Source of the DNA: Syntrophorhabdaceae bacterium
GTDB lineage: Bacteria > Desulfobacterota > Syntrophorhabdia > Syntrophorhabdales > Syntrophorhabdaceae
DNA: 64,000 bases
NCBI GenBank assembly: GCA_963665295.1
Contig: OY762209.1
Coordinates: 2,304,001 to 2,368,000, forward strand
Direction: 5' to 3'
The notes beneath the pieces were generated by a model. It searched no databases. It saw only the letters and a list, made by a program, of their open reading frames with translations, and was not told the DNA's origin. This document shows, piece by piece, positions 1 to 64,000 of the stretch; the stretch's first letter is position 1; each line of letters opens with the position of its first letter. A program made the translations under genes and the position numbers.

Positions 1-1592
1 TTCGTCGCCGGGGTAAGGGACAGGGTGGCAAGGCTGGTGAAGTTGGCGGTGACGGTGATGTCCGACACCATGCTCACCGTGCATGACCCTTTTCCTTCAC
101 ATACGCCCGGACTGACGGTCCAGCCCGTAAAGACGGAATTTGTGGCTGCCTTGGCCTTGAGCGTCACCTTCTTGTCCTCGGGGTAGCGCGCCGACCCTTC
201 GGGCCATTCGTCGGAAGGGCACATTTCCGGAGCACAATACGTGGTGCAGCCGACCCCTTTCGGACTCGTGGTTACGGTCCCCGTGCCCCCTCCTCCCGCA
301 TTGGCGATATTCACCTGGAGAAGCGGGTAATTTCCCCGGACGGGCCACACATGGAGGCGGCCGGAGCCCTTGGACAAGGATATGATGTCGCCGAAGGTCA
401 TGTCCACGATCTTTGCCGCCCCCGGGTTTTTCAGGGAGGTGGTGGATGACCAGTGCCCCGCGGCCTGGGGGTAAAGACCCACCGGGTCCGTCTCGACGAT
501 CACATTCTGGAAAGGTTGGTCCGCTTCGAGGGCGGGGGTATTCGGGGCCACAGAACGGTCGATGAGGCTCGCAAGTTCATTCTTGTTGGGAAGACGCCAA
601 TCCCGGTACCCGAGCCACGGGTCCGTCGCCGAGTTCAGACAGATTTTCACGAAATCCAGGGCCTGTTGCCATGACTTGAAAACGCCCCGCGAGGTGGCGG
701 GATCGTTGGCGCACAGTTCCGGGTCGATTGCGCTGTCGCCGGGCCCCGCTGTAGCCGCGTCCGTCGTCCACATGAGGTTGGTGAAGAGGTCGGTTATTGT
801 CCCGTCGGGAGTCACGTTGTCAGAGGACAGATTGACATAATACCGGGGGATCGGCCACGAGGCGCCCGCGAGCCACTCGGCGTCCTGACCGCTGCCGTTG
901 CACGTGACGAGTTGCGCGTTGGAGGCATCGTAACAGAGTTCCTGACCTGTCTGGGCCACCCGCGCGAGCGCGCTGGAATCGGTGTTTCCTCTGACCGGCC
1001 AGACGCAGTAATTGCTGAGCTTGTTGATATTGTACTGGGTGCCGTCCCTCATGTCCATTCCCCACGCCGCGGGGTTGATGGTGTCGTCATTGATGTAAGA
1101 GGTGGACGAGAAGAAGAAGTAGGTGGAAGGCATTGCGAATGTGCCCGCAAGCCACGCATAAAGGTCGTTCGCGGTGGTGCTGGCAAGGCTTTCGAGTTCA
1201 TTCACGTTTGCGGCTCGCCAGTCGGTCTTTCCGCAATAGGTTAATGTGTTTACCGCGTTGATGGCGTCATTCCAGTCGGAGGAGCATATCTGTTTGGCAT
1301 TGCCCGCCCATATGAGGCGGGTCAGCCGATCGGTAAAGGCGCAACCGTCGAAGCTGACGGAAAACCTTGGAGAGGGCATGGGAACGCCCACCTGAAATTC
1401 AGCGTCCTGTCCCGTGCCCTGGCAGCTTTTGAGTTTGGTGCCCGCGAAATCGTAACAGTATTTCTGGCCGGTAACAGGGAGACTGATCTCCTCGGCCGAC
1501 ACCGGGCCCGTAAAAACGGCCACGGTCAGAAATACCAGCAAGGATGCAGCGTATGCAACCTTACCTGCCACGCCCCAAGTAAGTGTCGTCAT
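1..1592 (-). CDS. Secreted tandem DUF1566 (Lcl/C-type-lectin-like) protein with a downstream divergent InlB-B-type Cys repeat; runs off the left edge (partial)
   Basis: Absent from the ORF track (no stop in window) and translated by hand. ATG 1592 follows GGAGG. Signal peptide MTTLTWGVAGKVAYAASLLVFLTVAVFTGPVSA, then two copies of xTGQxxCYD...GQDAE...PR...TDxxTxLxW...DWRxxNxNELxSL...SST...VWPVRG, then GTGTVTTSPKGVGC...VTLKAKAATNSVFTGW...CTVSM...VTANF. Confidence 0.85.
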   Translation of the reverse strand, partial: MTTLTWGVAGKVAYAASLLVFLTVAVFTGPVSAEEISLPVTGQKYCYDFAGTKLKSCQGTGQDAEFQVGVPMPSPRFSVSFDGCAFTDRLTRLIWAGNAKQICSSDWNDAINAVNTLTYCGKTDWRAANVNELESLASTTANDLYAWLAGTFAMPSTYFFFSSTSYINDDTINPAAWGMDMRDGTQYNINKLSNYCVWPVRGNTDSSALARVAQTGQELCYDASNAQLVTCNGSGQDAEWLAGASWPIPRYYVNLSSDNVTPDGTITDLFTNLMWTTDAATAGPGDSAIDPELCANDPATSRGVFKSWQQALDFVKICLNSATDPWLGYRDWRLPNKNELASLIDRSVAPNTPALEADQPFQNVIVETDPVGLYPQAAGHWSSTTSLKNPGAAKIVDMTFGDIISLSKGSGRLHVWPVRGNYPLLQVNIANAGGGGTGTVTTSPKGVGCTTYCAPEMCPSDEWPEGSARYPEDKKVTLKAKAATNSVFTGWTVSPGVCEGKGSCTVSMVSDITVTANFTSLATLSLTPAT

Positions 1593-1712
1593 TGGTACCT
1601 CCCAGTCCGCTTTTGTTGGCGCGGACTATAGAACCTATTATATATCTAATGTCCGACGATATCAAATGCCCCCTTTTACCGTTGGGCCGGGCCTTTCCGG
1701 GCGTCAAAAAAA

Positions 1713-1741
1713 TTGACACCCGTCCTGCTTTCTAATATCCT
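1713..1741 (+). promoter_or_regulatory. sigma70-like promoter of plsY (leaderless geometry)
   Basis: TTGACA (1713-1718), 17 bp, TATCCT (1736-1741), then 6 nt to ATG 1748; no Shine-Dalgarno. Confidence 0.6.
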
Positions 1742-1747
1742 TAAGGC

Positions 1748-2347
1748 ATGGGTTCCGTTGCTCTCGTTGTCGTCGCCTACCTGATCGGTTCAATACCCGT
1801 GGGAATCCTCCTTTCGAAACTGAAAGGCAAGGACCCGAGACAGGTGGGAAGTGGGAACATAGGGGCAACCAACGTCATGAGGACCGCAGGGAAGGCCCTT
1901 GGTGTGATCACTCTCCTGGGAGACATGCTGAAGGGGTTTCTACCCGTAATGTTTGCCCTTCACACAGGCTTCCCCGAATATATGGTGGTCATGGCAGGTA
2001 TCGCCGCCTTCATCGGTCACCTCTTTCCCTTGTTTCTCGGATTCAAAGGCGGTAAAGGCGTTGCCACTGCCTTGGGTGTATACCTCGCCCTGAACCCTCT
2101 CGCGGTGCTTGGGTGCATTGTCGTGTTTGTCGCCGTTTTGTTAAAATGGAGATATGTGTCGGCGGGCTCCCTCGCGGGGACTCTCTTCATGCCCGTCATC
2201 CTCTACCTGCTCAAGGCCCCGGAAATGTACATCTATGTCTCACTCGTGATAGGCGGTATGATTGTCCTGAAGCATCTCGGTAACATAAAGAGGCTCATAG
2301 CGGGTACGGAGCACAAGCTGGACTCGTCAAGGGCAAAAAACCGTTGA
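1748..2347 (+). CDS. plsY: Glycerol-3-phosphate 1-O-acyltransferase PlsY
   Basis: YLIGSIP, GSGNIGATNVMR, GHLFPLFLGFKGGKGVAT and KHLGNIKRL motifs; multi-TM protein. Confidence 0.97.
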   Translation: MGSVALVVVAYLIGSIPVGILLSKLKGKDPRQVGSGNIGATNVMRTAGKALGVITLLGDMLKGFLPVMFALHTGFPEYMVVMAGIAAFIGHLFPLFLGFKGGKGVATALGVYLALNPLAVLGCIVVFVAVLLKWRYVSAGSLAGTLFMPVILYLLKAPEMYIYVSLVIGGMIVLKHLGNIKRLIAGTEHKLDSSRAKNR

Positions 2348-2619
2348 CTTGAGGCACATGTTGGAGTAGCTATTAAGCACACCACATCACGCGGTACCGG
2401 CCTCCGCAACCCGGCGGGAGAGAATTCGTTGGGAACAGTCGCGGACGGCCCGGCACGGACATCGAGGGTTTTGACATCATTGTGGTCGGCAGGGAGCCGG
2501 GGCGTGAGAATAATGGCGGTCCCTCCATACCGGCAGGCGCATGGAGTGAATCCGAAGAAAGATTTGACTGACCGCACGATAAAACGAAACAACTCACAAT
2601 AAGATAAGAAGGAGGAATC

Positions 2620-5600
2620 ATGTCGTACCGGAAAGGCATTATCCTGCATCTTTCACTCGGCTTAATCCTGTTTTCCCTGATCCTGATCTCCCCTGCCCAC
2701 TCGACGCCCCTCGATGCCAAGGCGAAATTCGTGAAGTTTCAGCAGATGCAGAACGCCCTCGCCGCGGAATCCGTGCCTGCGAAAGTCAGGAGTATTCAGG
2801 CGGCCCTTGCCCCAAAGAGCGCCGCGAAGCCGGCAAAGGGAAAAGCGGCAATCGCCGCGGGGTCCCGGACAAAGCTGATGGTTGCCGGGAAAGCGCAGGC
2901 GGCCCGGACAAAGACTTCCGGCGATCCCCTTGACGACTGGGCGTGGAGTAATCCCACTCCCACGGGCAACAGGTTCTCCGACATTACCTACGGCAACGGC
3001 GTCTACGTGGCGGTGGGCGCCTATGGGACCATCTTCACTTCCACGGACGGGAAAGCCTGGACACAAAAGGTCTCGGGGACTACGGGAGACCTTTTCGGGG
3101 TGGCTTACAGCGGGGGTGTCTTCGTCGCGGTGGGATACTCTACCATCCCTGAAGCGACTGAATTTACAGTCATTATCCTCAAATCTCCGGACGGCGCCAC
3201 ATGGACGCCCGTCGATTTGGGGATGACGGGGAACCTCTACGGCGTGACCTACGCCGATAATAAATTCGTCGCGGTGGGGTTCGGCGGCGATCTGTACTCA
3301 GGCATTATCCTTACCTCTCCGGACGGGTCCTCATGGGAACCTGTGGACACTTCGGCCTTTTCCGCGCAGCTCTGGGACGTAATCTACGGCAATAACACCT
3401 TCGTCGCGGTAGGATTCGACCAGGACTACGGTACGAGCGCGGTCCTCACCTCCCCTGATGGCGTGACGTGGAGCCAATCGGATACGACGGACCTCCTCTC
3501 CACCCTCGTGGGGGTCACCTATGGGGACGGCACTTTCGTGGCGGTGGGAGTTGACATCGACACCGAATCGGGAGCCATGACAGGCGCGGTCCTCACGTCC
3601 GTCGATAACGGTGTGACCTGGACTTCCCGTGACCCGAAGATGACGGGTGCACTCGGCGCAGTGGCTTACGGCAACGGCAGCTTTGTGAGCGTGGGATATG
3701 ACGGCAGTTCGGGCGCCGGCGTCATCTTCACCTCATCCAACGGGACAATTTGGACCAGGAAGGCAGCGGGGACTCCACCGAGCCTGAATGGAGTGGCGTA
3801 CGTGAACAACGGTTTTGTGGCAGTGGGTTCTTCAGGTGCCATTGTGACCTCTCCCAACGGGAGCGCGTGGACCGCAAGGAGTTCCGTGGTGACCGCGGCC
3901 ACACTCTACGATGTGGCATACGGCAACGGCGCCTTTGTCGCGGTAGGATACGGCGGCGCTATTGCGACTTCTCCCGACGGTGCGACATGGACCAAAAGGA
4001 CTTCGGGGACGACCTACCCCCTTTACCATGTGGCATACGGCAACGGCTCCTTCATGGCGGTGGGATATTATTATGATGAAGAGCAGGGGATCACCACGGG
4101 CAATGTCATCCTCACTTCCACCGATGGGGCGGCATGGACGAAGAAGAGTCCGGCGGGAGTGGAGGGTTACTCGTTCCTGAGCGTAGGGTTCGGCAACAAT
4201 ACTTTCGTGGTAACGGGTTTTGACACGAACAACTGGGCCGACGTAATTCTTACCTATAACGGGACAACGTGGACCCAGAACACCACCGAGACGGTGTCCT
4301 TCTTCTACGGTGTCGCATACGGCAACGACACCTTCGTCATTACGGGGGAAGGGGGCATCATCATGACTTCACCTGACGGAGCGGCCTGGACCCTGCAGGA
4401 CTACATTGTAGGCTCCACCCTCTACGGAGTCACCTTCGACAACGGCGTATTTATGGTAGTGGGAGACGTAAACGCCATCCTTACCTCCACAGACGGGACG
4501 GACTGGACGGATTTGACCCCAATGGACCTCATCGACCTGTGGACGCTCCGCAGCGTGGCCTATGACGCGGGCAATGATGCCTGGGTTGTGGTGGGTGCCT
4601 ACCTCGATTGGGAATCCCTGCAGTGGTCGGGCGCAATAATCCTTACCTCCGCCGATGGCGGGGCCACTTGGGTCAGCCGCGACCCCGAGTCTACCCTCGC
4701 GTTGCTCGGTGTGGCCTACGGGGCCAATTCCTTTGTCGCGACGGGCGGGCACGGTATGATCCGCCGGTCCTCTCAGCCTGTCTTCTATTCCCTTAACCTC
4801 AACAGGTCCGGCACGGGTTCAGGGGTGGTGACGAGCAACCCCACGGGTATCGATTGCGGGAGCGCCTGCTCGGCCTCTTTCGCCGGGGAGACCACCGTAA
4901 CCCTCACTGCGGTCCCTTCCGCGGGTTCGGTTTTCAAGTCCTGGTCCGGCTGCACCTCGTCGGGCAACAAGTGTACCGTGGTCATGAATAACGCGAAAAC
5001 AGTGACCGCCGCATTCGCCGTTGCAAACCCGGTGAAGCTTACCGTGTCCAAGGTCAAACAGGCCAGCGGCGACGGCGCCGTCACGAGTTCTCCCGCGGGT
5101 ATCGATTGCGGCAAGACCTGCTCCGGGCTTTACGCCCCGGGCACGTCGGTCACCCTCTCAGCTGCCGTCTCATCCCTTTCAACTTTTGGGGGATGGTCCC
5201 TTCCTTCCTGCGGCGGCACAGGTGCCTGCACGTTTACCATGGATAAGGCTCAGACCGTGAAAGCCACCTTCATCGGGCCCCAGGTCCTTACGGTGACGAA
5301 CACGTCGGCGAGCAAGGGCAAGGGAACCATCATGACCGATTCAGGCAATATTGCCTGCGAGAGGGGGACCTGCAAGGGGTCCTTCCTTTACAATACAGTG
5401 GTAACCCTCACTGCCGCGGCTGATTCCGGATCCAACTCGGTCTTTGCGGGATGGTCCGGCTGTACGACCCAATCGCCCACCACCTGCACGGTCACCATGG
5501 ACAAGGCACAGTCGGTAAAGGGGACCTTCACGGGACCCCAGACCTTGACAGTCGCGAACTCGTCAGTGAACAGGGGTACGGGGACAGTGACGAGCAACCC

Positions 5601-5829
5601 CGAAGGTGTGGCGTGCGCAAAGGGCACGTGCAAGACACCCTTTGTCTATAAGCTGGAGGTGACCCTTTCGGCCTCCGCCGACCCCGGCTCTTACTTTATG
5701 GGCTGGTCCGGCGCCTGTTCCGGTACGGATGACTGCTTTGTGACTATGGACAAGGCAAGGAGCGTCACTGCAAAGTTCAAGAAGGGTTCGGCCCCTGCCT
5801 TGGGGGAGGAGGCCGTATCGGTTGAATGA
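2620..5829 (+). CDS. Large secreted/surface protein: 14 BNR/Asp-box-type beta-propeller repeats plus 4 divergent InlB-B-type Cys repeats
   Basis: AGGAGG RBS; signal peptide; 14 units of LxxVxYGNGxFVAVG...ILTSPDGxxW; four C-terminal units of GxGxVTSxPxGIxC..C...VTLTA....S.F.GWSG.C....CTVTM..A.SV.A.F. Confidence 0.9.
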   Translation: MSYRKGIILHLSLGLILFSLILISPAHSTPLDAKAKFVKFQQMQNALAAESVPAKVRSIQAALAPKSAAKPAKGKAAIAAGSRTKLMVAGKAQAARTKTSGDPLDDWAWSNPTPTGNRFSDITYGNGVYVAVGAYGTIFTSTDGKAWTQKVSGTTGDLFGVAYSGGVFVAVGYSTIPEATEFTVIILKSPDGATWTPVDLGMTGNLYGVTYADNKFVAVGFGGDLYSGIILTSPDGSSWEPVDTSAFSAQLWDVIYGNNTFVAVGFDQDYGTSAVLTSPDGVTWSQSDTTDLLSTLVGVTYGDGTFVAVGVDIDTESGAMTGAVLTSVDNGVTWTSRDPKMTGALGAVAYGNGSFVSVGYDGSSGAGVIFTSSNGTIWTRKAAGTPPSLNGVAYVNNGFVAVGSSGAIVTSPNGSAWTARSSVVTAATLYDVAYGNGAFVAVGYGGAIATSPDGATWTKRTSGTTYPLYHVAYGNGSFMAVGYYYDEEQGITTGNVILTSTDGAAWTKKSPAGVEGYSFLSVGFGNNTFVVTGFDTNNWADVILTYNGTTWTQNTTETVSFFYGVAYGNDTFVITGEGGIIMTSPDGAAWTLQDYIVGSTLYGVTFDNGVFMVVGDVNAILTSTDGTDWTDLTPMDLIDLWTLRSVAYDAGNDAWVVVGAYLDWESLQWSGAIILTSADGGATWVSRDPESTLALLGVAYGANSFVATGGHGMIRRSSQPVFYSLNLNRSGTGSGVVTSNPTGIDCGSACSASFAGETTVTLTAVPSAGSVFKSWSGCTSSGNKCTVVMNNAKTVTAAFAVANPVKLTVSKVKQASGDGAVTSSPAGIDCGKTCSGLYAPGTSVTLSAAVSSLSTFGGWSLPSCGGTGACTFTMDKAQTVKATFIGPQVLTVTNTSASKGKGTIMTDSGNIACERGTCKGSFLYNTVVTLTAAADSGSNSVFAGWSGCTTQSPTTCTVTMDKAQSVKGTFTGPQTLTVANSSVNRGTGTVTSNPEGVACAKGTCKTPFVYKLEVTLSASADPGSYFMGWSGACSGTDDCFVTMDKARSVTAKFKKGSAPALGEEAVSVE

Positions 5830-5840
5830 AACGGTACACA

Positions 5841-5869
5841 GCGTCCCATGGGAAGGTCTCATGGGACGC
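5841..5869 (+). terminator. GC-rich hairpin after the propeller gene (possible terminator, no U tract)
   Basis: GCGTCCCATG ... CATGGGACGC 10-bp inverted repeat 11 nt after the stop. Confidence 0.4.
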
Positions 5870-6009
5870 CAATAATTGCTTGACGGAAGCACACGCCCGT
5901 GCTATGAAAAGCCGTATCAGGGGATTATGACGAATAGAGCATGATTTTCCGGGCAGCTTGCGGGCCTGTGGAAAAATTCCCGAAAAATAAGATTTGGAGG
6001 AGTCGTCTT

Positions 6010-6930
6010 ATGAAGAATGTTGTGTGGAGGGAGGGTTTGGTTAAGCAGGTTCTGTGTCTTGCGGCAGCATTGTTGCTTCTGGGAGGGGCGGTAACCGCCG
6101 GGGCACAGGTGACGGATATATATGCCCAGGCAGGTTTTGGCGTGAAAGGCGCCTGGGGTTCCGTCGATGTTATGGTATACTCGTATGATGATATCGGCGC
6201 CGGCAAGGTTACAAGCTCCGCGACCGGTTGTCTTGAGGACCCCGGCCAGGGAAATAAATGCCCGAAGGACGCGCAGAGAAAGATCAACTGCGACGGCAGT
6301 GAAACGGCCATATGCTCTCTGTATTTCCCCAGCCAGACGAAGATCACCCTCACTGCCACCCCTCTGAAGGGCAGCGACGAGAGCCCGTCCGTCTTCGGAG
6401 GCTGGGTCGCGGATGCCCTGGATACGGTGTATGGGTGTTATCCCCTTGGAACGTACTCGTGCTACCCTGCGGGAGGAGCACTGGTGGGGGCCGTATTCGC
6501 CAAAAAAGAGACGACTGTTTCCCTTACCGTAGAGCCTTACTTCTTTAACGAACCCGTAGAGAAATCCGACAGCTACATCAGCGGACCGAACGGGCTCAAA
6601 TGCGGCGTTAATTACACGGAGTGCACCGTCAACGTAGCGATCGGCTCCACGGTAAGCCTGAAGGCCGTCACGTCGTCATCCGATTGGTTTTTCGGATACG
6701 TGAGCGGTTTTAAGACATGCAACTACATGTTCGGGGGAAGTTGCTCTTTCCCTGCCACCGTCACATGCCTCTCTGCAGCGGGAAGCACCTCTGCGAGAGC
6801 GGAGGACCTTGTCGCCTCAGGAGCGGCAAAGCGGAAAATTTCGGCCAAAGGCGCAGGCGTGAGCGTTGCCCTCGGTTCAAAGGGGCTCGGCAAGGTGCTC
6901 TTCAAAGGCAACAAGGGAATAGAAAAATAA
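6010..6930 (+). CDS. Secreted Cys-rich protein with degenerate InlB-B-type repeats
   Basis: GGAGG before ATG 6010; signal peptide ending VTAGA; GAGKVTSS...KINC..C...ITLTATP...SVFGGW and a second similar unit; basic C-terminal tail. Confidence 0.75.
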   Translation: MKNVVWREGLVKQVLCLAAALLLLGGAVTAGAQVTDIYAQAGFGVKGAWGSVDVMVYSYDDIGAGKVTSSATGCLEDPGQGNKCPKDAQRKINCDGSETAICSLYFPSQTKITLTATPLKGSDESPSVFGGWVADALDTVYGCYPLGTYSCYPAGGALVGAVFAKKETTVSLTVEPYFFNEPVEKSDSYISGPNGLKCGVNYTECTVNVAIGSTVSLKAVTSSSDWFFGYVSGFKTCNYMFGGSCSFPATVTCLSAAGSTSARAEDLVASGAAKRKISAKGAGVSVALGSKGLGKVLFKGNKGIEK

Positions 6931-6960
6931 ACGTCTATAGGTTCGGTCCGGGCTTGGGAT

Positions 6961-6999
6961 AAACAAAACCGCCACTCTTTACGGGTGGCGGTTTTGTTT
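6961..6999. terminator. Bidirectional intrinsic terminator
   Basis: AAACAAAACCGCCAC-TCTTTACGG-GTGGCGGTTTTGTTT between convergent genes. Confidence 0.85.
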
Positions 7000-7021
7000 C
7001 AGGCAGGAAACGTGGGCTCTT

Positions 7022-8764
7022 CTATTTGAATATGGATACGAGCTTCCTGTTCTTTATATCCGCGAGCCCCTTATCGGTGATCCTCAAGAAAGGCAGTCCC
7101 GTGAAAGGGATAGTCTGAATGGTGAGGAACGGCTTTTCGAAGGCTGCGCCGATCTCTTTCAGCTTCTCGTCCAACTCTTTTGTCTTGTCCGCTATTTCCC
7201 TGATACTCGCGAGGGGCATGAGGCCGAAGGCGGGCATGGGGAATTCGTAAATGATCTTGCCGTGCTTTGCAATGGCAATGCCGCCCTGGATATCGATAAG
7301 CCGGTTCACCGCCACTTTGAGGTCCTCTTCCGTGCTCCCGAGGACAAAGATGTTACACGAGTCCCAGATAAGGGTCGTTGCCACGGCGCCGTCCTTGATG
7401 CCCGTGCCCTTGATAAAGCCCCGTCCCATCTTTTTGCCCTTGTTCCTGTTTATTACCGCCGTGGGAATGATATCCTCCTGAAGGTTGGGCTGGAGGAACC
7501 CTTCCTTGACGGACGAGGTGTACGTTATTTCCCGCGTTATGGTGGGATTCGCCACCTGGATCACCCGGATGTCCTTGTTCTTCCCGCGGGCCTTTATCCT
7601 GAAGTCGTCCTCCGTGACCTTGTCCGCATGGATGGTATGCATCACGGTTTCGGGAAAACGGTATTCAGGGGCGTCACCGATGAAGGCACCCCCGGCGCAC
7701 ACAATCCGCCCCTGTGCCATCACCCGGTCTATGGATACCTTTTCGAGGTCATCGAGGAAGAGGATGTCGGCATGCCTCAGCGGGGCGATAGCGCCGACAT
7801 GACGGAGACCGAGATAATCGGCGGGGTTTATGGTGAGCGTCTTTATCGCTTCCATGGGCGAGAATCCGTATGCTATGGCCTTTCTTGCAATGGAGTCGAG
7901 GTATCCCTCATCCCGGAGCATGACGGCATCGAAGAAATCCGAGACGAGCATGATGCGGCGTGTGTCCACGGCGAGGTCCTTGATCTTGTGAAGCTCGGGT
8001 AACTCCTGACGCACGAAACCTTCGCGCACCATGACGTACGTGCCGGACCTGAGTTTCTCCATCACCTCGTCCATCTGGATGGACTCATGACACGACGTGA
8101 CCCCGGTAAGAAGGTACTCTGTGAATTTTTTGCCCCGGGCGCCCGCGGAGTGGCCGTCTATCCTTTTGCCCAGGGAAATGGCGAGGGCCGCCTGCTTCAT
8201 GATCCTGTCTTCCCCTTCAACCACCCTGGTCCAATAGGCTTCGCCGATACCGAGAAAATCATCCCTTTTTAAAAGGGTGGAAAACTCGCCGAAGGTGAGC
8301 CCCCGGGCGCCTTCCATCCTGGGAAAGGGAGGTGTGAGAGGGGGCACGACAAAGTAACATTTCAAAGGATAGCCTTTGGTGCTGTCGATGAAGGAAAGGA
8401 GGGCGTCCATACCGCAACTCGTACCGATCATGGTACATTCGGTGACTATCGTGGTGGTGCCTCCCCGGAGTGCGTAGGGCGCGAATTGGTGGAACGTATA
8501 TACTGCATCGATATGGGTATGGGCGTCCACAAAACCGGGGCAGAGAAAACGTCCCCCCGCGTCTATGGAGTCTGCCGGCCCGTAAGAGGGCACGTCCTTG
8601 TCTTCCTCGATGGACACGATAAAACCGTCCTTTATCACTACCATGAGACCATCTTGTATCTCATTGGTGAAGACATTGATGATCCGGCCGTTCCTTATCA
8701 CGGTATCTGGCGGCACAGTCCCTTTCAGCACGTCCAGAAAAGTTTTCAACTGTTCTTTCTTCAT
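7022..8764 (-). CDS. ade: Adenine deaminase family amidohydrolase (divergent)
   Basis: PGFVDAHTHID, GGTTTIV, DGHSAG, CHES, REG, TINPADYLGL, GAIAP..ADI and an Ade-type C-terminal domain; ATG 8764 preferred over the track start 8845. Confidence 0.8.
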   Translation of the reverse strand: MKKEQLKTFLDVLKGTVPPDTVIRNGRIINVFTNEIQDGLMVVIKDGFIVSIEEDKDVPSYGPADSIDAGGRFLCPGFVDAHTHIDAVYTFHQFAPYALRGGTTTIVTECTMIGTSCGMDALLSFIDSTKGYPLKCYFVVPPLTPPFPRMEGARGLTFGEFSTLLKRDDFLGIGEAYWTRVVEGEDRIMKQAALAISLGKRIDGHSAGARGKKFTEYLLTGVTSCHESIQMDEVMEKLRSGTYVMVREGFVRQELPELHKIKDLAVDTRRIMLVSDFFDAVMLRDEGYLDSIARKAIAYGFSPMEAIKTLTINPADYLGLRHVGAIAPLRHADILFLDDLEKVSIDRVMAQGRIVCAGGAFIGDAPEYRFPETVMHTIHADKVTEDDFRIKARGKNKDIRVIQVANPTITREITYTSSVKEGFLQPNLQEDIIPTAVINRNKGKKMGRGFIKGTGIKDGAVATTLIWDSCNIFVLGSTEEDLKVAVNRLIDIQGGIAIAKHGKIIYEFPMPAFGLMPLASIREIADKTKELDEKLKEIGAAFEKPFLTIQTIPFTGLPFLRITDKGLADIKNRKLVSIFK

Positions 8765-8905
8765 AGTGTGGTCCTTTTGCAGCAGTATGGAATTTTGTCG
8801 CGAAGGCGGAACCTCAAGGGAGCGCCCCACTCCCTTAGTGTACACGAATGAATTGTCCTTTGTAAACCGGAGTCTGCCCTTCCGCGCGTTGCGTGGGGAC
8901 AGGCT

Positions 8906-10969
8906 CTACCTGTCAACCTCTATCTTGACATCTACTGCCGTGGCCCATTTGCCGTCCTCGTGCACGATAAGAGGGTTTATATCGAGGTTCCTTATTTCAG
9001 GGTGATCGATGAGGAGACGCGAGACCCCCGAGAGCGCGGTTGTCAGGGCCGTTATGTCCGCCCGGGGACGGCCCCGTGCACCTTTCAGGATGGGGGCTCC
9101 CTGGATACTGTTCACCATCTCCATTGCCGTCTCCGGATCGACCGGAACGAGACGAATCGCGGCATCCCGTAGTATTTCGACGAAAATGCCACCCAGGCCG
9201 AAGAGAACCACGTGACCGAATTCCTGGTCCCGTTTCCCGCCGATAATGACCTCCGTTCCTGAAGAGGCCATCTTCTGAATAAGGCACCTTTCTCCTCCTA
9301 TCCCGGTCCAGGCATGGCCGAGGGCCGCTTCATCCGTGATATCCAACACCACGCCGTTTTTTTCGCTCTTATGGAGTATGGAAGGTGACTCTATCTTCAT
9401 CGCCACCGGGTAGCCCATCTTAGCCGCAAGGAGTCTGGCCCCGTCGAGGTCCTTCGCCACCCCTGAGGGTAAAACGGAGAGGCCGTATGCTTCGAGGAGG
9501 GAAAACGCCTCGGGCGAACCAAGGATTCGCGAGGGACCCGCGGCCTTGCGCGGCTGCCGGGCACGCAAGGCTTTCGTGGAGGAGCCGGTCAGGCGCGCAT
9601 GAGCCCGGGACTTTTTGTCGGCAAAGGCGAAATGGTCTCTCGACTCCGCGAGGGCCCTCAATGCGTAGTCAACGTCACCAAAAATGGGGAAATCGACTGC
9701 TTTCCTGATGATGGGCCACTGGTCCCTGTTGCAGGCGAGGCAAAGGGCGGCGGGCTTTCCGTACCGGGCTACCTGTTCTGACGCGTTACCGATAAAGTTC
9801 CGGACCTTCAGGCCGTCGCTTTCGGAACTGTAGGTAACCACGTAAAGGACGCCGTCGGCAGCCTCCTCCGCGAGGGCCCGGTCCATGATCTCCGAATAGG
9901 AGGCAAGGTCGTATATGTCGCCCACGTCAACGGGATTGGTGGTTCTTATGACATTGATCTTCTTTTCTTTTACGGCGGAGAAGAAATTCTCGGAAAGAGG
10001 GGCAAGCTCAAAACCGTGACGGTGAACCCCATCCGCCGAGAGGACTCCGTGGCCTCCGGAACGGGTGATGACGGCGAGGCGCGGGCCTTTTGCGAGGGGG
10101 AGGCTGAAGATCTTGAAGGCATCGATCATCTGTGCCAGGCTCTCGACCTGGTGTACACCCGCTTCCCTGAGGGCCGCCTCCGCCACCCGGTCATCCCCTG
10201 CGAGGGCTGCGGTGTGGAACCTTGCGATCTCCCTTCCCGTGGGGCTTCTGTTCGCCTTCAAGAGCACGATCGGCTTGTCGGTGGACGATGCGATCTCGAT
10301 GAGGCGCCTGCCGTCGGAGAAGTCTTCGAGATAAAGCCCGATCACGGAAGTGCCCGGGTCGGAGATAAGGTATTCGAGACATTCGTTCTCGTCAAGGAGG
10401 AGCTTGTTCCCTATGCTTACGAGTTTGTTGAGGCCCAGATTTTCGCATGACGCGATCATGCACGTGTCGTAGAGTATCCCGCCGCTCTGGGATATGAGGG
10501 ATATTCCCCCTGTCCGCATATACCCGGGATCGAAAATGAAGAAAGGGAGGACAAGGCGCGCTTCAAGGTTGATCACGCCGAAGCAATTGGGTCCGATCAC
10601 TTTCATATCCCACTTTGCGCTGATCTGCCGGATTTCTTCCTCCAGCGTCTTCTTGGAGTCGCTCAGTTCGGAAAAACCTCCCGATTCCAGAATAACATGG
10701 CGGATGCCTTTTCTGCCGCACTGTTCAAGGGTCTCAGGGATGCGGACCGCGGGGATGAGTTGGACCGCGAGGTCCGGGACGCTATCCGCCTCATCGATGG
10801 TGGGGATGATCCTGCTTCCCCCTACGGCCCCTTTTCCTTTTCCCACGGGGTAGACCTTTCCCCCGAACCCGAAGCGTTCAAGATTTTCGATGATGATACG
10901 GGCCATGTTGGAAGGGGTATCGGAAACTCCGAAAACCGCCACGCTTCCGGGGTAGAAGAAATTTCTCAT
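8906..10969 (-). CDS. Acetate/acyl-CoA ligase (ADP-forming), fused alpha-beta
   Basis: CoA-binding PxSVAVFG, SGGFSE, GPNCFG, SQSGG, SIGNK, phospho-His motif FHTAALAG, ATP-grasp GYPVAMK...HKSE..GV and LDINPL. Confidence 0.92.
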   Translation of the reverse strand: MRNFFYPGSVAVFGVSDTPSNMARIIIENLERFGFGGKVYPVGKGKGAVGGSRIIPTIDEADSVPDLAVQLIPAVRIPETLEQCGRKGIRHVILESGGFSELSDSKKTLEEEIRQISAKWDMKVIGPNCFGVINLEARLVLPFFIFDPGYMRTGGISLISQSGGILYDTCMIASCENLGLNKLVSIGNKLLLDENECLEYLISDPGTSVIGLYLEDFSDGRRLIEIASSTDKPIVLLKANRSPTGREIARFHTAALAGDDRVAEAALREAGVHQVESLAQMIDAFKIFSLPLAKGPRLAVITRSGGHGVLSADGVHRHGFELAPLSENFFSAVKEKKINVIRTTNPVDVGDIYDLASYSEIMDRALAEEAADGVLYVVTYSSESDGLKVRNFIGNASEQVARYGKPAALCLACNRDQWPIIRKAVDFPIFGDVDYALRALAESRDHFAFADKKSRAHARLTGSSTKALRARQPRKAAGPSRILGSPEAFSLLEAYGLSVLPSGVAKDLDGARLLAAKMGYPVAMKIESPSILHKSEKNGVVLDITDEAALGHAWTGIGGERCLIQKMASSGTEVIIGGKRDQEFGHVVLFGLGGIFVEILRDAAIRLVPVDPETAMEMVNSIQGAPILKGARGRPRADITALTTALSGVSRLLIDHPEIRNLDINPLIVHEDGKWATAVDVKIEVDR

Positions 10970-11254
10970 TGTGATCTCCTGGGTGGTTTCGTCTTCACGG
11001 CAATATAATACCGATATTCAGAACTGGAACACAAAGGTTTTCGCACCGTCGGGAAACAGGACGATTCCGACGATCCTCTATACGGACGCAGTGGATGGTG
11101 ATGATTAATGACCATAATTACGGATAAAAAGATACGTGAGAGAGTAACAGCGAATATTGAGGATAAAATAGTGCTTGAAATACGGACTGGGGAGAACTAC
11201 TTTAGTCATAGGAGTTGATACATGTAACGCTATTATATGAAGGAGGGACCTCAC

Positions 11255-11650
11255 ATGTCCGCTGAAGTGAAATCAAGGGTCGACGAAACCCCGAAAGAGA
11301 TTCTACTCAATGCCGTAAAGGCCATTCAAGGCGCCCAGGAGTACCTGAGTAAAGCCACCGAGGCAACCTACGGCTATGACCCGGAAATAGTTACACAGAT
11401 CCGCGTCGAGCGCGAGTCCCTCGATGCCTTCCTGACTCAATTGTCCCATGCGGGGACGATCACCGATGATGATCTTTTTGCCAAAGCCACGGGAGCGTTG
11501 AAACTCCAGGCTCCGTCGCTTCACGCGGTGAGCGACCAGGTCAAAAAGACGGCCAGCGATATCGCCACGGCGCCGGGCGTTTCCGGCTACATGGAACAGA
11601 CGGTGACGTTTATCCAACAGGCCGCGATTTTTATCTCGGAATTGCCATAG
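11255..11650 (+). CDS. Hypothetical alpha-helical protein
   Basis: AAGGAGG RBS before ATG 11255; protein-like composition; family not recognised. Confidence 0.65.
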   Translation: MSAEVKSRVDETPKEILLNAVKAIQGAQEYLSKATEATYGYDPEIVTQIRVERESLDAFLTQLSHAGTITDDDLFAKATGALKLQAPSLHAVSDQVKKTASDIATAPGVSGYMEQTVTFIQQAAIFISELP

Positions 11651-11727
11651 CCGGGAAGCGATTGCGGGGAAGGGCAGCGAGACCGGTTTAAGAGACAACG
11701 AAACTTAATAGAAGAGGAGGAATCATA

Positions 11728-11976
11728 ATGGCCACATTCAAAGTCATATACAGGAACAAACTCAACGGCGACGGTGAACCCTGCGAGTTTCCCGCCGACA
11801 AACTCAATGCGAACCGTGTAATAATCGAGTCCTACGGGATTGAAAAGAGAGAAATCAGAGAGGGCGAGAATTTCGCCCGGGAAACCTGGGGGTACGAAGT
11901 TCCGGACAAAGACGCCGATCGCTTTGCCGAGGGGCTGAAGACTACGCCCACTATTATCGAGTTTGAGAGGCAGTAA
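11728..11976 (+). CDS. Small hypothetical protein
   Basis: GAGGAGG RBS; 82 aa; family not recognised. Confidence 0.65.
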   Translation: MATFKVIYRNKLNGDGEPCEFPADKLNANRVIIESYGIEKREIREGENFARETWGYEVPDKDADRFAEGLKTTPTIIEFERQ

Positions 11977-12237
11977 ACCGCGGTAAAGATGAAGCCGGGC
12001 GGCGCCCGCGGATACAAGGCGTCGCCCGCCGGTCACAAGATGAGCCGCCGGACCGGCATCCCTTTCCCGACGCGCTAATCCGTTGCCCATGGATCCGCGG
12101 GTCATTCCTCATGGATCATCCTGCATGCCGTGCATTAGAGGGTCCTCAATAATTCCATTAAGTTATTGGATTAATTCTATTAGCTCATGTATATTGGTTT
12201 TGAACACTTTGGGGTTTACCAATAATAAGGAGGGTAC

Positions 12238-13530
12238 ATGGCTAACGATTATACGGAAATGTGGAGTTCTTTGGGGCTCAATCTCGAAGCCCATAACGGA
12301 TTGCTCGCGGTGCTCTCCGACGCATATCAGAATATCTACCTGTCCCAAAAGAACAGGCCCGTCGGCATGGAATACTTCGACTTCGTCGTTTCGGAGGTCC
12401 ACGGCCAGAGAGTCGTGGAGATACTGAAGGACAAGATCGCGGGAAAACCCGTAGTAGGCACCTTTTGCATTTACGTGCCGGAAGAGCTGATCCTTGCAGT
12501 GGACGGTGTCGCCATCGGCCTGTGCGCCGGGGCGGATGTTGGCGGGGAAGAAGCGGAAAGATACCTGCCCAGGAACACCTGCGCCCTTATCAAGGCATTC
12601 ATGGGTTTCAAGCTCGCAGGCCTCTGCCCGTACATCGAGTCAGCCGACCTTGTGGTGGGCGAAACCACCTGCGACGGCAAGAAGAAGGCCTATGAGATCC
12701 TTAATGAGATCACGGGGAAAGTGCATGTCATGGAGTTGCCTCATATGAAGGGCGAGGATGGGGCGCATCTCTGGAGGAAGGAGATCAAAAAACTCGCAGG
12801 CAGACTGTCTGAAATCACGAAAAGGGAAATCACCCTCGACGGCCTGAGGCAGGCCGTGAGGATAGTGAATGAAAAAAGGGAAGCCCTCCGAAGGCTCGCC
12901 GGTCTGAGGGCCCACGACCCTTCGCCCATCTCCGGCCTCGACGCACTCCTCATAAACCAGATCTCCTTCTATGACGACCCCCTTCGTTTTACTGCGAAAC
13001 TCAATACGCTGTGTGATGAGCTTGACGAGAGGGTACGCTCGGGGGTGGGCGTCACCGCCAAGGGCGCTCCGCGGCTCCTTGTCTCCGGTTCCCCTATGGC
13101 CATTCCCAACTGGAAACTCCATTTCCTGGTGGAGAGCAGCGGGGCCGTGGTAGTGGGGGAAGAAGCATGCGTGGGAGAGAGAAACTATTCGACCGTCCTC
13201 GGAGAAGATTTTTCTTCAGTCGAAGAAGCCATGGCGAGGATGGCCGATCGTTCCTTATCCATAAACTGCGCCTGTTTTACCCCGAACGACGAGAGACTGA
13301 CGGATATCCGCATGATGGCGGAGCGGCTCCACGCTGACGGCGTTGTCCACTATGCCCTGCAGTTCTGCACTCCCTACATGATCGAAGCCTATAAAGTCAG
13401 AAACACGGCCGAGTCGGCGAATGTGCCTTTCCTTAAGATCGAGACCGACTATAGCATGGAAGACATGGGGCAGCTCAAAACACGGGTGGAGGCGTTTATC
13501 GAAATGGTGAAGGATGGTCGGGGACGTTGA
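12238..13530 (+). CDS. Double-cubane-cluster protein (DCCP)-like member of the 2-hydroxyacyl-CoA dehydratase (HgdB/FldB) family
   Basis: N-terminus MW..LGLNLEAH...RP.GMEYFDFVVSEVHG; Cys motifs GTFC, GLCAG, PRNTC, GETTCDGKKK, EEAC, INCAC, LQFC; C-terminal IETDYS.ED.GQLKTRVEAFIEM. Confidence 0.88.
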   Translation: MANDYTEMWSSLGLNLEAHNGLLAVLSDAYQNIYLSQKNRPVGMEYFDFVVSEVHGQRVVEILKDKIAGKPVVGTFCIYVPEELILAVDGVAIGLCAGADVGGEEAERYLPRNTCALIKAFMGFKLAGLCPYIESADLVVGETTCDGKKKAYEILNEITGKVHVMELPHMKGEDGAHLWRKEIKKLAGRLSEITKREITLDGLRQAVRIVNEKREALRRLAGLRAHDPSPISGLDALLINQISFYDDPLRFTAKLNTLCDELDERVRSGVGVTAKGAPRLLVSGSPMAIPNWKLHFLVESSGAVVVGEEACVGERNYSTVLGEDFSSVEEAMARMADRSLSINCACFTPNDERLTDIRMMAERLHADGVVHYALQFCTPYMIEAYKVRNTAESANVPFLKIETDYSMEDMGQLKTRVEAFIEMVKDGRGR

Positions 13531-14270
13531 AGGCCGCCGGTATCGATATAGGTTCACGGTACATCAAGTACGCCGTGCAGGAAGAGGGTAAGGAGACCGT
13601 TTTTTTCGTGAAGGAGACGGGATACGACCCCTTGTCCGTATGCAGGGAGTTTCTTGCCGCAACCGCGCCCGATCGTCTGCTCGCCACCGGCTACGGCAGG
13701 CATCTCCTGGAAAGCGACATGGGCGTGGCGACGATCACGGAAATCAAGGCCGTGGCAAAAGGAGCCAGGAAGGTGTTTCCTTCCTGCAGGACCATCATCG
13801 ATATCGGAGGGCAGGACACGAAAGTGATCGAGCTTGACGCACAGGGCATTATTACAAACTTCGAGATGAACGACCGCTGCGCGGCAGGGACGGGCAAGTT
13901 TCTTGAAATCATGGCCCACGCCCTCGGATTTACGATAGAGGACTTCGGCCGCCATTGCCGGGACGACGGGCATATCACCATAAACAGCCTGTGCGCCGTT
14001 TTCGCGGAGTCCGAGGTTATAAGCCTCATTGCAAAAGGCATCGAGAGGGAGGCTATAGCCACCGCCCTCCACAACTCGGTCCTCAACAGGCTCGTTCCCC
14101 TGATACAAAGGGTTGGTGTGGAGGAAGACGTGGTCTTTGCGGGCGGATGCACCCGGAACCCATTCCTTAAACAAGCCCTTCAGGAGCGCCTCCGGGTAGA
14201 GGTGCACGTCCATGAGCACTCCCCCATGCTGAGCGCTTTGGGCGCCTCCCTCTACGCGGCAGGACGGTAA
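13527..14270 (+). CDS. ASKHA-fold [4Fe-4S] ATP-dependent activase/reductase (HgdC/BadFG/DCCP-R type)
   Basis: GIDIGS, ATGYGR, DIGGQDTK, MNDRCAAGTG, SLCAVFAESE; TTG start overlaps the upstream stop (TTGA). Confidence 0.92.
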   Translation: MKAAGIDIGSRYIKYAVQEEGKETVFFVKETGYDPLSVCREFLAATAPDRLLATGYGRHLLESDMGVATITEIKAVAKGARKVFPSCRTIIDIGGQDTKVIELDAQGIITNFEMNDRCAAGTGKFLEIMAHALGFTIEDFGRHCRDDGHITINSLCAVFAESEVISLIAKGIEREAIATALHNSVLNRLVPLIQRVGVEEDVVFAGGCTRNPFLKQALQERLRVEVHVHEHSPMLSALGASLYAAGR

Positions 14271-14497
14271 AGGGCCGGGATTTCCCGCTCGAACGCCACG
14301 GGATCCCCTCAGATGACCCCAAGGGCGAAACGATTTTTCTCCCGTTCCACGGAAAGCCTGCACAATCCCGGTTGACATTGAAGGTCCGTTGGGTGGTAAA
14401 TATTGATTGTGCGGTCACGACCTTCAGGGAGCCTTGATCGGGCCGCCGTGTGCTCCGCGTCCGGGCGGCGCGTTCAAACCCAAATTGAGGAGGATAT

Positions 14498-14683
14498 ATG
14501 CCTATAGTGCAAGTGCACATGATCGAGGGAAGAACAGTAGAACAGAAGAGGAAGCTTGTAACGGAGATGACCCGGGTTATGGTGGACACGCTGGGTGTCA
14601 AACCGGAGGACGTGCGCATTATCCTGCAGGAAATGGCAAAACACGACTATTCCGTGGCCGGTACCCTGTTCATAGACAGGTAG
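14498..14683 (+). CDS. 4-oxalocrotonate tautomerase family protein
   Basis: 61 aa, MPIVQVHMIEGRTVEQKRKLV with catalytic Pro1; GAGGAGG RBS. Confidence 0.93.
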   Translation: MPIVQVHMIEGRTVEQKRKLVTEMTRVMVDTLGVKPEDVRIILQEMAKHDYSVAGTLFIDR

Positions 14684-15148
14684 GACATCCGGGAAAAGGA
14701 GAAGTCGCGGCGGCGGTCCTACGCGAGACGTAGAGCGGATGATGGGCGCCGGAGGCTGCCGGGGGGCGTATCGGGCCGTAAGCGATGAGGCGTCGCCCCT
14801 TGGCCGCCCGCCCGGAGGTCGCCCCCGGAAGATAGTCCCGTTCATAGTATCCTTATGAATTTCCGTATTTTTTACGTGTGCGCCGAAACCGTCTTGAAAT
14901 CGTAATAGCGTTTTGACAGTGGACCGTATTTATGATAACTTTTCATATGTTTTGCCTGTCAAAATACCGCGTCTGCTTCATCTGCCATTACCCTGATAAC
15001 ATTATTGAATCTGCCTTTAAAAGAATACCGTAAAAACTGATCTTCATTTCATGACCATAGAAGAATGTCTTTGCATTTTCCCGTGGTGATGAACATTATT
15101 GCAGACGCAGGCCTGCCGGAAATACGATCCAATGAGGAATATATAGAT

Positions 15149-15811
15149 ATGGAAAACAAAGACAAAGGAGCGCATGAGATGACGAGGGTGGTTTCCTCCG
15201 TAAGCGAAGGACCATTCGAAGAGATACATTATTATTGTGACAACAAGGAAGTAGCCGTCGAATTGTATGATAAGGACGGTGCTCTCGTACGGAAGTCAGG
15301 TATGATCCCCCAAGGCGTGGTGAGGGAGTTCTACGGGAACGGCGCCGTTAAAAAGGCAATCCATTACAAGGATGGCGATGCTCACGGCAAGGGCATTGAA
15401 TACTACCCCGAGGGTGAGGTATACGAGGAAAACACCTTCAGACGGGGGGTGCTGCACGGTTCTGCGAAGACATATCGCCGCGATGGCTTGCTCTGGATGG
15501 AGTCGGACTACAGGAATGGCAGACTCCATGGGGCATTTACAAGCTATCATGATAACGGGAATATCGAGACAAGGGCAGAGTACCGGAATGGAAAACTGCA
15601 CGGATCCTGCACAACCTACGACAGATATGGCGGTTTGGTGGATGAAGGGCTATACAACCGGGGCAGGAAACAGGGTAACCACAGGTCCTACTATGAAACG
15701 GGACACCTCGCCCGTATCGAGATATACGAAAAAGGGAAGCTCGTCTCTTGTGAAGAATTTGATGAGGACGGCAGGCCGATAATTGCGACGAAGCCCGGAA
15801 GGAAGCCCTAA
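15149..15811 (+). CDS. MORN-variant repeat protein (YwqK-type antitoxin family)
   Basis: Repeated Y.NG.LHG....Y..NG units; start may instead be 15179. Confidence 0.8.
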   Translation: MENKDKGAHEMTRVVSSVSEGPFEEIHYYCDNKEVAVELYDKDGALVRKSGMIPQGVVREFYGNGAVKKAIHYKDGDAHGKGIEYYPEGEVYEENTFRRGVLHGSAKTYRRDGLLWMESDYRNGRLHGAFTSYHDNGNIETRAEYRNGKLHGSCTTYDRYGGLVDEGLYNRGRKQGNHRSYYETGHLARIEIYEKGKLVSCEEFDEDGRPIIATKPGRKP

Positions 15812-16027
15812 GAAACCTTGCGGTGGAATTATGAAAAGAAGGAAATCCATATAGCACAGAATGATCGTCTCATGGGGAGGTATAGCGGGTCAGGCCCTGT
15901 TATCCGGATCAAACGGTCGTGTGCTGACAGTTCCGGGAAACAATAATACGGAATCTTCCCCTGGCGCCCTTGTATAGTACGGGCATCGATTATATAATCT
16001 CACATCTTAGTGACACAGGAGGCCTGT

Positions 16028-16645
16028 ATGTTCGCTATCGCGATAAACGGAAGTCCCCGCAAGGGAGGGAACACGGAAATCCTCTTAAAGGAGGTGCTGG
16101 GTCAGCTCAGCGAGGCCGGGTGGGAAACCGAGCTGGTGAAAGTCGGGGGTACAAGCATCCGAGGATGCATTGCGTGCAATATGTGCATGAAAAACAAGAA
16201 CCGTCTATGCGCGCAAAGTAAGGATAAGTTCAATGAGATCTTTGCGAAAATGGCGAAAGCCGATGCGATTATCTGCGGCTCACCCACATATTTTGCAGCC
16301 GTTTCCGCAGACCTGAAGGCATTGCTTGAACGGGCGGGTTTTGTAGCCCTGGCGAACGGAAACGTCTTCGCGGGAAAGATAGGAGCTGCGGCCGTCGCTG
16401 TTCGGCGGGGTGGCGCCACCCATGCATTCGATACCATCAATCACATGTTCCAGATGTCGCGCATGATCATTCCGGGTTCCACGTATTGGAACATGGGCTT
16501 TGGTCTGGATAAGGGAGATGTCGGTGCCGACGAAGAAGGACTCAACAACATGCGCCACCTTGGGAAGACGATAGACTGGCTTGGCAAAGCGATTCAATCC
16601 AGCATTGCCCTTTATCCGGAATCCCCGTTTATCTCAAGCGAATAA
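16028..16645 (+). CDS. Iron-sulfur flavoprotein / NADPH-dependent FMN reductase family
   Basis: INGSPRKGGNT, CIACNMC-x7-C cluster motif, GSPTYF, RRGG; AGGAGG RBS. Confidence 0.9.
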   Translation: MFAIAINGSPRKGGNTEILLKEVLGQLSEAGWETELVKVGGTSIRGCIACNMCMKNKNRLCAQSKDKFNEIFAKMAKADAIICGSPTYFAAVSADLKALLERAGFVALANGNVFAGKIGAAAVAVRRGGATHAFDTINHMFQMSRMIIPGSTYWNMGFGLDKGDVGADEEGLNNMRHLGKTIDWLGKAIQSSIALYPESPFISSE

Positions 16646-16765
16646 TCTCCCGGGTACCTCAGCCGGGATTTCATGACCGGTACGGAACCCGGCTTCTATA
16701 GGGAACCGGGCCGGAACAGAAAAGAAACCTTTTTATCGGGGGACAGGGCGGCAACGTTGATGGGG

Positions 16766-18670
16766 TCAGCAAGGTAGGGACACTCGAAGGGTAAGCTCTC
16801 CGGGTTGATCGAGGCTCACTTCGATTGTGCCGCCAAGCTTATCCACGAGGGTCTTGGATAACGGAAGATCGACTATTTCCGACATCATCCTGCTCCACGT
16901 GAAAGGGTAAAAGAAATGTTCCACATCGTCGGGCGACATGGATGTAACGGGATACCGGATGATGAGGCCGAAGTTCCGCCCTTTGCGAGAGCTGGAAACC
17001 GTCAGTGTGCCTCCCTCCGGCATCTGGCTGAGGGCATTCTTCACCAGTACCTCGAGGGCGCGCTCCATCCGTGGCCGGTCGATGCAAATCTGCGGTATGC
17101 CGGGAGATAGTTGGAGATCCACGTGCATCTTCCGGTCCCGTATGCGGCTGTCCAGGCCCTTGAGCACAGTGGTAACCAGACTATTGGGATCCACCAGCGA
17201 CATGTTGAGGTCAAGGGGCTGGATGTAGCTCAGCATCATCCGGAGAATCGTCTCCATCCTGTCCACTTCTTTCACAATGATCTCCACCCTGGTTCTGTTG
17301 GGGTCATCGGGGCCCATGGAGGAAAAGATGCGGCGGGCGAACCCGCCTACCGACACGAGAGGGTTTCTGATTTCGTGGGCAAGGCGCGCCGACACCTCGC
17401 CGATAGTCTTGATCTCTTCGGCCCGTACGAGTTTCTCCTGGAGTTTTACCGTGTCTGTGACATCCATGATAAAGCCGTCTACGCTACCGACAAGACCGTT
17501 AGCCGAACGGACGGGGATGGCGTGTTCCATCACGTAAGTGATATAGCCGTCCTTACGCGTGACCCGGTACTCGGCGATGAACTCTTTGCCCTCCTGAAGG
17601 CTCTTCCTTCTCAGCTCCTCGACCCGCGGTCGGTCCTCCTGATAGACTTTTTCATACCATAGGTCGGGTGGGCCGAGGATTTCCCCACTTTGGAAACCGA
17701 ACATGTCCTCCACGACACGGTTCACGAATATTGTCTCTCCTGTCGGTCCCATCCGGTAGACCACAATGGGAACGTTTTCCACGAGAGTCCGGTACTTCTC
17801 TTCGGAGTTCAGAAGGTCGGCGGTGCGTTCCTCGAGGTGGGCTACCGCCTGTTTGTAATCCGTGACATCCCGGGCATAGATGGCAATCTGTGCGACCTCG
17901 CCCCGGGCATCCAGAATGGGGTAGAGATTATGGTCATAGGTCCTTCCCTGCTGTTCATCTTCAAAACGAACGGGCATCTTTGACTCGATCACCTGCCGCG
18001 CCCGCATCGTTCTCGACTGAGCCGTCCGGGCCGACATGAGATCGAAAATGCTTGTTCCCACGAGTTCATCGACGCTTTTGTGAAAGCGTGCTGCCGCCAC
18101 CGTGTTGGCGGCAAGGACCATGCCCCGCAGATCGTGAAGCAGGAACGTATCGGTAGGCGCGTTGAGGAGAGCGCGGGCGGTGTTTTCACTTTTGCTGAAC
18201 GCCTGCTCGGCGAGCTTGCGATCAGTTATGTCGCGGCCCTCGAAGATGAGGAAGACCACTTTTCCCGTCCCGTCTTTTACAGGCTTGAGAGAGAAGCCGA
18301 TGTACCTGGAAGTACCGTCAGGTCCTGCATGGGTGATTTCAAAATGGACAATCCCGCCATCCCCCGCGGTCTTTACCGCCTCGTGGAGTTGTTCCCGGAG
18401 TTCTTTCGAACGAGCCCAAAAGGGCGTCTCCCAACAGGGTTTGCCGAAAACATCCGATTCATCCATGCCCATGAATGCGAGGGCGGTCCTGTTGATCTCA
18501 AGACCCGTTCCGTCGGGCATCATGAGGCCGATAAGCTGATCCGAGTGATCGAACATGGCGCGGTATCTCGATTCCTTCTCCTTCATCTCCTCCTCGATCC
18601 GCAGGCGCTCCATTCCTTCTTTCTCCGGACCTTTGATCCCATGCTTCAATCCTTTGCGGGTTCGAGCCAT
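16766..18670 (-). CDS. Cytoplasmic 3xPAS histidine kinase-like protein with degenerate ATP-binding domain
   Basis: Three PAS/PAC units; HisKA AHEIRNPL; HATPase-like tail lacking DxGxG and GxGLG. Confidence 0.85.
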   Translation of the reverse strand: MARTRKGLKHGIKGPEKEGMERLRIEEEMKEKESRYRAMFDHSDQLIGLMMPDGTGLEINRTALAFMGMDESDVFGKPCWETPFWARSKELREQLHEAVKTAGDGGIVHFEITHAGPDGTSRYIGFSLKPVKDGTGKVVFLIFEGRDITDRKLAEQAFSKSENTARALLNAPTDTFLLHDLRGMVLAANTVAAARFHKSVDELVGTSIFDLMSARTAQSRTMRARQVIESKMPVRFEDEQQGRTYDHNLYPILDARGEVAQIAIYARDVTDYKQAVAHLEERTADLLNSEEKYRTLVENVPIVVYRMGPTGETIFVNRVVEDMFGFQSGEILGPPDLWYEKVYQEDRPRVEELRRKSLQEGKEFIAEYRVTRKDGYITYVMEHAIPVRSANGLVGSVDGFIMDVTDTVKLQEKLVRAEEIKTIGEVSARLAHEIRNPLVSVGGFARRIFSSMGPDDPNRTRVEIIVKEVDRMETILRMMLSYIQPLDLNMSLVDPNSLVTTVLKGLDSRIRDRKMHVDLQLSPGIPQICIDRPRMERALEVLVKNALSQMPEGGTLTVSSSRKGRNFGLIIRYPVTSMSPDDVEHFFYPFTWSRMMSEIVDLPLSKTLVDKLGGTIEVSLDQPGELTLRVSLPC

Positions 18671-18921
18671 CAGTGTTCCCCCAAGGTCCCGGCATGCCGG
18701 GTATATTCCCTTTTATATCCTATTCTACACCAGAATCGTTCCCTTTGCATGGTGGGGGATATTTTGCTCCTCGTGGACCCGCGCCCGCGTATCCGGATAA
18801 TTATCGCTGATATGGGGTTTGTCTTTCTTCGAGCCTGCCCACCGGGACTTCAGTAATACTTGTGTTCAAAAAGATGCTGCCGGCCCGGCCTTGCGAATCG
18901 CCTCATGGGCCTTTGTTTTTG

Positions 18922-20883
18922 TTAGAGATAAAGCGGGTCGGCTTCTATTCGGAGGTCACGGATTTCGTAGAGTTTGAGAAGGGTCTCATAGAGCGGCTCA
19001 CCGGCGCCTTTGAGGATCATTCTCCATTGGTAGTGCTCCTTTTTCTGGAAGAGGGGGCCCGTGATACCGCCGCTCAGGCCCTCTTTATGGAGGAACTCCC
19101 TTATCTTGTCAACGGCTTTCAGGCCCGTCGCCTCTGTTTTCTTTTCCACTTCGATGAGAAAGAACCTCGTGAAAGGAGGGAATTCGGCGATCTTTCTCCG
19201 GGCCATCTCGTCCCCGCAGAATCCCGCCACATCGAGGAACAATGCGGGGTTGACCTTCTTCTTCCGTTCCATGCAGAAGTGCAGTTCTTCGGGGTTCAAG
19301 GTGTCGAGGAGGTGCATGAGAAGGTGGAACATCTTTTCGTGGGCCCTGTACCCGCTTATCCTTGCAAGTTCCTCCCAGCCCGTGAGGATAAGGCTCGCCA
19401 CGCCGATGCCATAGATGTTCGAGAGGGCCTGGGTGCCGACGATGACGAGGGGCGCGCCGGTCGGGACCTTTATGAGGGCCTCTATCTCCTTCCGTGGTGT
19501 GTCCCCGGTAACCCTTACGACAGGGACATGGGGAAAGAGTAACCGGACCTGCTCTTCGAGGTATTCGGCGCCCGCCCGGGAAAAACGGATGAGCTCGCTT
19601 CCGCATGCAGGGCATTTCTCCTCATAAGGCGCTTTTCTGCCGCATCCCGCGCAGATGAGGGTATCGGTGGACTTCTGATAGCTGAGTATCCCTCCGCACA
19701 GGGGGCAGGAAAAGGCGGTCTTGCATTCGAGGCACTCGATGTAGCTGCCGTAATCCTTCCGGGGGGTGTAGATGGCGATCCGTTCATTTCGCTCTATGGG
19801 CTGTTTCATGATTTCGATCAACTCGTCGGGAAGGCCGTGGTAGGAGGTGATGCCCTTCGCGAGGATCGTCTCGGAGTAATCCCGTGGCCCGGGAGCGGGC
19901 CCGCTCACGATGTTGAAGGTCCCGTCCTCCACCTCCTTCATAACTTCCATGGAGGGGGACGGGCTCCCGAGAACCGCGGGCACGCCCTCTATGGTGGCCC
20001 TGTGTGCAGCCACGGCAGCGGCATTGAAACTGAAATCCTTTTCGTTCCGGTAGTGGTCCTCCTCGTGCCTTTCCACTATGACGAGGCCCAGGTCTTTCAC
20101 GGGCAGAAAAACGGCGCTTTTGGTGCCGAGGAGCAGGTTGGCGCCCCCGTTCCTCAGCGTGAAGTATGTTTCCATCCGGGATTTTGCCTTTACCGCGGCG
20201 CCGTACCAGAACACTTGTCCGGGAAACCGTTGGAGAAAGGCGCGGGAGAAATAACTGCCCGTGCGGTAATAATCGGGGAGGAGCATGAGGACGTTCCTGC
20301 CACGGGCCAGTTGGTCCGATATGAGGGAGACATAATAGGCGAGACGGTCATCTATGCCGCCGATATAAAGCCTGTTATCCGTTTCGCCGCCGGTCGGACC
20401 TTCATCGGGCGAGGGCATGAAAGGGTGCTCTCCGAAGACATCGTGTACCGGGAGGAGGCCCGAATGGTATCGCTCAAAGAGTCCGTCCCTCCCTAAAGAG
20501 GCGATGGCCTTTTTCATGGGGACGCCGGGAAGGCCAAGCCCCTCATCCTCCATCCTGACGGTCAGGTATCTTTCGATATCTTTGTGCGGGGGAAGGGCGT
20601 ACTTCAGGACCAGGCCCATGGGCGTCACATAGTAGCGGGATGCCCAGCCTGTCAATTCCCGGAGGGTGTTTCCCACCAGGGGAAAGAGGTCGGCTACCTC
20701 CCGGATATCCTTGAGCCCTGCTTTGTCGCCCTCCCTGATATCCGTTACCACGCCGGTAAGGACCCTCATGCGGAAGGGCACGACGACCCGTGAGAAGGGC
20801 CTCACATAGGGATGCCATTTGGTGGGCACTGAATAGGAGAAGTTTTTTGCTACGGGTATCGGCAGCGCGACATCGACGATCAT
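18922..20883 (-). CDS. priA: Primosomal protein N' (PriA), helicase motifs degenerate
   Basis: 3'-binding domain (VDVALP...FSY..P...RVVVPF..R..TG...W..RYY), GTKSAVFLP..DLGLVIV, Zn region CLEC/CPLC/CAGC/CPAC, FPPF; coupled to murI. Confidence 0.85.
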   Translation of the reverse strand: MIVDVALPIPVAKNFSYSVPTKWHPYVRPFSRVVVPFRMRVLTGVVTDIREGDKAGLKDIREVADLFPLVGNTLRELTGWASRYYVTPMGLVLKYALPPHKDIERYLTVRMEDEGLGLPGVPMKKAIASLGRDGLFERYHSGLLPVHDVFGEHPFMPSPDEGPTGGETDNRLYIGGIDDRLAYYVSLISDQLARGRNVLMLLPDYYRTGSYFSRAFLQRFPGQVFWYGAAVKAKSRMETYFTLRNGGANLLLGTKSAVFLPVKDLGLVIVERHEEDHYRNEKDFSFNAAAVAAHRATIEGVPAVLGSPSPSMEVMKEVEDGTFNIVSGPAPGPRDYSETILAKGITSYHGLPDELIEIMKQPIERNERIAIYTPRKDYGSYIECLECKTAFSCPLCGGILSYQKSTDTLICAGCGRKAPYEEKCPACGSELIRFSRAGAEYLEEQVRLLFPHVPVVRVTGDTPRKEIEALIKVPTGAPLVIVGTQALSNIYGIGVASLILTGWEELARISGYRAHEKMFHLLMHLLDTLNPEELHFCMERKKKVNPALFLDVAGFCGDEMARRKIAEFPPFTRFFLIEVEKKTEATGLKAVDKIREFLHKEGLSGGITGPLFQKKEHYQWRMILKGAGEPLYETLLKLYEIRDLRIEADPLYL

Positions 20884-21704
20884 GAAGAGAGGAGAAACTC
20901 TTTGAAGTCGAGACTCTTGAGGAACTTTATGCGCGTGATCTCTTCCCCGAGAAACCGGCTGCCTATCTCCTTGAATGTATCGGGCGAGTCCGTGACGAAA
21001 TACTCGGAGCCTCCCCGGCCTGAATCGTTGATAATTCCCCTTGCTTCGAGGGTCTTTTTCACGTCCTTCGCGGTTTCTTTACCCGTGTTGACCACGGTGA
21101 CGTTCTTGCCCATCACTTTCGTGATCGCCCCTTCGAGAATGGGGTAATGGGTGCAGCCCATAACCAGGGTGTCGATGCCCGATTTCTTTATGTCCAGGAG
21201 ATATCTTTTCGATATGAGTTCCGCGATCCTGTCATTTTCGAGGCCTTCTTCTGCTATGGGCACAAACAGGGGGCATGGTGCGGACAGGACCGAGACCTGG
21301 GGGTCGTATTTCGTAATCGCCTTTTCATAGGCGCCGCTCCTCACCGTGGCCTTGGTGCCGATAACACCCACCTTTTTTGTCTTCGTGGTGCGCACCGCTT
21401 CCCGCGCTCCGGGGTCGATTACCCCGAGGACCGGAATGGGAAGCTTCTTCTTCAGGATGGGCAGCGCAAGGGCCGACGAGGTGTTGCACGCGATGACGAG
21501 TATCTTTACCCCCTTCGTGAGCATGAAGATGGCGCTTTCGAGGGCGTATCTGGTAACGGTATGGGGGGACTTGTTGCCGTAGGGAAGACGGGCCGTATCG
21601 CCCAGGTATATAATGTCTTCGTCGGGAAGGAGTCTCCTCACTTCCTTGAGGACCGTGAGGCCGCCTATACCCGAATCGAACATACCGATGGAGAGGTTTT
21701 TCAT
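20880..21704 (-). CDS. murI: Glutamate racemase
   Basis: FDSGIGGLTV, GDTARLPYG.KS, IACNT, MGCTHYP. Confidence 0.97.
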   Translation of the reverse strand: MKNLSIGMFDSGIGGLTVLKEVRRLLPDEDIIYLGDTARLPYGNKSPHTVTRYALESAIFMLTKGVKILVIACNTSSALALPILKKKLPIPVLGVIDPGAREAVRTTKTKKVGVIGTKATVRSGAYEKAITKYDPQVSVLSAPCPLFVPIAEEGLENDRIAELISKRYLLDIKKSGIDTLVMGCTHYPILEGAITKVMGKNVTVVNTGKETAKDVKKTLEARGIINDSGRGGSEYFVTDSPDTFKEIGSRFLGEEITRIKFLKSLDFKEFLLSS

Positions 21705-21710
21705 GGACAA

Positions 21711-21739
21711 AGGTTATTGTACATGGGGGCAAAAGTCAA
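21711..21739 (-). promoter_or_regulatory. sigma70-like promoter of murI-priA (leaderless geometry)
   Basis: Minus strand TTGACT, 17 bp, TAACCT, then 6 nt to ATG 21704; no SD. Confidence 0.55.
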
Positions 21740-21842
21740 GCGAATCCGGCCCCGTTCCCCCTTTCCGTCAAGACCGGGAAGAGGGAACGGGCCATAGGGG
21801 TTCCGGGGCACGCCCCGGGACCGTGGCGCGGGCGGGGCGGCC

Positions 21843-22820
21843 CTATTTCAGGAGGCCCAGGCTCCCGCGCACCTCATCCATGGTCTCCCGGGCGATGACG
21901 CGGCACTCCTCGGCGCCCTTCTTCAGAACATCCATCACGTAATCCGTGTCCGCAGTGAGACGGGCGGCCTTTTCCTGTATGGGGGCGAATTCCGCCCACA
22001 TGTTCTTGAAGAGCATCTTCTTGCAGTCGATGCACCCTATGGAGGCGGTGCGGCAGCCCTTTTCCACTTCCATGCGCACATCTTCGCCTGAAAAGGCGCG
22101 GTGTATGGTGTATATGTTGCAGATATCCGGATTGCCCGTATCCTTTCGCCTCACCCTGTTTACGTCCGTTACCGCGGTGCGGAGTTTTTCCCACATGGCC
22201 GCTTCGTCTTCGAGGATGGCGATGTAATTTCCCATGGTCTTCGACATCTTTCCCGCGCCGTCTACGCCGAGAATCCTCGGCGCCATGGAGAGTATGACCT
22301 GGGGTTCGGGAAAGAGGACGCCGAACCTGTTGTTGAATTTCCGGGCCACTTCCCTGCACAATTCCACATGCTGCACCTGGTCCTCACCCACGGGAACGAA
22401 TCCGGCTTTGTAAAGGAGGATGTCGGCGGCCTGCAGGACGGGGTAATCCATGAGTCCTATGTTGATGTTGGCTTTGTGCTGTTTTGACTTGTCCTTGAAC
22501 TGGGTCATTCTTTCAAGGTCTCCGATGGGCGTGACGCAGTTGAATATCCACGCGAGTTCCGTGTGCTCCCGCACGTGGGACTGGACGAATATCTTACATT
22601 TCTCGGGCGACAGGCCGCAGGCGAGAAGGACGACCGCGGTTTCGAGGGTTCTCTTCTTCATCTCCTCGATGGGGTATTCGACCGTGATGGCGTGGTAGTC
22701 GACTGCGCAGAAAACGCAGTCGTATGTCTCGGTGAGGGTTACCCATTGTCTTATGGCGCCCACGTAGTTGCCTATGTGTATGTCGCCTGTAGGCTGTATG
22801 CCGCTAAAAATTCTCTGCAT
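21843..22820 (-). CDS. trpS: Tryptophan--tRNA ligase
   Basis: SGIQPTG.IHIGNY (HIGH), YPVLQAADIL, VPVGEDQ, KMSKT; GGAGGA RBS before ATG 22820. Confidence 0.97.
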   Translation of the reverse strand: MQRIFSGIQPTGDIHIGNYVGAIRQWVTLTETYDCVFCAVDYHAITVEYPIEEMKKRTLETAVVLLACGLSPEKCKIFVQSHVREHTELAWIFNCVTPIGDLERMTQFKDKSKQHKANINIGLMDYPVLQAADILLYKAGFVPVGEDQVQHVELCREVARKFNNRFGVLFPEPQVILSMAPRILGVDGAGKMSKTMGNYIAILEDEAAMWEKLRTAVTDVNRVRRKDTGNPDICNIYTIHRAFSGEDVRMEVEKGCRTASIGCIDCKKMLFKNMWAEFAPIQEKAARLTADTDYVMDVLKKGAEECRVIARETMDEVRGSLGLLK

Positions 22821-22984
22821 TATATCCTCCACTCCGGTGATGGTGTAATCTACACCGAAAAGACACATTAAATCAATAGAACGACGCGCCTTTTGTATCC
22901 CGTGCGGCGTTTATTCCTCTCTGATTTCAATAGGGGGCCCCTTGAAAACCCCATGGAAAATGTGTTATTTTACATACAATTTGC

Positions 22985-23013
22985 TTGACAATCAGTGGTT
23001 GGAATAATATAGT
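22985..23013 (+). promoter_or_regulatory. sigma70-like promoter of the GntR gene
   Basis: TTGACA, 17 bp, TATAGT. Confidence 0.6.
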
Positions 23014-23042
23014 AAATCGTGTATTTACACGAAGAGGAGATT

Positions 23043-23741
23043 ATGGATTATCAGGGTGACAAAGATTTATTGAAAAAGGACAAGTTCTTGAGGGAACAGG
23101 TTTACAAGCGCCTGAAAGACAACGTCCTGGATGGGCACTGGCAGCCGAACACGCGTCTTGTCGAGGAAAAACTTGCGGCGGACATGGGGACAAGCAGGAC
23201 GCCTGTGAGAGAGGCTATTCAGAAACTCGAAAAAGAGGGTTTGATCCGGAAGCTTCCCAAGGGCGGTTTCGCAGTCGGGGCAGTCACATCAGAGGAAGTG
23301 GAAGAGGTTTTCGGCATCCGTGGCGTGGTCGAAACGTACGCCGCGTTTCTTGCGGCCTCGAGGGCGACGGACCAGGATATAAGCGCCCTGGAGGAGATCG
23401 TCAAGCAGGAGGAAGCGTGCCTGAAAACAGGGGATGTGGACGAGCTTGTCAGGCTGAACACTCTTTTCCACGATACACTTTACAGGACTGCCAGGAGTGA
23501 AAAGCTCCTTGCCGTCATCAACGAGTTGAGGGATTTCATCCATCGTTACAGGGTCATTTGCTTTACCAACGAAAAGATGGCCGAAACAGCCGTTTTCGAC
23601 CACAAGTCGATGATAGCGGCCATGAAGGCGGATAATCCCCGGCAGGTACAGAAGACGGTGCAGAAATTTTTCGTGAGGGCAAAAGCCTTTATAAAGAAAA
23701 GGATCAGACAGCGGCCAAAGAGAAGGACTGCCAAAGTATAA
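23043..23741 (+). CDS. GntR/FCD family transcriptional regulator
   Basis: wHTH LAADMGTSRTPVREAIQKLEKEGL; FCD domain with N..FH and H..M. Confidence 0.93.
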   Translation: MDYQGDKDLLKKDKFLREQVYKRLKDNVLDGHWQPNTRLVEEKLAADMGTSRTPVREAIQKLEKEGLIRKLPKGGFAVGAVTSEEVEEVFGIRGVVETYAAFLAASRATDQDISALEEIVKQEEACLKTGDVDELVRLNTLFHDTLYRTARSEKLLAVINELRDFIHRYRVICFTNEKMAETAVFDHKSMIAAMKADNPRQVQKTVQKFFVRAKAFIKKRIRQRPKRRTAKV

Positions 23742-23781
23742 CGCTTCCTATGGTATTATTGCCTTTCCCGCGCCCGGCGCT

Positions 23782-24711
23782 TCAGCGCCCCTCTATGCGC
23801 TGACAGGAGACTTCGCCCGCCCTTCCCTCAACGTGACCGTAGACGATCTCCGAGGAGGGTGTTTCGTGCCTGCTCCTTAATTCGGTGGCGATATCGATGA
23901 GAGGGGAGTATGTATAGCCCTGTTCCAGGGTCTTTTGGATAAAAGACTCGAGGAAGCCCGTCCAATGCTTCCCTTCAAGCTCCGTGTGGACCGTGAGAAT
24001 ATTGAGCCCTCCCGTAAGGAGAGAGAAGAAATAATCCCGTAAAGCTGTCTGGTCCGTCCCTGCTATGCCCACTGTCTCGTCCAGGGTGGGGAGGGTGCTC
24101 GGGACCTGGAGGGTCTTGAATCTTTCGCCTGCCAGCACAGGAAGGAAAGGGTAGAAACCCCGGGTGTCGCTCGTATATACGAGCCCTTTTGCGTCGAAAT
24201 AGCGGATTGCGTGGGTGTTGATCATCCACCCCGGAGCCGCGAAGGACAGGGGGGACTTCCCGAGAGCTTCTTTGTACGCGGTGAACGCCCGGTCAAGCTC
24301 CTTTTCCGTCCGTTCCCTGCCTAAGTGCTTGATGTGGTCGTGCCAGTAAACGTGGTCAAGGCCATGGATACCCGCCTCGTGACCTTCCGCCGTTATACGC
24401 TCAAGGATGGAGCGATTCTTCGGGCCTATCTCGGGGCCCGGCAGGATGAGGCCGTACATGAGGGTCTTTATGCCGTAGGTGCTGAGCACCCCCACCCTTC
24501 CGGCCTTCTTGAGGAATCCTTTTCTGGTGAATACCCTCTTTACGGTCCGTCCCGTATGGTCCTTGCCCATGGGCACGAAAAAGCTTGCCCTTACGCCGTA
24601 TTTCTTGAAGAGGGCAAGGAGGACGGGGACGCCCTTCTTCATGCCCTGGTCCGTGTCTACGTCTACCTTGACCCCGATTACCTTATTCCATGTCGCCTTA
24701 TTCATTTGCAT
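23782..24711 (-). CDS. arnD: ArnD-like deformylase (polysaccharide deacetylase family)
   Basis: KVDVDT..G...GVP, ASFF..G.D.TGR, HGLDHVYWHD, AAPGW, TLPTLDE, HTELEG; arn gene context. Confidence 0.85.
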   Translation of the reverse strand: MQMNKATWNKVIGVKVDVDTDQGMKKGVPVLLALFKKYGVRASFFVPMGKDHTGRTVKRVFTRKGFLKKAGRVGVLSTYGIKTLMYGLILPGPEIGPKNRSILERITAEGHEAGIHGLDHVYWHDHIKHLGRERTEKELDRAFTAYKEALGKSPLSFAAPGWMINTHAIRYFDAKGLVYTSDTRGFYPFLPVLAGERFKTLQVPSTLPTLDETVGIAGTDQTALRDYFFSLLTGGLNILTVHTELEGKHWTGFLESFIQKTLEQGYTYSPLIDIATELRSRHETPSSEIVYGHVEGRAGEVSCQRIEGR

Positions 24712-24751
24712 ATTCTCTCGCCCTTTAAGAAGGCGGCATGTCCCTGCGGCC

Positions 24752-25789
24752 CTAACAACTTACCTTCAGGTTCGATTCGAGGTAATATTCAAGGGTCTTC
24801 CTGAGGGCCGTATCGAGATCGACCTTCGGCTCCCAGCCGATCACTTCCTTCGCCTTCTTTATGGACGGAACCCTGCGGTCGATATCCTGGTAACCTTCGC
24901 CGTAAAACTCTTTGGAATAGACCTCCACGATATCGGAATACTTCTTGTAATCACGGGTGCCCGGGTGGGCCATGAAAAGGGCCTTCAGCTTCTCGGCGAG
25001 TTCCTTTACCGTGGCTTCGTTCGACGGGTTGCCTATGTTGAATATCTGGCCGTCGCACAAACCGTCCCGGTTCTCGATGATCTTGAGGAGGCAATCAAGG
25101 CCGTCATCGATATAGGTGAAGCATCTTTTCTGCAGACCGCCATCCACGAGCCTCAACGGCTCCCCCAGGAGGAGGCTGCTGATAAACTGGGTCACGACTC
25201 TCGAACTGCCCTCTTTTTCCGTGTCGGTTATGAGTTCGTCGAGCTTCGGGCCTATCCAGTTGAAAGGTCTGAAAAGGGTGAATCTCAGGCCCCGCTGAAA
25301 ACCGTACGCCCAGATGACCCTGTCGAGAAGCTGCTTGGAGGAACTGTAGATCCACCGGTTCATCCTGATGGGACCTGTGACGAGGGGGCTTTCATCTTCG
25401 TCGAACTCGCCGTCGGGGCACATGCCGTACACTTCGGACGTGGAGGGGAAAAGGAGCTTTTTGTCGTATTTCAGGCAGAGCCTCACGATCTTCAGGTTCT
25501 GCTCGAAGTCGAGTTCAAAGACCTTGAGGGGTTCCTTCACGTAGGTCGCGGGGGTCGCGATCGCGACGAGGGGCATGACCACGTCACACTTCTTCACATT
25601 GTATTCTATCCACTCCCTGTTGATCGATATATCGCCCTCGACGAAGTGAAACCTGTCATTTCCGAGACAGGTATCGAGCTTGTCGTTTCTGATGTCCATG
25701 CCGTAAATCTCCCAGTCCGTCTCGCTCAAAATGCGCGCGGTGAGGCTGTTCCCGATGAATCCGTTTACCCCGAGTATCAATATTCTCAA
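24752..25789 (-). CDS. arnA: UDP-glucuronic acid oxidase/decarboxylase (ArnA C-terminal domain as a separate gene)
   Basis: [53 protein letters not shown] start. Confidence 0.93.
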
Positions 25790-25792
25790 GTG

Positions 25793-26722
25793 TTACCTCC
25801 CAAGTCGTCTGTTTTTTAATTTATAGAGAGCAGCAAAGGCTTCGCCGCTTGTTTCCTCTTCGCCTTCGCGTTGCACCGTCACCAGTCGCAACGCGCCGCC
25901 GCCCGCGTTCACGAGAAAAGGTTTTTCCGAAAGGACCGCACCTTCTTCCGCATCGGGGGCGACCTCTACCGAAGGCTCGGTTTCGGTCCACCAGACGTAG
26001 AGCTTCGCGCCGTCGAGATAGGTAAAGGCCCCCGGATAAGGATGGGTGACTGCCCTTACGAGGTTGTAAACAGCGCGGGCATCCCTATCCCAGAAGATGC
26101 GCCCGTCTTCGGGCTTTCTCCCTCCGAAATACGAGGAAGGGCCGAGGTCCGATTGGCGTATGGGGGTAAAAGTCCCGTCTCCCAGGGCAGGGAGTATATC
26201 CCTCATGAGGGGCCGCGCCTCTTTTATCATCTTCAAAAACAGGGTGTGGGCCGTGTCCCGGGGGGAAATATCTATAGCCCGCCTGGCGATGATGTCACCC
26301 GTGTCGGGCTTTTCCTCCATGACATGGAGGGTGAGGCCGGTTTCCGTCTCCCCTGCGATGAGCACCCAGTTTACCGGGCATCTCCCCCTGTATCGGGGCA
26401 AAAGCGACCCGTGAAGGTTGAACGCGCCCGTCCGGGGAATATCCAGTATTGCTTTGGGTATAAGGTTCCGGTAGTAGAAAGAAAAAATCACATCCGGTGA
26501 GAGGTCCTTTATAAGCTGCGTCCAATGGGGGTCCTTGAGGGACTCGGGCGTGTAGACAGGGATGCCGCGCTCTTTTGCCAGAGCCGCAGGGGTCTTGAAC
26601 CATACCTCTTCGCCGGGGTCGTCTTCGTGAGTGAAGAGGCAGGACACCTCCGCCCCGAAAGCGAGAAGCTCCGCGAGACATTCATAGCCGATCTCGTGAT
26701 AGGCAAAGACTACTGTCCTCAC
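25793..26722 (-). CDS. UDP-L-Ara4N formyltransferase (ArnA N-terminal domain as a separate gene)
   Basis: GTG 26722 overlaps the arnC stop; VVFAYHEIG, THEDDP.E..WF, FSFYYR, NLHGSLLPRYRGRCPVNW; the longer 27391 start in the track overlaps arnC and is spurious. Confidence 0.92.
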   Translation of the reverse strand: MRTVVFAYHEIGYECLAELLAFGAEVSCLFTHEDDPGEEVWFKTPAALAKERGIPVYTPESLKDPHWTQLIKDLSPDVIFSFYYRNLIPKAILDIPRTGAFNLHGSLLPRYRGRCPVNWVLIAGETETGLTLHVMEEKPDTGDIIARRAIDISPRDTAHTLFLKMIKEARPLMRDILPALGDGTFTPIRQSDLGPSSYFGGRKPEDGRIFWDRDARAVYNLVRAVTHPYPGAFTYLDGAKLYVWWTETEPSVEVAPDAEEGAVLSEKPFLVNAGGGALRLVTVQREGEEETSGEAFAALYKLKNRRLGR

Positions 26723-27648
26723 GACAATTCCTTCTTCACGATAAATCTGGGACGCCGCCTCACTTCCTGATAAATCCTTCCCACATATTCCCCGATAATG
26801 CCGAGGGCGAATATCTGAACGCCCATGAAGAAGAATACGATGGCAAAGAGGGTAAATGCGCCCTGGACTTCGGGGCCTACAATGAGCCTTCTCACGCCGA
26901 GGAAGAAAGCGAAGGCGAGACCGAGAAAGGCGATGATGATCCCCAGGATGCCTATGAACTGGATAGGCAGGAGGGAGAAATTTGTCATAAGGTCGAAGTT
27001 GAGTCGCAGGAGCTTGAAGGGGCTGTATTTTGAAGTCCCCCGTTTTCTCTCCTCGTGACCCACGGGGATCTCGATAATCCGTTTTGCGAAGGTGTTGGCC
27101 AGGGCAGGGATGAAACTGGACGATTCGGGGCACATGTTGATGTAGTCTATGATGTTTCTCCGATATGCCCTGAGCATGCAGCCGTAGTCTCTCAGTTTCA
27201 CGCCCACGAGCCGGGAAGTGATCTTGTTCACCACGAAAGAGGGGAGCGTGCGGAGGAACGAGTCCTTGCGGTCTTTCCGGTACGAGCCCACTACCTCGTA
27301 CCCTTCCTCCATGGTGGCCACGAGTCTCGGTATTTCTTCGGGAGGGTTCTGGAGGTCCGCGTCTATGGTGACGATAATCTCGCCCTTGCACGCCTCAAAG
27401 CCTGCAAAGAGGGCCATGTGCTGGCCGTAGTTACGGTTGAACTCAATTATCCTTACCGTAGCGTGACGTTTATGGAAGTCTTCTAGCATGACCTCCGTAT
27501 TGTCCGTGCTGCCATCGTTTATGTAGATAATTTCATAGGATTTTCCGAGGCTTTCAAGGGTCTTGTGAATCCTTGTGTGCAATTCCTCGAGGGATTCCTG
27601 TTCATTCAGGACGGGTATCAACACGGAAATATAGGGCCTATCTTCCAT
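26719..27648 (-). CDS. arnC: Undecaprenyl-phosphate L-Ara4FN transferase (GT2)
   Basis: IPVLNE, NDGSTD, NRNYGQH, DADLQNPPEEIP, DYGCMLRAYRR; two C-terminal TMs. Confidence 0.92.
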   Translation of the reverse strand: MEDRPYISVLIPVLNEQESLEELHTRIHKTLESLGKSYEIIYINDGSTDNTEVMLEDFHKRHATVRIIEFNRNYGQHMALFAGFEACKGEIIVTIDADLQNPPEEIPRLVATMEEGYEVVGSYRKDRKDSFLRTLPSFVVNKITSRLVGVKLRDYGCMLRAYRRNIIDYINMCPESSSFIPALANTFAKRIIEIPVGHEERKRGTSKYSPFKLLRLNFDLMTNFSLLPIQFIGILGIIIAFLGLAFAFFLGVRRLIVGPEVQGAFTLFAIVFFFMGVQIFALGIIGEYVGRIYQEVRRRPRFIVKKELS

Positions 27649-29194
27649 TTTTCCTCACATAGAAGGTGTAGTATTCTTTTTCGTAACGCGCCTTGCCCAC
27701 AGGAGTGAACCGGGCGTCCAGATCTTTTTGAAGATGTCGGGACGGACCATCTTCAATGATGAGTAGTATATCACTTTTGTCGTCTTTTATCTTCTTTATG
27801 TCCATAAACGTCTGTATCGGTTTGCCTGCGTAATAGATGATGCCTGCCGAACTGAACCCGTAGGTGTATACGTCAGCCGTTGCCAGCCGGCCTTTCAGGG
27901 GGTCCGTGAGCAGGCGGGGCGATTTGAAGGTCCGGTCCATGAGGGGCATATAGTAGGCGCCGTAAAAGACCCCTGCCGTCGTAAGATAGACAATGAGGGA
28001 TATGAGGGCGTTCCTTTCCGATTTCCTGAAGAGCATGAAAAAGAAGGAGCCTCCTGCCATGACCATGATTGCCACATACACGTAGAGGGCCCGTGGGCCG
28101 TCCCTGAAAGCAGCCACAGTCTGGTTGGAAACCGTAAAGAGGGCGACCACCGCGGCTATGGGAAGCAGGGTGAGGATCAGGGCGAATATCCTGAGCAGGG
28201 ACCCTGTCACGGCCCGGTCCGCAAGGCTCGACCACTTGTCCCTGATATAGAACCCGGTGAGCAGGGCGCACGCGGGGTAACACGAGAGCAGGTAGATGGC
28301 GCGCTTGCTCGTGGAGAACTCGAAGAACAAGAAGATAAAGGCGAACCATATGAAGGGCAGCCAATATTTCCGTTTTGCCGCGTGGTACGTTGCGAAGGGC
28401 AGGAAGATGCTCCAGGGCAGGAAATTGAGAAAAAGTTTATGAAAATAATAGGTGAAAGATTCGAGGTGGTCGAAGGCGTTGGTATAGCGGGTCACGTTCT
28501 GCCTTAAGATGAATTCCTTTATATAGGCGTCGCCCGCGAGAAGAAACCATATGGAAGCTATCGCGCCGGAGAGAAGGCATCCGAGGACGAGGGGCAGAAA
28601 ATACCTTTTGGTCTGCTTGTTCACCATCATGTAGATGAATATGATGCCCGCAGGGAGCACGAGACCTGCCGGGCCTTTTGTCAGGATCGCGAGGGCGGAG
28701 GGAAAAAAGGCAAGGACGAAGTACCACCTTTTGTCTCTCCTTAGCGCCAGGTACGCGAAGACGATGGTGAGTCCCATGAAGGAGGCGAAGGTCATGTCCA
28801 TTACGGACTCCCGCGCATTGGAGAGGAACTGGTAATTGGTGGCGAGGATCACGGCCGCGAGAAACCCCGCCCAGGAGTCGAGGAGTACGGTCCCCACAAG
28901 GAAGGTGGCAAATACGAGGGCTGTTGCGGCGAGTGCCGACGGGACCCTTGAGGCAAACTCGTTGAGGGAGCCCGTCACTTTCGACGCAACAATGATCATC
29001 CATGAATAGAAAGGCGGTTTTTCGAGGTAAGGTTTTCCGTTCAAATAGGGGTGGATATAATCGTGGCGGTCCGCCATCTCCCGCGCCATGACTGCCTGCC
29101 TCGGCTCATCAGGGTCCCAGAGCGCAATGCTCCCCAGGCTTTGAAAAAATAACAGACCGGACAGAATTATGAGCATCAATACTTTTGTTTTCAT
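27638..29194 (-). CDS. arnT: ArnT-family (GT-C) lipid A L-Ara4N transferase
   Basis: WDPDEPR..AREM, YLEKPP, LTKGP, F..H....YY, K...YLL; polytopic membrane protein heading the arn cluster. Confidence 0.85.
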   Translation of the reverse strand: MKTKVLMLIILSGLLFFQSLGSIALWDPDEPRQAVMAREMADRHDYIHPYLNGKPYLEKPPFYSWMIIVASKVTGSLNEFASRVPSALAATALVFATFLVGTVLLDSWAGFLAAVILATNYQFLSNARESVMDMTFASFMGLTIVFAYLALRRDKRWYFVLAFFPSALAILTKGPAGLVLPAGIIFIYMMVNKQTKRYFLPLVLGCLLSGAIASIWFLLAGDAYIKEFILRQNVTRYTNAFDHLESFTYYFHKLFLNFLPWSIFLPFATYHAAKRKYWLPFIWFAFIFLFFEFSTSKRAIYLLSCYPACALLTGFYIRDKWSSLADRAVTGSLLRIFALILTLLPIAAVVALFTVSNQTVAAFRDGPRALYVYVAIMVMAGGSFFFMLFRKSERNALISLIVYLTTAGVFYGAYYMPLMDRTFKSPRLLTDPLKGRLATADVYTYGFSSAGIIYYAGKPIQTFMDIKKIKDDKSDILLIIEDGPSRHLQKDLDARFTPVGKARYEKEYYTFYVRKNGR

Positions 29195-29669
29195 AGTCAA
29201 AAGATGTCACCGACCGACGAGGGAATGCCATTCGGTTCACGCAAGCGGCCACTACCTCAAACAAGTTTTATATTCCAATATTCCCCTTTTTTCAATAGAC
29301 TTTTCGGCAGTCGAATAGTCGTTGTCAAAGTCGTCAAGTATATCAACCATTTGCGTCGTTTTCAACAACATTGTGTTAGTTCTCCCGCATGGTATTCCGA
29401 CCTCTTTCTTCAAGAATCTTCTGCGGTCGTAACGCATTTCCCGCGGTTTTGCCCGCCACGCACCCCTTTGTCGCGGGCATATTGAGAGCACTGCCCGAAC
29501 CTTGCCTGCCGCAGAATATTTCCGGATAATTCCGGAAAGACCTTGAAAGGAAACCGGTCACTATACCGCGGCATCCATCAGGGCCTTGACGGCGTGACCC
29601 CGGATGAGGTTTACTGGAGAACCCGTTTACCCATAATCATTTGTTCGTAACAGAGGACAGCGACCGGAT

Positions 29670-30848
29670 ATGGAACCGTTAAACAAAAGGCAAATAGTCT
29701 TTCGAGTGACTGTCCCCATATTCTCTGTCGTTATTCTCCTGATAGCGTTGGAAATTTTCGCGAGACTCTATCTCGCGGTTTTTTCGTTGCCCCGGACACA
29801 CTACGACTTCCGGAAAGGGCGGCCGGCGCCATACTCTGATGCCGCCTATTTCTCCAAGGAATTCATATCCGAGTCATTTCGTCAGCCTGGAGGATGGCAG
29901 TACCCGAAAGGCACAGGGCTTATCATACCAAACGAATATAAGGGAACATACTTCAATGTCGTCAACGGCAGGAGATATACGGCATTTCAGCCCGAAACCC
30001 ACAGGAACACCGTGTACCTGTTCGGTGGTTCCTCAATCTATAACGCGGAGGTGCCCGACGATCTTACGGTGGCCAGTCAGTTGCAGCTATTGCTTAACAC
30101 GCATTACGGAGACAGGTATGTAGTTCAGAACTACGGCACCCACACGGTTACGGTTGTTCAGCAACTTGAACGCCTCAAGACATGTTCACCCCAACCGGGT
30201 GATGTTGTGATATTTTATGACGGTGTCAATGACATATCCATGGGACTATTCTACGCGAATTCCGAAAGGACCATGCTTCAGAGAAACAGGCGGACCATTG
30301 AAGGCATGTCGCTTTTTCGCAGATTTATGTTCGCCTTATCCCGCAGGTCAAAATTTGCCGAGGTATTTTTCGATCCGGTGGATCGTTCCATCCCTCCTCA
30401 TTTTTCGGACGATGCCCTCATGAAGGAACTCCGCGCTTCGATGAAATTTCGATTCAGGAAGGCCATAGAAGAGGCCGACGACTATTCGGGCAAAAGGAAA
30501 GCCGTATTTATCCATTTTCTACAACCCCATCTGTTTGCCCATGAAAGGATGTCGGAATACGAGACGCAATTGTCCGGGAACTTTTTCATCGTTCCCAGGG
30601 GCATAAGAGAATCATTGCTTATGGGATATCCGGAACTGAAGGCGGCGACAAGGGAGCTTTCCCCTTCCATCCCCTGCTACGACCTGTCAGGCGTTCTGAA
30701 TGAGCGACCGGATAAGGAAGAGTATTTTCTTGACAGTTGTCATGTTACGCATAAGGCGAACCGGATAATAGCGGGAAAGATATTCGATTCATTACACGAT
30801 GTCGTTTCCCGGGATACACGCAAGAAGCAAAGAGGTATTTCGGGATAA
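29670..30848 (+). CDS. Membrane-anchored SGNH/GDSL-type hydrolase
   Basis: N-terminal TM, LFGGSS (block I), FYDGVND (block III), FLDSCH (DxxH). Confidence 0.78.
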   Translation: MEPLNKRQIVFRVTVPIFSVVILLIALEIFARLYLAVFSLPRTHYDFRKGRPAPYSDAAYFSKEFISESFRQPGGWQYPKGTGLIIPNEYKGTYFNVVNGRRYTAFQPETHRNTVYLFGGSSIYNAEVPDDLTVASQLQLLLNTHYGDRYVVQNYGTHTVTVVQQLERLKTCSPQPGDVVIFYDGVNDISMGLFYANSERTMLQRNRRTIEGMSLFRRFMFALSRRSKFAEVFFDPVDRSIPPHFSDDALMKELRASMKFRFRKAIEEADDYSGKRKAVFIHFLQPHLFAHERMSEYETQLSGNFFIVPRGIRESLLMGYPELKAATRELSPSIPCYDLSGVLNERPDKEEYFLDSCHVTHKANRIIAGKIFDSLHDVVSRDTRKKQRGISG

Positions 30849-31034
30849 GGGAGGGCCGGTTCCACTTCCGGTCCCATGAGCGTCTCCCCCGTTCTTTCCA
30901 TGTTTTCCGGTGGAGCATCTTAAAGAGCACGGGAAAGGGAACTGCATGAGCGCCCGCGCAATGCTTGCCGATCTTACGAAAATGATTGGTGATGCGTCAA
31001 ATGCGCACTTGCCGGCTACGGCATACGAAGTTAT

Positions 31035-31063
31035 TTGACTTTTTTTAATATTTTTTATACCAT
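31035..31063 (+). promoter_or_regulatory. sigma70-like promoter upstream of the DUF465-ilv operon
   Basis: TTGACT, 17 bp AT-rich spacer, TACCAT. Confidence 0.55.
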
Positions 31064-31239
31064 ACTGTCAGTTAACCTGAATGAAAAAGGCGTTTTGTGC
31101 CCTATAAATCCTGGACAATATGGACGGCTTCCTTATGGCAATCAGCCGCACAGCGTCATACACACGAGGGCGACGCATCCCTGTGCTTTTTAATAGAGGG
31201 GCATGAAACTGCTAATCCGGTTTTCAAGGGGAGAAGAGA

Positions 31240-31434
31240 ATGACCGATCAGGGAGAGAAGAGCAAAGAGGATATTTTTACCAATGCAAAGGAGCAACATG
31301 CGGCTCTTGACAGCCGTCTGCAGATGTTGCTCAAGAAACCTTATCTTTCAGTGGATGAAGAGATGGAGGTAAAGGTCCTGAAGAAGAAAAAGCTTTATTT
31401 CAAGGACCTTATGGAAAAAGCGAGTAAAGATTAG
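31240..31434 (+). CDS. DUF465/YdcH-family small coiled-coil protein
   Basis: H..LD..L..L.K..YLS.DEE.E...LKKKKL..KD pattern; directly upstream of ilvB. Confidence 0.8.
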   Translation: MTDQGEKSKEDIFTNAKEQHAALDSRLQMLLKKPYLSVDEEMEVKVLKKKKLYFKDLMEKASKD

Positions 31435-31450
31435 AAGAGGTGAAAGTTAA

Positions 31451-33142
31451 TTGAAGAAGAGCGGCTCACAGATCTTTGTGGAAGCACTGAAGGCAGAGGG
31501 CATCGACACCCTGTTTTGCTACCCCGGCGGCGCCACTCTCAATATAACCGACGCCCTCAGCAGTTCCGATATAAGACAGATCGTGGTAAGACACGAGCAG
31601 GCGGCGGTTCACGCGGCGGACGGATATGCGCGGGCGTCCGGCAGGGTGGGAGTTTCTCTGGTGACATCCGGTCCGGGGGCGACGAACACGGTAACGGGCA
31701 TCGCCACGGCCTACATGGATTCCATTCCCCTCGTCATCTTCTCGTGTCAGGTGCCTACCATGCTTATAGGGAACGACGCGTTCCAGGAAGCGGACATCGT
31801 GGGAATTACGAGGCCGTGCACCAAGCACAGTTACCTTGTGAAGGACGTGAAGGACCTGACCAGGATCATGAAGGAGGCCTTTTATATCGCGGAATCAGGA
31901 AGGCCGGGTCCGGTTCTCGTGGATATACCGAAGGACGTATCGGCGGCCCTCGGGGAATTCAAATACCCCGATAAAGTGAATATCCGGAGCTACCAGCCGA
32001 CCTACATCGGTCACGTGGGCCAGATCAAGAAAGCGCTGAAGATGATCGCCTCCTGCAAGAAGCCCGTGCTTTATACCGGCGGGGGTATAATCTCCTCCGG
32101 GGCTTCGGCGGAACTCCTCAGATTCGCGGAGACTCTCTCCATCCCCGTAGTAAATACTCTCATGGGCCTTGGAGGTTTCCCGGGAGACCATCCCCTGTTC
32201 CTCGGTATGCTCGGAATGCACGGGACCTACGCGGCGAATATGGCCATAATGGAGTCGGACGTGGTTATCGCCGTGGGAGCCCGCTTTGACGACAGGGCTA
32301 CAGGGAAGGTCGACGAGTTCGCGCCCCATGCAAAGATTGTTCACGTGGATATAGATCCCACGTCCATCAGCAAGAATATAAAGGTCGATATACCCATTGT
32401 GGGCGATTCGAAACATGTGCTCAGGAAGATGATCGAACTGGCCGTGGCGGACAAGGAAACCTTCGGAGAGTACCCGTCCCATATTTCCCAATGGATTCGT
32501 GCGACGGAGCAATGGAAGGAACAATATCCCCTCACTTACGTGAAGAACGGCGCTCTCAAGCCCCAGTATGTGATTGAAAGGATACACGATATCACCGGGG
32601 GCAACGCGGTGATAACCACTGAGGTGGGCCAGAACCAGATGTGGACGGCGCAGTTTTACAAGTTCCACAAACCGAGGACCTTCATCACGTCGGGCGGCCT
32701 CGGCACCATGGGATTCGGGTTTCCCGCAGGGATAGGCGCCCAGGTGGCCTTTCCCGACGCCCTTGTGGTGGACATTGCGGGTGACGGGAGTATCCAGATG
32801 AACATCCAGGAGCTTGCCACCGCGGTCCAGTACGGCCTCCCCGTCAAGGTAGTGATACTGAACAACGGTTTCCTCGGCATGGTGAGGCAGTGGCAGGAGC
32901 TTTTTTACGAAAAGAGATATACGTGGACGCGCATGCAATATGCCCCCGATTTTGTAAAGATCGCAGAGGCTTACGGGGCGGCGGGCTACAGGATAGATAA
33001 AGAGGAGGACGTGGACTCTGTGCTCACGGAGGCGTTCCGGAACAACAGGCCTACATTCATAGACGTCCTCGTGAATCCTGAGGAGTCCGTCTATCCTATG
33101 GTGCCCGCAGGAGCACCGCTTAGCGAAATGCTTCTCGTCTAG
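31451..33142 (+). CDS. ilvB: Acetolactate synthase large subunit
   Basis: [35 protein letters not shown], ThDP motif GDGS...NN; TTG start. Confidence 0.97.
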
Positions 33143-33151
33143 GAGGATTGT

Positions 33152-33691
33152 TTGAGACATATAGTATCTGTGCTTGTAGAGAACGAATTCGGTGTGCTCT
33201 CGAGGGTCGCGGGTCTCTTCAGCGGCAGGGGGTTCAATATCGAGAGCCTGTGCGTGGCGGAAACCCTCGATCCCACGATTTCCACCATGACCATCGTGAC
33301 CACGGGAAACGATGCGATCATAGAGCAGGTGTTGAAACAGTTGAACAAACTGATCAACGTGATAAAGGTAGTCGATTTCAAGGACAAGGACTATGTTTCC
33401 AGGGAAATGGTGCTTGTCAAGGTGAGTGCGGACGAGAGGGTGCGGGAAGAAGTTCTCCGGATGGTTGAGATATTCCGCGGCAGGATCATAGATGTGTCCC
33501 CCAGGACCTACACGATAATGATAACGGGCGATGAAGCGAAGATAGCGGCCTTTCTCGCGCTTATCAAGCCGCTCGGGATCAAGGAGCTTGTAAGGACCGG
33601 TCCTATCGCTATGATAAGGGGAGACAAGACAACAAAGATGAGAGAAAAACATTCCAAAGGAGGAGAAGAAGATGGCCAAGATGTACTATGA
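33152..33691 (+). CDS. ilvN: Acetolactate synthase small subunit
   Basis: ACT domain [40 protein letters not shown]. Confidence 0.96.
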
Positions 33692-34670
33692 CAAGGATGC
33701 GGACCTTGCTGTCTTAAAGGGCGTAAAGGTTGCGATCATCGGATACGGAAGCCAGGGACACGCGCAGGCCCAGAACTTGAGGGACAGCGGGGTAGAGGTA
33801 ATCGTGGCGGAGCTTGAAGGAACGCCCAACTACAAGATAGCCCAGGACCACGGTTTCAAGCCCGTAAGCGCCGCAAAGGCCTCGAAGGAAGCGGGGGTCA
33901 TCCAGATCCTTGCCCAGGACAACCTTCAGGCACAACTCTATAACGACGAGATAAAACAGAACCTCAAGAAGGGCAAGACCCTCGTATTTTCTCACGGGTT
34001 CAACATTCATTACAGCCAGATCGTCCCGCCGCCCGATATCGACGTGATCATGGTGGCCCCAAAAGGCCCGGGGCACCTCGTAAGAAGGGAATATGAGAGG
34101 GGCGCCGGCGTGCCTTCCCTCATCGCCGTGTATCAGGATTTTTCGAAGAAGGCCAAGAAGAAAGCCCTCGCCTATGCGAAGGGAATCGGCGCAACAAGGG
34201 CCGGCGTTCTGGAGACCACCTTCGCGGAAGAGACCGAGACGGACCTTTTCGGCGAGCAGGCAGTCCTTTGCGGCGGTGCATCGGAACTTGTGAAAGCAGG
34301 GTTCGACACACTTGTCGAAGCAGGCTACCAGCCGGAGATCGCCTATTTCGAGTGCCTCCACGAGCTGAAACTTATCGTCGACCTCATGTATGAAGGCGGC
34401 ATTTCCTATATGCGTTATTCCATCAGCGACACGGCGGAATACGGTGACATCACGAGAGGCAAGAGAGTAGTCTCCGACGAGACGCGTGAAGAGATGAGAC
34501 AGATCCTCGACGAGATCAGGACCGGCGAATTCGCGAGGGAATGGATCCTCGAGAACATGTGCGGAAGACCCGTGTACAACTCACTGAAAAGAATTGAGGG
34601 CGAGCACCTCATTGAAGAAGTGGGAGAGAAACTGAGAAGCATGATGGGCTGGATCAGGAGAAAAGATTGA
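33672..34670 (+). CDS. ilvC: Ketol-acid reductoisomerase
   Basis: [43 protein letters not shown]. Confidence 0.98.
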
Positions 34671-35350
34671 AAGAACCGCTGATCGCAAGGGAAGGGCTGC
34701 GTTTTCTGGTCCCTTCCCTTGTTCTTTTTGTTGTTTTTTGCGCGCTTCGCTATTCGACCCTGTCCCTGGTCTGTTTTTTGTTTACCTTGTTTTTCCTGTT
34801 TTTTTTCCGAAACCCCAAGCGGGTCATCAGGGATGAGGAAGGGGTTTTTATCTCCCCTGCCGACGGGAAGGTGGTGGAGATCAGGGACGTTTCGGGCGGA
34901 GAGTTTCTGGACGGGGAACGGACGAAGATCGGCATATTCATGTCTCCCTTCGACGTTCACGTGAACAGAGCCCCCTGCTCCGGACGTGTCACCACGGTCC
35001 AGCACAGGGACGGCGCATTCGCCATGGCGTTCAAGAAGGATATAGACCAGGTAAACGAGAGGAACTATATTCTTATAGAGAGCGGGGCGGACAAGATCCT
35101 TATGGTGCAGATCGCGGGGTTTCTCGCCCGTCGCATCACGTGTTACGTGAAGGGCGGGGACATGGTGAAGAAAGGCGAGCGGGTCGGCATCATCTCCTTC
35201 GGCTCGAGGGTTGACATTTATCTACCAAAAGGATATGAACCAATGGTAGACTTACAGGAGAAGGTGAGAGGCGGGGTAACCACTCTCGCACGAAAAAGGC
35301 CGGACACCCATGAAGCGGCTTCCGTCGCGAAAGGCGCGGTTGACGCGTGA
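34667..35350 (+). CDS. psd: Phosphatidylserine decarboxylase proenzyme
   Basis: [30 protein letters not shown] self-cleavage site. Confidence 0.95.
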
Positions 35351-35383
35351 GGATTCGTGTCACGGCGAGAAAGGGGGCTTAAG

Positions 35384-36154
35384 ATGAGACGAAGAAAAGG
35401 TAAAGGCATCTACATTCTGCCGAATCTGTTGACGTCGATCAGTCTCTTTGCGGGTTTTTATTCAATGGTTGCCACCATCGACAGGAAGTTCACCCATGCC
35501 GCGGTGGCCATCTTCGTGTCCGCCATCTTCGACCTGCTGGACGGCAGGGTGGCGAGGATGACGGGTTCAAGCAGCAAATTCGGGGTCGAATACGATTCCC
35601 TTTCCGACGTGATAGCCTTCGGCGTCGCGCCCGGGCTACTCGCCTACATGTGGGCATTGAAAGGCTATGGACGGTTCGGATGGCTTGCCGCCTTCCTCTT
35701 CGTGGCGTGCGGAGCGCTCCGGCTTGCGAGGTTCAATGTCCAGGTCGACAACGTGCAGAAAAAACAGTTTCTCGGACTTCCCATTCCGGCAGCGGCCGCG
35801 GTGATCGCCGGGAGCGTGCTCTTCTATGCATGGCTCGGTTTTCCGGGAGAACTCAAGATGGTCGCCATGCCCATCCTTGTGTATATCCTTGCCTTCCTCA
35901 TGGTAAGCGATGTCAGGTATTACAGCTTCAAAGAGATGGGGTTCTTCAAAGGAAGGCCTTTCCGGTCGACCGTGGTGGCGATTATGCTTCTCGTGATAAT
36001 CTCTATCGAGCCTCAGATCACGCTCTTCGCAGGAACCCTCCTCTACGCCCTTTCAGGCCCCGTATATACCGTGGTGAGGAGAAAGAAGATCATCCTGGAG
36101 AATGCGGTTCAGAATCAGCAGAAAGAAACTCCAGCAGATCGAGATGGTCATTGA
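35384..36154 (+). CDS. pssA: CDP-diacylglycerol--serine O-phosphatidyltransferase
   Basis: LPNLLT, DLLDGRVAR...FGVEYDSLSDVIAFG, ALRLARFN, FLGLPIPAAA. Confidence 0.95.
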   Translation: MRRRKGKGIYILPNLLTSISLFAGFYSMVATIDRKFTHAAVAIFVSAIFDLLDGRVARMTGSSSKFGVEYDSLSDVIAFGVAPGLLAYMWALKGYGRFGWLAAFLFVACGALRLARFNVQVDNVQKKQFLGLPIPAAAAVIAGSVLFYAWLGFPGELKMVAMPILVYILAFLMVSDVRYYSFKEMGFFKGRPFRSTVVAIMLLVIISIEPQITLFAGTLLYALSGPVYTVVRRKKIILENAVQNQQKETPADRDGH

Positions 36155-36752
36155 TTAGACCGTCCTCGGCGATGGCATCGTTTTTGTAAGCGATGAAGCG
36201 GATACCCGCGGTAACCGCGGTGTCTCTGTCCACATCGGAATCCCCCAGGAAGAGGACGCACTCCTTGTCCAACTGAAGGGCTTCAAGTATCTTTTGCGCG
36301 GAGCCGGGGTGAGGCTTGGGGTGTTTCACGTCCAGGGCGGTGACCACCATATCGAAATGAGGCGTAAGCCCGAACTTTTCCATGACATATACCATTGAAG
36401 TGGTCCTGTTCGTGCATATCGCCCTCTTTATTCCTCTTTCCTTCAGAATGGCAAGGGTTTCGAGAAGATGGGGCTCCATTTTGAGATACACGATGAAGTC
36501 CCTGAAATCAACCCGTTTCAGGATCTCCAGGGCCCGTTTCTCCAGATCGTGGTCATAGTCAAAGAGCCTGTGTATCGCTTCGTACACCGTGTGGGTATGG
36601 CAGTAGCCGAGTTCCTCGGAGGTAAGCGGTCCCCTCCCGGCCTCTTCGGCTATTCTGTTGTACAGTCTCCTGTTCGCATCGAGGGAATCAAAGAGAACAC
36701 CATCGCAATCATATATGACACACTCGACACGTCCCGGTCTCTTGGCCGACAT
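36090..36752 (-). CDS. HAD-superfamily phosphatase (PGP-like)
   Basis: YDCDGVLFDS, TNR, KPHP, LGDSDVD; start 36752 or 36773. Confidence 0.9.
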   Translation of the reverse strand: MSAKRPGRVECVIYDCDGVLFDSLDANRRLYNRIAEEAGRGPLTSEELGYCHTHTVYEAIHRLFDYDHDLEKRALEILKRVDFRDFIVYLKMEPHLLETLAILKERGIKRAICTNRTTSMVYVMEKFGLTPHFDMVVTALDVKHPKPHPGSAQKILEALQLDKECVLFLGDSDVDRDTAVTAGIRFIAYKNDAIAEDGLINDHLDLLEFLSADSEPHSPG

Positions 36753-36956
36753 ACACACCTCTATCGCCGTCAACGTCTGATTTTGCCCGATTGTTCCAAT
36801 CTTTTTGAACGATTAGGAGCACGAGGACCCGTTGCCGATCGCTAACTGCTATGATTTAAATATTATTCGGCAAAAAATCAAGGAGAAAATCTGTATTTAA
36901 ATCGATGAAGATGTGCTACAATAACCTTTAGAATAAAGCCTAGGAGGTAAGTAATT

Positions 36957-37427
36957 ATGATCAGCGTTTCTATTCCTGGATGGGGGGACCTCGATATAGA
37001 GTACCTAGTGGTCGACTATAACGGGACGTGCGCGTTCGACGGGAAGCTGAAAGAAGGCGTGAAGGACATAATGGAGAAAGTCTCCAGGTACATAAAGGTT
37101 TTTATAATAACGGCAGATAGTTACGGTAATATAGACAATGAAGGCGGCACCTTAGGCTTCAGCGTCATCAAGGTCGGGAAAGATCAGAGCGGCAAGGAAA
37201 AGGCGAGGATCATCAAGGAACTCGGTCCCGAGAAGGTGGTTGCCATAGGAAACGGCGCGAACGACGCCATGATGTTGAAGGAAGCTGCCCTGGGTATCGG
37301 GGTCATAGGCGGTGAAGGATGTTCCGCCCTGATTATAAAAGAAGCAGATCTCATCGTGAATGACGTAGTCGATGCATTCGGCGTCATTCTCCATCCGGAA
37401 AGACTGGTAGCCACACTGAGAGATTAG
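36957..37427 (+). CDS. Soluble P-type ATPase-like HAD hydrolase
   Basis: IPG...I..LVVDYNGT.A.DG, TADSYG, IGNGANDAMML, RLVATLR; AGGAGG RBS. Confidence 0.88.
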   Translation: MISVSIPGWGDLDIEYLVVDYNGTCAFDGKLKEGVKDIMEKVSRYIKVFIITADSYGNIDNEGGTLGFSVIKVGKDQSGKEKARIIKELGPEKVVAIGNGANDAMMLKEAALGIGVIGGEGCSALIIKEADLIVNDVVDAFGVILHPERLVATLRD

Positions 37428-37493
37428 TCTTCGGGACGGTGCCCCGGGGTAGAACCTTCCTTTCGGCCTGCCCTCAGGCAGGCTCCGTACGTG

Positions 37494-37522
37494 TGGCAAA
37501 AATCCACCCAATATGATAAGAT
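37494..37522 (+). promoter_or_regulatory. sigma70-like extended -10 promoter of secA (leaderless geometry)
   Basis: TGGCAA, 17 bp ending TGA, TAAGAT, then 6 nt to ATG 37529; no SD. Confidence 0.5.
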
Positions 37523-37528
37523 ATCGAC

Positions 37529-40129
37529 ATGATTAGTAAATTATTGAAAAAAATTGTAGGAACCAAGAATGAGCGGGAACTGAAGAGGATTCAGCCCCTC
37601 GTCGAGGCGACGCGCACCTTCGAGGAGCGGTTTAAAGGCCTCTCCGACGAGGAACTGCGCGCCATGACTCCCCACTTCAGGGAAAGGATCGCGAACGGTG
37701 AGGACCTCGATTCGCTTCTTCCCGAGGCATTTGCGGTAGTGCGGGAGACCGCCGGCCGGACCGTGAGGATGAGGCATTTCGATGCCCAGGTCATTGGAGG
37801 CATCGTACTCCATGAAGGCAAGATCGCGGAAATGGCGACAGGCGAAGGCAAGACCCTTGTGGCCACGCTTCCCGTGTATCTCAACGCCCTCGCGGGCTTG
37901 GGGGTCCACGTGGTGACCGTCAACGATTACCTCGCAAAAAGGGACGCTGCGTGGATGGGTCCGGTGTACAAGTTTCTCGGACTTTCCGTAGACACGGTGG
38001 TCCACGGCCTCGATGACGACGAGAGAAGGATAGCCTATGGCTGCGACGTAACCTACGGCACGAACAACGAGTTCGGGTTCGATTACCTGAGGGACAACAT
38101 GAAGTACGGTCTCGATGAGTTGAGCCAGAGGGAATTCAACTACGCCATAGTCGATGAGGTGGACAGCATACTCATTGACGAGGCGAGGACGCCGCTTATC
38201 ATCTCCGGCCCCGCGGAAGAGTCGACGGACAAGTATTACAAGATCAACCGCCTCATCTACCAGTTGCAGAAAGAGAAAGACTTCATGGTGGACGAGAAGG
38301 CAAAGACTGCCTATCTCACCGAGGACGGGGTCGCGAAGATAGAGAAGCTCATTAAGATCGAAAACCTTTATGATCCCAAGTACGTGGACTTCCTTCACCA
38401 TGTGAACCAGGCGTTGAAAGCTCACCAGATGTTCCAGCGCGATGTGGACTACATCGTCAAAGACGGCCAGGTGATCATAGTCGACGAGTTCACAGGGCGG
38501 CTCATGCCGGGCAGGCGGTTCAGCGACGGCATCCACCAGGCCCTCGAAGCAAAAGAGAACGTGAAGATCGAGCGTGAGAACCAGACCCTCGCCACTGTCA
38601 CGTTCCAGAACTACTTCAGGATGTACAAGAAACTCGCGGGCATGACCGGAACAGCGGACACGGAAGCCATGGAGTTCAAGAAGATATACAACCTCGACGT
38701 GATGGTCATACCCACCAACAGGGCCCTCATACGGTTGAATTCCCCGGACACGGTATACAGAACGGAGAAGGAGAAGTTCAAGGCCGTAATAAACGAGATA
38801 GAGGAGCACTACAAGAAAGGCAGACCCGTGCTTGTGGGAACCCTTTCTATAGACAAGTCGGAGAGAGTCTCCGAAATGCTGAAGCGAAGGGGTATCGCCC
38901 ATCATGTGCTGAATGCGAAGATCCATGAGCGTGAGGCGGAGATCGTAGCCCAGGCAGGCAGGTTGAAGGCCCTTACCATTTCGACGAACATGGCAGGCAG
39001 AGGAACGGATATCCTTCTCGGAGGCAACCCGGAATTCCTGGCCCTGTCCATGACCAAGGGCGAGAAGGACACGGAGGCATATGCCGAGGCCCTTGAGAAG
39101 GCCCGGAAGGTATGCGAGAAGGAAAAAGAAGAGGTTATAAAGCTCGGAGGTCTTCACATACTTGGAACGGAAAGGCATGAATCGAGGCGAATCGACAACC
39201 AGTTGAGGGGCCGTGCCGGAAGGCAGGGCGACCCCGGTTCTTCGAGGTTCTACGTCTCTCTCGAAGACGAGATCATGAGGCTCTTCGGTTCCGACAGGGT
39301 TTCGCCCATGCTCGCGAAGCTCGGCATGAGCGAGGATATGCCCATAGAGCACCCCTTCATCACGAAGGCCATAGAAAATGCCCAGATGCGCGTGGAAGGC
39401 CATAACTTCGAGATACGTAAATACCTCCTTGAGTATGACAACGTAATGAACAAGCAGCGCGAGACCGTGTACGGGATGCGCAAGGAGATCATGAAAGACA
39501 GTGATCTCAAGGAACGTATTCTCGACATGGTGGACGATGCATGCGAAGACATAGTTTATGAATGCGCCCCTGAAAAGGTGTATCAGGAAGAGTGGGACCT
39601 TGTGTCCCTGAAGAACAGGGTTTACGAGACCTTCTTCTTCCACATGGACCTTTCTCTTGAGCATGTGAAGGACCTGACCAGAGAGGGTCTTCTCGATCTG
39701 GTGAGGGAAAAGGTCATCACCGTCTATAACGATAAACAAAAGACTTTCGGAGAGGAAGACTTCAGGGCCATTGAGCACTTCATCACCCTCAATTCCCTCG
39801 ATAACCACTGGAAGGAACACCTTCTTTCCCTTGACCACCTGAAGGAAGGCATAGGCCTTCGCGGGTACGGCCAGAAAGACCCGTTGAGGGAATACCAGCG
39901 GGAGAGCTACGAGTTGTTCATCGACATGCTCGACAGGGTCAGGTACGATACACTGAAGAAGATGTTCGCGGTGCAGCCTGCCAAGGAGGAGCTTACCTAC
40001 GACGAGCCCATCATGTTCACCAACCGGGGCGGAGAGCAGCTTCCCGAGGAAAAGGAAAAGAAGATAGGCAGAAATGATCCCTGCCCCTGCGGCAGCGGTA
40101 AAAAATACAAGAGGTGTTGCGGAAAATAG
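37529..40129 (+). CDS. secA: Preprotein translocase ATPase SecA
   Basis: [41 protein letters not shown]-terminal [18 protein letters not shown]. Confidence 0.99.
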
Positions 40130-40131
40130 CT

Positions 40132-41292
40132 ATGAAGGCACATATGGTAGAGGGGATTGAGTTTTCGGGGATAGCGGCGGGCGTCAAGAAGGCCGGCCTT
40201 GATCTGGGGTTGGCGTTCTTCGAAGAGCCCATGTATGTGTCGTCCCTTTACACGAAGAACCGCGTGAAGGCGGCCCACATCCTCTATAACCGGAAGCTGG
40301 AGTCGAAGCCCGTGAGGGCTGTCCTCGTAAACAGCGGGTGCGCGAATGCCTGCACCGGCAAAGACGGCATAGACGACCTCAAGGAGATCGGCGGGAAACT
40401 TTCCGCGCTCCTCAATGTGACGAGGGAAGAGATACTTTTCGCGTCCACCGGCGTGATCGGCAAGAGACTTCCCGGCGACACCATTGTGAGCGCCCTTCCT
40501 GCTGCGGTAAAGGACCTGAAAGAGGCCCATCTTGATGCGTTCTCCCGGGCGATCATGACCACGGACACATTTCCCAAGGTGGTGCATGAGACCTTCGAAG
40601 GGCGGAAGTCGTATAATATCGTAGGCATTGCAAAGGGCGCGGGCATGATAAACCCGCTCTTCGCCACCATGCTTGCCTTTGTATTCACCGATTTTCCCGT
40701 TTCCCCGGCCACGATACAGCGGTCTTTTGTCCACTCCGCAAGGGAGAGCTTCGAGAGAATATCCGTTGACGGCGAGTGTTCGACGAACGATTCCATCCTT
40801 CTTTTCACCCGTACGGGGGAAGAAGATGAAAGCGGCCTGAAGGGGTTTGAAGAGGGCCTTGCGACGGTCCTCAAAGAGCTTGCCATGATGGTCGTCAAGG
40901 ATGGGGAAGGCGCGACCCGCGTTGCCCATATTATCGTGAAAGGCGCGAAGAAGAAAGAACAGGCGGAAAAGATCGCGAGAAGGATTTCCATTTCGCCCCT
41001 CACCAAGACGGCATTTTTCGGTTCCGACCCCAACTGGGGCAGAATCATCGCGGCGACGGGCGACGCCGGTGTTCCGGTCACCCCATCGAAGATTGAAATC
41101 ACCCTGCAGGGACGGGTCCTCGCAAGGGGCGGCGTTGAAGTGCCCTTCGATGAGGAAGAAATGAAGAACCTCATGAGCACCAAGGAGATAGAAGTAATAG
41201 TGGACCTCCACGAGGGCAAGGCCGGGTTCGACATCTTCACGACGGACTACACCTACGACTACATAAAAATCAACGCGTCCTACCGGACATAG
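40132..41292 (+). CDS. argJ: Ornithine acetyltransferase / N-acetylglutamate synthase
   Basis: NSGCANACTG, STGVIG, IMTTDT, KGAGMI.P..ATML, STND, DGEGAT, DPNWGRI, INASYRT. Confidence 0.97.
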   Translation: MKAHMVEGIEFSGIAAGVKKAGLDLGLAFFEEPMYVSSLYTKNRVKAAHILYNRKLESKPVRAVLVNSGCANACTGKDGIDDLKEIGGKLSALLNVTREEILFASTGVIGKRLPGDTIVSALPAAVKDLKEAHLDAFSRAIMTTDTFPKVVHETFEGRKSYNIVGIAKGAGMINPLFATMLAFVFTDFPVSPATIQRSFVHSARESFERISVDGECSTNDSILLFTRTGEEDESGLKGFEEGLATVLKELAMMVVKDGEGATRVAHIIVKGAKKKEQAEKIARRISISPLTKTAFFGSDPNWGRIIAATGDAGVPVTPSKIEITLQGRVLARGGVEVPFDEEEMKNLMSTKEIEVIVDLHEGKAGFDIFTTDYTYDYIKINASYRT

Positions 41293-41553
41293 CCGATACT
41301 CTTCGGATCTTCTTTACCGACCGATAGCCCCGACAACGTGAAGACCGGAACCCGATTCCCGCGGATGCGGCGCATCATCATGAAGCGAACCGCGTAGGAC
41401 GGGACATGGCGAACCTCGGGATCAAAGGAACCGAAGACATCCCCCGGAGTCATATCCGATATCAACGTAGCGCGGAAAAACCTGCAAAAGATCTCAGGAG
41501 CGACGCCGATTTTCTTTAAAACCTCGTCGGCGGGCTGCTGTGTGTGGCGGGTG

Positions 41554-41742
41554 GGGAGAGCCCCTCTTTCACTCCCCCGTGCCAACGCTCCAGGCAGAGA
41601 AAACTTGGCGCGAAAATCCTTGGCGAATGCCACCCCCCATCCCCCTACAAATCAAGGGGGCTCTCTACCTCGCCAATGATTTTCGCTGAGTTTTCTTAGC
41701 TGCCTTCCACAATGCACGGGGGAGTGAAAGAGGGGTTCTCCC
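41554..41742. repeat. ~190-nt imperfect palindrome (MITE-like element or structured RNA)
   Basis: Outer arms 41554-41582 / 41714-41742 pair at 28 of 29 nt; inner arms 41592-41626 / 41670-41705; central CCCCCT-ACAAATC-AAGGGGG. Confidence 0.75.
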
Positions 41743-41847
41743 TCATGATAGTTCGAGAAGGCGCAGGGCGGGGAAAAGACATGAGACCGTGACCCGGGGG
41801 GAAGCGAAGCTGTCTGCAAGTTCCTGAAGGCGTGCCGCGTACCTCGC

Positions 41848-42138
41848 TCACTTAAAACCCTCTTCTTTGCGGTGGCGTATTCCGATAATGTGCACCGTGT
41901 CTTCTTCTATCCTGTACCGGGTAATAAAACTACCTGCCCCGAACGGAACGACAAGATCATGGAAGTCCGGGAGGGCTTCTACGGGATGGATGATATCCGG
42001 ATAATCCTGGAGTAGTTTGATTGTGTTTGTTATTGTCATGGCCGCCCTTCTTGCAGCCTCCGGGTTCTTGTCGCCGATAAAATCCCTCAACCTGCCGAGG
42101 TCATCAACGGCACGGTCGAGCCAGACTATTCTTCGCAC
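41848..42138 (-). CDS. RelE/ParE-family type II toxin
   Basis: IVW...A.DDL.RLRDFI..KNP.AA.R, PFG.G.F..RYR, IRH.KE; overlaps the antitoxin stop. Confidence 0.9.
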   Translation of the reverse strand: MRRIVWLDRAVDDLGRLRDFIGDKNPEAARRAAMTITNTIKLLQDYPDIIHPVEALPDFHDLVVPFGAGSFITRYRIEEDTVHIIGIRHRKEEGFK

Positions 42139-42407
42139 TCAGGCCTCTTTGTTTCTCCTTCATGCCCCCAGGTATCCAGCCAGGTCAGCACCGCTTCATT
42201 ACTTACATACTCGCCGTTGGTCTTGAATGTTTCCCAGCGGTCAAGGGTCTCTAAACGCAGTTTTTCCGCCTCTTCTTCTTTTTCTACATATTTGCTGATG
42301 GCTTCTTTCATCAGCCAATGAGGCGAGCGTCTCTTTGCCTCTGCGAGCCTTAATAAACGTGCCCTTATTTCCGGGTCTAGTTTGACTGCCATAGGGGTGG
42401 CGCCCAT
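42126..42407 (-). CDS. CopG/ribbon-helix-helix antitoxin
   Basis: VKLD..IR.RL..LA.AKRRSPHWLMKEAI..YV..EE...WL.TWG; GGAGG RBS. Confidence 0.88.
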   Translation of the reverse strand: MGATPMAVKLDPEIRARLLRLAEAKRRSPHWLMKEAISKYVEKEEEAEKLRLETLDRWETFKTNGEYVSNEAVLTWLDTWGHEGETKRPECEE

Positions 42408-42423
42408 AGTTGCACCTCCAGGG

Positions 42424-42438
42424 TATTACCTTGTAATA
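42424..42438. promoter_or_regulatory. Putative TA autoregulatory operator
   Basis: TATTAC-CTT-GTAATA palindrome just upstream of the antitoxin RBS. Confidence 0.5.
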
Positions 42439-42927
42439 ATATACTCACCGCAACGCGTCCTGCGCAAGGGTTTTCTGCAACCCTTTTTCCTGCATGGACT
42501 GCTCTGTTGTGAGGTGTGCGCCGGAATACGGCGAGCCATAGAAGAGGAGAAGCCCATCAACTACGAAGCCGAATTTGGCTACGACCCTGAAGCGAAAGAC
42601 GGAAGGCTCTATTAGCGCCCACTAAGACGAGCGATATCGAATGTTCGACCGGTAGGAAACCGGCAAATCGCAACCAAACTTCTAAAGATGAACGGTGCGG
42701 CGCAAATCTTCAACTCCTATCTTAAACAATTGCGCCGCCCTTGCCACCTGCAAAACAGTTGAAAGAGCGGGGCAACCCAAAAAGTCCGGAGTTCGTGCGG
42801 TCGATCGAAGGAAAAGTCGCACGGTATGGGTGCCTGGATATAGGCAGCACTGGAATATGCGGGATTTCTGCCGTATATTTGGCTATCCGACAGAGTCAGA
42901 AGGCAAAAACAAATAGGAGGCAGCACG

Positions 42928-43299
42928 ATGGTCCCGGAAAAACTGCTGGAAATCATGAAACAGGACGGGGTTGTCGCCATTGCGACATTGGGAGAAGATG
43001 GGCCGCATATGGTCAACACCTGGAACAGCTACATCAGAATATCACCGGACGGACGATTATTCATTCCTGCAGGTTACATGAATAAGACAGAGGCTAACGT
43101 TGCTTACAACCCCAATGTTCTGATTACGCTGGGAAGCAGCAAGGTTCAGGGCTTGCATGGAGCAGGCGCCGGTTTCTTAATCAAAGGAAAGGCCATGTTT
43201 ATCACGTCCGGACCTGATTTTGATTTTATGAAAGCAAAATTCACCTGGCTGCGAGCTACGTTGGCTGTCACCATCGAGTCTGCTACCCAAACCTGGTGA
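42928..43299 (+). CDS. FMN-binding protein (pyridoxamine 5'-phosphate oxidase-like split barrel)
   Basis: GVVAIAT.G.DGPH.VNTWNSY, PAG.M.KTEAN, TLGS.KV.G..G.G.GFLI.G; AGGAGG RBS. Confidence 0.9.
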   Translation: MVPEKLLEIMKQDGVVAIATLGEDGPHMVNTWNSYIRISPDGRLFIPAGYMNKTEANVAYNPNVLITLGSSKVQGLHGAGAGFLIKGKAMFITSGPDFDFMKAKFTWLRATLAVTIESATQTW

Positions 43300-43425
43300 A
43301 AGTTATGGAACAGTCTGAACATTGCAGTTTCGGGGCCGTGGCGATCAGGTGACAATGTTTATATACCTGCCCGGTAGACCGCGCGCTTAGCCCTCTTAAG
43401 GCCGAACACGCCTTTTTTCCGCAGA

Positions 43426-43498
43426 ATGAAACCGGTCTCCGGCTCACGTGCCGGTAGGACTACAAGGTCCGTGCCCATGAGCTGGAGACCGGTTTCAT
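43426..43498. repeat. Intergenic inverted repeat with 21-bp arms
   Basis: ATGAAACCGGTCTCCGGCTCA ... TGAGCTGGAGACCGGTTTCAT (20 of 21), inner GGAC-TACAAG-GTCC. Confidence 0.7.
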
Positions 43499-43721
43499 GG
43501 TTGTATGTCTGTGTTAATCTGGAGATACCATATTCGATGGCTCCTTCCTGTACCGGTCACCCTCGGTATTGACTTCCGGCACATGAGCCGCGTCCGGAAG
43601 TTTTGGCTTGATATTCCAAAGGGCATCGGGCACAATAGCGTGTGGACAACGGAGAACAACAGTTGCATTCCCCCGATTTTCACATCGGGAGAAATCGAAT
43701 GAAGAGGAGGGTTAAGGAGCA

Positions 43722-44843
43722 TTGAAAAGATTATGTGTTTTGGTTGCTTGTTGCGCTCTTTCCTTGGTACCGGCGTTCTTCTCGGGGATCGCTCTATCAG
43801 AAGACGCACAATCCCTTTCGGCGGTTTCCCAGGGCAGGTATAACCAATCAAGGGAAACGTCCTTTGTTAAGCCAGGGATCGAGTCGGTCTTTACCATGCC
43901 GGAGAACTGGCCCCGGAACAATGATGCCGCACCAACGAACAGAGCACCAAAAGAGGCAAAATCCTTCGCCATCGTCTTAGGGTCAGGCACGCCGGGTCCC
44001 AATCCTTACAGGATGGGTCCGTCCTTTGTGGTGATATCAAACGGTTACCCCTATTTCATTGATTGCGGAGAAGGAGCGTGGCGAAGCCTGGCGTCAACGT
44101 CGCTGGCTCATGGAGACTGGCTTACAAAATCCCTTGCTCTGGATAATTTCAAATACCTCTTTCTCACTCACCTGCACTGCGATCATACGGTCGGCATCCC
44201 TTCATGGATCTTGAACGCATATAAGTGGGGTTCGAAGGCGAGCAAAGAAATATACGGCCCGAAAGGAACCGCAGCCATGATGAAGAATATTATGGCCGCG
44301 TGGCAAATCGACATGGAGGACATGTGGTACGGACCATTGAAGACAAGCAACGACGGCGTCACAGTGGTCACCCATGAAGTGGATAATGACGGCCTGATAT
44401 ATCAGGATAAGAATGTGAAAGTCTATGGGTACCGGAAATATCACGGCTATTTAAAGGACAATTTTGCGTACCGCGTCGAATGTGCCGACGGCAGGGTTTT
44501 TGCTTTTGCCGGCGACGGCTGGAGCTGTCCAGGTCTTATCAAAGCGGCCAGGAATGCCGATGTCGTTTTCGTGGAGGTCTTTTCCATGGATAACATGGGC
44601 TATGCCTCGCGGGGGGCAAAGATAGACCTTGCAAAGGTTGAATATAATACACATGCCTACCACATGTGGCCCGAAGAACTGGCATTGATGCAGAAGGAAT
44701 CGGGTGTGAAGAGTCTGGTTCTGATTCACGAGCAAAATTATGCTCCCGCGGGTCAATATTCCCGCCTGGGGATGTGGGAAGAATGTAAACGGGCCGGTGT
44801 TAAGGAACCGGTATTTTCATCCGTCGATGGTGACATTTACTGA
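43722..44843 (+). CDS. Secreted MBL-fold metallohydrolase (RNase Z/arylsulfatase AtsA-like)
   Basis: Signal peptide; LGSGTP.P.P.R.GP, IDCGEG, THLHCDH, AGD, YH, LIH; AAGGAG before TTG. Confidence 0.85.
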   Translation: MKRLCVLVACCALSLVPAFFSGIALSEDAQSLSAVSQGRYNQSRETSFVKPGIESVFTMPENWPRNNDAAPTNRAPKEAKSFAIVLGSGTPGPNPYRMGPSFVVISNGYPYFIDCGEGAWRSLASTSLAHGDWLTKSLALDNFKYLFLTHLHCDHTVGIPSWILNAYKWGSKASKEIYGPKGTAAMMKNIMAAWQIDMEDMWYGPLKTSNDGVTVVTHEVDNDGLIYQDKNVKVYGYRKYHGYLKDNFAYRVECADGRVFAFAGDGWSCPGLIKAARNADVVFVEVFSMDNMGYASRGAKIDLAKVEYNTHAYHMWPEELALMQKESGVKSLVLIHEQNYAPAGQYSRLGMWEECKRAGVKEPVFSSVDGDIY

Positions 44844-44943
44844 AATTGGGGGGCGGATTGTCGCAGATGCCTTGCGCCCCAGGGAAACCCGTCCGGATGC
44901 CAAGGTATGCATTAAGACCGCCATGCGTCTTTCGGCATGGCCC

Positions 44944-47900
44944 TCAGTCCGGGTTGCCTACCAGGATGAAGGCGCCCCAGTAGAAGGGGTTGGGTTTCTT
45001 CTTCATGAGGTCCAGCTTTGCCTGTCTCAGGGAGTCGGCTTTTGATTTGCCGTCGGCCATGGCAGTGTAGAAGCCCGTCATGAGTTGCATGGTCTCCGCG
45101 CTCGGCACGCTCCAGAGGCTTAAAATCACCGCTTTTGCTCCCGAGAGTATGAATGCCCTCTTGAGGCCGAAGACGCCTTCTCCGCTCAGGACGTCGCCGA
45201 CCCCTGTCTCGCATGCCGACAGGACTACGAGGTCCGTGCCCATGAGCCGGAGGCCCATGAGCTTCTCTGCGCTCATTATGCCCTCATCTTTCCCTTCTTT
45301 CAAGGAGAGGTTGATGCGGGCGAGGGCAAGGCCCGACCGGAACATGGGACTCTCCCTGAGAAGTTTCTGATTGGAGTCCGATGCCCCTTTTTTCTCATCT
45401 TTTCCGATGAAATACCCGTGGGTCGCGAGGTGCATGATCCGTGGCGAGTCCGCGGAAAGGAGGACCGATTCCACCGCTTTCTCACCCTCGTAGCTGTTCA
45501 CGACGAGGTGCATTCTTTGGGTCAGGATGTTTTGAATGACGTCGGCCTCTTTTTTTGTATCGGGGAGTCGTGAAAAGAAGGTCAACCCGCTCGTCTTGGA
45601 AGGCGACGATGGTCCTGCGGCTTGAGACGACCGGTCCCTTTCCGCCTGTTTTTCCTGCGTGACGAGACCGAAATCGTAATCCGGGTCTGCGAGAATGAGC
45701 GCGGGAGGGCCGTCCTTCCGGGGCTCCTTATCTTCGAGCCTCACGATATCCCTGCCTGCCGCAATGTAGCTTATCCGGTACTTCTCGATGGGGTATGATC
45801 CTTCGGCGTTGAGGAGCGTTTCGAGGGGGATGAGGTTAAGGTTCCCGTCCGGGCTCACGAAGAGGCTCTCCTTGCCCGTGAGAAAGCCCTCCACGGGCTT
45901 GAGCACGAGACGGTAAAGCTCCCCTGCCTCTTTGTCGAGGATTCTCTTGTTGGGCACGTAGCCGGCCCTTGCGGCGCCCATCGCCTTCAGGTAGGCCCGT
46001 ACATGGAGGTCCACGTTTTCAGCCGGTCCGAGGTCTACGAGGGCAAGAAGTTGTTTTTCGCCCGGCCTCAGGACAAAGACAAGGTAACGGGGTTCCTTCC
46101 AGGAGGTTGTTTGATAGTCGAAGATGCTTATCCTCGCGAAATCGAGATAGACCGAATTGACGGGGAGTATTTTGGCGACCCGGGCCGTGTCCGCCCTCCC
46201 GGCCTTTCTTTCCACCGCAAAATCTTTGCTCACTGCCGAAAGCGCCGCTTCGAGGTCCTCCTTGCGTTTTTCCCGCGCCCCGAGGATATCCGAATTTTCC
46301 TTGAGGGTTGTTTCTGTCCAGCGCGAGTTCTGGAGCTTCGCGATCTCTCTTCTCGTCTTCGTCAATTCCTCAAAGAGGTCTTTGATCTTTGCGTTCCCTG
46401 ATGCGACGACCGCCTCAAGATGTTTGCCCTCTGCTTCCATCACTGCGCCTTTCCACTGGAGCCAGGCGTCAAGGGTTGTGGCGAGGGCCTGATCGTCGGA
46501 AGACAGATATAGGGCCGAATGGCCGACAAACTCGTGGAGGGAGAGTTCCGTTTCCTTCATGTAATTCAGCTTTTCCCGTTCCGACAAAAGGAGAAACACG
46601 TTATCACGTTTGACGCCGTCGATGCGCGCGCCCTGCGCGAAATAGCGATGGCTTTCGAGGTGTTTTCCCTGACAGGCGTAAAGAACGGCCAGTTCCTTTG
46701 CCGAGGACCCCACCTTCGGGTGGTTCCCGCCAAGGGTGTTGAGGCGTATGGTGTACGCCTTCAAAAGGTAATGACCCGCCTGATCATACCTGCCGGTGGA
46801 GCGGTACAGGACGCCGAGATTGTGCATGCTGTCGGCCACGAAGATGTGGTCCTTGCCGTAGACCTTCTCCCGTATCTCCAGGCCGGTCTTATATTGCTGT
46901 TCCGCGAGCAGGGGCTTGCCGGTAGCCATATTGAGACCGGCGAGGGTATCGAGGCTCTCGGCGATGTCGGGATGGTATTTGCCGAAGGCCTTCTCCCTGA
47001 TTTCCAGGGCCCTTCGAAAGCATGGCTCCGCTTCTTTCGTCGCCCCCCGGGACTGATAGAGGCTCCCGAGGAGGCTCAGGGTTTCCGCCACCTCAAGGTG
47101 GTCCTTGCCCAGGACCTTCTCCTGAATTTCAATTGCCTTCCTGTACTCCTGCCCGGCTTCGGCGGACCTTCCCGTGTTGAGGTACAGGTCGGCAAGGTCG
47201 ATCCGGCTGTCCGCCACCGCGGGATGCTCTTTTGAAAGGATCTTTTCGCGGATGCCGAGAACCCGCTTGCAGAGGGGCTCGGCCTCGGCGTACGCGCCCT
47301 TCGCGATGTAAATCTCCGCGAGGACCTGCATACTTCTCGCGGTTTCGACCTGTTCCTCGCCCAGTTTTTCCCGATTGATCTTTATGGCCTTGGAAACCAG
47401 CCTCTCCGCATCCTCGTATCTTCCCATATTGAGGTACAGACGGGCCAGGGAGGTCATGAGACGTGCTGTGCCGGGATGGTCCCGTCCCCTGGTCCGTTCC
47501 TGGATATCAAGGGCCTTGAGGTAAAGGGTCTCCGCTTCGCGATATTTGCCCATGGCTTCATAGAGCTCAGCCAGGGAACTTATGCTCCCCGCGTACCGCG
47601 GGTGGTCCGCGCCAAGTACCTTTTCCCGTATCTTCATCGACCTGGAAAGAAGCCGCTCCGCTTCCGAGTATCTTCCGAGGGTGATGTAAAGCCGGGCGAG
47701 GCCGCCCAGGCTCGCCGCTGTGTCCTGATGTTCGGGCACGAGTACCTTCTCCCTGATTTCAAGCCCCTTCTTAAGGTTGGTTTCCGCATCGGCATACCTG
47801 CCCGTGGCCAGGTAGAGAAGCCCCAGGGATGTGAGGCTCTGGGCTGTGAGAGGGTGCTCTTCGCCCAGCGCGGCCTGACGGATCTTCAGGGAATTCCGGA

Positions 47901-49965
47901 GCAGGATTTCCGCGTCCCCGTTCCTTCCTGTTGCCCGGTAAATGCCGCCAAGGAGCTGCATGGTATCCGCCACATCGGGGTGGTCCTTTCCCAGCTTTGA
48001 CTCCCTTATTCCAAGAGCCTGTTTCGAAAGCTGTTCCGCCTTCTCGTAGTTTCCCATGGCGCTATCGATGTCCGCGAGGGTATGGAGGTCGGCAGCCACC
48101 GCAGGATGTCCCGCGTCGTATTTGCTCCGGGTGATTTCGAGGGCCTCCGTTGCCATGGTCCGGGCTTCCGGGTATCGGGCCATTGTCCTGTAAAGGGACG
48201 CGAGGGACCTCAACGACTGGGCGACTTGAGGGTTGTCCTTGCCGAGCCTCGCCCTCCGGATCTCCAGGGATTTCCGGTAAAGCCGTTCAGCTTCGGCGTA
48301 ATTTCCCGTAAGTTCGTTGAATTCGGCCATGGCGCCCAGGCTTCGGGCATACTGGGGGCTCCCTGACCCGTCCGCGATCTCCCTCAGTTTGAGGGATTTC
48401 CTGAGCAACGGTTCCGCCTCGGCATATTTGCCCGACGCAAAGTACAGACGGGCAAGGAGGGCGGTGGTGGTCGCAATGTCCTGGTGGTCGGCGCTTAAGC
48501 GCCGCTGCCTGATGTCGAGGGCCCTTTTGTAGGCGGCTTCGGCTTCCCGGTATTTTCCCTGAGAGAAAAGGACCAGGCCCAGGGAGTTGAGGCTCTGGGC
48601 GACGTCCAGGTGATCTCCGCCGAATGCCTTTTCCCGTATCGCGAGGGCCCGTGCGTACATCTGTCTCGCTTCTTCGGGCCTGCCTTTTGTCTGGGCGATG
48701 CGGCCGAGGAGCATCAGACTTTCGGCAACATCAGGATGAGCGGGGCCCAACTTCTTCTCTCTCAGGGCGAGAGCCTTCTTGCCGAACAACTCGGACCTGT
48801 CGTACTCCCCCCGCGCGAGGGCCACCTCGGCCCGTATCTGCATGGTCGTTGCAGCGGCGGGGTTCTCCATATCGTTTCTCTTCTTGAGTATCTCGTCGAC
48901 GCGGTCGCAATAGGACTCGGACCGGTCGTACTTCGCCATGTTCTTGTAAAGCTCGGCAAGGGCGTTGAGGGACCTGATGATGCGGGGATGGTCTTTCCCC
49001 AGCCGCTGTTCCCTTATTTCGAGGGCCCTGAGATGCAACGACTCGGCCTCCGCATATCTGCCCGTGGTTTCATAAAGCTCGGCCATGGTGTAAAGATTCC
49101 CCGCGAGGGAGGAATGGTCTTTACCCAGGGCTTTTTCGCGAATCGTGATAGCCCTCTTGTAGAGCGACTCCGCCTCTGTGTAGTCGCCCGTTTTGGCGTA
49201 AAGGGCCGCGAGCATGCCGAGGCTCCGGCCGATTTCGGGATCGTCCATATCGAGGCTCTTTTCCCTGATCTCAAGGGCCTTTTTGAATTCCTCTTCAGCT
49301 TCTCCATAATTCCCGCGGATCGACGCGAGGAGACCGAGGCAGGAAAGGGCGGAGGCTGCGGAGGGCTGGTCGGGTCCGTCTTTCTTCAGGCTCATGTCCC
49401 GGGCGTTCCTGCAGTACCGATCCGCGTCGGCGTAACGGGAGGAGGAAAGGGCAATTCTTCCCAAGAGGGCCAGGGTTTCCGCGACTTCGGGGCTGTCCTT
49501 GCCGAATGCCCGCTCCCGGATGCCCCAGGCCCTCTTGGCATAGGACTCGGCCATGGTGTAGTTCCCCATGGCGTACTGTATGCGGGAGGAAAGGTAGAGG
49601 CTCGCCCCTACGTCGGCGTGGTCTCTTCCAAGGGTGCGGTTCCTTATCTCCAGGGCCTCGGCCGCCTTCCGGGAGGCGTCCTCGTATTTTTCCTCGGCGA
49701 GAAGGCCCGACGCCTCTTTCGCGAGGGAACCGGCGCGGACAAGGTCGCTTTCAGCGGCGGCTGCAATAGAAAGAGAGCAGGCGAGGAGAAGGACGGTCAG
49801 GGCAATGCAGACGAGATATCCGAACTTCCTGAGGCGCGGCCGCCTTCCTCCCCGAGAGAGCGGGAGGAAGGCGATACGTTCATTCAATGCAGCGTAATTT
49901 TGCGGGGTCGTTAACGGCAAACCCAGTCGCAGTGTCTGTGACGGCATACGTTCATCCACGTACAC
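44944..49965 (-). CDS. TPR-CHAT (clan CD caspase-like) protease with an N-terminal signal/TM segment and ~25 42-aa TPR units
   Basis: Hydrophobic YLVCIALTVLLLACSLSIAAAA; 25 kinesin-light-chain-like TPRs; CHAT motifs SPDGNLNLIP, HLATHG (His), VLSACETG (Cys), SLWSVP, PFYWGAF. Start uncertain (49965 GTG, 49947 ATG or 49887 TTG). Confidence 0.93.
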   Translation of the reverse strand: MYVDERMPSQTLRLGLPLTTPQNYAALNERIAFLPLSRGGRRPRLRKFGYLVCIALTVLLLACSLSIAAAAESDLVRAGSLAKEASGLLAEEKYEDASRKAAEALEIRNRTLGRDHADVGASLYLSSRIQYAMGNYTMAESYAKRAWGIRERAFGKDSPEVAETLALLGRIALSSSRYADADRYCRNARDMSLKKDGPDQPSAASALSCLGLLASIRGNYGEAEEEFKKALEIREKSLDMDDPEIGRSLGMLAALYAKTGDYTEAESLYKRAITIREKALGKDHSSLAGNLYTMAELYETTGRYAEAESLHLRALEIREQRLGKDHPRIIRSLNALAELYKNMAKYDRSESYCDRVDEILKKRNDMENPAAATTMQIRAEVALARGEYDRSELFGKKALALREKKLGPAHPDVAESLMLLGRIAQTKGRPEEARQMYARALAIREKAFGGDHLDVAQSLNSLGLVLFSQGKYREAEAAYKRALDIRQRRLSADHQDIATTTALLARLYFASGKYAEAEPLLRKSLKLREIADGSGSPQYARSLGAMAEFNELTGNYAEAERLYRKSLEIRRARLGKDNPQVAQSLRSLASLYRTMARYPEARTMATEALEITRSKYDAGHPAVAADLHTLADIDSAMGNYEKAEQLSKQALGIRESKLGKDHPDVADTMQLLGGIYRATGRNGDAEILLRNSLKIRQAALGEEHPLTAQSLTSLGLLYLATGRYADAETNLKKGLEIREKVLVPEHQDTAASLGGLARLYITLGRYSEAERLLSRSMKIREKVLGADHPRYAGSISSLAELYEAMGKYREAETLYLKALDIQERTRGRDHPGTARLMTSLARLYLNMGRYEDAERLVSKAIKINREKLGEEQVETARSMQVLAEIYIAKGAYAEAEPLCKRVLGIREKILSKEHPAVADSRIDLADLYLNTGRSAEAGQEYRKAIEIQEKVLGKDHLEVAETLSLLGSLYQSRGATKEAEPCFRRALEIREKAFGKYHPDIAESLDTLAGLNMATGKPLLAEQQYKTGLEIREKVYGKDHIFVADSMHNLGVLYRSTGRYDQAGHYLLKAYTIRLNTLGGNHPKVGSSAKELAVLYACQGKHLESHRYFAQGARIDGVKRDNVFLLLSEREKLNYMKETELSLHEFVGHSALYLSSDDQALATTLDAWLQWKGAVMEAEGKHLEAVVASGNAKIKDLFEELTKTRREIAKLQNSRWTETTLKENSDILGAREKRKEDLEAALSAVSKDFAVERKAGRADTARVAKILPVNSVYLDFARISIFDYQTTSWKEPRYLVFVLRPGEKQLLALVDLGPAENVDLHVRAYLKAMGAARAGYVPNKRILDKEAGELYRLVLKPVEGFLTGKESLFVSPDGNLNLIPLETLLNAEGSYPIEKYRISYIAAGRDIVRLEDKEPRKDGPPALILADPDYDFGLVTQEKQAERDRSSQAAGPSSPSKTSGLTFFSRLPDTKKEADVIQNILTQRMHLVVNSYEGEKAVESVLLSADSPRIMHLATHGYFIGKDEKKGASDSNQKLLRESPMFRSGLALARINLSLKEGKDEGIMSAEKLMGLRLMGTDLVVLSACETGVGDVLSGEGVFGLKRAFILSGAKAVILSLWSVPSAETMQLMTGFYTAMADGKSKADSLRQAKLDLMKKKPNPFYWGAFILVGNPD

Positions 49966-50429
49966 TCATAGTGTCTCCGGTGGTGGGGCCGATCGTAATA
50001 ACCGTAATCGTGGCCGCGGCCATGACCTCTCACCTCGGTCTTCTGTGGGGGTTCCTGTACCTTTGCGATTACCGCAAGGAGTTCGTCGTCGCCCGCGGCG
50101 AACTGTTTCGCTTCATCCAGCAATGCTACGCGATCATAGCGGGTGACCGTTTTTTCGTCCTTGCCGGGTTTTGCGATGCCGGCGAAGGGAAGGTCATCGA
50201 GGAGTTTCACGGCGGTGAGGATAACCAGAGGGTCTTTCTGGGCTTCGCCATATGAGACTACCTGGTAAAAGAGACCGACTTTCTTGGAGAATTCGGCTGA
50301 CTCCTTGGGGTCCAACGTCTTCGTTGCCGTCGGTTTTGTGTCCGGTTTCTTCTCCTGGGCCCAAACCGCGGTGAAAGAGACGGCGCACATGAAAACCATT
50401 AACCAAACAATGCATACAGCCTTTTTCAT
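49911..50429 (-). CDS. Secreted 172-aa protein with a helical body and His/Arg/Cys-rich C-terminal tail
   Basis: AAGGAGGT RBS before ATG 50429; signal peptide ending AVWA|Q; tail after TEVR|G has 7 His, 7 Arg and 4 Cys. Confidence 0.85.
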   Translation of the reverse strand: MKKAVCIVWLMVFMCAVSFTAVWAQEKKPDTKPTATKTLDPKESAEFSKKVGLFYQVVSYGEAQKDPLVILTAVKLLDDLPFAGIAKPGKDEKTVTRYDRVALLDEAKQFAAGDDELLAVIAKVQEPPQKTEVRGHGRGHDYGYYDRPHHRRHYECTWMNVCRHRHCDWVCR

Positions 50430-50727
50430 AAATAGTACCTCCTTGTGTGGATATATATGACCCCATCGAGCCACTGTTCATCGTAAGGGTCCGGCGGGAA
50501 ATGTCTTCCGCCGAACGGGCCATCCCCCGGAACTCAAGGCGACGGATGCGACGTGGGAGCCTCCATTAATTGTTTCATGATTTTATCAGGCCCCCCCAAG
50601 AGCGCGTTACGCTCTATTCTGATATGGTAGACGCAGATTGTCAATAAATTTCTGAGACTGGCCATGAAATATGAATAATTGACGATAGTTAGCGATACCG
50701 GTGGACGATTTCCGATCACGGGCCCCT

Positions 50728-51453
50728 TTATGTCCGCCTATTCACCCCGGACTCTTCGGCTCCCGCGAGTTTTGCGATCCGTTCCCTTACCTCGATCATC
50801 AGCCGGGTCCGGGCGGACCTGTCTTTTTCCTTCACGTGCACGGGTTCGCCGATCTTTATCTGTATAAGCCCCTTGGCCTTGGGGACAAAGCAACCTTCCG
50901 GCTGCAACCGGCCCGTCCCTCCTATCCCCACGGGTATTATGGGGACCCCTGTACGGAGGGCAAGGGAAAAACCGCCGTTCTTGAAAGGCAGGAGTGTGCC
51001 GTCTTTGCTCCACGTCCCTTCGGGGAATATTACGATGTTCATGCCCTCCCTGACTTTGCGGGCTGCTTCGTTGATCGCCTGGAGAGCCTTGCGGGGATTT
51101 TTCCGGTCCATGGCGATGTTCTTTCCTATCTTAAGCGCCCATCCGAGAAAGGGCACAAAGAAAAGCTCCTTCTTCGCGATCCACTTGAAGGACAGGCGAA
51201 GCGACGAGAGAAGGGCGAATATGTCGAGGGCGCTCTGGTGGTTGCACATGAATATGTAGGGGGGCTCGGATATGTTCTCCAGACCCTCCAGAGATACCCG
51301 GATGCCGCAGGCCTTGAGGTGGACTCTGGCCCATACCCTGCCCAGCCTGTTGACTCTTTCCCCTTTCGAGTCAAAAGGGAAGAGCATCAGGGCGAGGACG
51401 GAAAGGGACATTGTAGTGAGGATGAGGGTAACTATGGGGATGGCCTTCTTCAC
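50728..51453 (-). CDS. plsC: 1-acyl-sn-glycerol-3-phosphate acyltransferase
   Basis: NHQSALD, AKKEL..P.LGW, FPEGT, PFKNGGF; GTG start with GGAGG. Confidence 0.92.
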   Translation of the reverse strand: MKKAIPIVTLILTTMSLSVLALMLFPFDSKGERVNRLGRVWARVHLKACGIRVSLEGLENISEPPYIFMCNHQSALDIFALLSSLRLSFKWIAKKELFFVPFLGWALKIGKNIAMDRKNPRKALQAINEAARKVREGMNIVIFPEGTWSKDGTLLPFKNGGFSLALRTGVPIIPVGIGGTGRLQPEGCFVPKAKGLIQIKIGEPVHVKEKDRSARTRLMIEVRERIAKLAGAEESGVNRRT

Positions 51454-51700
51454 GGGCGTCGATGCCTCCAGGTGATTATAACCTTATTGACAATTTATTT
51501 GTAGTCGTACCAGGGGAAAAATAGTCCCGCCCCGAAGAAACAGGGCTCCGTGACGGCCCGTCGAGAGGCGTGGACCGGTCCTTGCTGTTATGATGCCGGA
51601 CAAGGGGATCGGCAAAAAAGAAATGGTTATACGGCTGCAATTGTGATAAATGATTGACAGGGCGTTTTGCGCACCACACTGCTTTCAAGGGGGTCTATCC

Positions 51701-52294
51701 ATGGAACGACTGGTGGAAAGGGTAAAGGCAATTATCTTCAATCCGAAGCAGACATGGGAGACGATAAAGGGCGAGAAGACCACGGTGAAGGACCTCTATA
51801 CCTCGTATGGAGCGATTCTTGCCATTATCCCTCCTGTGGCGTCCTTCATAGGATTGTCCCTGGTAGGGTTGAACATGCCCGTTCTCGGCCGGTGGAGACA
51901 GCCCATTATGAACGGCATCAGCCACGCAATACTCTTCTATATTCTCTCCCTCGCGGGCACATTCGTCACCGCTTACGTGGCCGACGCGATCGCGCCTTCC
52001 TTCGGATCAAAGAAGAACTTTACGGGGGCCGTGAAGGCTGTGGTGTACTCCTATACGCCCACCTGGGTCATAGGCGTGTTCAATATTATCCCCGCTTTCA
52101 GCGGCATCGTGTGGATAGGGAGCCTCTATTCCCTCTATCTCCTCTATCTCGGTCTTCCTGCGATGATGGAGACTTCTCCTGAGAAGAAGTCCGCTTACGT
52201 GGCGATAGTGGTGGTTTCCACCCTCCTCGTGATGTTCGCCATCTCTCTCATTGCAGGACTGTTTCTCGCGAGCATGCAGGCAGTGAGACACTGA
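51701..52294 (+). CDS. Yip1-family membrane protein
   Basis: RVKAII..P..TW..I..E, LA.IP, AP.FG, YSYTP.W, LYSLYLLYLGLP. Confidence 0.85.
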   Translation: MERLVERVKAIIFNPKQTWETIKGEKTTVKDLYTSYGAILAIIPPVASFIGLSLVGLNMPVLGRWRQPIMNGISHAILFYILSLAGTFVTAYVADAIAPSFGSKKNFTGAVKAVVYSYTPTWVIGVFNIIPAFSGIVWIGSLYSLYLLYLGLPAMMETSPEKKSAYVAIVVVSTLLVMFAISLIAGLFLASMQAVRH

Positions 52295-52368
52295 CCGGCC
52301 CGGTGAATGCCCCCCTGTTACGACAGGAAGGGCGGCGACGGTTCCGGGGACTCGCCCGGGAGGAAGCT

Positions 52369-52769
52369 ATGACTCCACAGGCAAAGATCGGCTCGGCGAT
52401 TCTTGTATATGACGCCCTTTTCGCCTTGACCTTGCGCCGTACAGGATTAAGGACTCGGAATGGGCACTGGGCGTCAGGTATCGCTGGGGCTATCAGGGCA
52501 GGGTCACCGAGACCCTGTTTCTCTTCAGGCGCGTGGAGGGAAAACTGACAAAGATCTTCGAGAGCGACGTCGAAATGTATGATAAGCAGAAGGAATACAA
52601 GTCAATCCTGGTCGTGGCCGGAGAGAAGACCCAGGGGCTTTATGACCTTGTAAAGAAGACCAGGATAACCGGGATAGGGTCAGGCGAGGAGGATGGGCAG
52701 TCAACAACCGAGCAGACGACGTTCAGGTGGGACGGCCGGGAGTACGTCCGGGAGGATGCGCGGAAATAG
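52369..52769 (+). pseudogene. Frameshifted or internally deleted gene for a secreted protein (resembles PA3715-like proteins)
   Basis: GGAGGA plus ATG 52369 (MTPQAKIGSAILV) in one frame; a different frame, open 52413-52769, reads FRLDLAPYRIKDSEWALGVR...ETLFLFRRVEGKL...FRWDGREY. Confidence 0.55.
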
Positions 52770-52976
52770 GCCGACACGGGGCTCATGGCAAAAGGGCCGA
52801 CACCTTCTTCCTGCCTGTTTCTTTCAGGCCGGGCGTTTCTCCGGCAGACCGCGAGCGCTTCCCCTTGTCTCAAAGCTGACGGCACGAACCATGGATGATG
52901 GCATGTTGTGGCGTCGGCCGGTTCGCTCCGCTCTTTGGATCGGATCCCCCCCGAAAAGGGTTCCCGGGGGCGGGCA

Positions 52977-54002
52977 TCATTCCGGCAACAGGCTCCAGGG
53001 GTTGACCCCGTCCCTCCATATGGTTATTTTCCCGCTGTCGTCGCCGGATGCCAGCACCTTGCCGTCCGGCCCGAAAGTCAGGAAATTCACGGGGCTATTC
53101 CCGTGACTGAGCATCTTCCTCCGGAAAGGGGTTTTGGTCTCCCAGAGATCGATCCGCCCGTTATGGTATGACGAGGCGAGTGTCTTCCCGTCGGCGGCGT
53201 ATTTAAGGGAGAGCACTACCGACCGTTGGGTGGTGGGTATCAGTTTTGACATATCTGCGGTAGCCACATCCCAGAGCACGATATTGGGAAAATTGCCGCC
53301 TGACGCGAGGACCTTGTTGTCCGGCCCAAAATCGATAGAACAAACCCGACGGGAACGGCTGTCAAGGGTGGCTACCCTGTTTCCCGTGAACGGGTCCCAC
53401 ATAATAACCAGCCTGTCATCGGATCCCGAGGCCAGCAGTTTGCCGTCCCCGCTGAATACGACGCTATTGACGCCCCGGCTGTGACCTTTGAGTTCTCTTA
53501 CCTTCTGCCATGTCGTAGTATCCCACAGAATGATGCGGGAGTCGGCGCCGGCCGATGCGAGGAGCCTCCCGTCTGGAGAGAAGGCGAGAGAACCGAGCTG
53601 ATCGGAGCCGGAGCCGAACTGGAGGGTTTTGGTCTGTTTCCATGTCGTAGTATCCCACAGAATGATGCGGGAGTCGGTGCCGCCCGATGCGAGGAGTCTC
53701 CCGTCAGGAGAGAAGACTACTGAATTAACCGCTCCTTTCTTCACCCAGCCTCCCCCTGCCTCGATATCGCCATGACCCTTGAGGCCGGCAAGTTTCTTCC
53801 CTGTAGCGGCATCCCAGACCTCAACGCTCAACGCGTTGTGTCCCGACGCGAGGAACCTGCCATCGGGACTGAAGGCGAGCGAGTTCACCCCTGCCCCGGA
53901 AGCTATCTCGATCTTTCCCTGGTTTGTGTCGGCCCGGCCGTGAGGTATTGCGACGGATGATACGGCAATGAAGAGGGCAACGAAAAGCATCAACTTTTTC
54001 AC
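52977..54002 (-). CDS. Secreted 7-bladed WD40 repeat protein
   Basis: Signal peptide MKKLMLFVALFIAVSSVA; seven SxxFSPDGxxLASG....I.LWD units; GGGAGG before GTG. Confidence 0.9.
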   Translation of the reverse strand: MKKLMLFVALFIAVSSVAIPHGRADTNQGKIEIASGAGVNSLAFSPDGRFLASGHNALSVEVWDAATGKKLAGLKGHGDIEAGGGWVKKGAVNSVVFSPDGRLLASGGTDSRIILWDTTTWKQTKTLQFGSGSDQLGSLAFSPDGRLLASAGADSRIILWDTTTWQKVRELKGHSRGVNSVVFSGDGKLLASGSDDRLVIMWDPFTGNRVATLDSRSRRVCSIDFGPDNKVLASGGNFPNIVLWDVATADMSKLIPTTQRSVVLSLKYAADGKTLASSYHNGRIDLWETKTPFRRKMLSHGNSPVNFLTFGPDGKVLASGDDSGKITIWRDGVNPWSLLPE

Positions 54003-54247
54003 AACGAAACCTCCCGGATCGATTTTCTTCTCTGTAGCGTGATAAGGGGCGTCTTCCGGCGCGCAGTCAGGTTAAACTTCCTCTTGAAATTCTCTAAGAT
54101 AGTTTTTACATGAATACTGCAGGAAAGTCAAAGAACATTGCCGGGTTTGGCTTTGTCCCGTGACGCTTGCCTCCCGATTGACAATTATGCGAGTCAGGCT
54201 ATACTTTCAGAATAGTGCCTCAAATTCTTCATACCGGGGGGTCGATC

Positions 54248-55033
54248 ATGATCAAGAGGGAGGGCGTGTACAGGTTTCTTGAAGGCAAAAAGGGTTTGAT
54301 CCTGGGCATTGCCAATGAGAGAAGCATCGCCTACGGGTGCGCGGAGGTGTTTCGTCTCCTTGGCGCAGACCTGGCGGTCACCTATTCGAACGAGAAGTCG
54401 GAGCCATTCGTGAAACCCCTTGCGGAGGAACTGGGGGCTCCCATCTTCGCGAAGTGCGACGTCGAAGTCCCGGACCAGTTAGAGACGGTCTTCGGGAAGG
54501 TCGGTCAGGTGTGGGGGAAGCTTGACTTTGTGCTCCACGCGATCGCCTATGCCCCCAAGGAAGACCTGCACGGCAGGGTAACGGACTGTTCAAGGGAAGG
54601 GTTCCTGCAGGCCATGGCGACTTCATGCTACTCTCTCATCCATACGGTGAGGCTTGCCGAGCCCCTCATGACAGGGGGCGGTTCCATTCTCACCGTTACC
54701 TATTATGGCGCGGAAAAGGTAGTGGCGAATTATAACGTCATGGGCCCCGTGAAAGCGGCCCTCGAAAGCAGTGTACGCTATATGGCCGCGGAACTTGGCC
54801 CGAAGATGATCCGGGTAAACTCTCTTTCCCCCGGGCCCATAGCAACGAGGGCAGCGTCGGGTATCGACCATTTCGATGCCCTCATGGAGCGCGCTACGGA
54901 ACTGGCCCCCGAACATCACCTCGTATCCATTGAAGATGTGGGTGCTTTTGCGGCTTTTCTCGTGAGCGACGCCGCAAAGAGCATCACAGGCGCAGTCCAT
55001 TATATCGACGGAGGATACCACATAGTCGCGTAG
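54248..55033 (+). CDS. fabI: Enoyl-ACP reductase FabI
   Basis: GIANERSIAYG, TYYGAEKVV.NYNVMGPVKAALES, SPGPI.TRAASGI. Confidence 0.95.
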   Translation: MIKREGVYRFLEGKKGLILGIANERSIAYGCAEVFRLLGADLAVTYSNEKSEPFVKPLAEELGAPIFAKCDVEVPDQLETVFGKVGQVWGKLDFVLHAIAYAPKEDLHGRVTDCSREGFLQAMATSCYSLIHTVRLAEPLMTGGGSILTVTYYGAEKVVANYNVMGPVKAALESSVRYMAAELGPKMIRVNSLSPGPIATRAASGIDHFDALMERATELAPEHHLVSIEDVGAFAAFLVSDAAKSITGAVHYIDGGYHIVA

Positions 55034-55121
55034 GAGGAGTCCGGCGGCGGGTGGTGTATATCAGGAGAACCTTCTATTCAATACCCCCCACTGATTATGC
55101 GTCGCGGGTCACTCCGGAAGC

Positions 55122-56495
55122 TCAACCCTCGGGCAGCACTTCAAGGGAAAAGTACGCGTGAACTTCCGTACCCTTTCCCGCCTGAGATTCAAAGGCCAGA
55201 CGTCCGCCTGCAAGGGCCGCGCGCTCCTGCATGCCGAGTATGCCGAAGCTCCGGCCTTTGAGCGCGTTTCCGCGCATCTTCTCTACGTCGAAGCCGGTCC
55301 CGTCGTCCTTCACGGTAAGGTGGAGCTCTCCGTCGTGTTCGGCGAGGTCGACACGCACGTTCCGCGCTCCCGAGTGGCGGACTACGTTGGTGAGGGCTTC
55401 CTGCACGATGCGGAAACATGTCACTTCAATGAGGGGCGAGAGCCGTTCTTCCGTGAACTTCGTGTGAAAGGTGCCGGTGAAGCCGGCCCTCTCCGCGAGC
55501 CAGTTTATATACCATTCCAATGCCGCGACGAGGCCGAAATCGTCCAGGATCGAGGGGAGCAACTCGATGGACATGTTGCGGATCTGTTTGATAAGCCCTT
55601 CCACGATCTTCAGGTTTTCATCTACTATCTCCGGTGTTGACCTGGCCGTCTTCGACCGTTGAATGCGCTTGAGGCCGATCCTGAGTGCGGTGAGGCTCTG
55701 ACCTATCTCGTCGTGAAGTTCCCTTGCGATATTCCGGCGTTCGATCTCCTGCACTTCGAGAAGGCGATGCGACAGGGCCCTCAGTTGGGCGGTCGTGGCC
55801 TGCAGTTGTTCGTTGGTCTTTCTCGCGGCGTCTGTGCGCTTCTTTACAAGCTCTTCGAGATGGCCCCGGTATTTGTTCAGTTTTTTCTCTGTCTTCTTGT
55901 GCTCCCGTATTTCCCGGCCCAGTTCCTGGTTTGTCCTGACCAGTTCGCCGGTCCGTTCTTCGAGTCGTTCGTATGCGGCCTTCAACGCCGTCTCAGCGTT
56001 CCTTAACCCTGTAAAATCCGTCACGGAGAGGACATACCCCTTTGCGGGGTCGTTGTGATCGAGAGGGCGGCTGTTCGCGAGAACGGGGATGCGGTTTCCG
56101 TTCTTATGCAGCAGGTCATGCTCATATGAGGATAGCCTGTTTTTTTGGGGGGAACCATTCGAAATTGCCTCTTGAACCTTGAAGTATGCTTCGGTATCGG
56201 GATATATGAGCCTGATCGTCCTGCCGATCAATTCATCCTGGCCCCTGCCCAGGATGTCGGTGAAGGCGCGGTTGCACCAGACGAAGGCATCGTTCCTGAT
56301 GAGGCTGAGACCGTGGGACGAACTGCTCAGGACCGCAACGAGCAGGTCCTGGGATTGTTTGACTTTCTCGTGGGCCACCGCGAGTTCTTCCGCCTGGTCC
56401 CGGGCGTCCTCGAGGTTAAAGATATACTCCTGAAGAAGCCGGCGCTGCCGTTCGTCGTGATTTGTGTTCGTATCGCTCACAGAACGTCTCCTCAC
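55122..56495 (-). CDS. PAS sensor histidine kinase, HisKA_3 (NarX/UhpB-type)
   Basis: PAS, coiled coil, IARELHDEIGQ, QEALTNVVRHS, DDGTGF, FGILGMQER. Confidence 0.92.
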   Translation of the reverse strand: MRRRSVSDTNTNHDERQRRLLQEYIFNLEDARDQAEELAVAHEKVKQSQDLLVAVLSSSSHGLSLIRNDAFVWCNRAFTDILGRGQDELIGRTIRLIYPDTEAYFKVQEAISNGSPQKNRLSSYEHDLLHKNGNRIPVLANSRPLDHNDPAKGYVLSVTDFTGLRNAETALKAAYERLEERTGELVRTNQELGREIREHKKTEKKLNKYRGHLEELVKKRTDAARKTNEQLQATTAQLRALSHRLLEVQEIERRNIARELHDEIGQSLTALRIGLKRIQRSKTARSTPEIVDENLKIVEGLIKQIRNMSIELLPSILDDFGLVAALEWYINWLAERAGFTGTFHTKFTEERLSPLIEVTCFRIVQEALTNVVRHSGARNVRVDLAEHDGELHLTVKDDGTGFDVEKMRGNALKGRSFGILGMQERAALAGGRLAFESQAGKGTEVHAYFSLEVLPEG

Positions 56496-56950
56496 GAAGT
56501 AAGATAGGGATGGGGTCTTGCCCGGAGACTTGCGGCGGAAAGCCGAGTTTACCCTCTGTGGGACAGATTATCATTTCTTTATTTGTTTTTTCCAGTTCAA
56601 TCTGCCGCGGAACATGATCTTTCTCCGCGGACCGGGAGGAACCTGTATGATCCATGGCCTGCCGGCGTCCCCCGAAGGCACCGACATGGCGTGCGATCAG
56701 GCCTGAATCCATGGCGCGGCGGATTTGACATGGGGTACGAAACAAGGTATAGTTGGAGCTTCGTGAGGTTCAAGGCCCGGTCGCCCGGAAGGGCAGGGTC
56801 CTTCGAAATTGCCGCCCTGAGTCACCATCGGATATCGCTGCTTCTCCAGTACTCACATTGACAGGCAATTCCCGGAAGAACTGATGAAACCCGTCCGGAC
56901 CCTTAATATCGCGTTTCTCACGGAGTAGAGGACGGTCGGGGTGGAGGATT

Positions 56951-57301
56951 ATGAAGGCGATGAAAAAGATTCAGAATATAGCGGCCTTTGTCGAGTTTTT
57001 CACGGGGTCCGGGCTTGCCGTTTTCTTTCATCTGGTGCTCCATCACGAACAGGGGGCCTATATTATTTTCGGCATCGGTATACTTCTTTCTTTGAGCACG
57101 TATCTCCTCAGAGAGGATAACGAGACAACAAGGGATGTCCTTTTGGATCAATATCACAAGGCCCATGAGACCACTTTCATGATCGCCGGGATTGCCGATC
57201 GGGAATGCCAGGCGAAGGCCCATGACCATGTGGCCCACGCTGTTGCGTTGCAGGACGACATGGTCATTCCCACTGTGCCCGTCACCCACGGCTCCCCGTG
57301 A
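56951..57301 (+). CDS. Hypothetical two-TM membrane protein, possibly 3'-truncated
   Basis: GGAGG RBS; two hydrophobic segments then a helical region; upstream TTGACA/TATAGT promoter near 56726-56753. Confidence 0.55.
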   Translation: MKAMKKIQNIAAFVEFFTGSGLAVFFHLVLHHEQGAYIIFGIGILLSLSTYLLREDNETTRDVLLDQYHKAHETTFMIAGIADRECQAKAHDHVAHAVALQDDMVIPTVPVTHGSP

Positions 57302-57360
57302 CCGGCGAGAACCCCCGCGGGCGGCGAAGCGTTTGAACCCCGACCCGGAGGGATAGGCAA

Positions 57361-58959
57361 CTATCGGTAAATGCCGCAGGAGACCACGTGGTCGTCAACG
57401 CGCATGCAGTAGGTTGACTTGGGAACCACTTCTCCTGTGGAAGGGTTCAGCCAGTTGTAATCAATCCAGCCGCTCCCTTTTGCTTTCGCGATATCCACCA
57501 GTTCTTTCCCGAAGAGCTTCCCGTCCACGTCCTTCATGGCGGACACATTCTTGCCGATGAGGATCGGGTTCTGGGGATGGGCCCTCATGAAACCTTTCAA
57601 ATCCTGGACAAAGATATAAAGGTCCCCTTTTGCGAACATGCCGCGGGGGTTGTTGAACTCCCCGAAGGCCTTGTCCTTTCCGTGAGACCTCAAATAATCG
57701 GCCGCCTTTTTCACGAGGGCTATCGCCTCTTCCGGGCTTGCGGAGGCCTTCGTCAGGCTCTTGTCCTGGAATGTGTATTTTTGCATGAGCGTATTGAGCC
57801 CGATAGTGAGGGCGGCTATCTGTGAAGAGGCTTCGCCGTTTTCCCTGATGTTGCCGGACGCGTGACTCATGACCTCTGATATCTTCTGTATATTGCCGGT
57901 TATCTCGTTCGTGGTGGAGGTTTGCTGCTCGGAGGCCACGGCGATCTGGTTGATTTGGGAGGCAAGGGTATTTACCTGGTGGAGGATTTCCTTAAGGGCA
58001 TTGCCTGATTTCTCCGTCTCCTCCGTGCCTGTTTCCACTTCCAGGACCCCTTCTTCCATGGACTTTACCGCCGACTTTGTCTCGGATTGCATTGCCTGGA
58101 TGGTGCTGCCGATGTCTTTTGTCGCCCCCGTGGTCCGTTCGGCGAGCTTCCTTACCTCATCCGCCACAACAGCGAACCCCCGGCCGTGTTCACCCGCGCG
58201 GGCTGCCTCTATAGCCGCGTTCAGGGCGAGAAGGTTGGTCTGGTCCGCAATGTCGTTTATGATCCCGGCGATCGCGCCTATCTGGTCGGACCGTTCGCCG
58301 AGGCCCTTGATTATGAGGGCCGATTCCTTTACCCTCTCATCAATACGTGCCATGGCCGACACGATGCCCTGAATGATATTCTCTCCCGTGTGGGCGGACC
58401 GGTTTACGATATCGGAGCTTTCGGCGGCGACCGCGCAGTTCCGGGCGATCTCCGTCGAGGTTGACGCCATCTCCTCACTCGCGGAAGCGACGGAACTCAC
58501 CTCCGTCACAATCGCCTCGACGCCTTTTGTCATGAGAACGGCCGTTGTTTCGAGGGTATTCGAGGCGAAGGATATCTTTTTGCTGCCTTCCGAGACCTTT
58601 GCGAGGGTTTCCCGGAGGGTATCCATAAGGGCGTTGAAATTTTTCGCCACCTCACCGAAGGGGTCATCCGATGCGGCCTCCATCCGGCGGGTCATGTTTC
58701 CTGCGGATATATCTTTTATTGCGGCGGCCGCTTCCCTTACACGCGTGAGAACCGCTTTCCGCGCAAAGAATGTGACGGCCAATGAAATGATCACCATGAG
58801 GGCCAGCGCCGATACGGCGACGGCAACTTCGGCGGGTGTCTTACGGTCCATGAGCCAGAAGAACGATAGGCAGGCAAAGATGAGGAACAGGCACAACGTC
58901 ACGAAGGATGGCCCCAGCACCCCTGAAGATATTGACATATTCCATAGATTCTTTTTCAT
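57361..58959 (-). CDS. Methyl-accepting chemotaxis protein with C-terminal single Cache domain
   Basis: Two adjacent TMs, [44 protein letters not shown], then A.ALVKKA.......G...AF......G.F...DLYIFV...HP..P.L.GK.....KD.DGK...G.GW..Y.W..P. Confidence 0.92.
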
Positions 58960-59339
58960 CCGATTCCGTCACCCTCCTTGAGTGTATCTTTTCCTTCTCT
59001 CTTTATCGCCTTTCTGCGGAATTCATTAAGTCAAGCGCCCGGGCAGGTCCGGGGCCGTCCTTGAAATACGTGAAACCGTGATCTAAATTCTAAATGGGAT
59101 GATATCGAAGGGGATGCTGCACGGGATAGCGACCTGCCGCTATTGGCGGCAATGACGGAATCCGCCGTACGTATTTACACCATAGTCTCCGCACACACGG
59201 TATTCCCCGCGCATCCGGGCCTTGGCGGAAGTTGAGGACGGAGCGGTCCTTTCGACTTCCAATGATAAAAGGGGCAGGTCCTGATCAAAAGGCAGGTCTG
59301 CGAAGGGTCAGGGCGGAGGAAGGATGGCGGTGCTTTTGA

Positions 59340-60107
59340 ATGGCTTCAGGCATGAGACATAGGATCGTAGTGCGGCCCGGAAACGGGCAGGACGGGTCCT
59401 ATGGCCGCGCCGGCTGCGCGCCTGAGACCGGGGAATGGTTGAGGGCTTGTATCCGGGAAAGGGACGTGGTCATCAGGGACATCCTTCACCGTAACAAGAA
59501 TACCATGCAGTTCATCTCCGGTCTTCTCTACCTTCAGGCTGACGCTGCCGACGACGACCTGTTGCATAGGGTCCTGAAGGCCAACCAGATCCGCATCGAT
59601 TCCATATTTCTCGTTTATGAGAGGCTGTACCGGTCGGAGGGCCTGAAAGCGAAGGCAATAGACTTTTCCGATTATGTGCAGGACCTCCTCTCCCTCCTCT
59701 ATGAATCCCACGATATCGCCCCCGGCCGCATAGGCCTGAGCACGGACGTGCAACCCCTTTCCCTTGCGGTGGACACGGCTGTCCCCCTTGGGCTGATAGT
59801 CACCGAACTTGTTTCTAATTCCCTGAGACATGCCTTCTCCCGGGAGGAGAAAGGGCACATTTTTCTCAAACTAAAGGGCGGACCCGAAGACGGGTACGTC
59901 CTGACCATAAGAGACGACGGCAGAGGAATTCCCGGCCATGTCGATTTTCGTGAACCGAAGACCTTCGGTCTGAGGCTCGTGAATATGCTTTCGCGGCAAC
60001 TCCGGGCGACTGTTGAAATCGCGGGAGATAGGGGATGGGAGTCGAAAATTACATTTTCCGTGCCGGAGCGCGGCGAGACGAAGAAGGCAGGGGGTGTCCA
60101 TGGCTAA
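59340..60107 (+). CDS. HisKA_2-type histidine kinase without a recognisable sensor domain
   Basis: LHRNKNTMQFISGLLYLQ, ELVSNSLRHAF, DDGRGIP, FGLRLV. Confidence 0.8.
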   Translation: MASGMRHRIVVRPGNGQDGSYGRAGCAPETGEWLRACIRERDVVIRDILHRNKNTMQFISGLLYLQADAADDDLLHRVLKANQIRIDSIFLVYERLYRSEGLKAKAIDFSDYVQDLLSLLYESHDIAPGRIGLSTDVQPLSLAVDTAVPLGLIVTELVSNSLRHAFSREEKGHIFLKLKGGPEDGYVLTIRDDGRGIPGHVDFREPKTFGLRLVNMLSRQLRATVEIAGDRGWESKITFSVPERGETKKAGGVHG

Positions 60108-62064
60108 CGCGGGAATTTTGATCGTTGAAGATCAACGGGTGATTGCCGAAGAGATCAAACGACGGCTTACGAATCTCGGGTACTCCGTTCTGGGCATTGC
60201 GTGTTGCGGCGAAGAGGCGGTGGCCTTTGTGGATCAAGTGGTCCCGGACCTCGTGCTGATGGATATCGTCATGGAGGGCGGCATGGACGGTGTGGAAACG
60301 GCGGACCGCATTCAATCCCGCTACGACATACCGGTTGTCTATCTCACCGCCCACGCGGATGACGCCACCCTGCGCCGCGCCAGGTTGACAGGACCTCTCG
60401 GCTACCTCGTAAAGCCTTTCAGAGAAAAAGAACTGCATGCCACCGTCGAAACAGCCCTGTACACCCACGAGTTGATGCTGGAGCGGAAAAGGGCCGAGGA
60501 AGAATTGCGGACGTATCGTGAACACCTCGAGGAACTCGTGCTGGAGCGGACGGTCCACCTCAGGGAGGTAAACGATCAACTGGTGCAGGAAAAACTCAGG
60601 TTCCAGGCGATTTCGAAACACGCCTTCCGGCAATCAAAGCTCCTGGAGGCGATCAACAGGCTGCTCAGGGAATCCATGCATGCCGAAACCGCCGAAGACC
60701 TGGCCCGCACGTTCCTTGCGGTGGGAACGGGCCTGACGGGCAGCAGATGCGGCTTTGCCGGTGAATTCACACGATCGGGAGTCTTCACGACCTTTGAAGT
60801 GGTGTGCAGGAAGGCGGGAAGCGCGACCCTCCCGCTCCATAAAGCGACACGACTTGTGCGGGAAATAGAGAACTCCGGGATTCTGAACGAAATTGCGGAG
60901 AAGGGCAAATCGCGGATCGTCAACCTTCCGTCGGAATGGAGGGGTCAGCCATGGCCTTTCCTCCCGATTTCCGAAATATTCTCCTTTATGGGGGTCCCTT
61001 TAAAGAGGCGGGGCCGGCTGGTCGGGCTGGTCGGCTTTGTAAACAAAAGGACCCGCTACACGGATATTGACAAGGAGAATGGAGAGGCCCTTTCGGTGGT
61101 CTTCGCGGAGACTCTGCACCGGAAGTACACGGAACTGGCCTTGAAGGAGAGTCGCGAAATGTTTTCCCTTTTTATGGACCACCTGCCTGCGGCGGCGTTC
61201 ATCAAGGACGCAGGGGGGAATGACCTTTATCGCAATAGGTACATGAAAGGCCTTGTGACGGGCTCAACGCGCTCCATATTTCAGAACGGTGAAGGGGCGG
61301 AACCCCGGGAGGGGGTCTGTCCGCCGGTTGAGCATATCGAGGAAGTGGCCCTTCAGAAGAGCGTTTACGAAGTGCACAGGTTTCCCATAGTGTTTCCGGG
61401 CAACCCCATACTCAAGGGTGGCATCGCCATAGACATCACGGAGCGGAAGAAGGCCGAGGAAGATTTGCAGGGGAGCGTCGAAAAGATGAGGCAGATACTG
61501 GAACAGACAGCAAGCGCCCTTGCATCGGCCCTTGAGAAGAAAGACCCTTACACAGCGGGCCACCAGGAGCGGGTTTCCCTGCTTGCGAGCGCCATCGCAA
61601 AAGAACTTGACCTCCTGGGCTACCAGATAGAAGGATTGCGCGTGGCCGGCATCCTCCACGACATAGGTAAGATATATGTTCCCTCCGAGATCCTGAGCAA
61701 ACCGGGAAAGCTGTCGGTCCCTGAACTTGCCATGGTAAAGTCCCATGTGGAGGCAGGATATGATATCTTGCGGAATGTGGATTTCCCGTGGCCTCTCGCC
61801 CGGATTGTCCTCCAGCACCACGAAAGACTCGACGGGTCAGGATATCCCCAAGGCCTCGCAGGGGAAGACATCATGCTGGAGGCGAAGATCCTTGCCATAG
61901 CGGACGTCGTTGAGGCCATGTCGTCCCATCGTCCTTACAGGCCCTCGAAAGGGGTAGTACCGGCGTTACAGGAGATAGAGACGAACAAAGGCACTCTTTA
62001 CGAACCGGCGGTAGTGGACGCGTGCGCCAGGTTGTTCAATGAGCGGGGTTTTTCATTCGATTAA
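60100..62064 (+). CDS. Response regulator with REC-GAF-PAS-HD-GYP domains (c-di-GMP phosphodiesterase)
   Basis: ILIVED, LMDI, KPF; GAF; KDPYTAGHQ.RV, LHDIGK, HHERLDGSGYP, ADVVEAM..HRPYR. Confidence 0.93.
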   Translation: MANAGILIVEDQRVIAEEIKRRLTNLGYSVLGIACCGEEAVAFVDQVVPDLVLMDIVMEGGMDGVETADRIQSRYDIPVVYLTAHADDATLRRARLTGPLGYLVKPFREKELHATVETALYTHELMLERKRAEEELRTYREHLEELVLERTVHLREVNDQLVQEKLRFQAISKHAFRQSKLLEAINRLLRESMHAETAEDLARTFLAVGTGLTGSRCGFAGEFTRSGVFTTFEVVCRKAGSATLPLHKATRLVREIENSGILNEIAEKGKSRIVNLPSEWRGQPWPFLPISEIFSFMGVPLKRRGRLVGLVGFVNKRTRYTDIDKENGEALSVVFAETLHRKYTELALKESREMFSLFMDHLPAAAFIKDAGGNDLYRNRYMKGLVTGSTRSIFQNGEGAEPREGVCPPVEHIEEVALQKSVYEVHRFPIVFPGNPILKGGIAIDITERKKAEEDLQGSVEKMRQILEQTASALASALEKKDPYTAGHQERVSLLASAIAKELDLLGYQIEGLRVAGILHDIGKIYVPSEILSKPGKLSVPELAMVKSHVEAGYDILRNVDFPWPLARIVLQHHERLDGSGYPQGLAGEDIMLEAKILAIADVVEAMSSHRPYRPSKGVVPALQEIETNKGTLYEPAVVDACARLFNERGFSFD

Positions 62065-62093
62065 GGGAACGGCTCCTGCCCATAGACGAAGCC

Positions 62094-62888
62094 CTACATT
62101 CTGCCGGGCATGACCACGCCCAGGCCGAGGCCCATTCTCAGGTAAAGAAATATTGCGAGCAGCACCATGAGGAATGCGAGGACCGTCCAGTCGCGCCCCC
62201 TCATCGACGGCTCGTAGTAAAGGGTGCGTGTCGAATCAGGGGTAAAGCCCCTTGATTCCAGGGCCATGGCGAGGAGGTTCGTGTAGCGGATGGCGGATAT
62301 GAACATGGGTACCGCGAGGGGGATCAACTTGCCGAGGCGGGTGAAGACGTTCTTCGATTCGAGATCGAGTCCGCGCGATACCTGGGCCTCCACGATGGTC
62401 GCCCCCGCCCCCGCGAAGGTGGGCACGAGGCGGAGCGCCGTGGAAAGGGCGAACGCTACCGGGTAGGGAAGCCGCATCTTGATAAGCCCGTTTGTTAATT
62501 CCTCGTTCTTCGTGGCGGCAAGGAGGAGCAGACCCGCCATCACGAACGTGGCGAGCCTCAGGCCCATGGCAACGCCGAAAAGGAGGGACTCCCGGCTTAT
62601 CGAAAGGAACCTCCACGACCAGAGGGTCGTGGGCCCCTTCGAGAAGAAGGGCCAGAGGAGCGAACTGAATACCACGAGCAGTACGAGTATATACCGGACC
62701 TTCCAGAAGGTCGGGTATACCCGGGCCGAAAAGGCCGCCGCCAGTATCCCGAGGGTCACCCCTGCCACAAAAAGAGGGTGGTTGAATGAGAGGGTCAGGG
62801 CAAAGAGTATGAGGGTGCCTATCAGTTTGGTCCGGGGGTCCAGCCGGTGCAGCCATGAATCCTGATCCAGAAAGAAGGAAACGTTCAT
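62094..62888 (-). CDS. ecfT: ECF transporter transmembrane T component
   Basis: S.LHRLDPRTKL, ALRLVP, AQVSRG, AMALESRGF. Confidence 0.92.
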   Translation of the reverse strand: MNVSFFLDQDSWLHRLDPRTKLIGTLILFALTLSFNHPLFVAGVTLGILAAAFSARVYPTFWKVRYILVLLVVFSSLLWPFFSKGPTTLWSWRFLSISRESLLFGVAMGLRLATFVMAGLLLLAATKNEELTNGLIKMRLPYPVAFALSTALRLVPTFAGAGATIVEAQVSRGLDLESKNVFTRLGKLIPLAVPMFISAIRYTNLLAMALESRGFTPDSTRTLYYEPSMRGRDWTVLAFLMVLLAIFLYLRMGLGLGVVMPGRM

Positions 62889-64000
62889 GGCGCAAGCTCC
62901 CCGGCCATGCCGTCCACGGTGAGGGACTGCGTCCCGAGCCAGTTGCTGAGCCTTGTCAGGGTCGAGGGGATGAGCGATGCCCCGGAGAGTGTCGCCTCAT
63001 CGGCGAAAACCCGGCGTGTGGGCCCATCGGCGACGATCTCCCCCTGCCGCATGACCACTGCCCTCGATGCATATGCTTCGGCGATCCACATGGCGTGGGT
63101 GATGATGACTATGGTGTGGCCGGCGTCATTGAGACTTTTCAGCATATTCATGGCAGCTATCTGGTCCGCGTAGTCAAGGCCCGTGGTAGGCTCATCGAGC
63201 ACGATGACCCGGGGCTTTACCGCGAGGACGGAGGCGACGGCCACACGCTCCCTCTCTCCCCGGGTAAGGACGAAGGGCGACCGGTCCTCGTAACCGGCAA
63301 GGCCCGTGGCGCTCAGGGCGCGCGCCACTCTTTCCCCGATAGCCTGGGATGCCTCTCCCCGGACTTTGAGCCCGAACCCCACCTCCTCACGCACCGTGGA
63401 CGCGAATATCTGGTGGTCGGGGTTCTGGAACACATATCCCACGAGTCCTGCAAGGTCACGTTTCCTGTATGCGCCCGTGGGTTTTCCCTCCACCAGCATG
63501 AGTCCGGAGGCGGGCTTGAGAAGACCGTTCATATGTTTCGCGAGGGTGGTCTTTCCTGAACCGTTTTGCCCGAGTATGGCCACGAACTCTCCTTCGCGGA
63601 TGGAGAGGTTGACGGCCCGAAGCGACTCAACGTCGCTTCCCTCGTAGCGGAAGTGAAGGTCCCGCGCTTCCAGCACGGGAATTCCTCCGCGGGCGGGCGG
63701 TTCTTCGCCTGTATCGACCTGTTTCCGCCGGGAAGCGAGGTTATGGGATGTAATGAGGCCCTTGGCGTCCCCGAAGGTAAGAGGCGCGCCCGGCCAGCCC
63801 AGGGTCTGGAAAAGTGAAACGATGGGCGGCGCCATGACGCCGCAGGATTTGAGAAGCCCGGGGTCGGAAAGGATTTGCGCCGTTGGACCGCTCGCCGCGA
63901 TCCTCCCGTTCCGCATAAGCCACACGCGGTCTGCCTTGATGATGTTCTCAGGCTCGTTGTCCACCATGAGAAGGGTCCGCTTTTGTTCCTTCAGCCTGTC
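62885..64000 (-). CDS. ECF transporter ATPase, probably a fused double ABC domain; 5' end beyond the window
   Basis: End of a first NBD, then GQNGSGKT, VFQNPDHQIF, LTRGE signature, LDEPTTGLD, IITH; frame open to the window edge. Confidence 0.9.
   Translation of the reverse strand, partial: DRLKEQKRTLLMVDNEPENIIKADRVWLMRNGRIAASGPTAQILSDPGLLKSCGVMAPPIVSLFQTLGWPGAPLTFGDAKGLITSHNLASRRKQVDTGEEPPARGGIPVLEARDLHFRYEGSDVESLRAVNLSIREGEFVAILGQNGSGKTTLAKHMNGLLKPASGLMLVEGKPTGAYRKRDLAGLVGYVFQNPDHQIFASTVREEVGFGLKVRGEASQAIGERVARALSATGLAGYEDRSPFVLTRGERERVAVASVLAVKPRVIVLDEPTTGLDYADQIAAMNMLKSLNDAGHTIVIITHAMWIAEAYASRAVVMRQGEIVADGPTRRVFADEATLSGASLIPSTLTRLSNWLGTQSLTVDGMAGELAP

Follow-up and report, generated by a model that had tools for sequence, protein, structure and literature searches.

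A predicted exported precursor and a TPR-CHAT protein encoded as an overlapping gene pair: a candidate system for leader-guided peptide maturation

The window analyzed here, a stretch of 64,000 nucleotides, encodes on its reverse strand two overlapping genes, P0001 and P0002, whose products are a small precursor-like protein and a TPR-CHAT protein predicted to be a protease. The reading put forward here, which is given an even chance of being correct, is that the pair carries out leader-guided maturation of a predicted exported peptide by TPR-CHAT cleavage after Arg134 of P0001. The helical domain of the predicted exported small protein would likely be bound by the TPR-CHAT protein, likewise predicted to be exported, which would likely cut after Arg134 and set free the last 38 residues, a peptide rich in His and Arg whose hairpin is predicted to be held by disulfide bonds. 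The helical domain would serve as a folded leader conferring specificity, as Csx30 does for Csx29, and a signaling role is the likeliest one for the tail once freed. Many bacterial genomes encode exported TPR-CHAT and caspase-like proteases, for which a literature search found no substrate outside the cytoplasm described; the pair would constitute a minimal system of two genes in which both the substrate and the one bond to be cut are predicted. The small gene comprises the following elements.

49911..50429, minus strand: small precursor-like gene P0001, 172 aa (open reading frame and 30 further relatives)
50438..50443, minus strand: AGGAGG, a Shine-Dalgarno sequence preceding the small gene's ATG by 9 nt
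50616..50644, minus strand: TTGACA-17-CAGAAT, a sigma-70-like promoter by consensus match only, upstream of both genes
50358..50429, minus strand: predicted Sec signal peptide, residues 1-24, ending AVWA (hydropathy)
50055..50309, minus strand: conserved helical domain, residues 41-125 (AlphaFold2 and shared profile)
50028..50054, minus strand: linker EPPQKTEVR, residues 126-134, its last residue the invariant Arg134, the predicted P1
49914..50027, minus strand: 38-aa tail, a disordered Gly/His/Tyr/Arg stretch followed by a four-Cys beta-hairpin
49917-49964, minus strand: predicted four-Cys beta-hairpin in the tail

P0001 thus runs from an export signal through the helical domain to the junction TEVR↓G at residues 131-135 and the tail. 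Residues 4-22 are hydrophobic (hydropathy 2.46) and are followed by AVWA↓Q, Ala24 being almost invariant in the close-family alignment; the export signals of both P0001 and P0002 were called from hydropathy and motif. The helical body, put at about 110 residues from the sequence alone, is predicted to have a smaller extent (residues 41-125; AlphaFold2 pLDDT 74-94 across blocks 41-130), and the segment at the Arg junction is predicted to be disordered. The tail contains 7 His, 7 Arg, 4 Cys, 4 Tyr, and 2 Trp in 38 aa. No solved relative of it was found, and no resemblance is claimed to the hairpin antimicrobial peptides of the tachyplesin type, in which the Cys spacing differs. Pfam and NCBIfam yielded no significant family for P0001, Foldseek returned nothing at E 0.001, and an Atlas search gave a single cluster without a name (0.77); a wide structural search matched it to nothing beyond generic helical or TPR-like folds (best Z 7.9). 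These results demonstrate neither fold novelty nor kinship. A search for longer fusions containing the helical domain, which is weak evidence, found none.

The promoter match scores 10 of 12, 8 such sites having been found against 3.8 expected by chance, and the two genes overlap by 55 nt, or by 37 nt if P0002 starts at its codon-7 ATG. Neighbors within 38000-58000 include SecA and ArgJ (both identified by reading the sequence), a metallo-beta-lactamase-fold protein, an acyltransferase, Yip1, and WD40; no ECF sigma gene was found near the pair in the window, and the only caspase of the window's genome lies far from it. Contigs of two studies cover the whole stretch with zero differences and may be the source of this DNA. 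The protease gene and a decayed copy of part of it are laid out as follows.

44944..49965, minus strand: TPR-CHAT protease gene P0002, 1673 aa, GTG start (open reading frame and Pfam)
49759..49815, minus strand: hydrophobic export or anchor segment, residues 51-69, then AAA↓ES
46588..49737, minus strand: about 25 kinesin-light-chain-type TPR repeats of 42 aa
44953..45930, minus strand: CHAT domain with Glu1473, His1516, and Cys1585 (Pfam PF12770)
45547-45549, minus strand: Glu1473, invariant in alignments A6 and A7
45418-45420, minus strand: His1516, within HLATHG, invariant in A6 and A7
45211-45213, minus strand: Cys1585, within LSACET, invariant in A6 and A7
43390..43490, minus strand: decayed copy, 101 bp long, of the region around the catalytic Cys of CHAT, with the Cys itself lost (DNA identity 76%)

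The decayed copy lies beyond the metallo-beta-lactamase-fold gene, and the genome has no intact CHAT gene other than P0002. By its sequence, P0002 is a clan CD CHAT protein with an intact His-Cys dyad and a predicted protease: Pfam places CHAT at residues 1346-1671 (E 1.6e-66, 225 bits against a cut-off of 24), the best 25 of 31 Pfam families being CHAT and helical-repeat families, and 24 in-register 42-aa units (119-1126) are preceded by one degenerate unit. The anatomy described in the sequence-only reading, a 172-aa exported-type protein abutting or overlapping a TPR-CHAT gene with about 25 repeats and an intact His/Cys dyad, is borne out by open reading frames and Pfam. The hydrophobic segment (hydropathy 2.64), with a like arrangement in the partners at loci L009-L018, also lies within the CHAT reading frame, as had been supposed: since codons 28-90 are devoid of ATG, GTG, and TTG, residues 51-69 are retained under any start. 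In Foldseek searches the CHAT fold matches Csx29, separase, and DdvA (top match 8eey_B, E 1.9e-15); profile searches of the PDB did not reach separase.

As to specificity, the position of Glu1473, at the head of helix alpha1, would correspond to that of the S1 Asp in gingipain R and MALT1. It would fit the acidic S1 of Arg-specific clan CD enzymes; the Asp of WxVxD is Ser in P0002. The CHAT domain reads WSVPS as opposed to the WxVxD of most PPC-linked CHATs, and Csx29 likewise has Ser there. A conserved autocleavage Arg in a CHAT loop, common among PPC-linked CHATs, is absent from the close family. No support emerged for the earlier premise of CHAT cleavage after Arg: the bacterial CHAT sites described in the available portions of the reports follow Leu, Met, or Ala: L↓D, M↓K, and A↓S for Craspase (10.1101/2022.08.17.504292; PMC11106740) and L↓G for the Runella enzyme, where P1 is Leu and a Gly at P1′ is needed (10.1101/2021.06.07.447441). 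This lends some weight to an explanation that is judged unlikely, namely, that a different exported protease with Arg/Lys specificity (an orthocaspase or trypsin-like enzyme) acts on the Arg junction, the TPR-CHAT protein serving as an upstream activator or as a receptor that binds the freed peptide via its kinesin-light-chain-like TPRs. The activation of PCaspase by a SAVED-CHAT protein and the presence of an exported WD40-caspase elsewhere in genome G000 point the same way. Against it, the close-family loci examined contain no caspase, and none was found in two genomes bearing the pair, G001 (100% complete) and G025 (97%).

Arg134 is kept in 31 of 31 close relatives, while the Gly of the proposed conserved RG did not hold up to the same degree (Gly 22, His 5, Tyr 2, Arg 1, Ser 1), and the Glu two residues before Arg134 is not conserved. 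Mean conservation (n=31) is 0.83 in the linker, 0.76 in the helical body, and 0.6 in the tail, and the four-Cys hairpin pattern is present in 25 of the 31. Sequences P0046 and P0047 and the fragments P0043, P0044, and P0051 were left out, and L007/L013 (E 6.8e-4) were dropped as an unrelated low-complexity protein. A full TPR-CHAT gene lies immediately downstream at 6 of 11 close-family loci; at three more the contig end truncates the TPR gene, and of the remaining two, one gave no information and the other (L008) has a solo small gene. Among 96 genomes of the order, the six with the small gene are the same six that have a CHAT of at least 65% identity, the next best CHAT reaching 50%. Eleven matches at 47-50% identity form a sister clade of exported TPR-CHATs, for which no helical-domain gene was found beside the CHAT in the three loci fetched or anywhere in those genomes, and 13 other relatives have the CHAT without the small gene. 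Since this unpaired clade carries WSVPS as well, the motif was rejected as a marker of the pair.

The complex of P0001 with the protease part of P0002 (residues 856-1673, folded alone and in complex) scored 0.33, against 0.01 for the best of three controls. Of 157 solved complexes, 116 attain this score, as do 2 of 215 mismatches, but the bracket from this score up to 0.60 contains only 18 of the 157, together with both mismatches. The runs agreed in at least 0% of contacts, with a partner pLDDT of at least 62. The prediction thus weakly favors binding of P0001 to P0002, with substrate and inhibitor indistinguishable, and fits equally an alternative considered rather unlikely: P0001 may be an inhibitor or bait whose helical domain docks while the Arg linker fills the active site, the cut being slow or releasing inhibition. 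Securin-separase and PCi-PCaspase are the models named for such a role. A linker better conserved than the folded body, the cleavable inhibitors (PCi) encoded in caspase-like operons, and the several helical-gene copies at L014, L055, L059, L062, and L115 would suit an inhibitor, but a pure inhibitor would need neither tails ranging from short peptides to whole domains nor the hairpin retained by most close relatives, and the sister CHAT clade occurs without a partner.

A profile that also covers relatives with PPC, CFI-box, and short tails places the helical domain of P0001 in a wider unnamed family that carries other cargoes in several bacterial phyla. This confirms what the first reading had suggested, a similar helical domain near caspase/CHAT genes with other cargoes: PPC-like domains, CFI-box-CTERM, and short peptides were found. 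CFI-box-CTERM (NF041770) was detected in P0023 and P0035 (91.5 and 85.7 bits against a cut-off of 40); the PPC domain PF04151 matched one of six proteins at E 0.02, below the cut-off, and the corresponding Atlas clusters are named PPC-like at 0.95-0.96. The suggested linkage of small-gene homologues to CHAT or caspase genes, seen at 6 of 11 close loci, extends to the PPC-type loci, of which the best 80 of 176, close kin included, were taken: a CHAT or caspase lies within 8 kb in 70 of 80 by own profiles and in 69 of 80 with Pfam confirmation (86 of 87 domains checked, out of 91), and in 45 of 47 loci with both flanks of at least 5 kb. No protease was found within 8 kb at L028 and L103, L128 has neither protease nor RG, and L122 offers no more than a caspase-like remnant left unconfirmed by Pfam. 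All CHAT and caspase genes lie within about 20 kb of a helical gene in four of the five genomes counted. Caspases, in 51 of these best 80 loci, exceed CHATs, in 40, and 33 of 90 loci have members of a protein cluster to which trypsin-like proteases belong; the cutting enzyme of the PPC branch is therefore ambiguous, which again favors another protease, although none of L008-L019 is represented in the trypsin cluster.

The junction residue of PPC-type proteins (n=90) is Arg in 86 and Lys in 4, followed by Gly in 87, the six preceding positions being variable; after thinning to 60% identity, RG or KG is found in 42 of 44. Judged by eye, each of the 16 short-tail relatives has a basic residue ahead of its tail. 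The RG of the PPC branch may belong to the conserved RGAVGGP with which the PPC domain opens, and it is this conserved block, together with the varying residue after Arg in the close family and the cut at Arg134 being a prediction only, that would speak for an absence of cleavage, intact P0001 being a binding partner or allosteric activator and the conserved Arg a contact residue. This is regarded as quite unlikely, given that a basic residue is held at the same boundary, in a predicted disordered segment, ahead of unrelated tails.

RiPP-like leader-core precursors consist of a conserved leader, a cleavage motif, and a variable core. The helical-domain family fits this pattern, and neither RiPP-type modifying enzymes nor a dedicated transporter recurred in the 90 loci. 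Islands of the wider family hold ECF sigma, anti-sigma, caspase, and trypsin-like genes; at L115, three tandem helical-gene copies with differing tails are followed by sigma, probable anti-sigma, caspase, and TPR-CHAT genes. The window's lineage retains only the two-gene core. A broader proposal, advanced tentatively and with somewhat less than even confidence, is that of an undescribed, widespread "prohormone convertase" in which the helical leader brings interchangeable cargoes to exported caspase-like proteases and a cut at a basic residue yields extracellular signals that act on ECF sigma switches. The cargoes so read are disulfide hairpin peptides, polymorphic short peptides, PPC-like domains, and CFI-box anchors. 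The unnamed helical domain marks protease islands in several phyla, and its family points to a new source of small cysteine-hairpin peptides.

Several known systems resemble the pair in part. ECF54 neighborhoods of Actinobacteria place an ECF sigma beside a TPR-CHAT and another protease; phylum and partners differ, and the portion of the source available does not mention a helical-leader precursor (PMC7826278 supplement). DdvA of the DdvA/DdvS system of Myxococcus xanthus, the sole extracytoplasmic TPR-CHAT found characterized in print and a fold match to P0002 (8rot), is a transmembrane anti-sigma proposed to be its own target, no separate precursor being described in the accessible text (PMC11506125). 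Unlike anti-sigmas of the DdvA type, which have a cytoplasmic zinc anti-sigma domain and an ECF sigma encoded alongside, P0002 has only some 50 residues, without Cys or His, before its hydrophobic segment, and no sigma gene lies beside the pair. The SAVED-CHAT/PCaspase/PCi/PCc-sigma cascade of Haliangium ochraceum, described in the available part of its report as cytoplasmic and cA3-activated through SAVED (10.1101/2023.06.23.546230), clusters CHAT, caspase, sigma, and a small cleavable partner as the PPC-type and L115 islands do, whereas the locus of the pair has neither caspase nor sigma factor, and no SAVED domain is among the 25 best of 31 Pfam families matched. The Runella CHAT, adjacent to a bacterial gasdermin, removes a short C-terminal peptide (10.1101/2021.06.07.447441); its product, in contrast to the one predicted here, is the pore-forming N-domain, and the portion consulted does not describe export. 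P0001 was rejected as a gasdermin, being a predicted small helical bundle without a Pfam match. Separase, like P0002, combines helical repeats with a clan CD domain and, according to the passages available, cuts after Arg, recognizes (D/E)xxR, has the bound inhibitor securin, and acts on Scc1 (PMC4626109), but it is eukaryotic and intracellular, and the window linker instead reads KTEVR. Type III-E Craspase, cytoplasmic and RNA-activated through Cas7-11 in the sections of the reports available (10.1101/2022.08.17.504292; PMC11106740), differs in that both proteins of the pair bear export signals, the predicted site is a conserved Arg, and the partner matches no known family; Cas7-11, Csx30, Csx31, and RpoE genes were not found among the neighbors in 38000-58000. 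Like the pair, however, Craspase joins a TPR-CHAT fold (Csx29) to a neighboring substrate, and Csx30, which the same sections describe as recognized by structure, shares with P0001 a conserved helical N-domain followed by a variable C-domain.

The window carries the two open reading frames as the sequence-only reading had described them, set among the following features.

52977-54002, minus strand: WD40 protein of 341 aa, its N-terminus resembling a signal peptide, 2.5 kb upstream of the pair
50429-49911, minus strand: small gene with a strong ribosome-binding site, encoding P0001 (172 aa)
49965-44944, minus strand: TPR-CHAT gene, encoding P0002 (1673 aa)
43722-44843: metallo-beta-lactamase-fold gene with a hydrophobic N-terminus, between the intact CHAT gene and the CHAT remnant
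43390-43490, minus strand: remnant of a second, decayed CHAT copy that has lost the catalytic Cys (76% identity at the DNA level)
41848-42407, minus strand: two small overlapping genes, presumably akin to a RelE/ParE toxin and a ribbon-helix-helix antitoxin

Contigs from two studies match the window base for base and are possibly its source. The small protein begins with a predicted, typical signal peptide; its AlphaFold2 model, built on a 31-sequence alignment (mean pLDDT 70.9), shows confidently predicted helices over residues 41-125, a disordered stretch from 134 to 154, and a beta-hairpin spanning 158-171. A protein search yielded a close family of 31 sequences including the query, three of them labelled by their sources as Syntrophus or Syntrophobacteraceae proteins; the gene is rare (4/401 genomes of a phylum sample). 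Val133-Arg134 is invariant throughout this family and is followed by Gly in 22 members, His in five, Tyr in two, and Arg or Ser in one each. Conservation is highest in the linker at 126-134 (0.83); the tail ranks among the least conserved parts (0.6). A four-Cys hairpin is kept in 25 of the 31 members; four other tails are devoid of cysteines, one has two, and one is replaced by a CFI-box-CTERM domain.

P0002 combines some 25 repeats of the kinesin-light-chain type with a CHAT domain that has His1516 and Cys1585. The model of residues 856-1673 (pLDDT 85) finds its structural matches in Csx29, separase, and DdvA. The hydrophobic segment at 51-69 had been proposed to lie inside this reading frame, and it does form part of P0002 because codons 28-90 hold no start codon; partner genes at the related loci L009-L018 have an equivalent segment. 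The 5.5-Mb genome contains no other intact CHAT gene. Its only caspase is an exported WD40-caspase of about 1000 aa (G000:C1:162291-167279), with a VRD motif in a linker, whose gene faces two small secreted-type genes.

Pairing was counted over 11 related loci, the window not included. A full TPR-CHAT gene adjoins the small gene in six (L010, L011, L012, L014, L015, and L016), L014 having two tandem small genes; the neighbouring TPR gene is cut by a contig end in three (L009, L017, and L018), L019 is uninformative, and L008 is a solo small gene in a genome with the pair elsewhere. Since most relatives have a gap, the 55-nt overlap of the two genes is peculiar to the window lineage. Within the order, the small gene occurs in 6/96 genomes, and a CHAT of at least 65% identity in exactly those six, two of which have the pair running off contig ends. 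Against strict pairing stand an exported TPR-CHAT sister clade (47-50% identity) with no small partner in the three loci fetched, and CHAT genes without the small gene in 13 other relatives. The sister-clade proteins (G1143:C7, G1152:C10, G1148:C1, and G1144; L141-L145) are exported, shorter (900-1200 aa), and from one genus, with up to seven matches per genome. At L011, a 260-aa gene (13896-14678) directly 3' of the TPR-CHAT gene has an N-terminus reminiscent of gasdermin/MACPF-like proteins; its product has no sequence match in Pfam, NCBIfam, or PDB.

A modular cargo system, suggested in the sequence-only reading, was borne out by exhaustive profile search: the same helical domain also precedes short Trp/Tyr/Cys peptides and a PPC-like beta domain. 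Scanning 185,579 genomes for the PPC branch gave 176 matches, and the best 80 of these come mainly from Pseudomonadota and Bacteroidota, with some Spirochaetia. All 80 loci have the helical domain (79 in one comparison, L096 in a further one). By our own profiles, 70/80 loci have a CHAT or caspase gene no more than 8 kb away (CHAT in 40, caspase in 51), as do 45/47 of those with long flanks; Pfam confirmed 86 of 87 submitted domains (91 in all), so that 69/80 loci stand. This linkage is far above chance: in four genomes (G428, G430, G431, and G432) no CHAT or caspase gene is more than about 20 kb from the helical gene, the exception being G429, where 25 matches are scattered over many contigs. 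By a crude hydropathy test, an N-terminal hydrophobic stretch is present in 43/49 CHATs, 37/50 caspases, and 80/87 helical proteins vs 221/740 control ORFs. The genes that recur nearby, over 90 loci, encode ECF sigma factors (one cluster spanning 18 loci, another 8), probable anti-sigmas, and, in 33 loci, members of a cluster to which trypsin-like proteases belong. Islands such as L053, L086, L093, L100, and related loci combine an exported trypsin-like protease, the helical-PPC protein, one or two TPR-CHATs, a caspase, an ECF sigma, and a probable anti-sigma, and look like an exported multi-protease cascade. A Bacteroidales variant (L044, L050, L074, L080, and L104) joins the helical-PPC gene to several CHATs and to genes that, read by sequence, appear kinase-like and FHA-like.

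A helical-domain profile free of PPC bias matched 5/400 and 2/300 genomes in two phylum samples, centres excluded. CHAT or caspase lies within 10 kb in six of the eight gene clusters; one of the others is close to a contig edge, and L128 has neither protease nor RG. The clearest polymorphic-cargo example is L115 (2414-10668), where three tandem helical-leader genes, whose short tails differ and stand behind a basic junction of KSK type, are followed by genes for an ECF sigma, a probable anti-sigma, a caspase, and a TPR-CHAT, the last two proteases being the sole ones of their kinds in that genome. A CHASE2 gene lies upstream of this operon. On plasmids, one PPC-type gene directly adjoins a caspase gene, and CHAT and trypsin genes lie close by; for one short-tail gene the sole trace of a protease nearby is an unconfirmed caspase remnant.

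In 90 PPC-type proteins the junction column holds Arg (86) or Lys (4), with Gly next in 87 and the preceding six positions variable; RG or KG persists in 42/44 after thinning to 60% identity. By eye, Arg or Lys immediately precedes the tail in 16/16 short-tail proteins. A basic residue held constant where a domain ends, ahead of unrelated cargoes, is what a cleavage site would look like; in the PPC branch it could instead belong to the cargo's conserved RGAVGGP start. Our best reading, to which we give about an even chance, is that the adjacent protease P0002, guided by the helical leader, would cut after Arg134 and thereby free the tail; we infer that the two proteins of this system are exported and bind, that one cuts the other, and what part the tail plays.

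CHAT as the enzyme is favoured by its being the sole protease linked to the small gene in the window's lineage, and by the finding of no caspase in two searched genomes carrying the pair. Judged by position, the invariant Glu1473 may correspond to the S1 acid of Arg-specific clan CD enzymes. On the other side, P0002 lacks the Asp of WxVxD, and the CHAT cut sites in the published accounts consulted are L|D, M|K, and A|S (PMC11106740; 10.1101/2022.08.17.504292) and L|G (10.1101/2021.06.07.447441). That another protease cuts, with TPR-CHAT as activator or receptor, we hold rather improbable. The predicted complex of P0002 856-1673 with P0001 36-172 scores 0.33 vs 0.01 for the best control (agreement between runs at least 0%, partner pLDDT at least 62), at a mark attained by 116/157 solved complexes and 2/215 mismatches, although at scores up to 0.60 by only 18 of the 157 complexes and by the two mismatches alike; it weakly suggests that the two proteins bind. 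Binding would equally suit an inhibitor or bait, which we consider unlikely if marginally the strongest of the alternatives, or a partner that is never cut, the least probable of them.

The literature searched, which covers few subscription journals and possibly misses a mention, yielded no account of the helical-leader family and none of an exported CHAT with a separate precursor; the available part of PMC8195603 likewise contains nothing on either. The module is real and conserved, and apparently not previously described. A periplasmic TPR-CHAT has a precedent in DdvA (PMC11506125). The window pair would resemble Csx29-Csx30 and the CHAT-gasdermin pairs in having a dedicated substrate encoded next door, but it belongs to neither system; the larger helical-leader islands are similar to the SAVED-CHAT/PCaspase/PCi/sigma cluster, of which the window pair is not a member either. 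With its predicted cleavage, the pair is a variation on a known theme, that of a clan CD protease and a neighbouring substrate.
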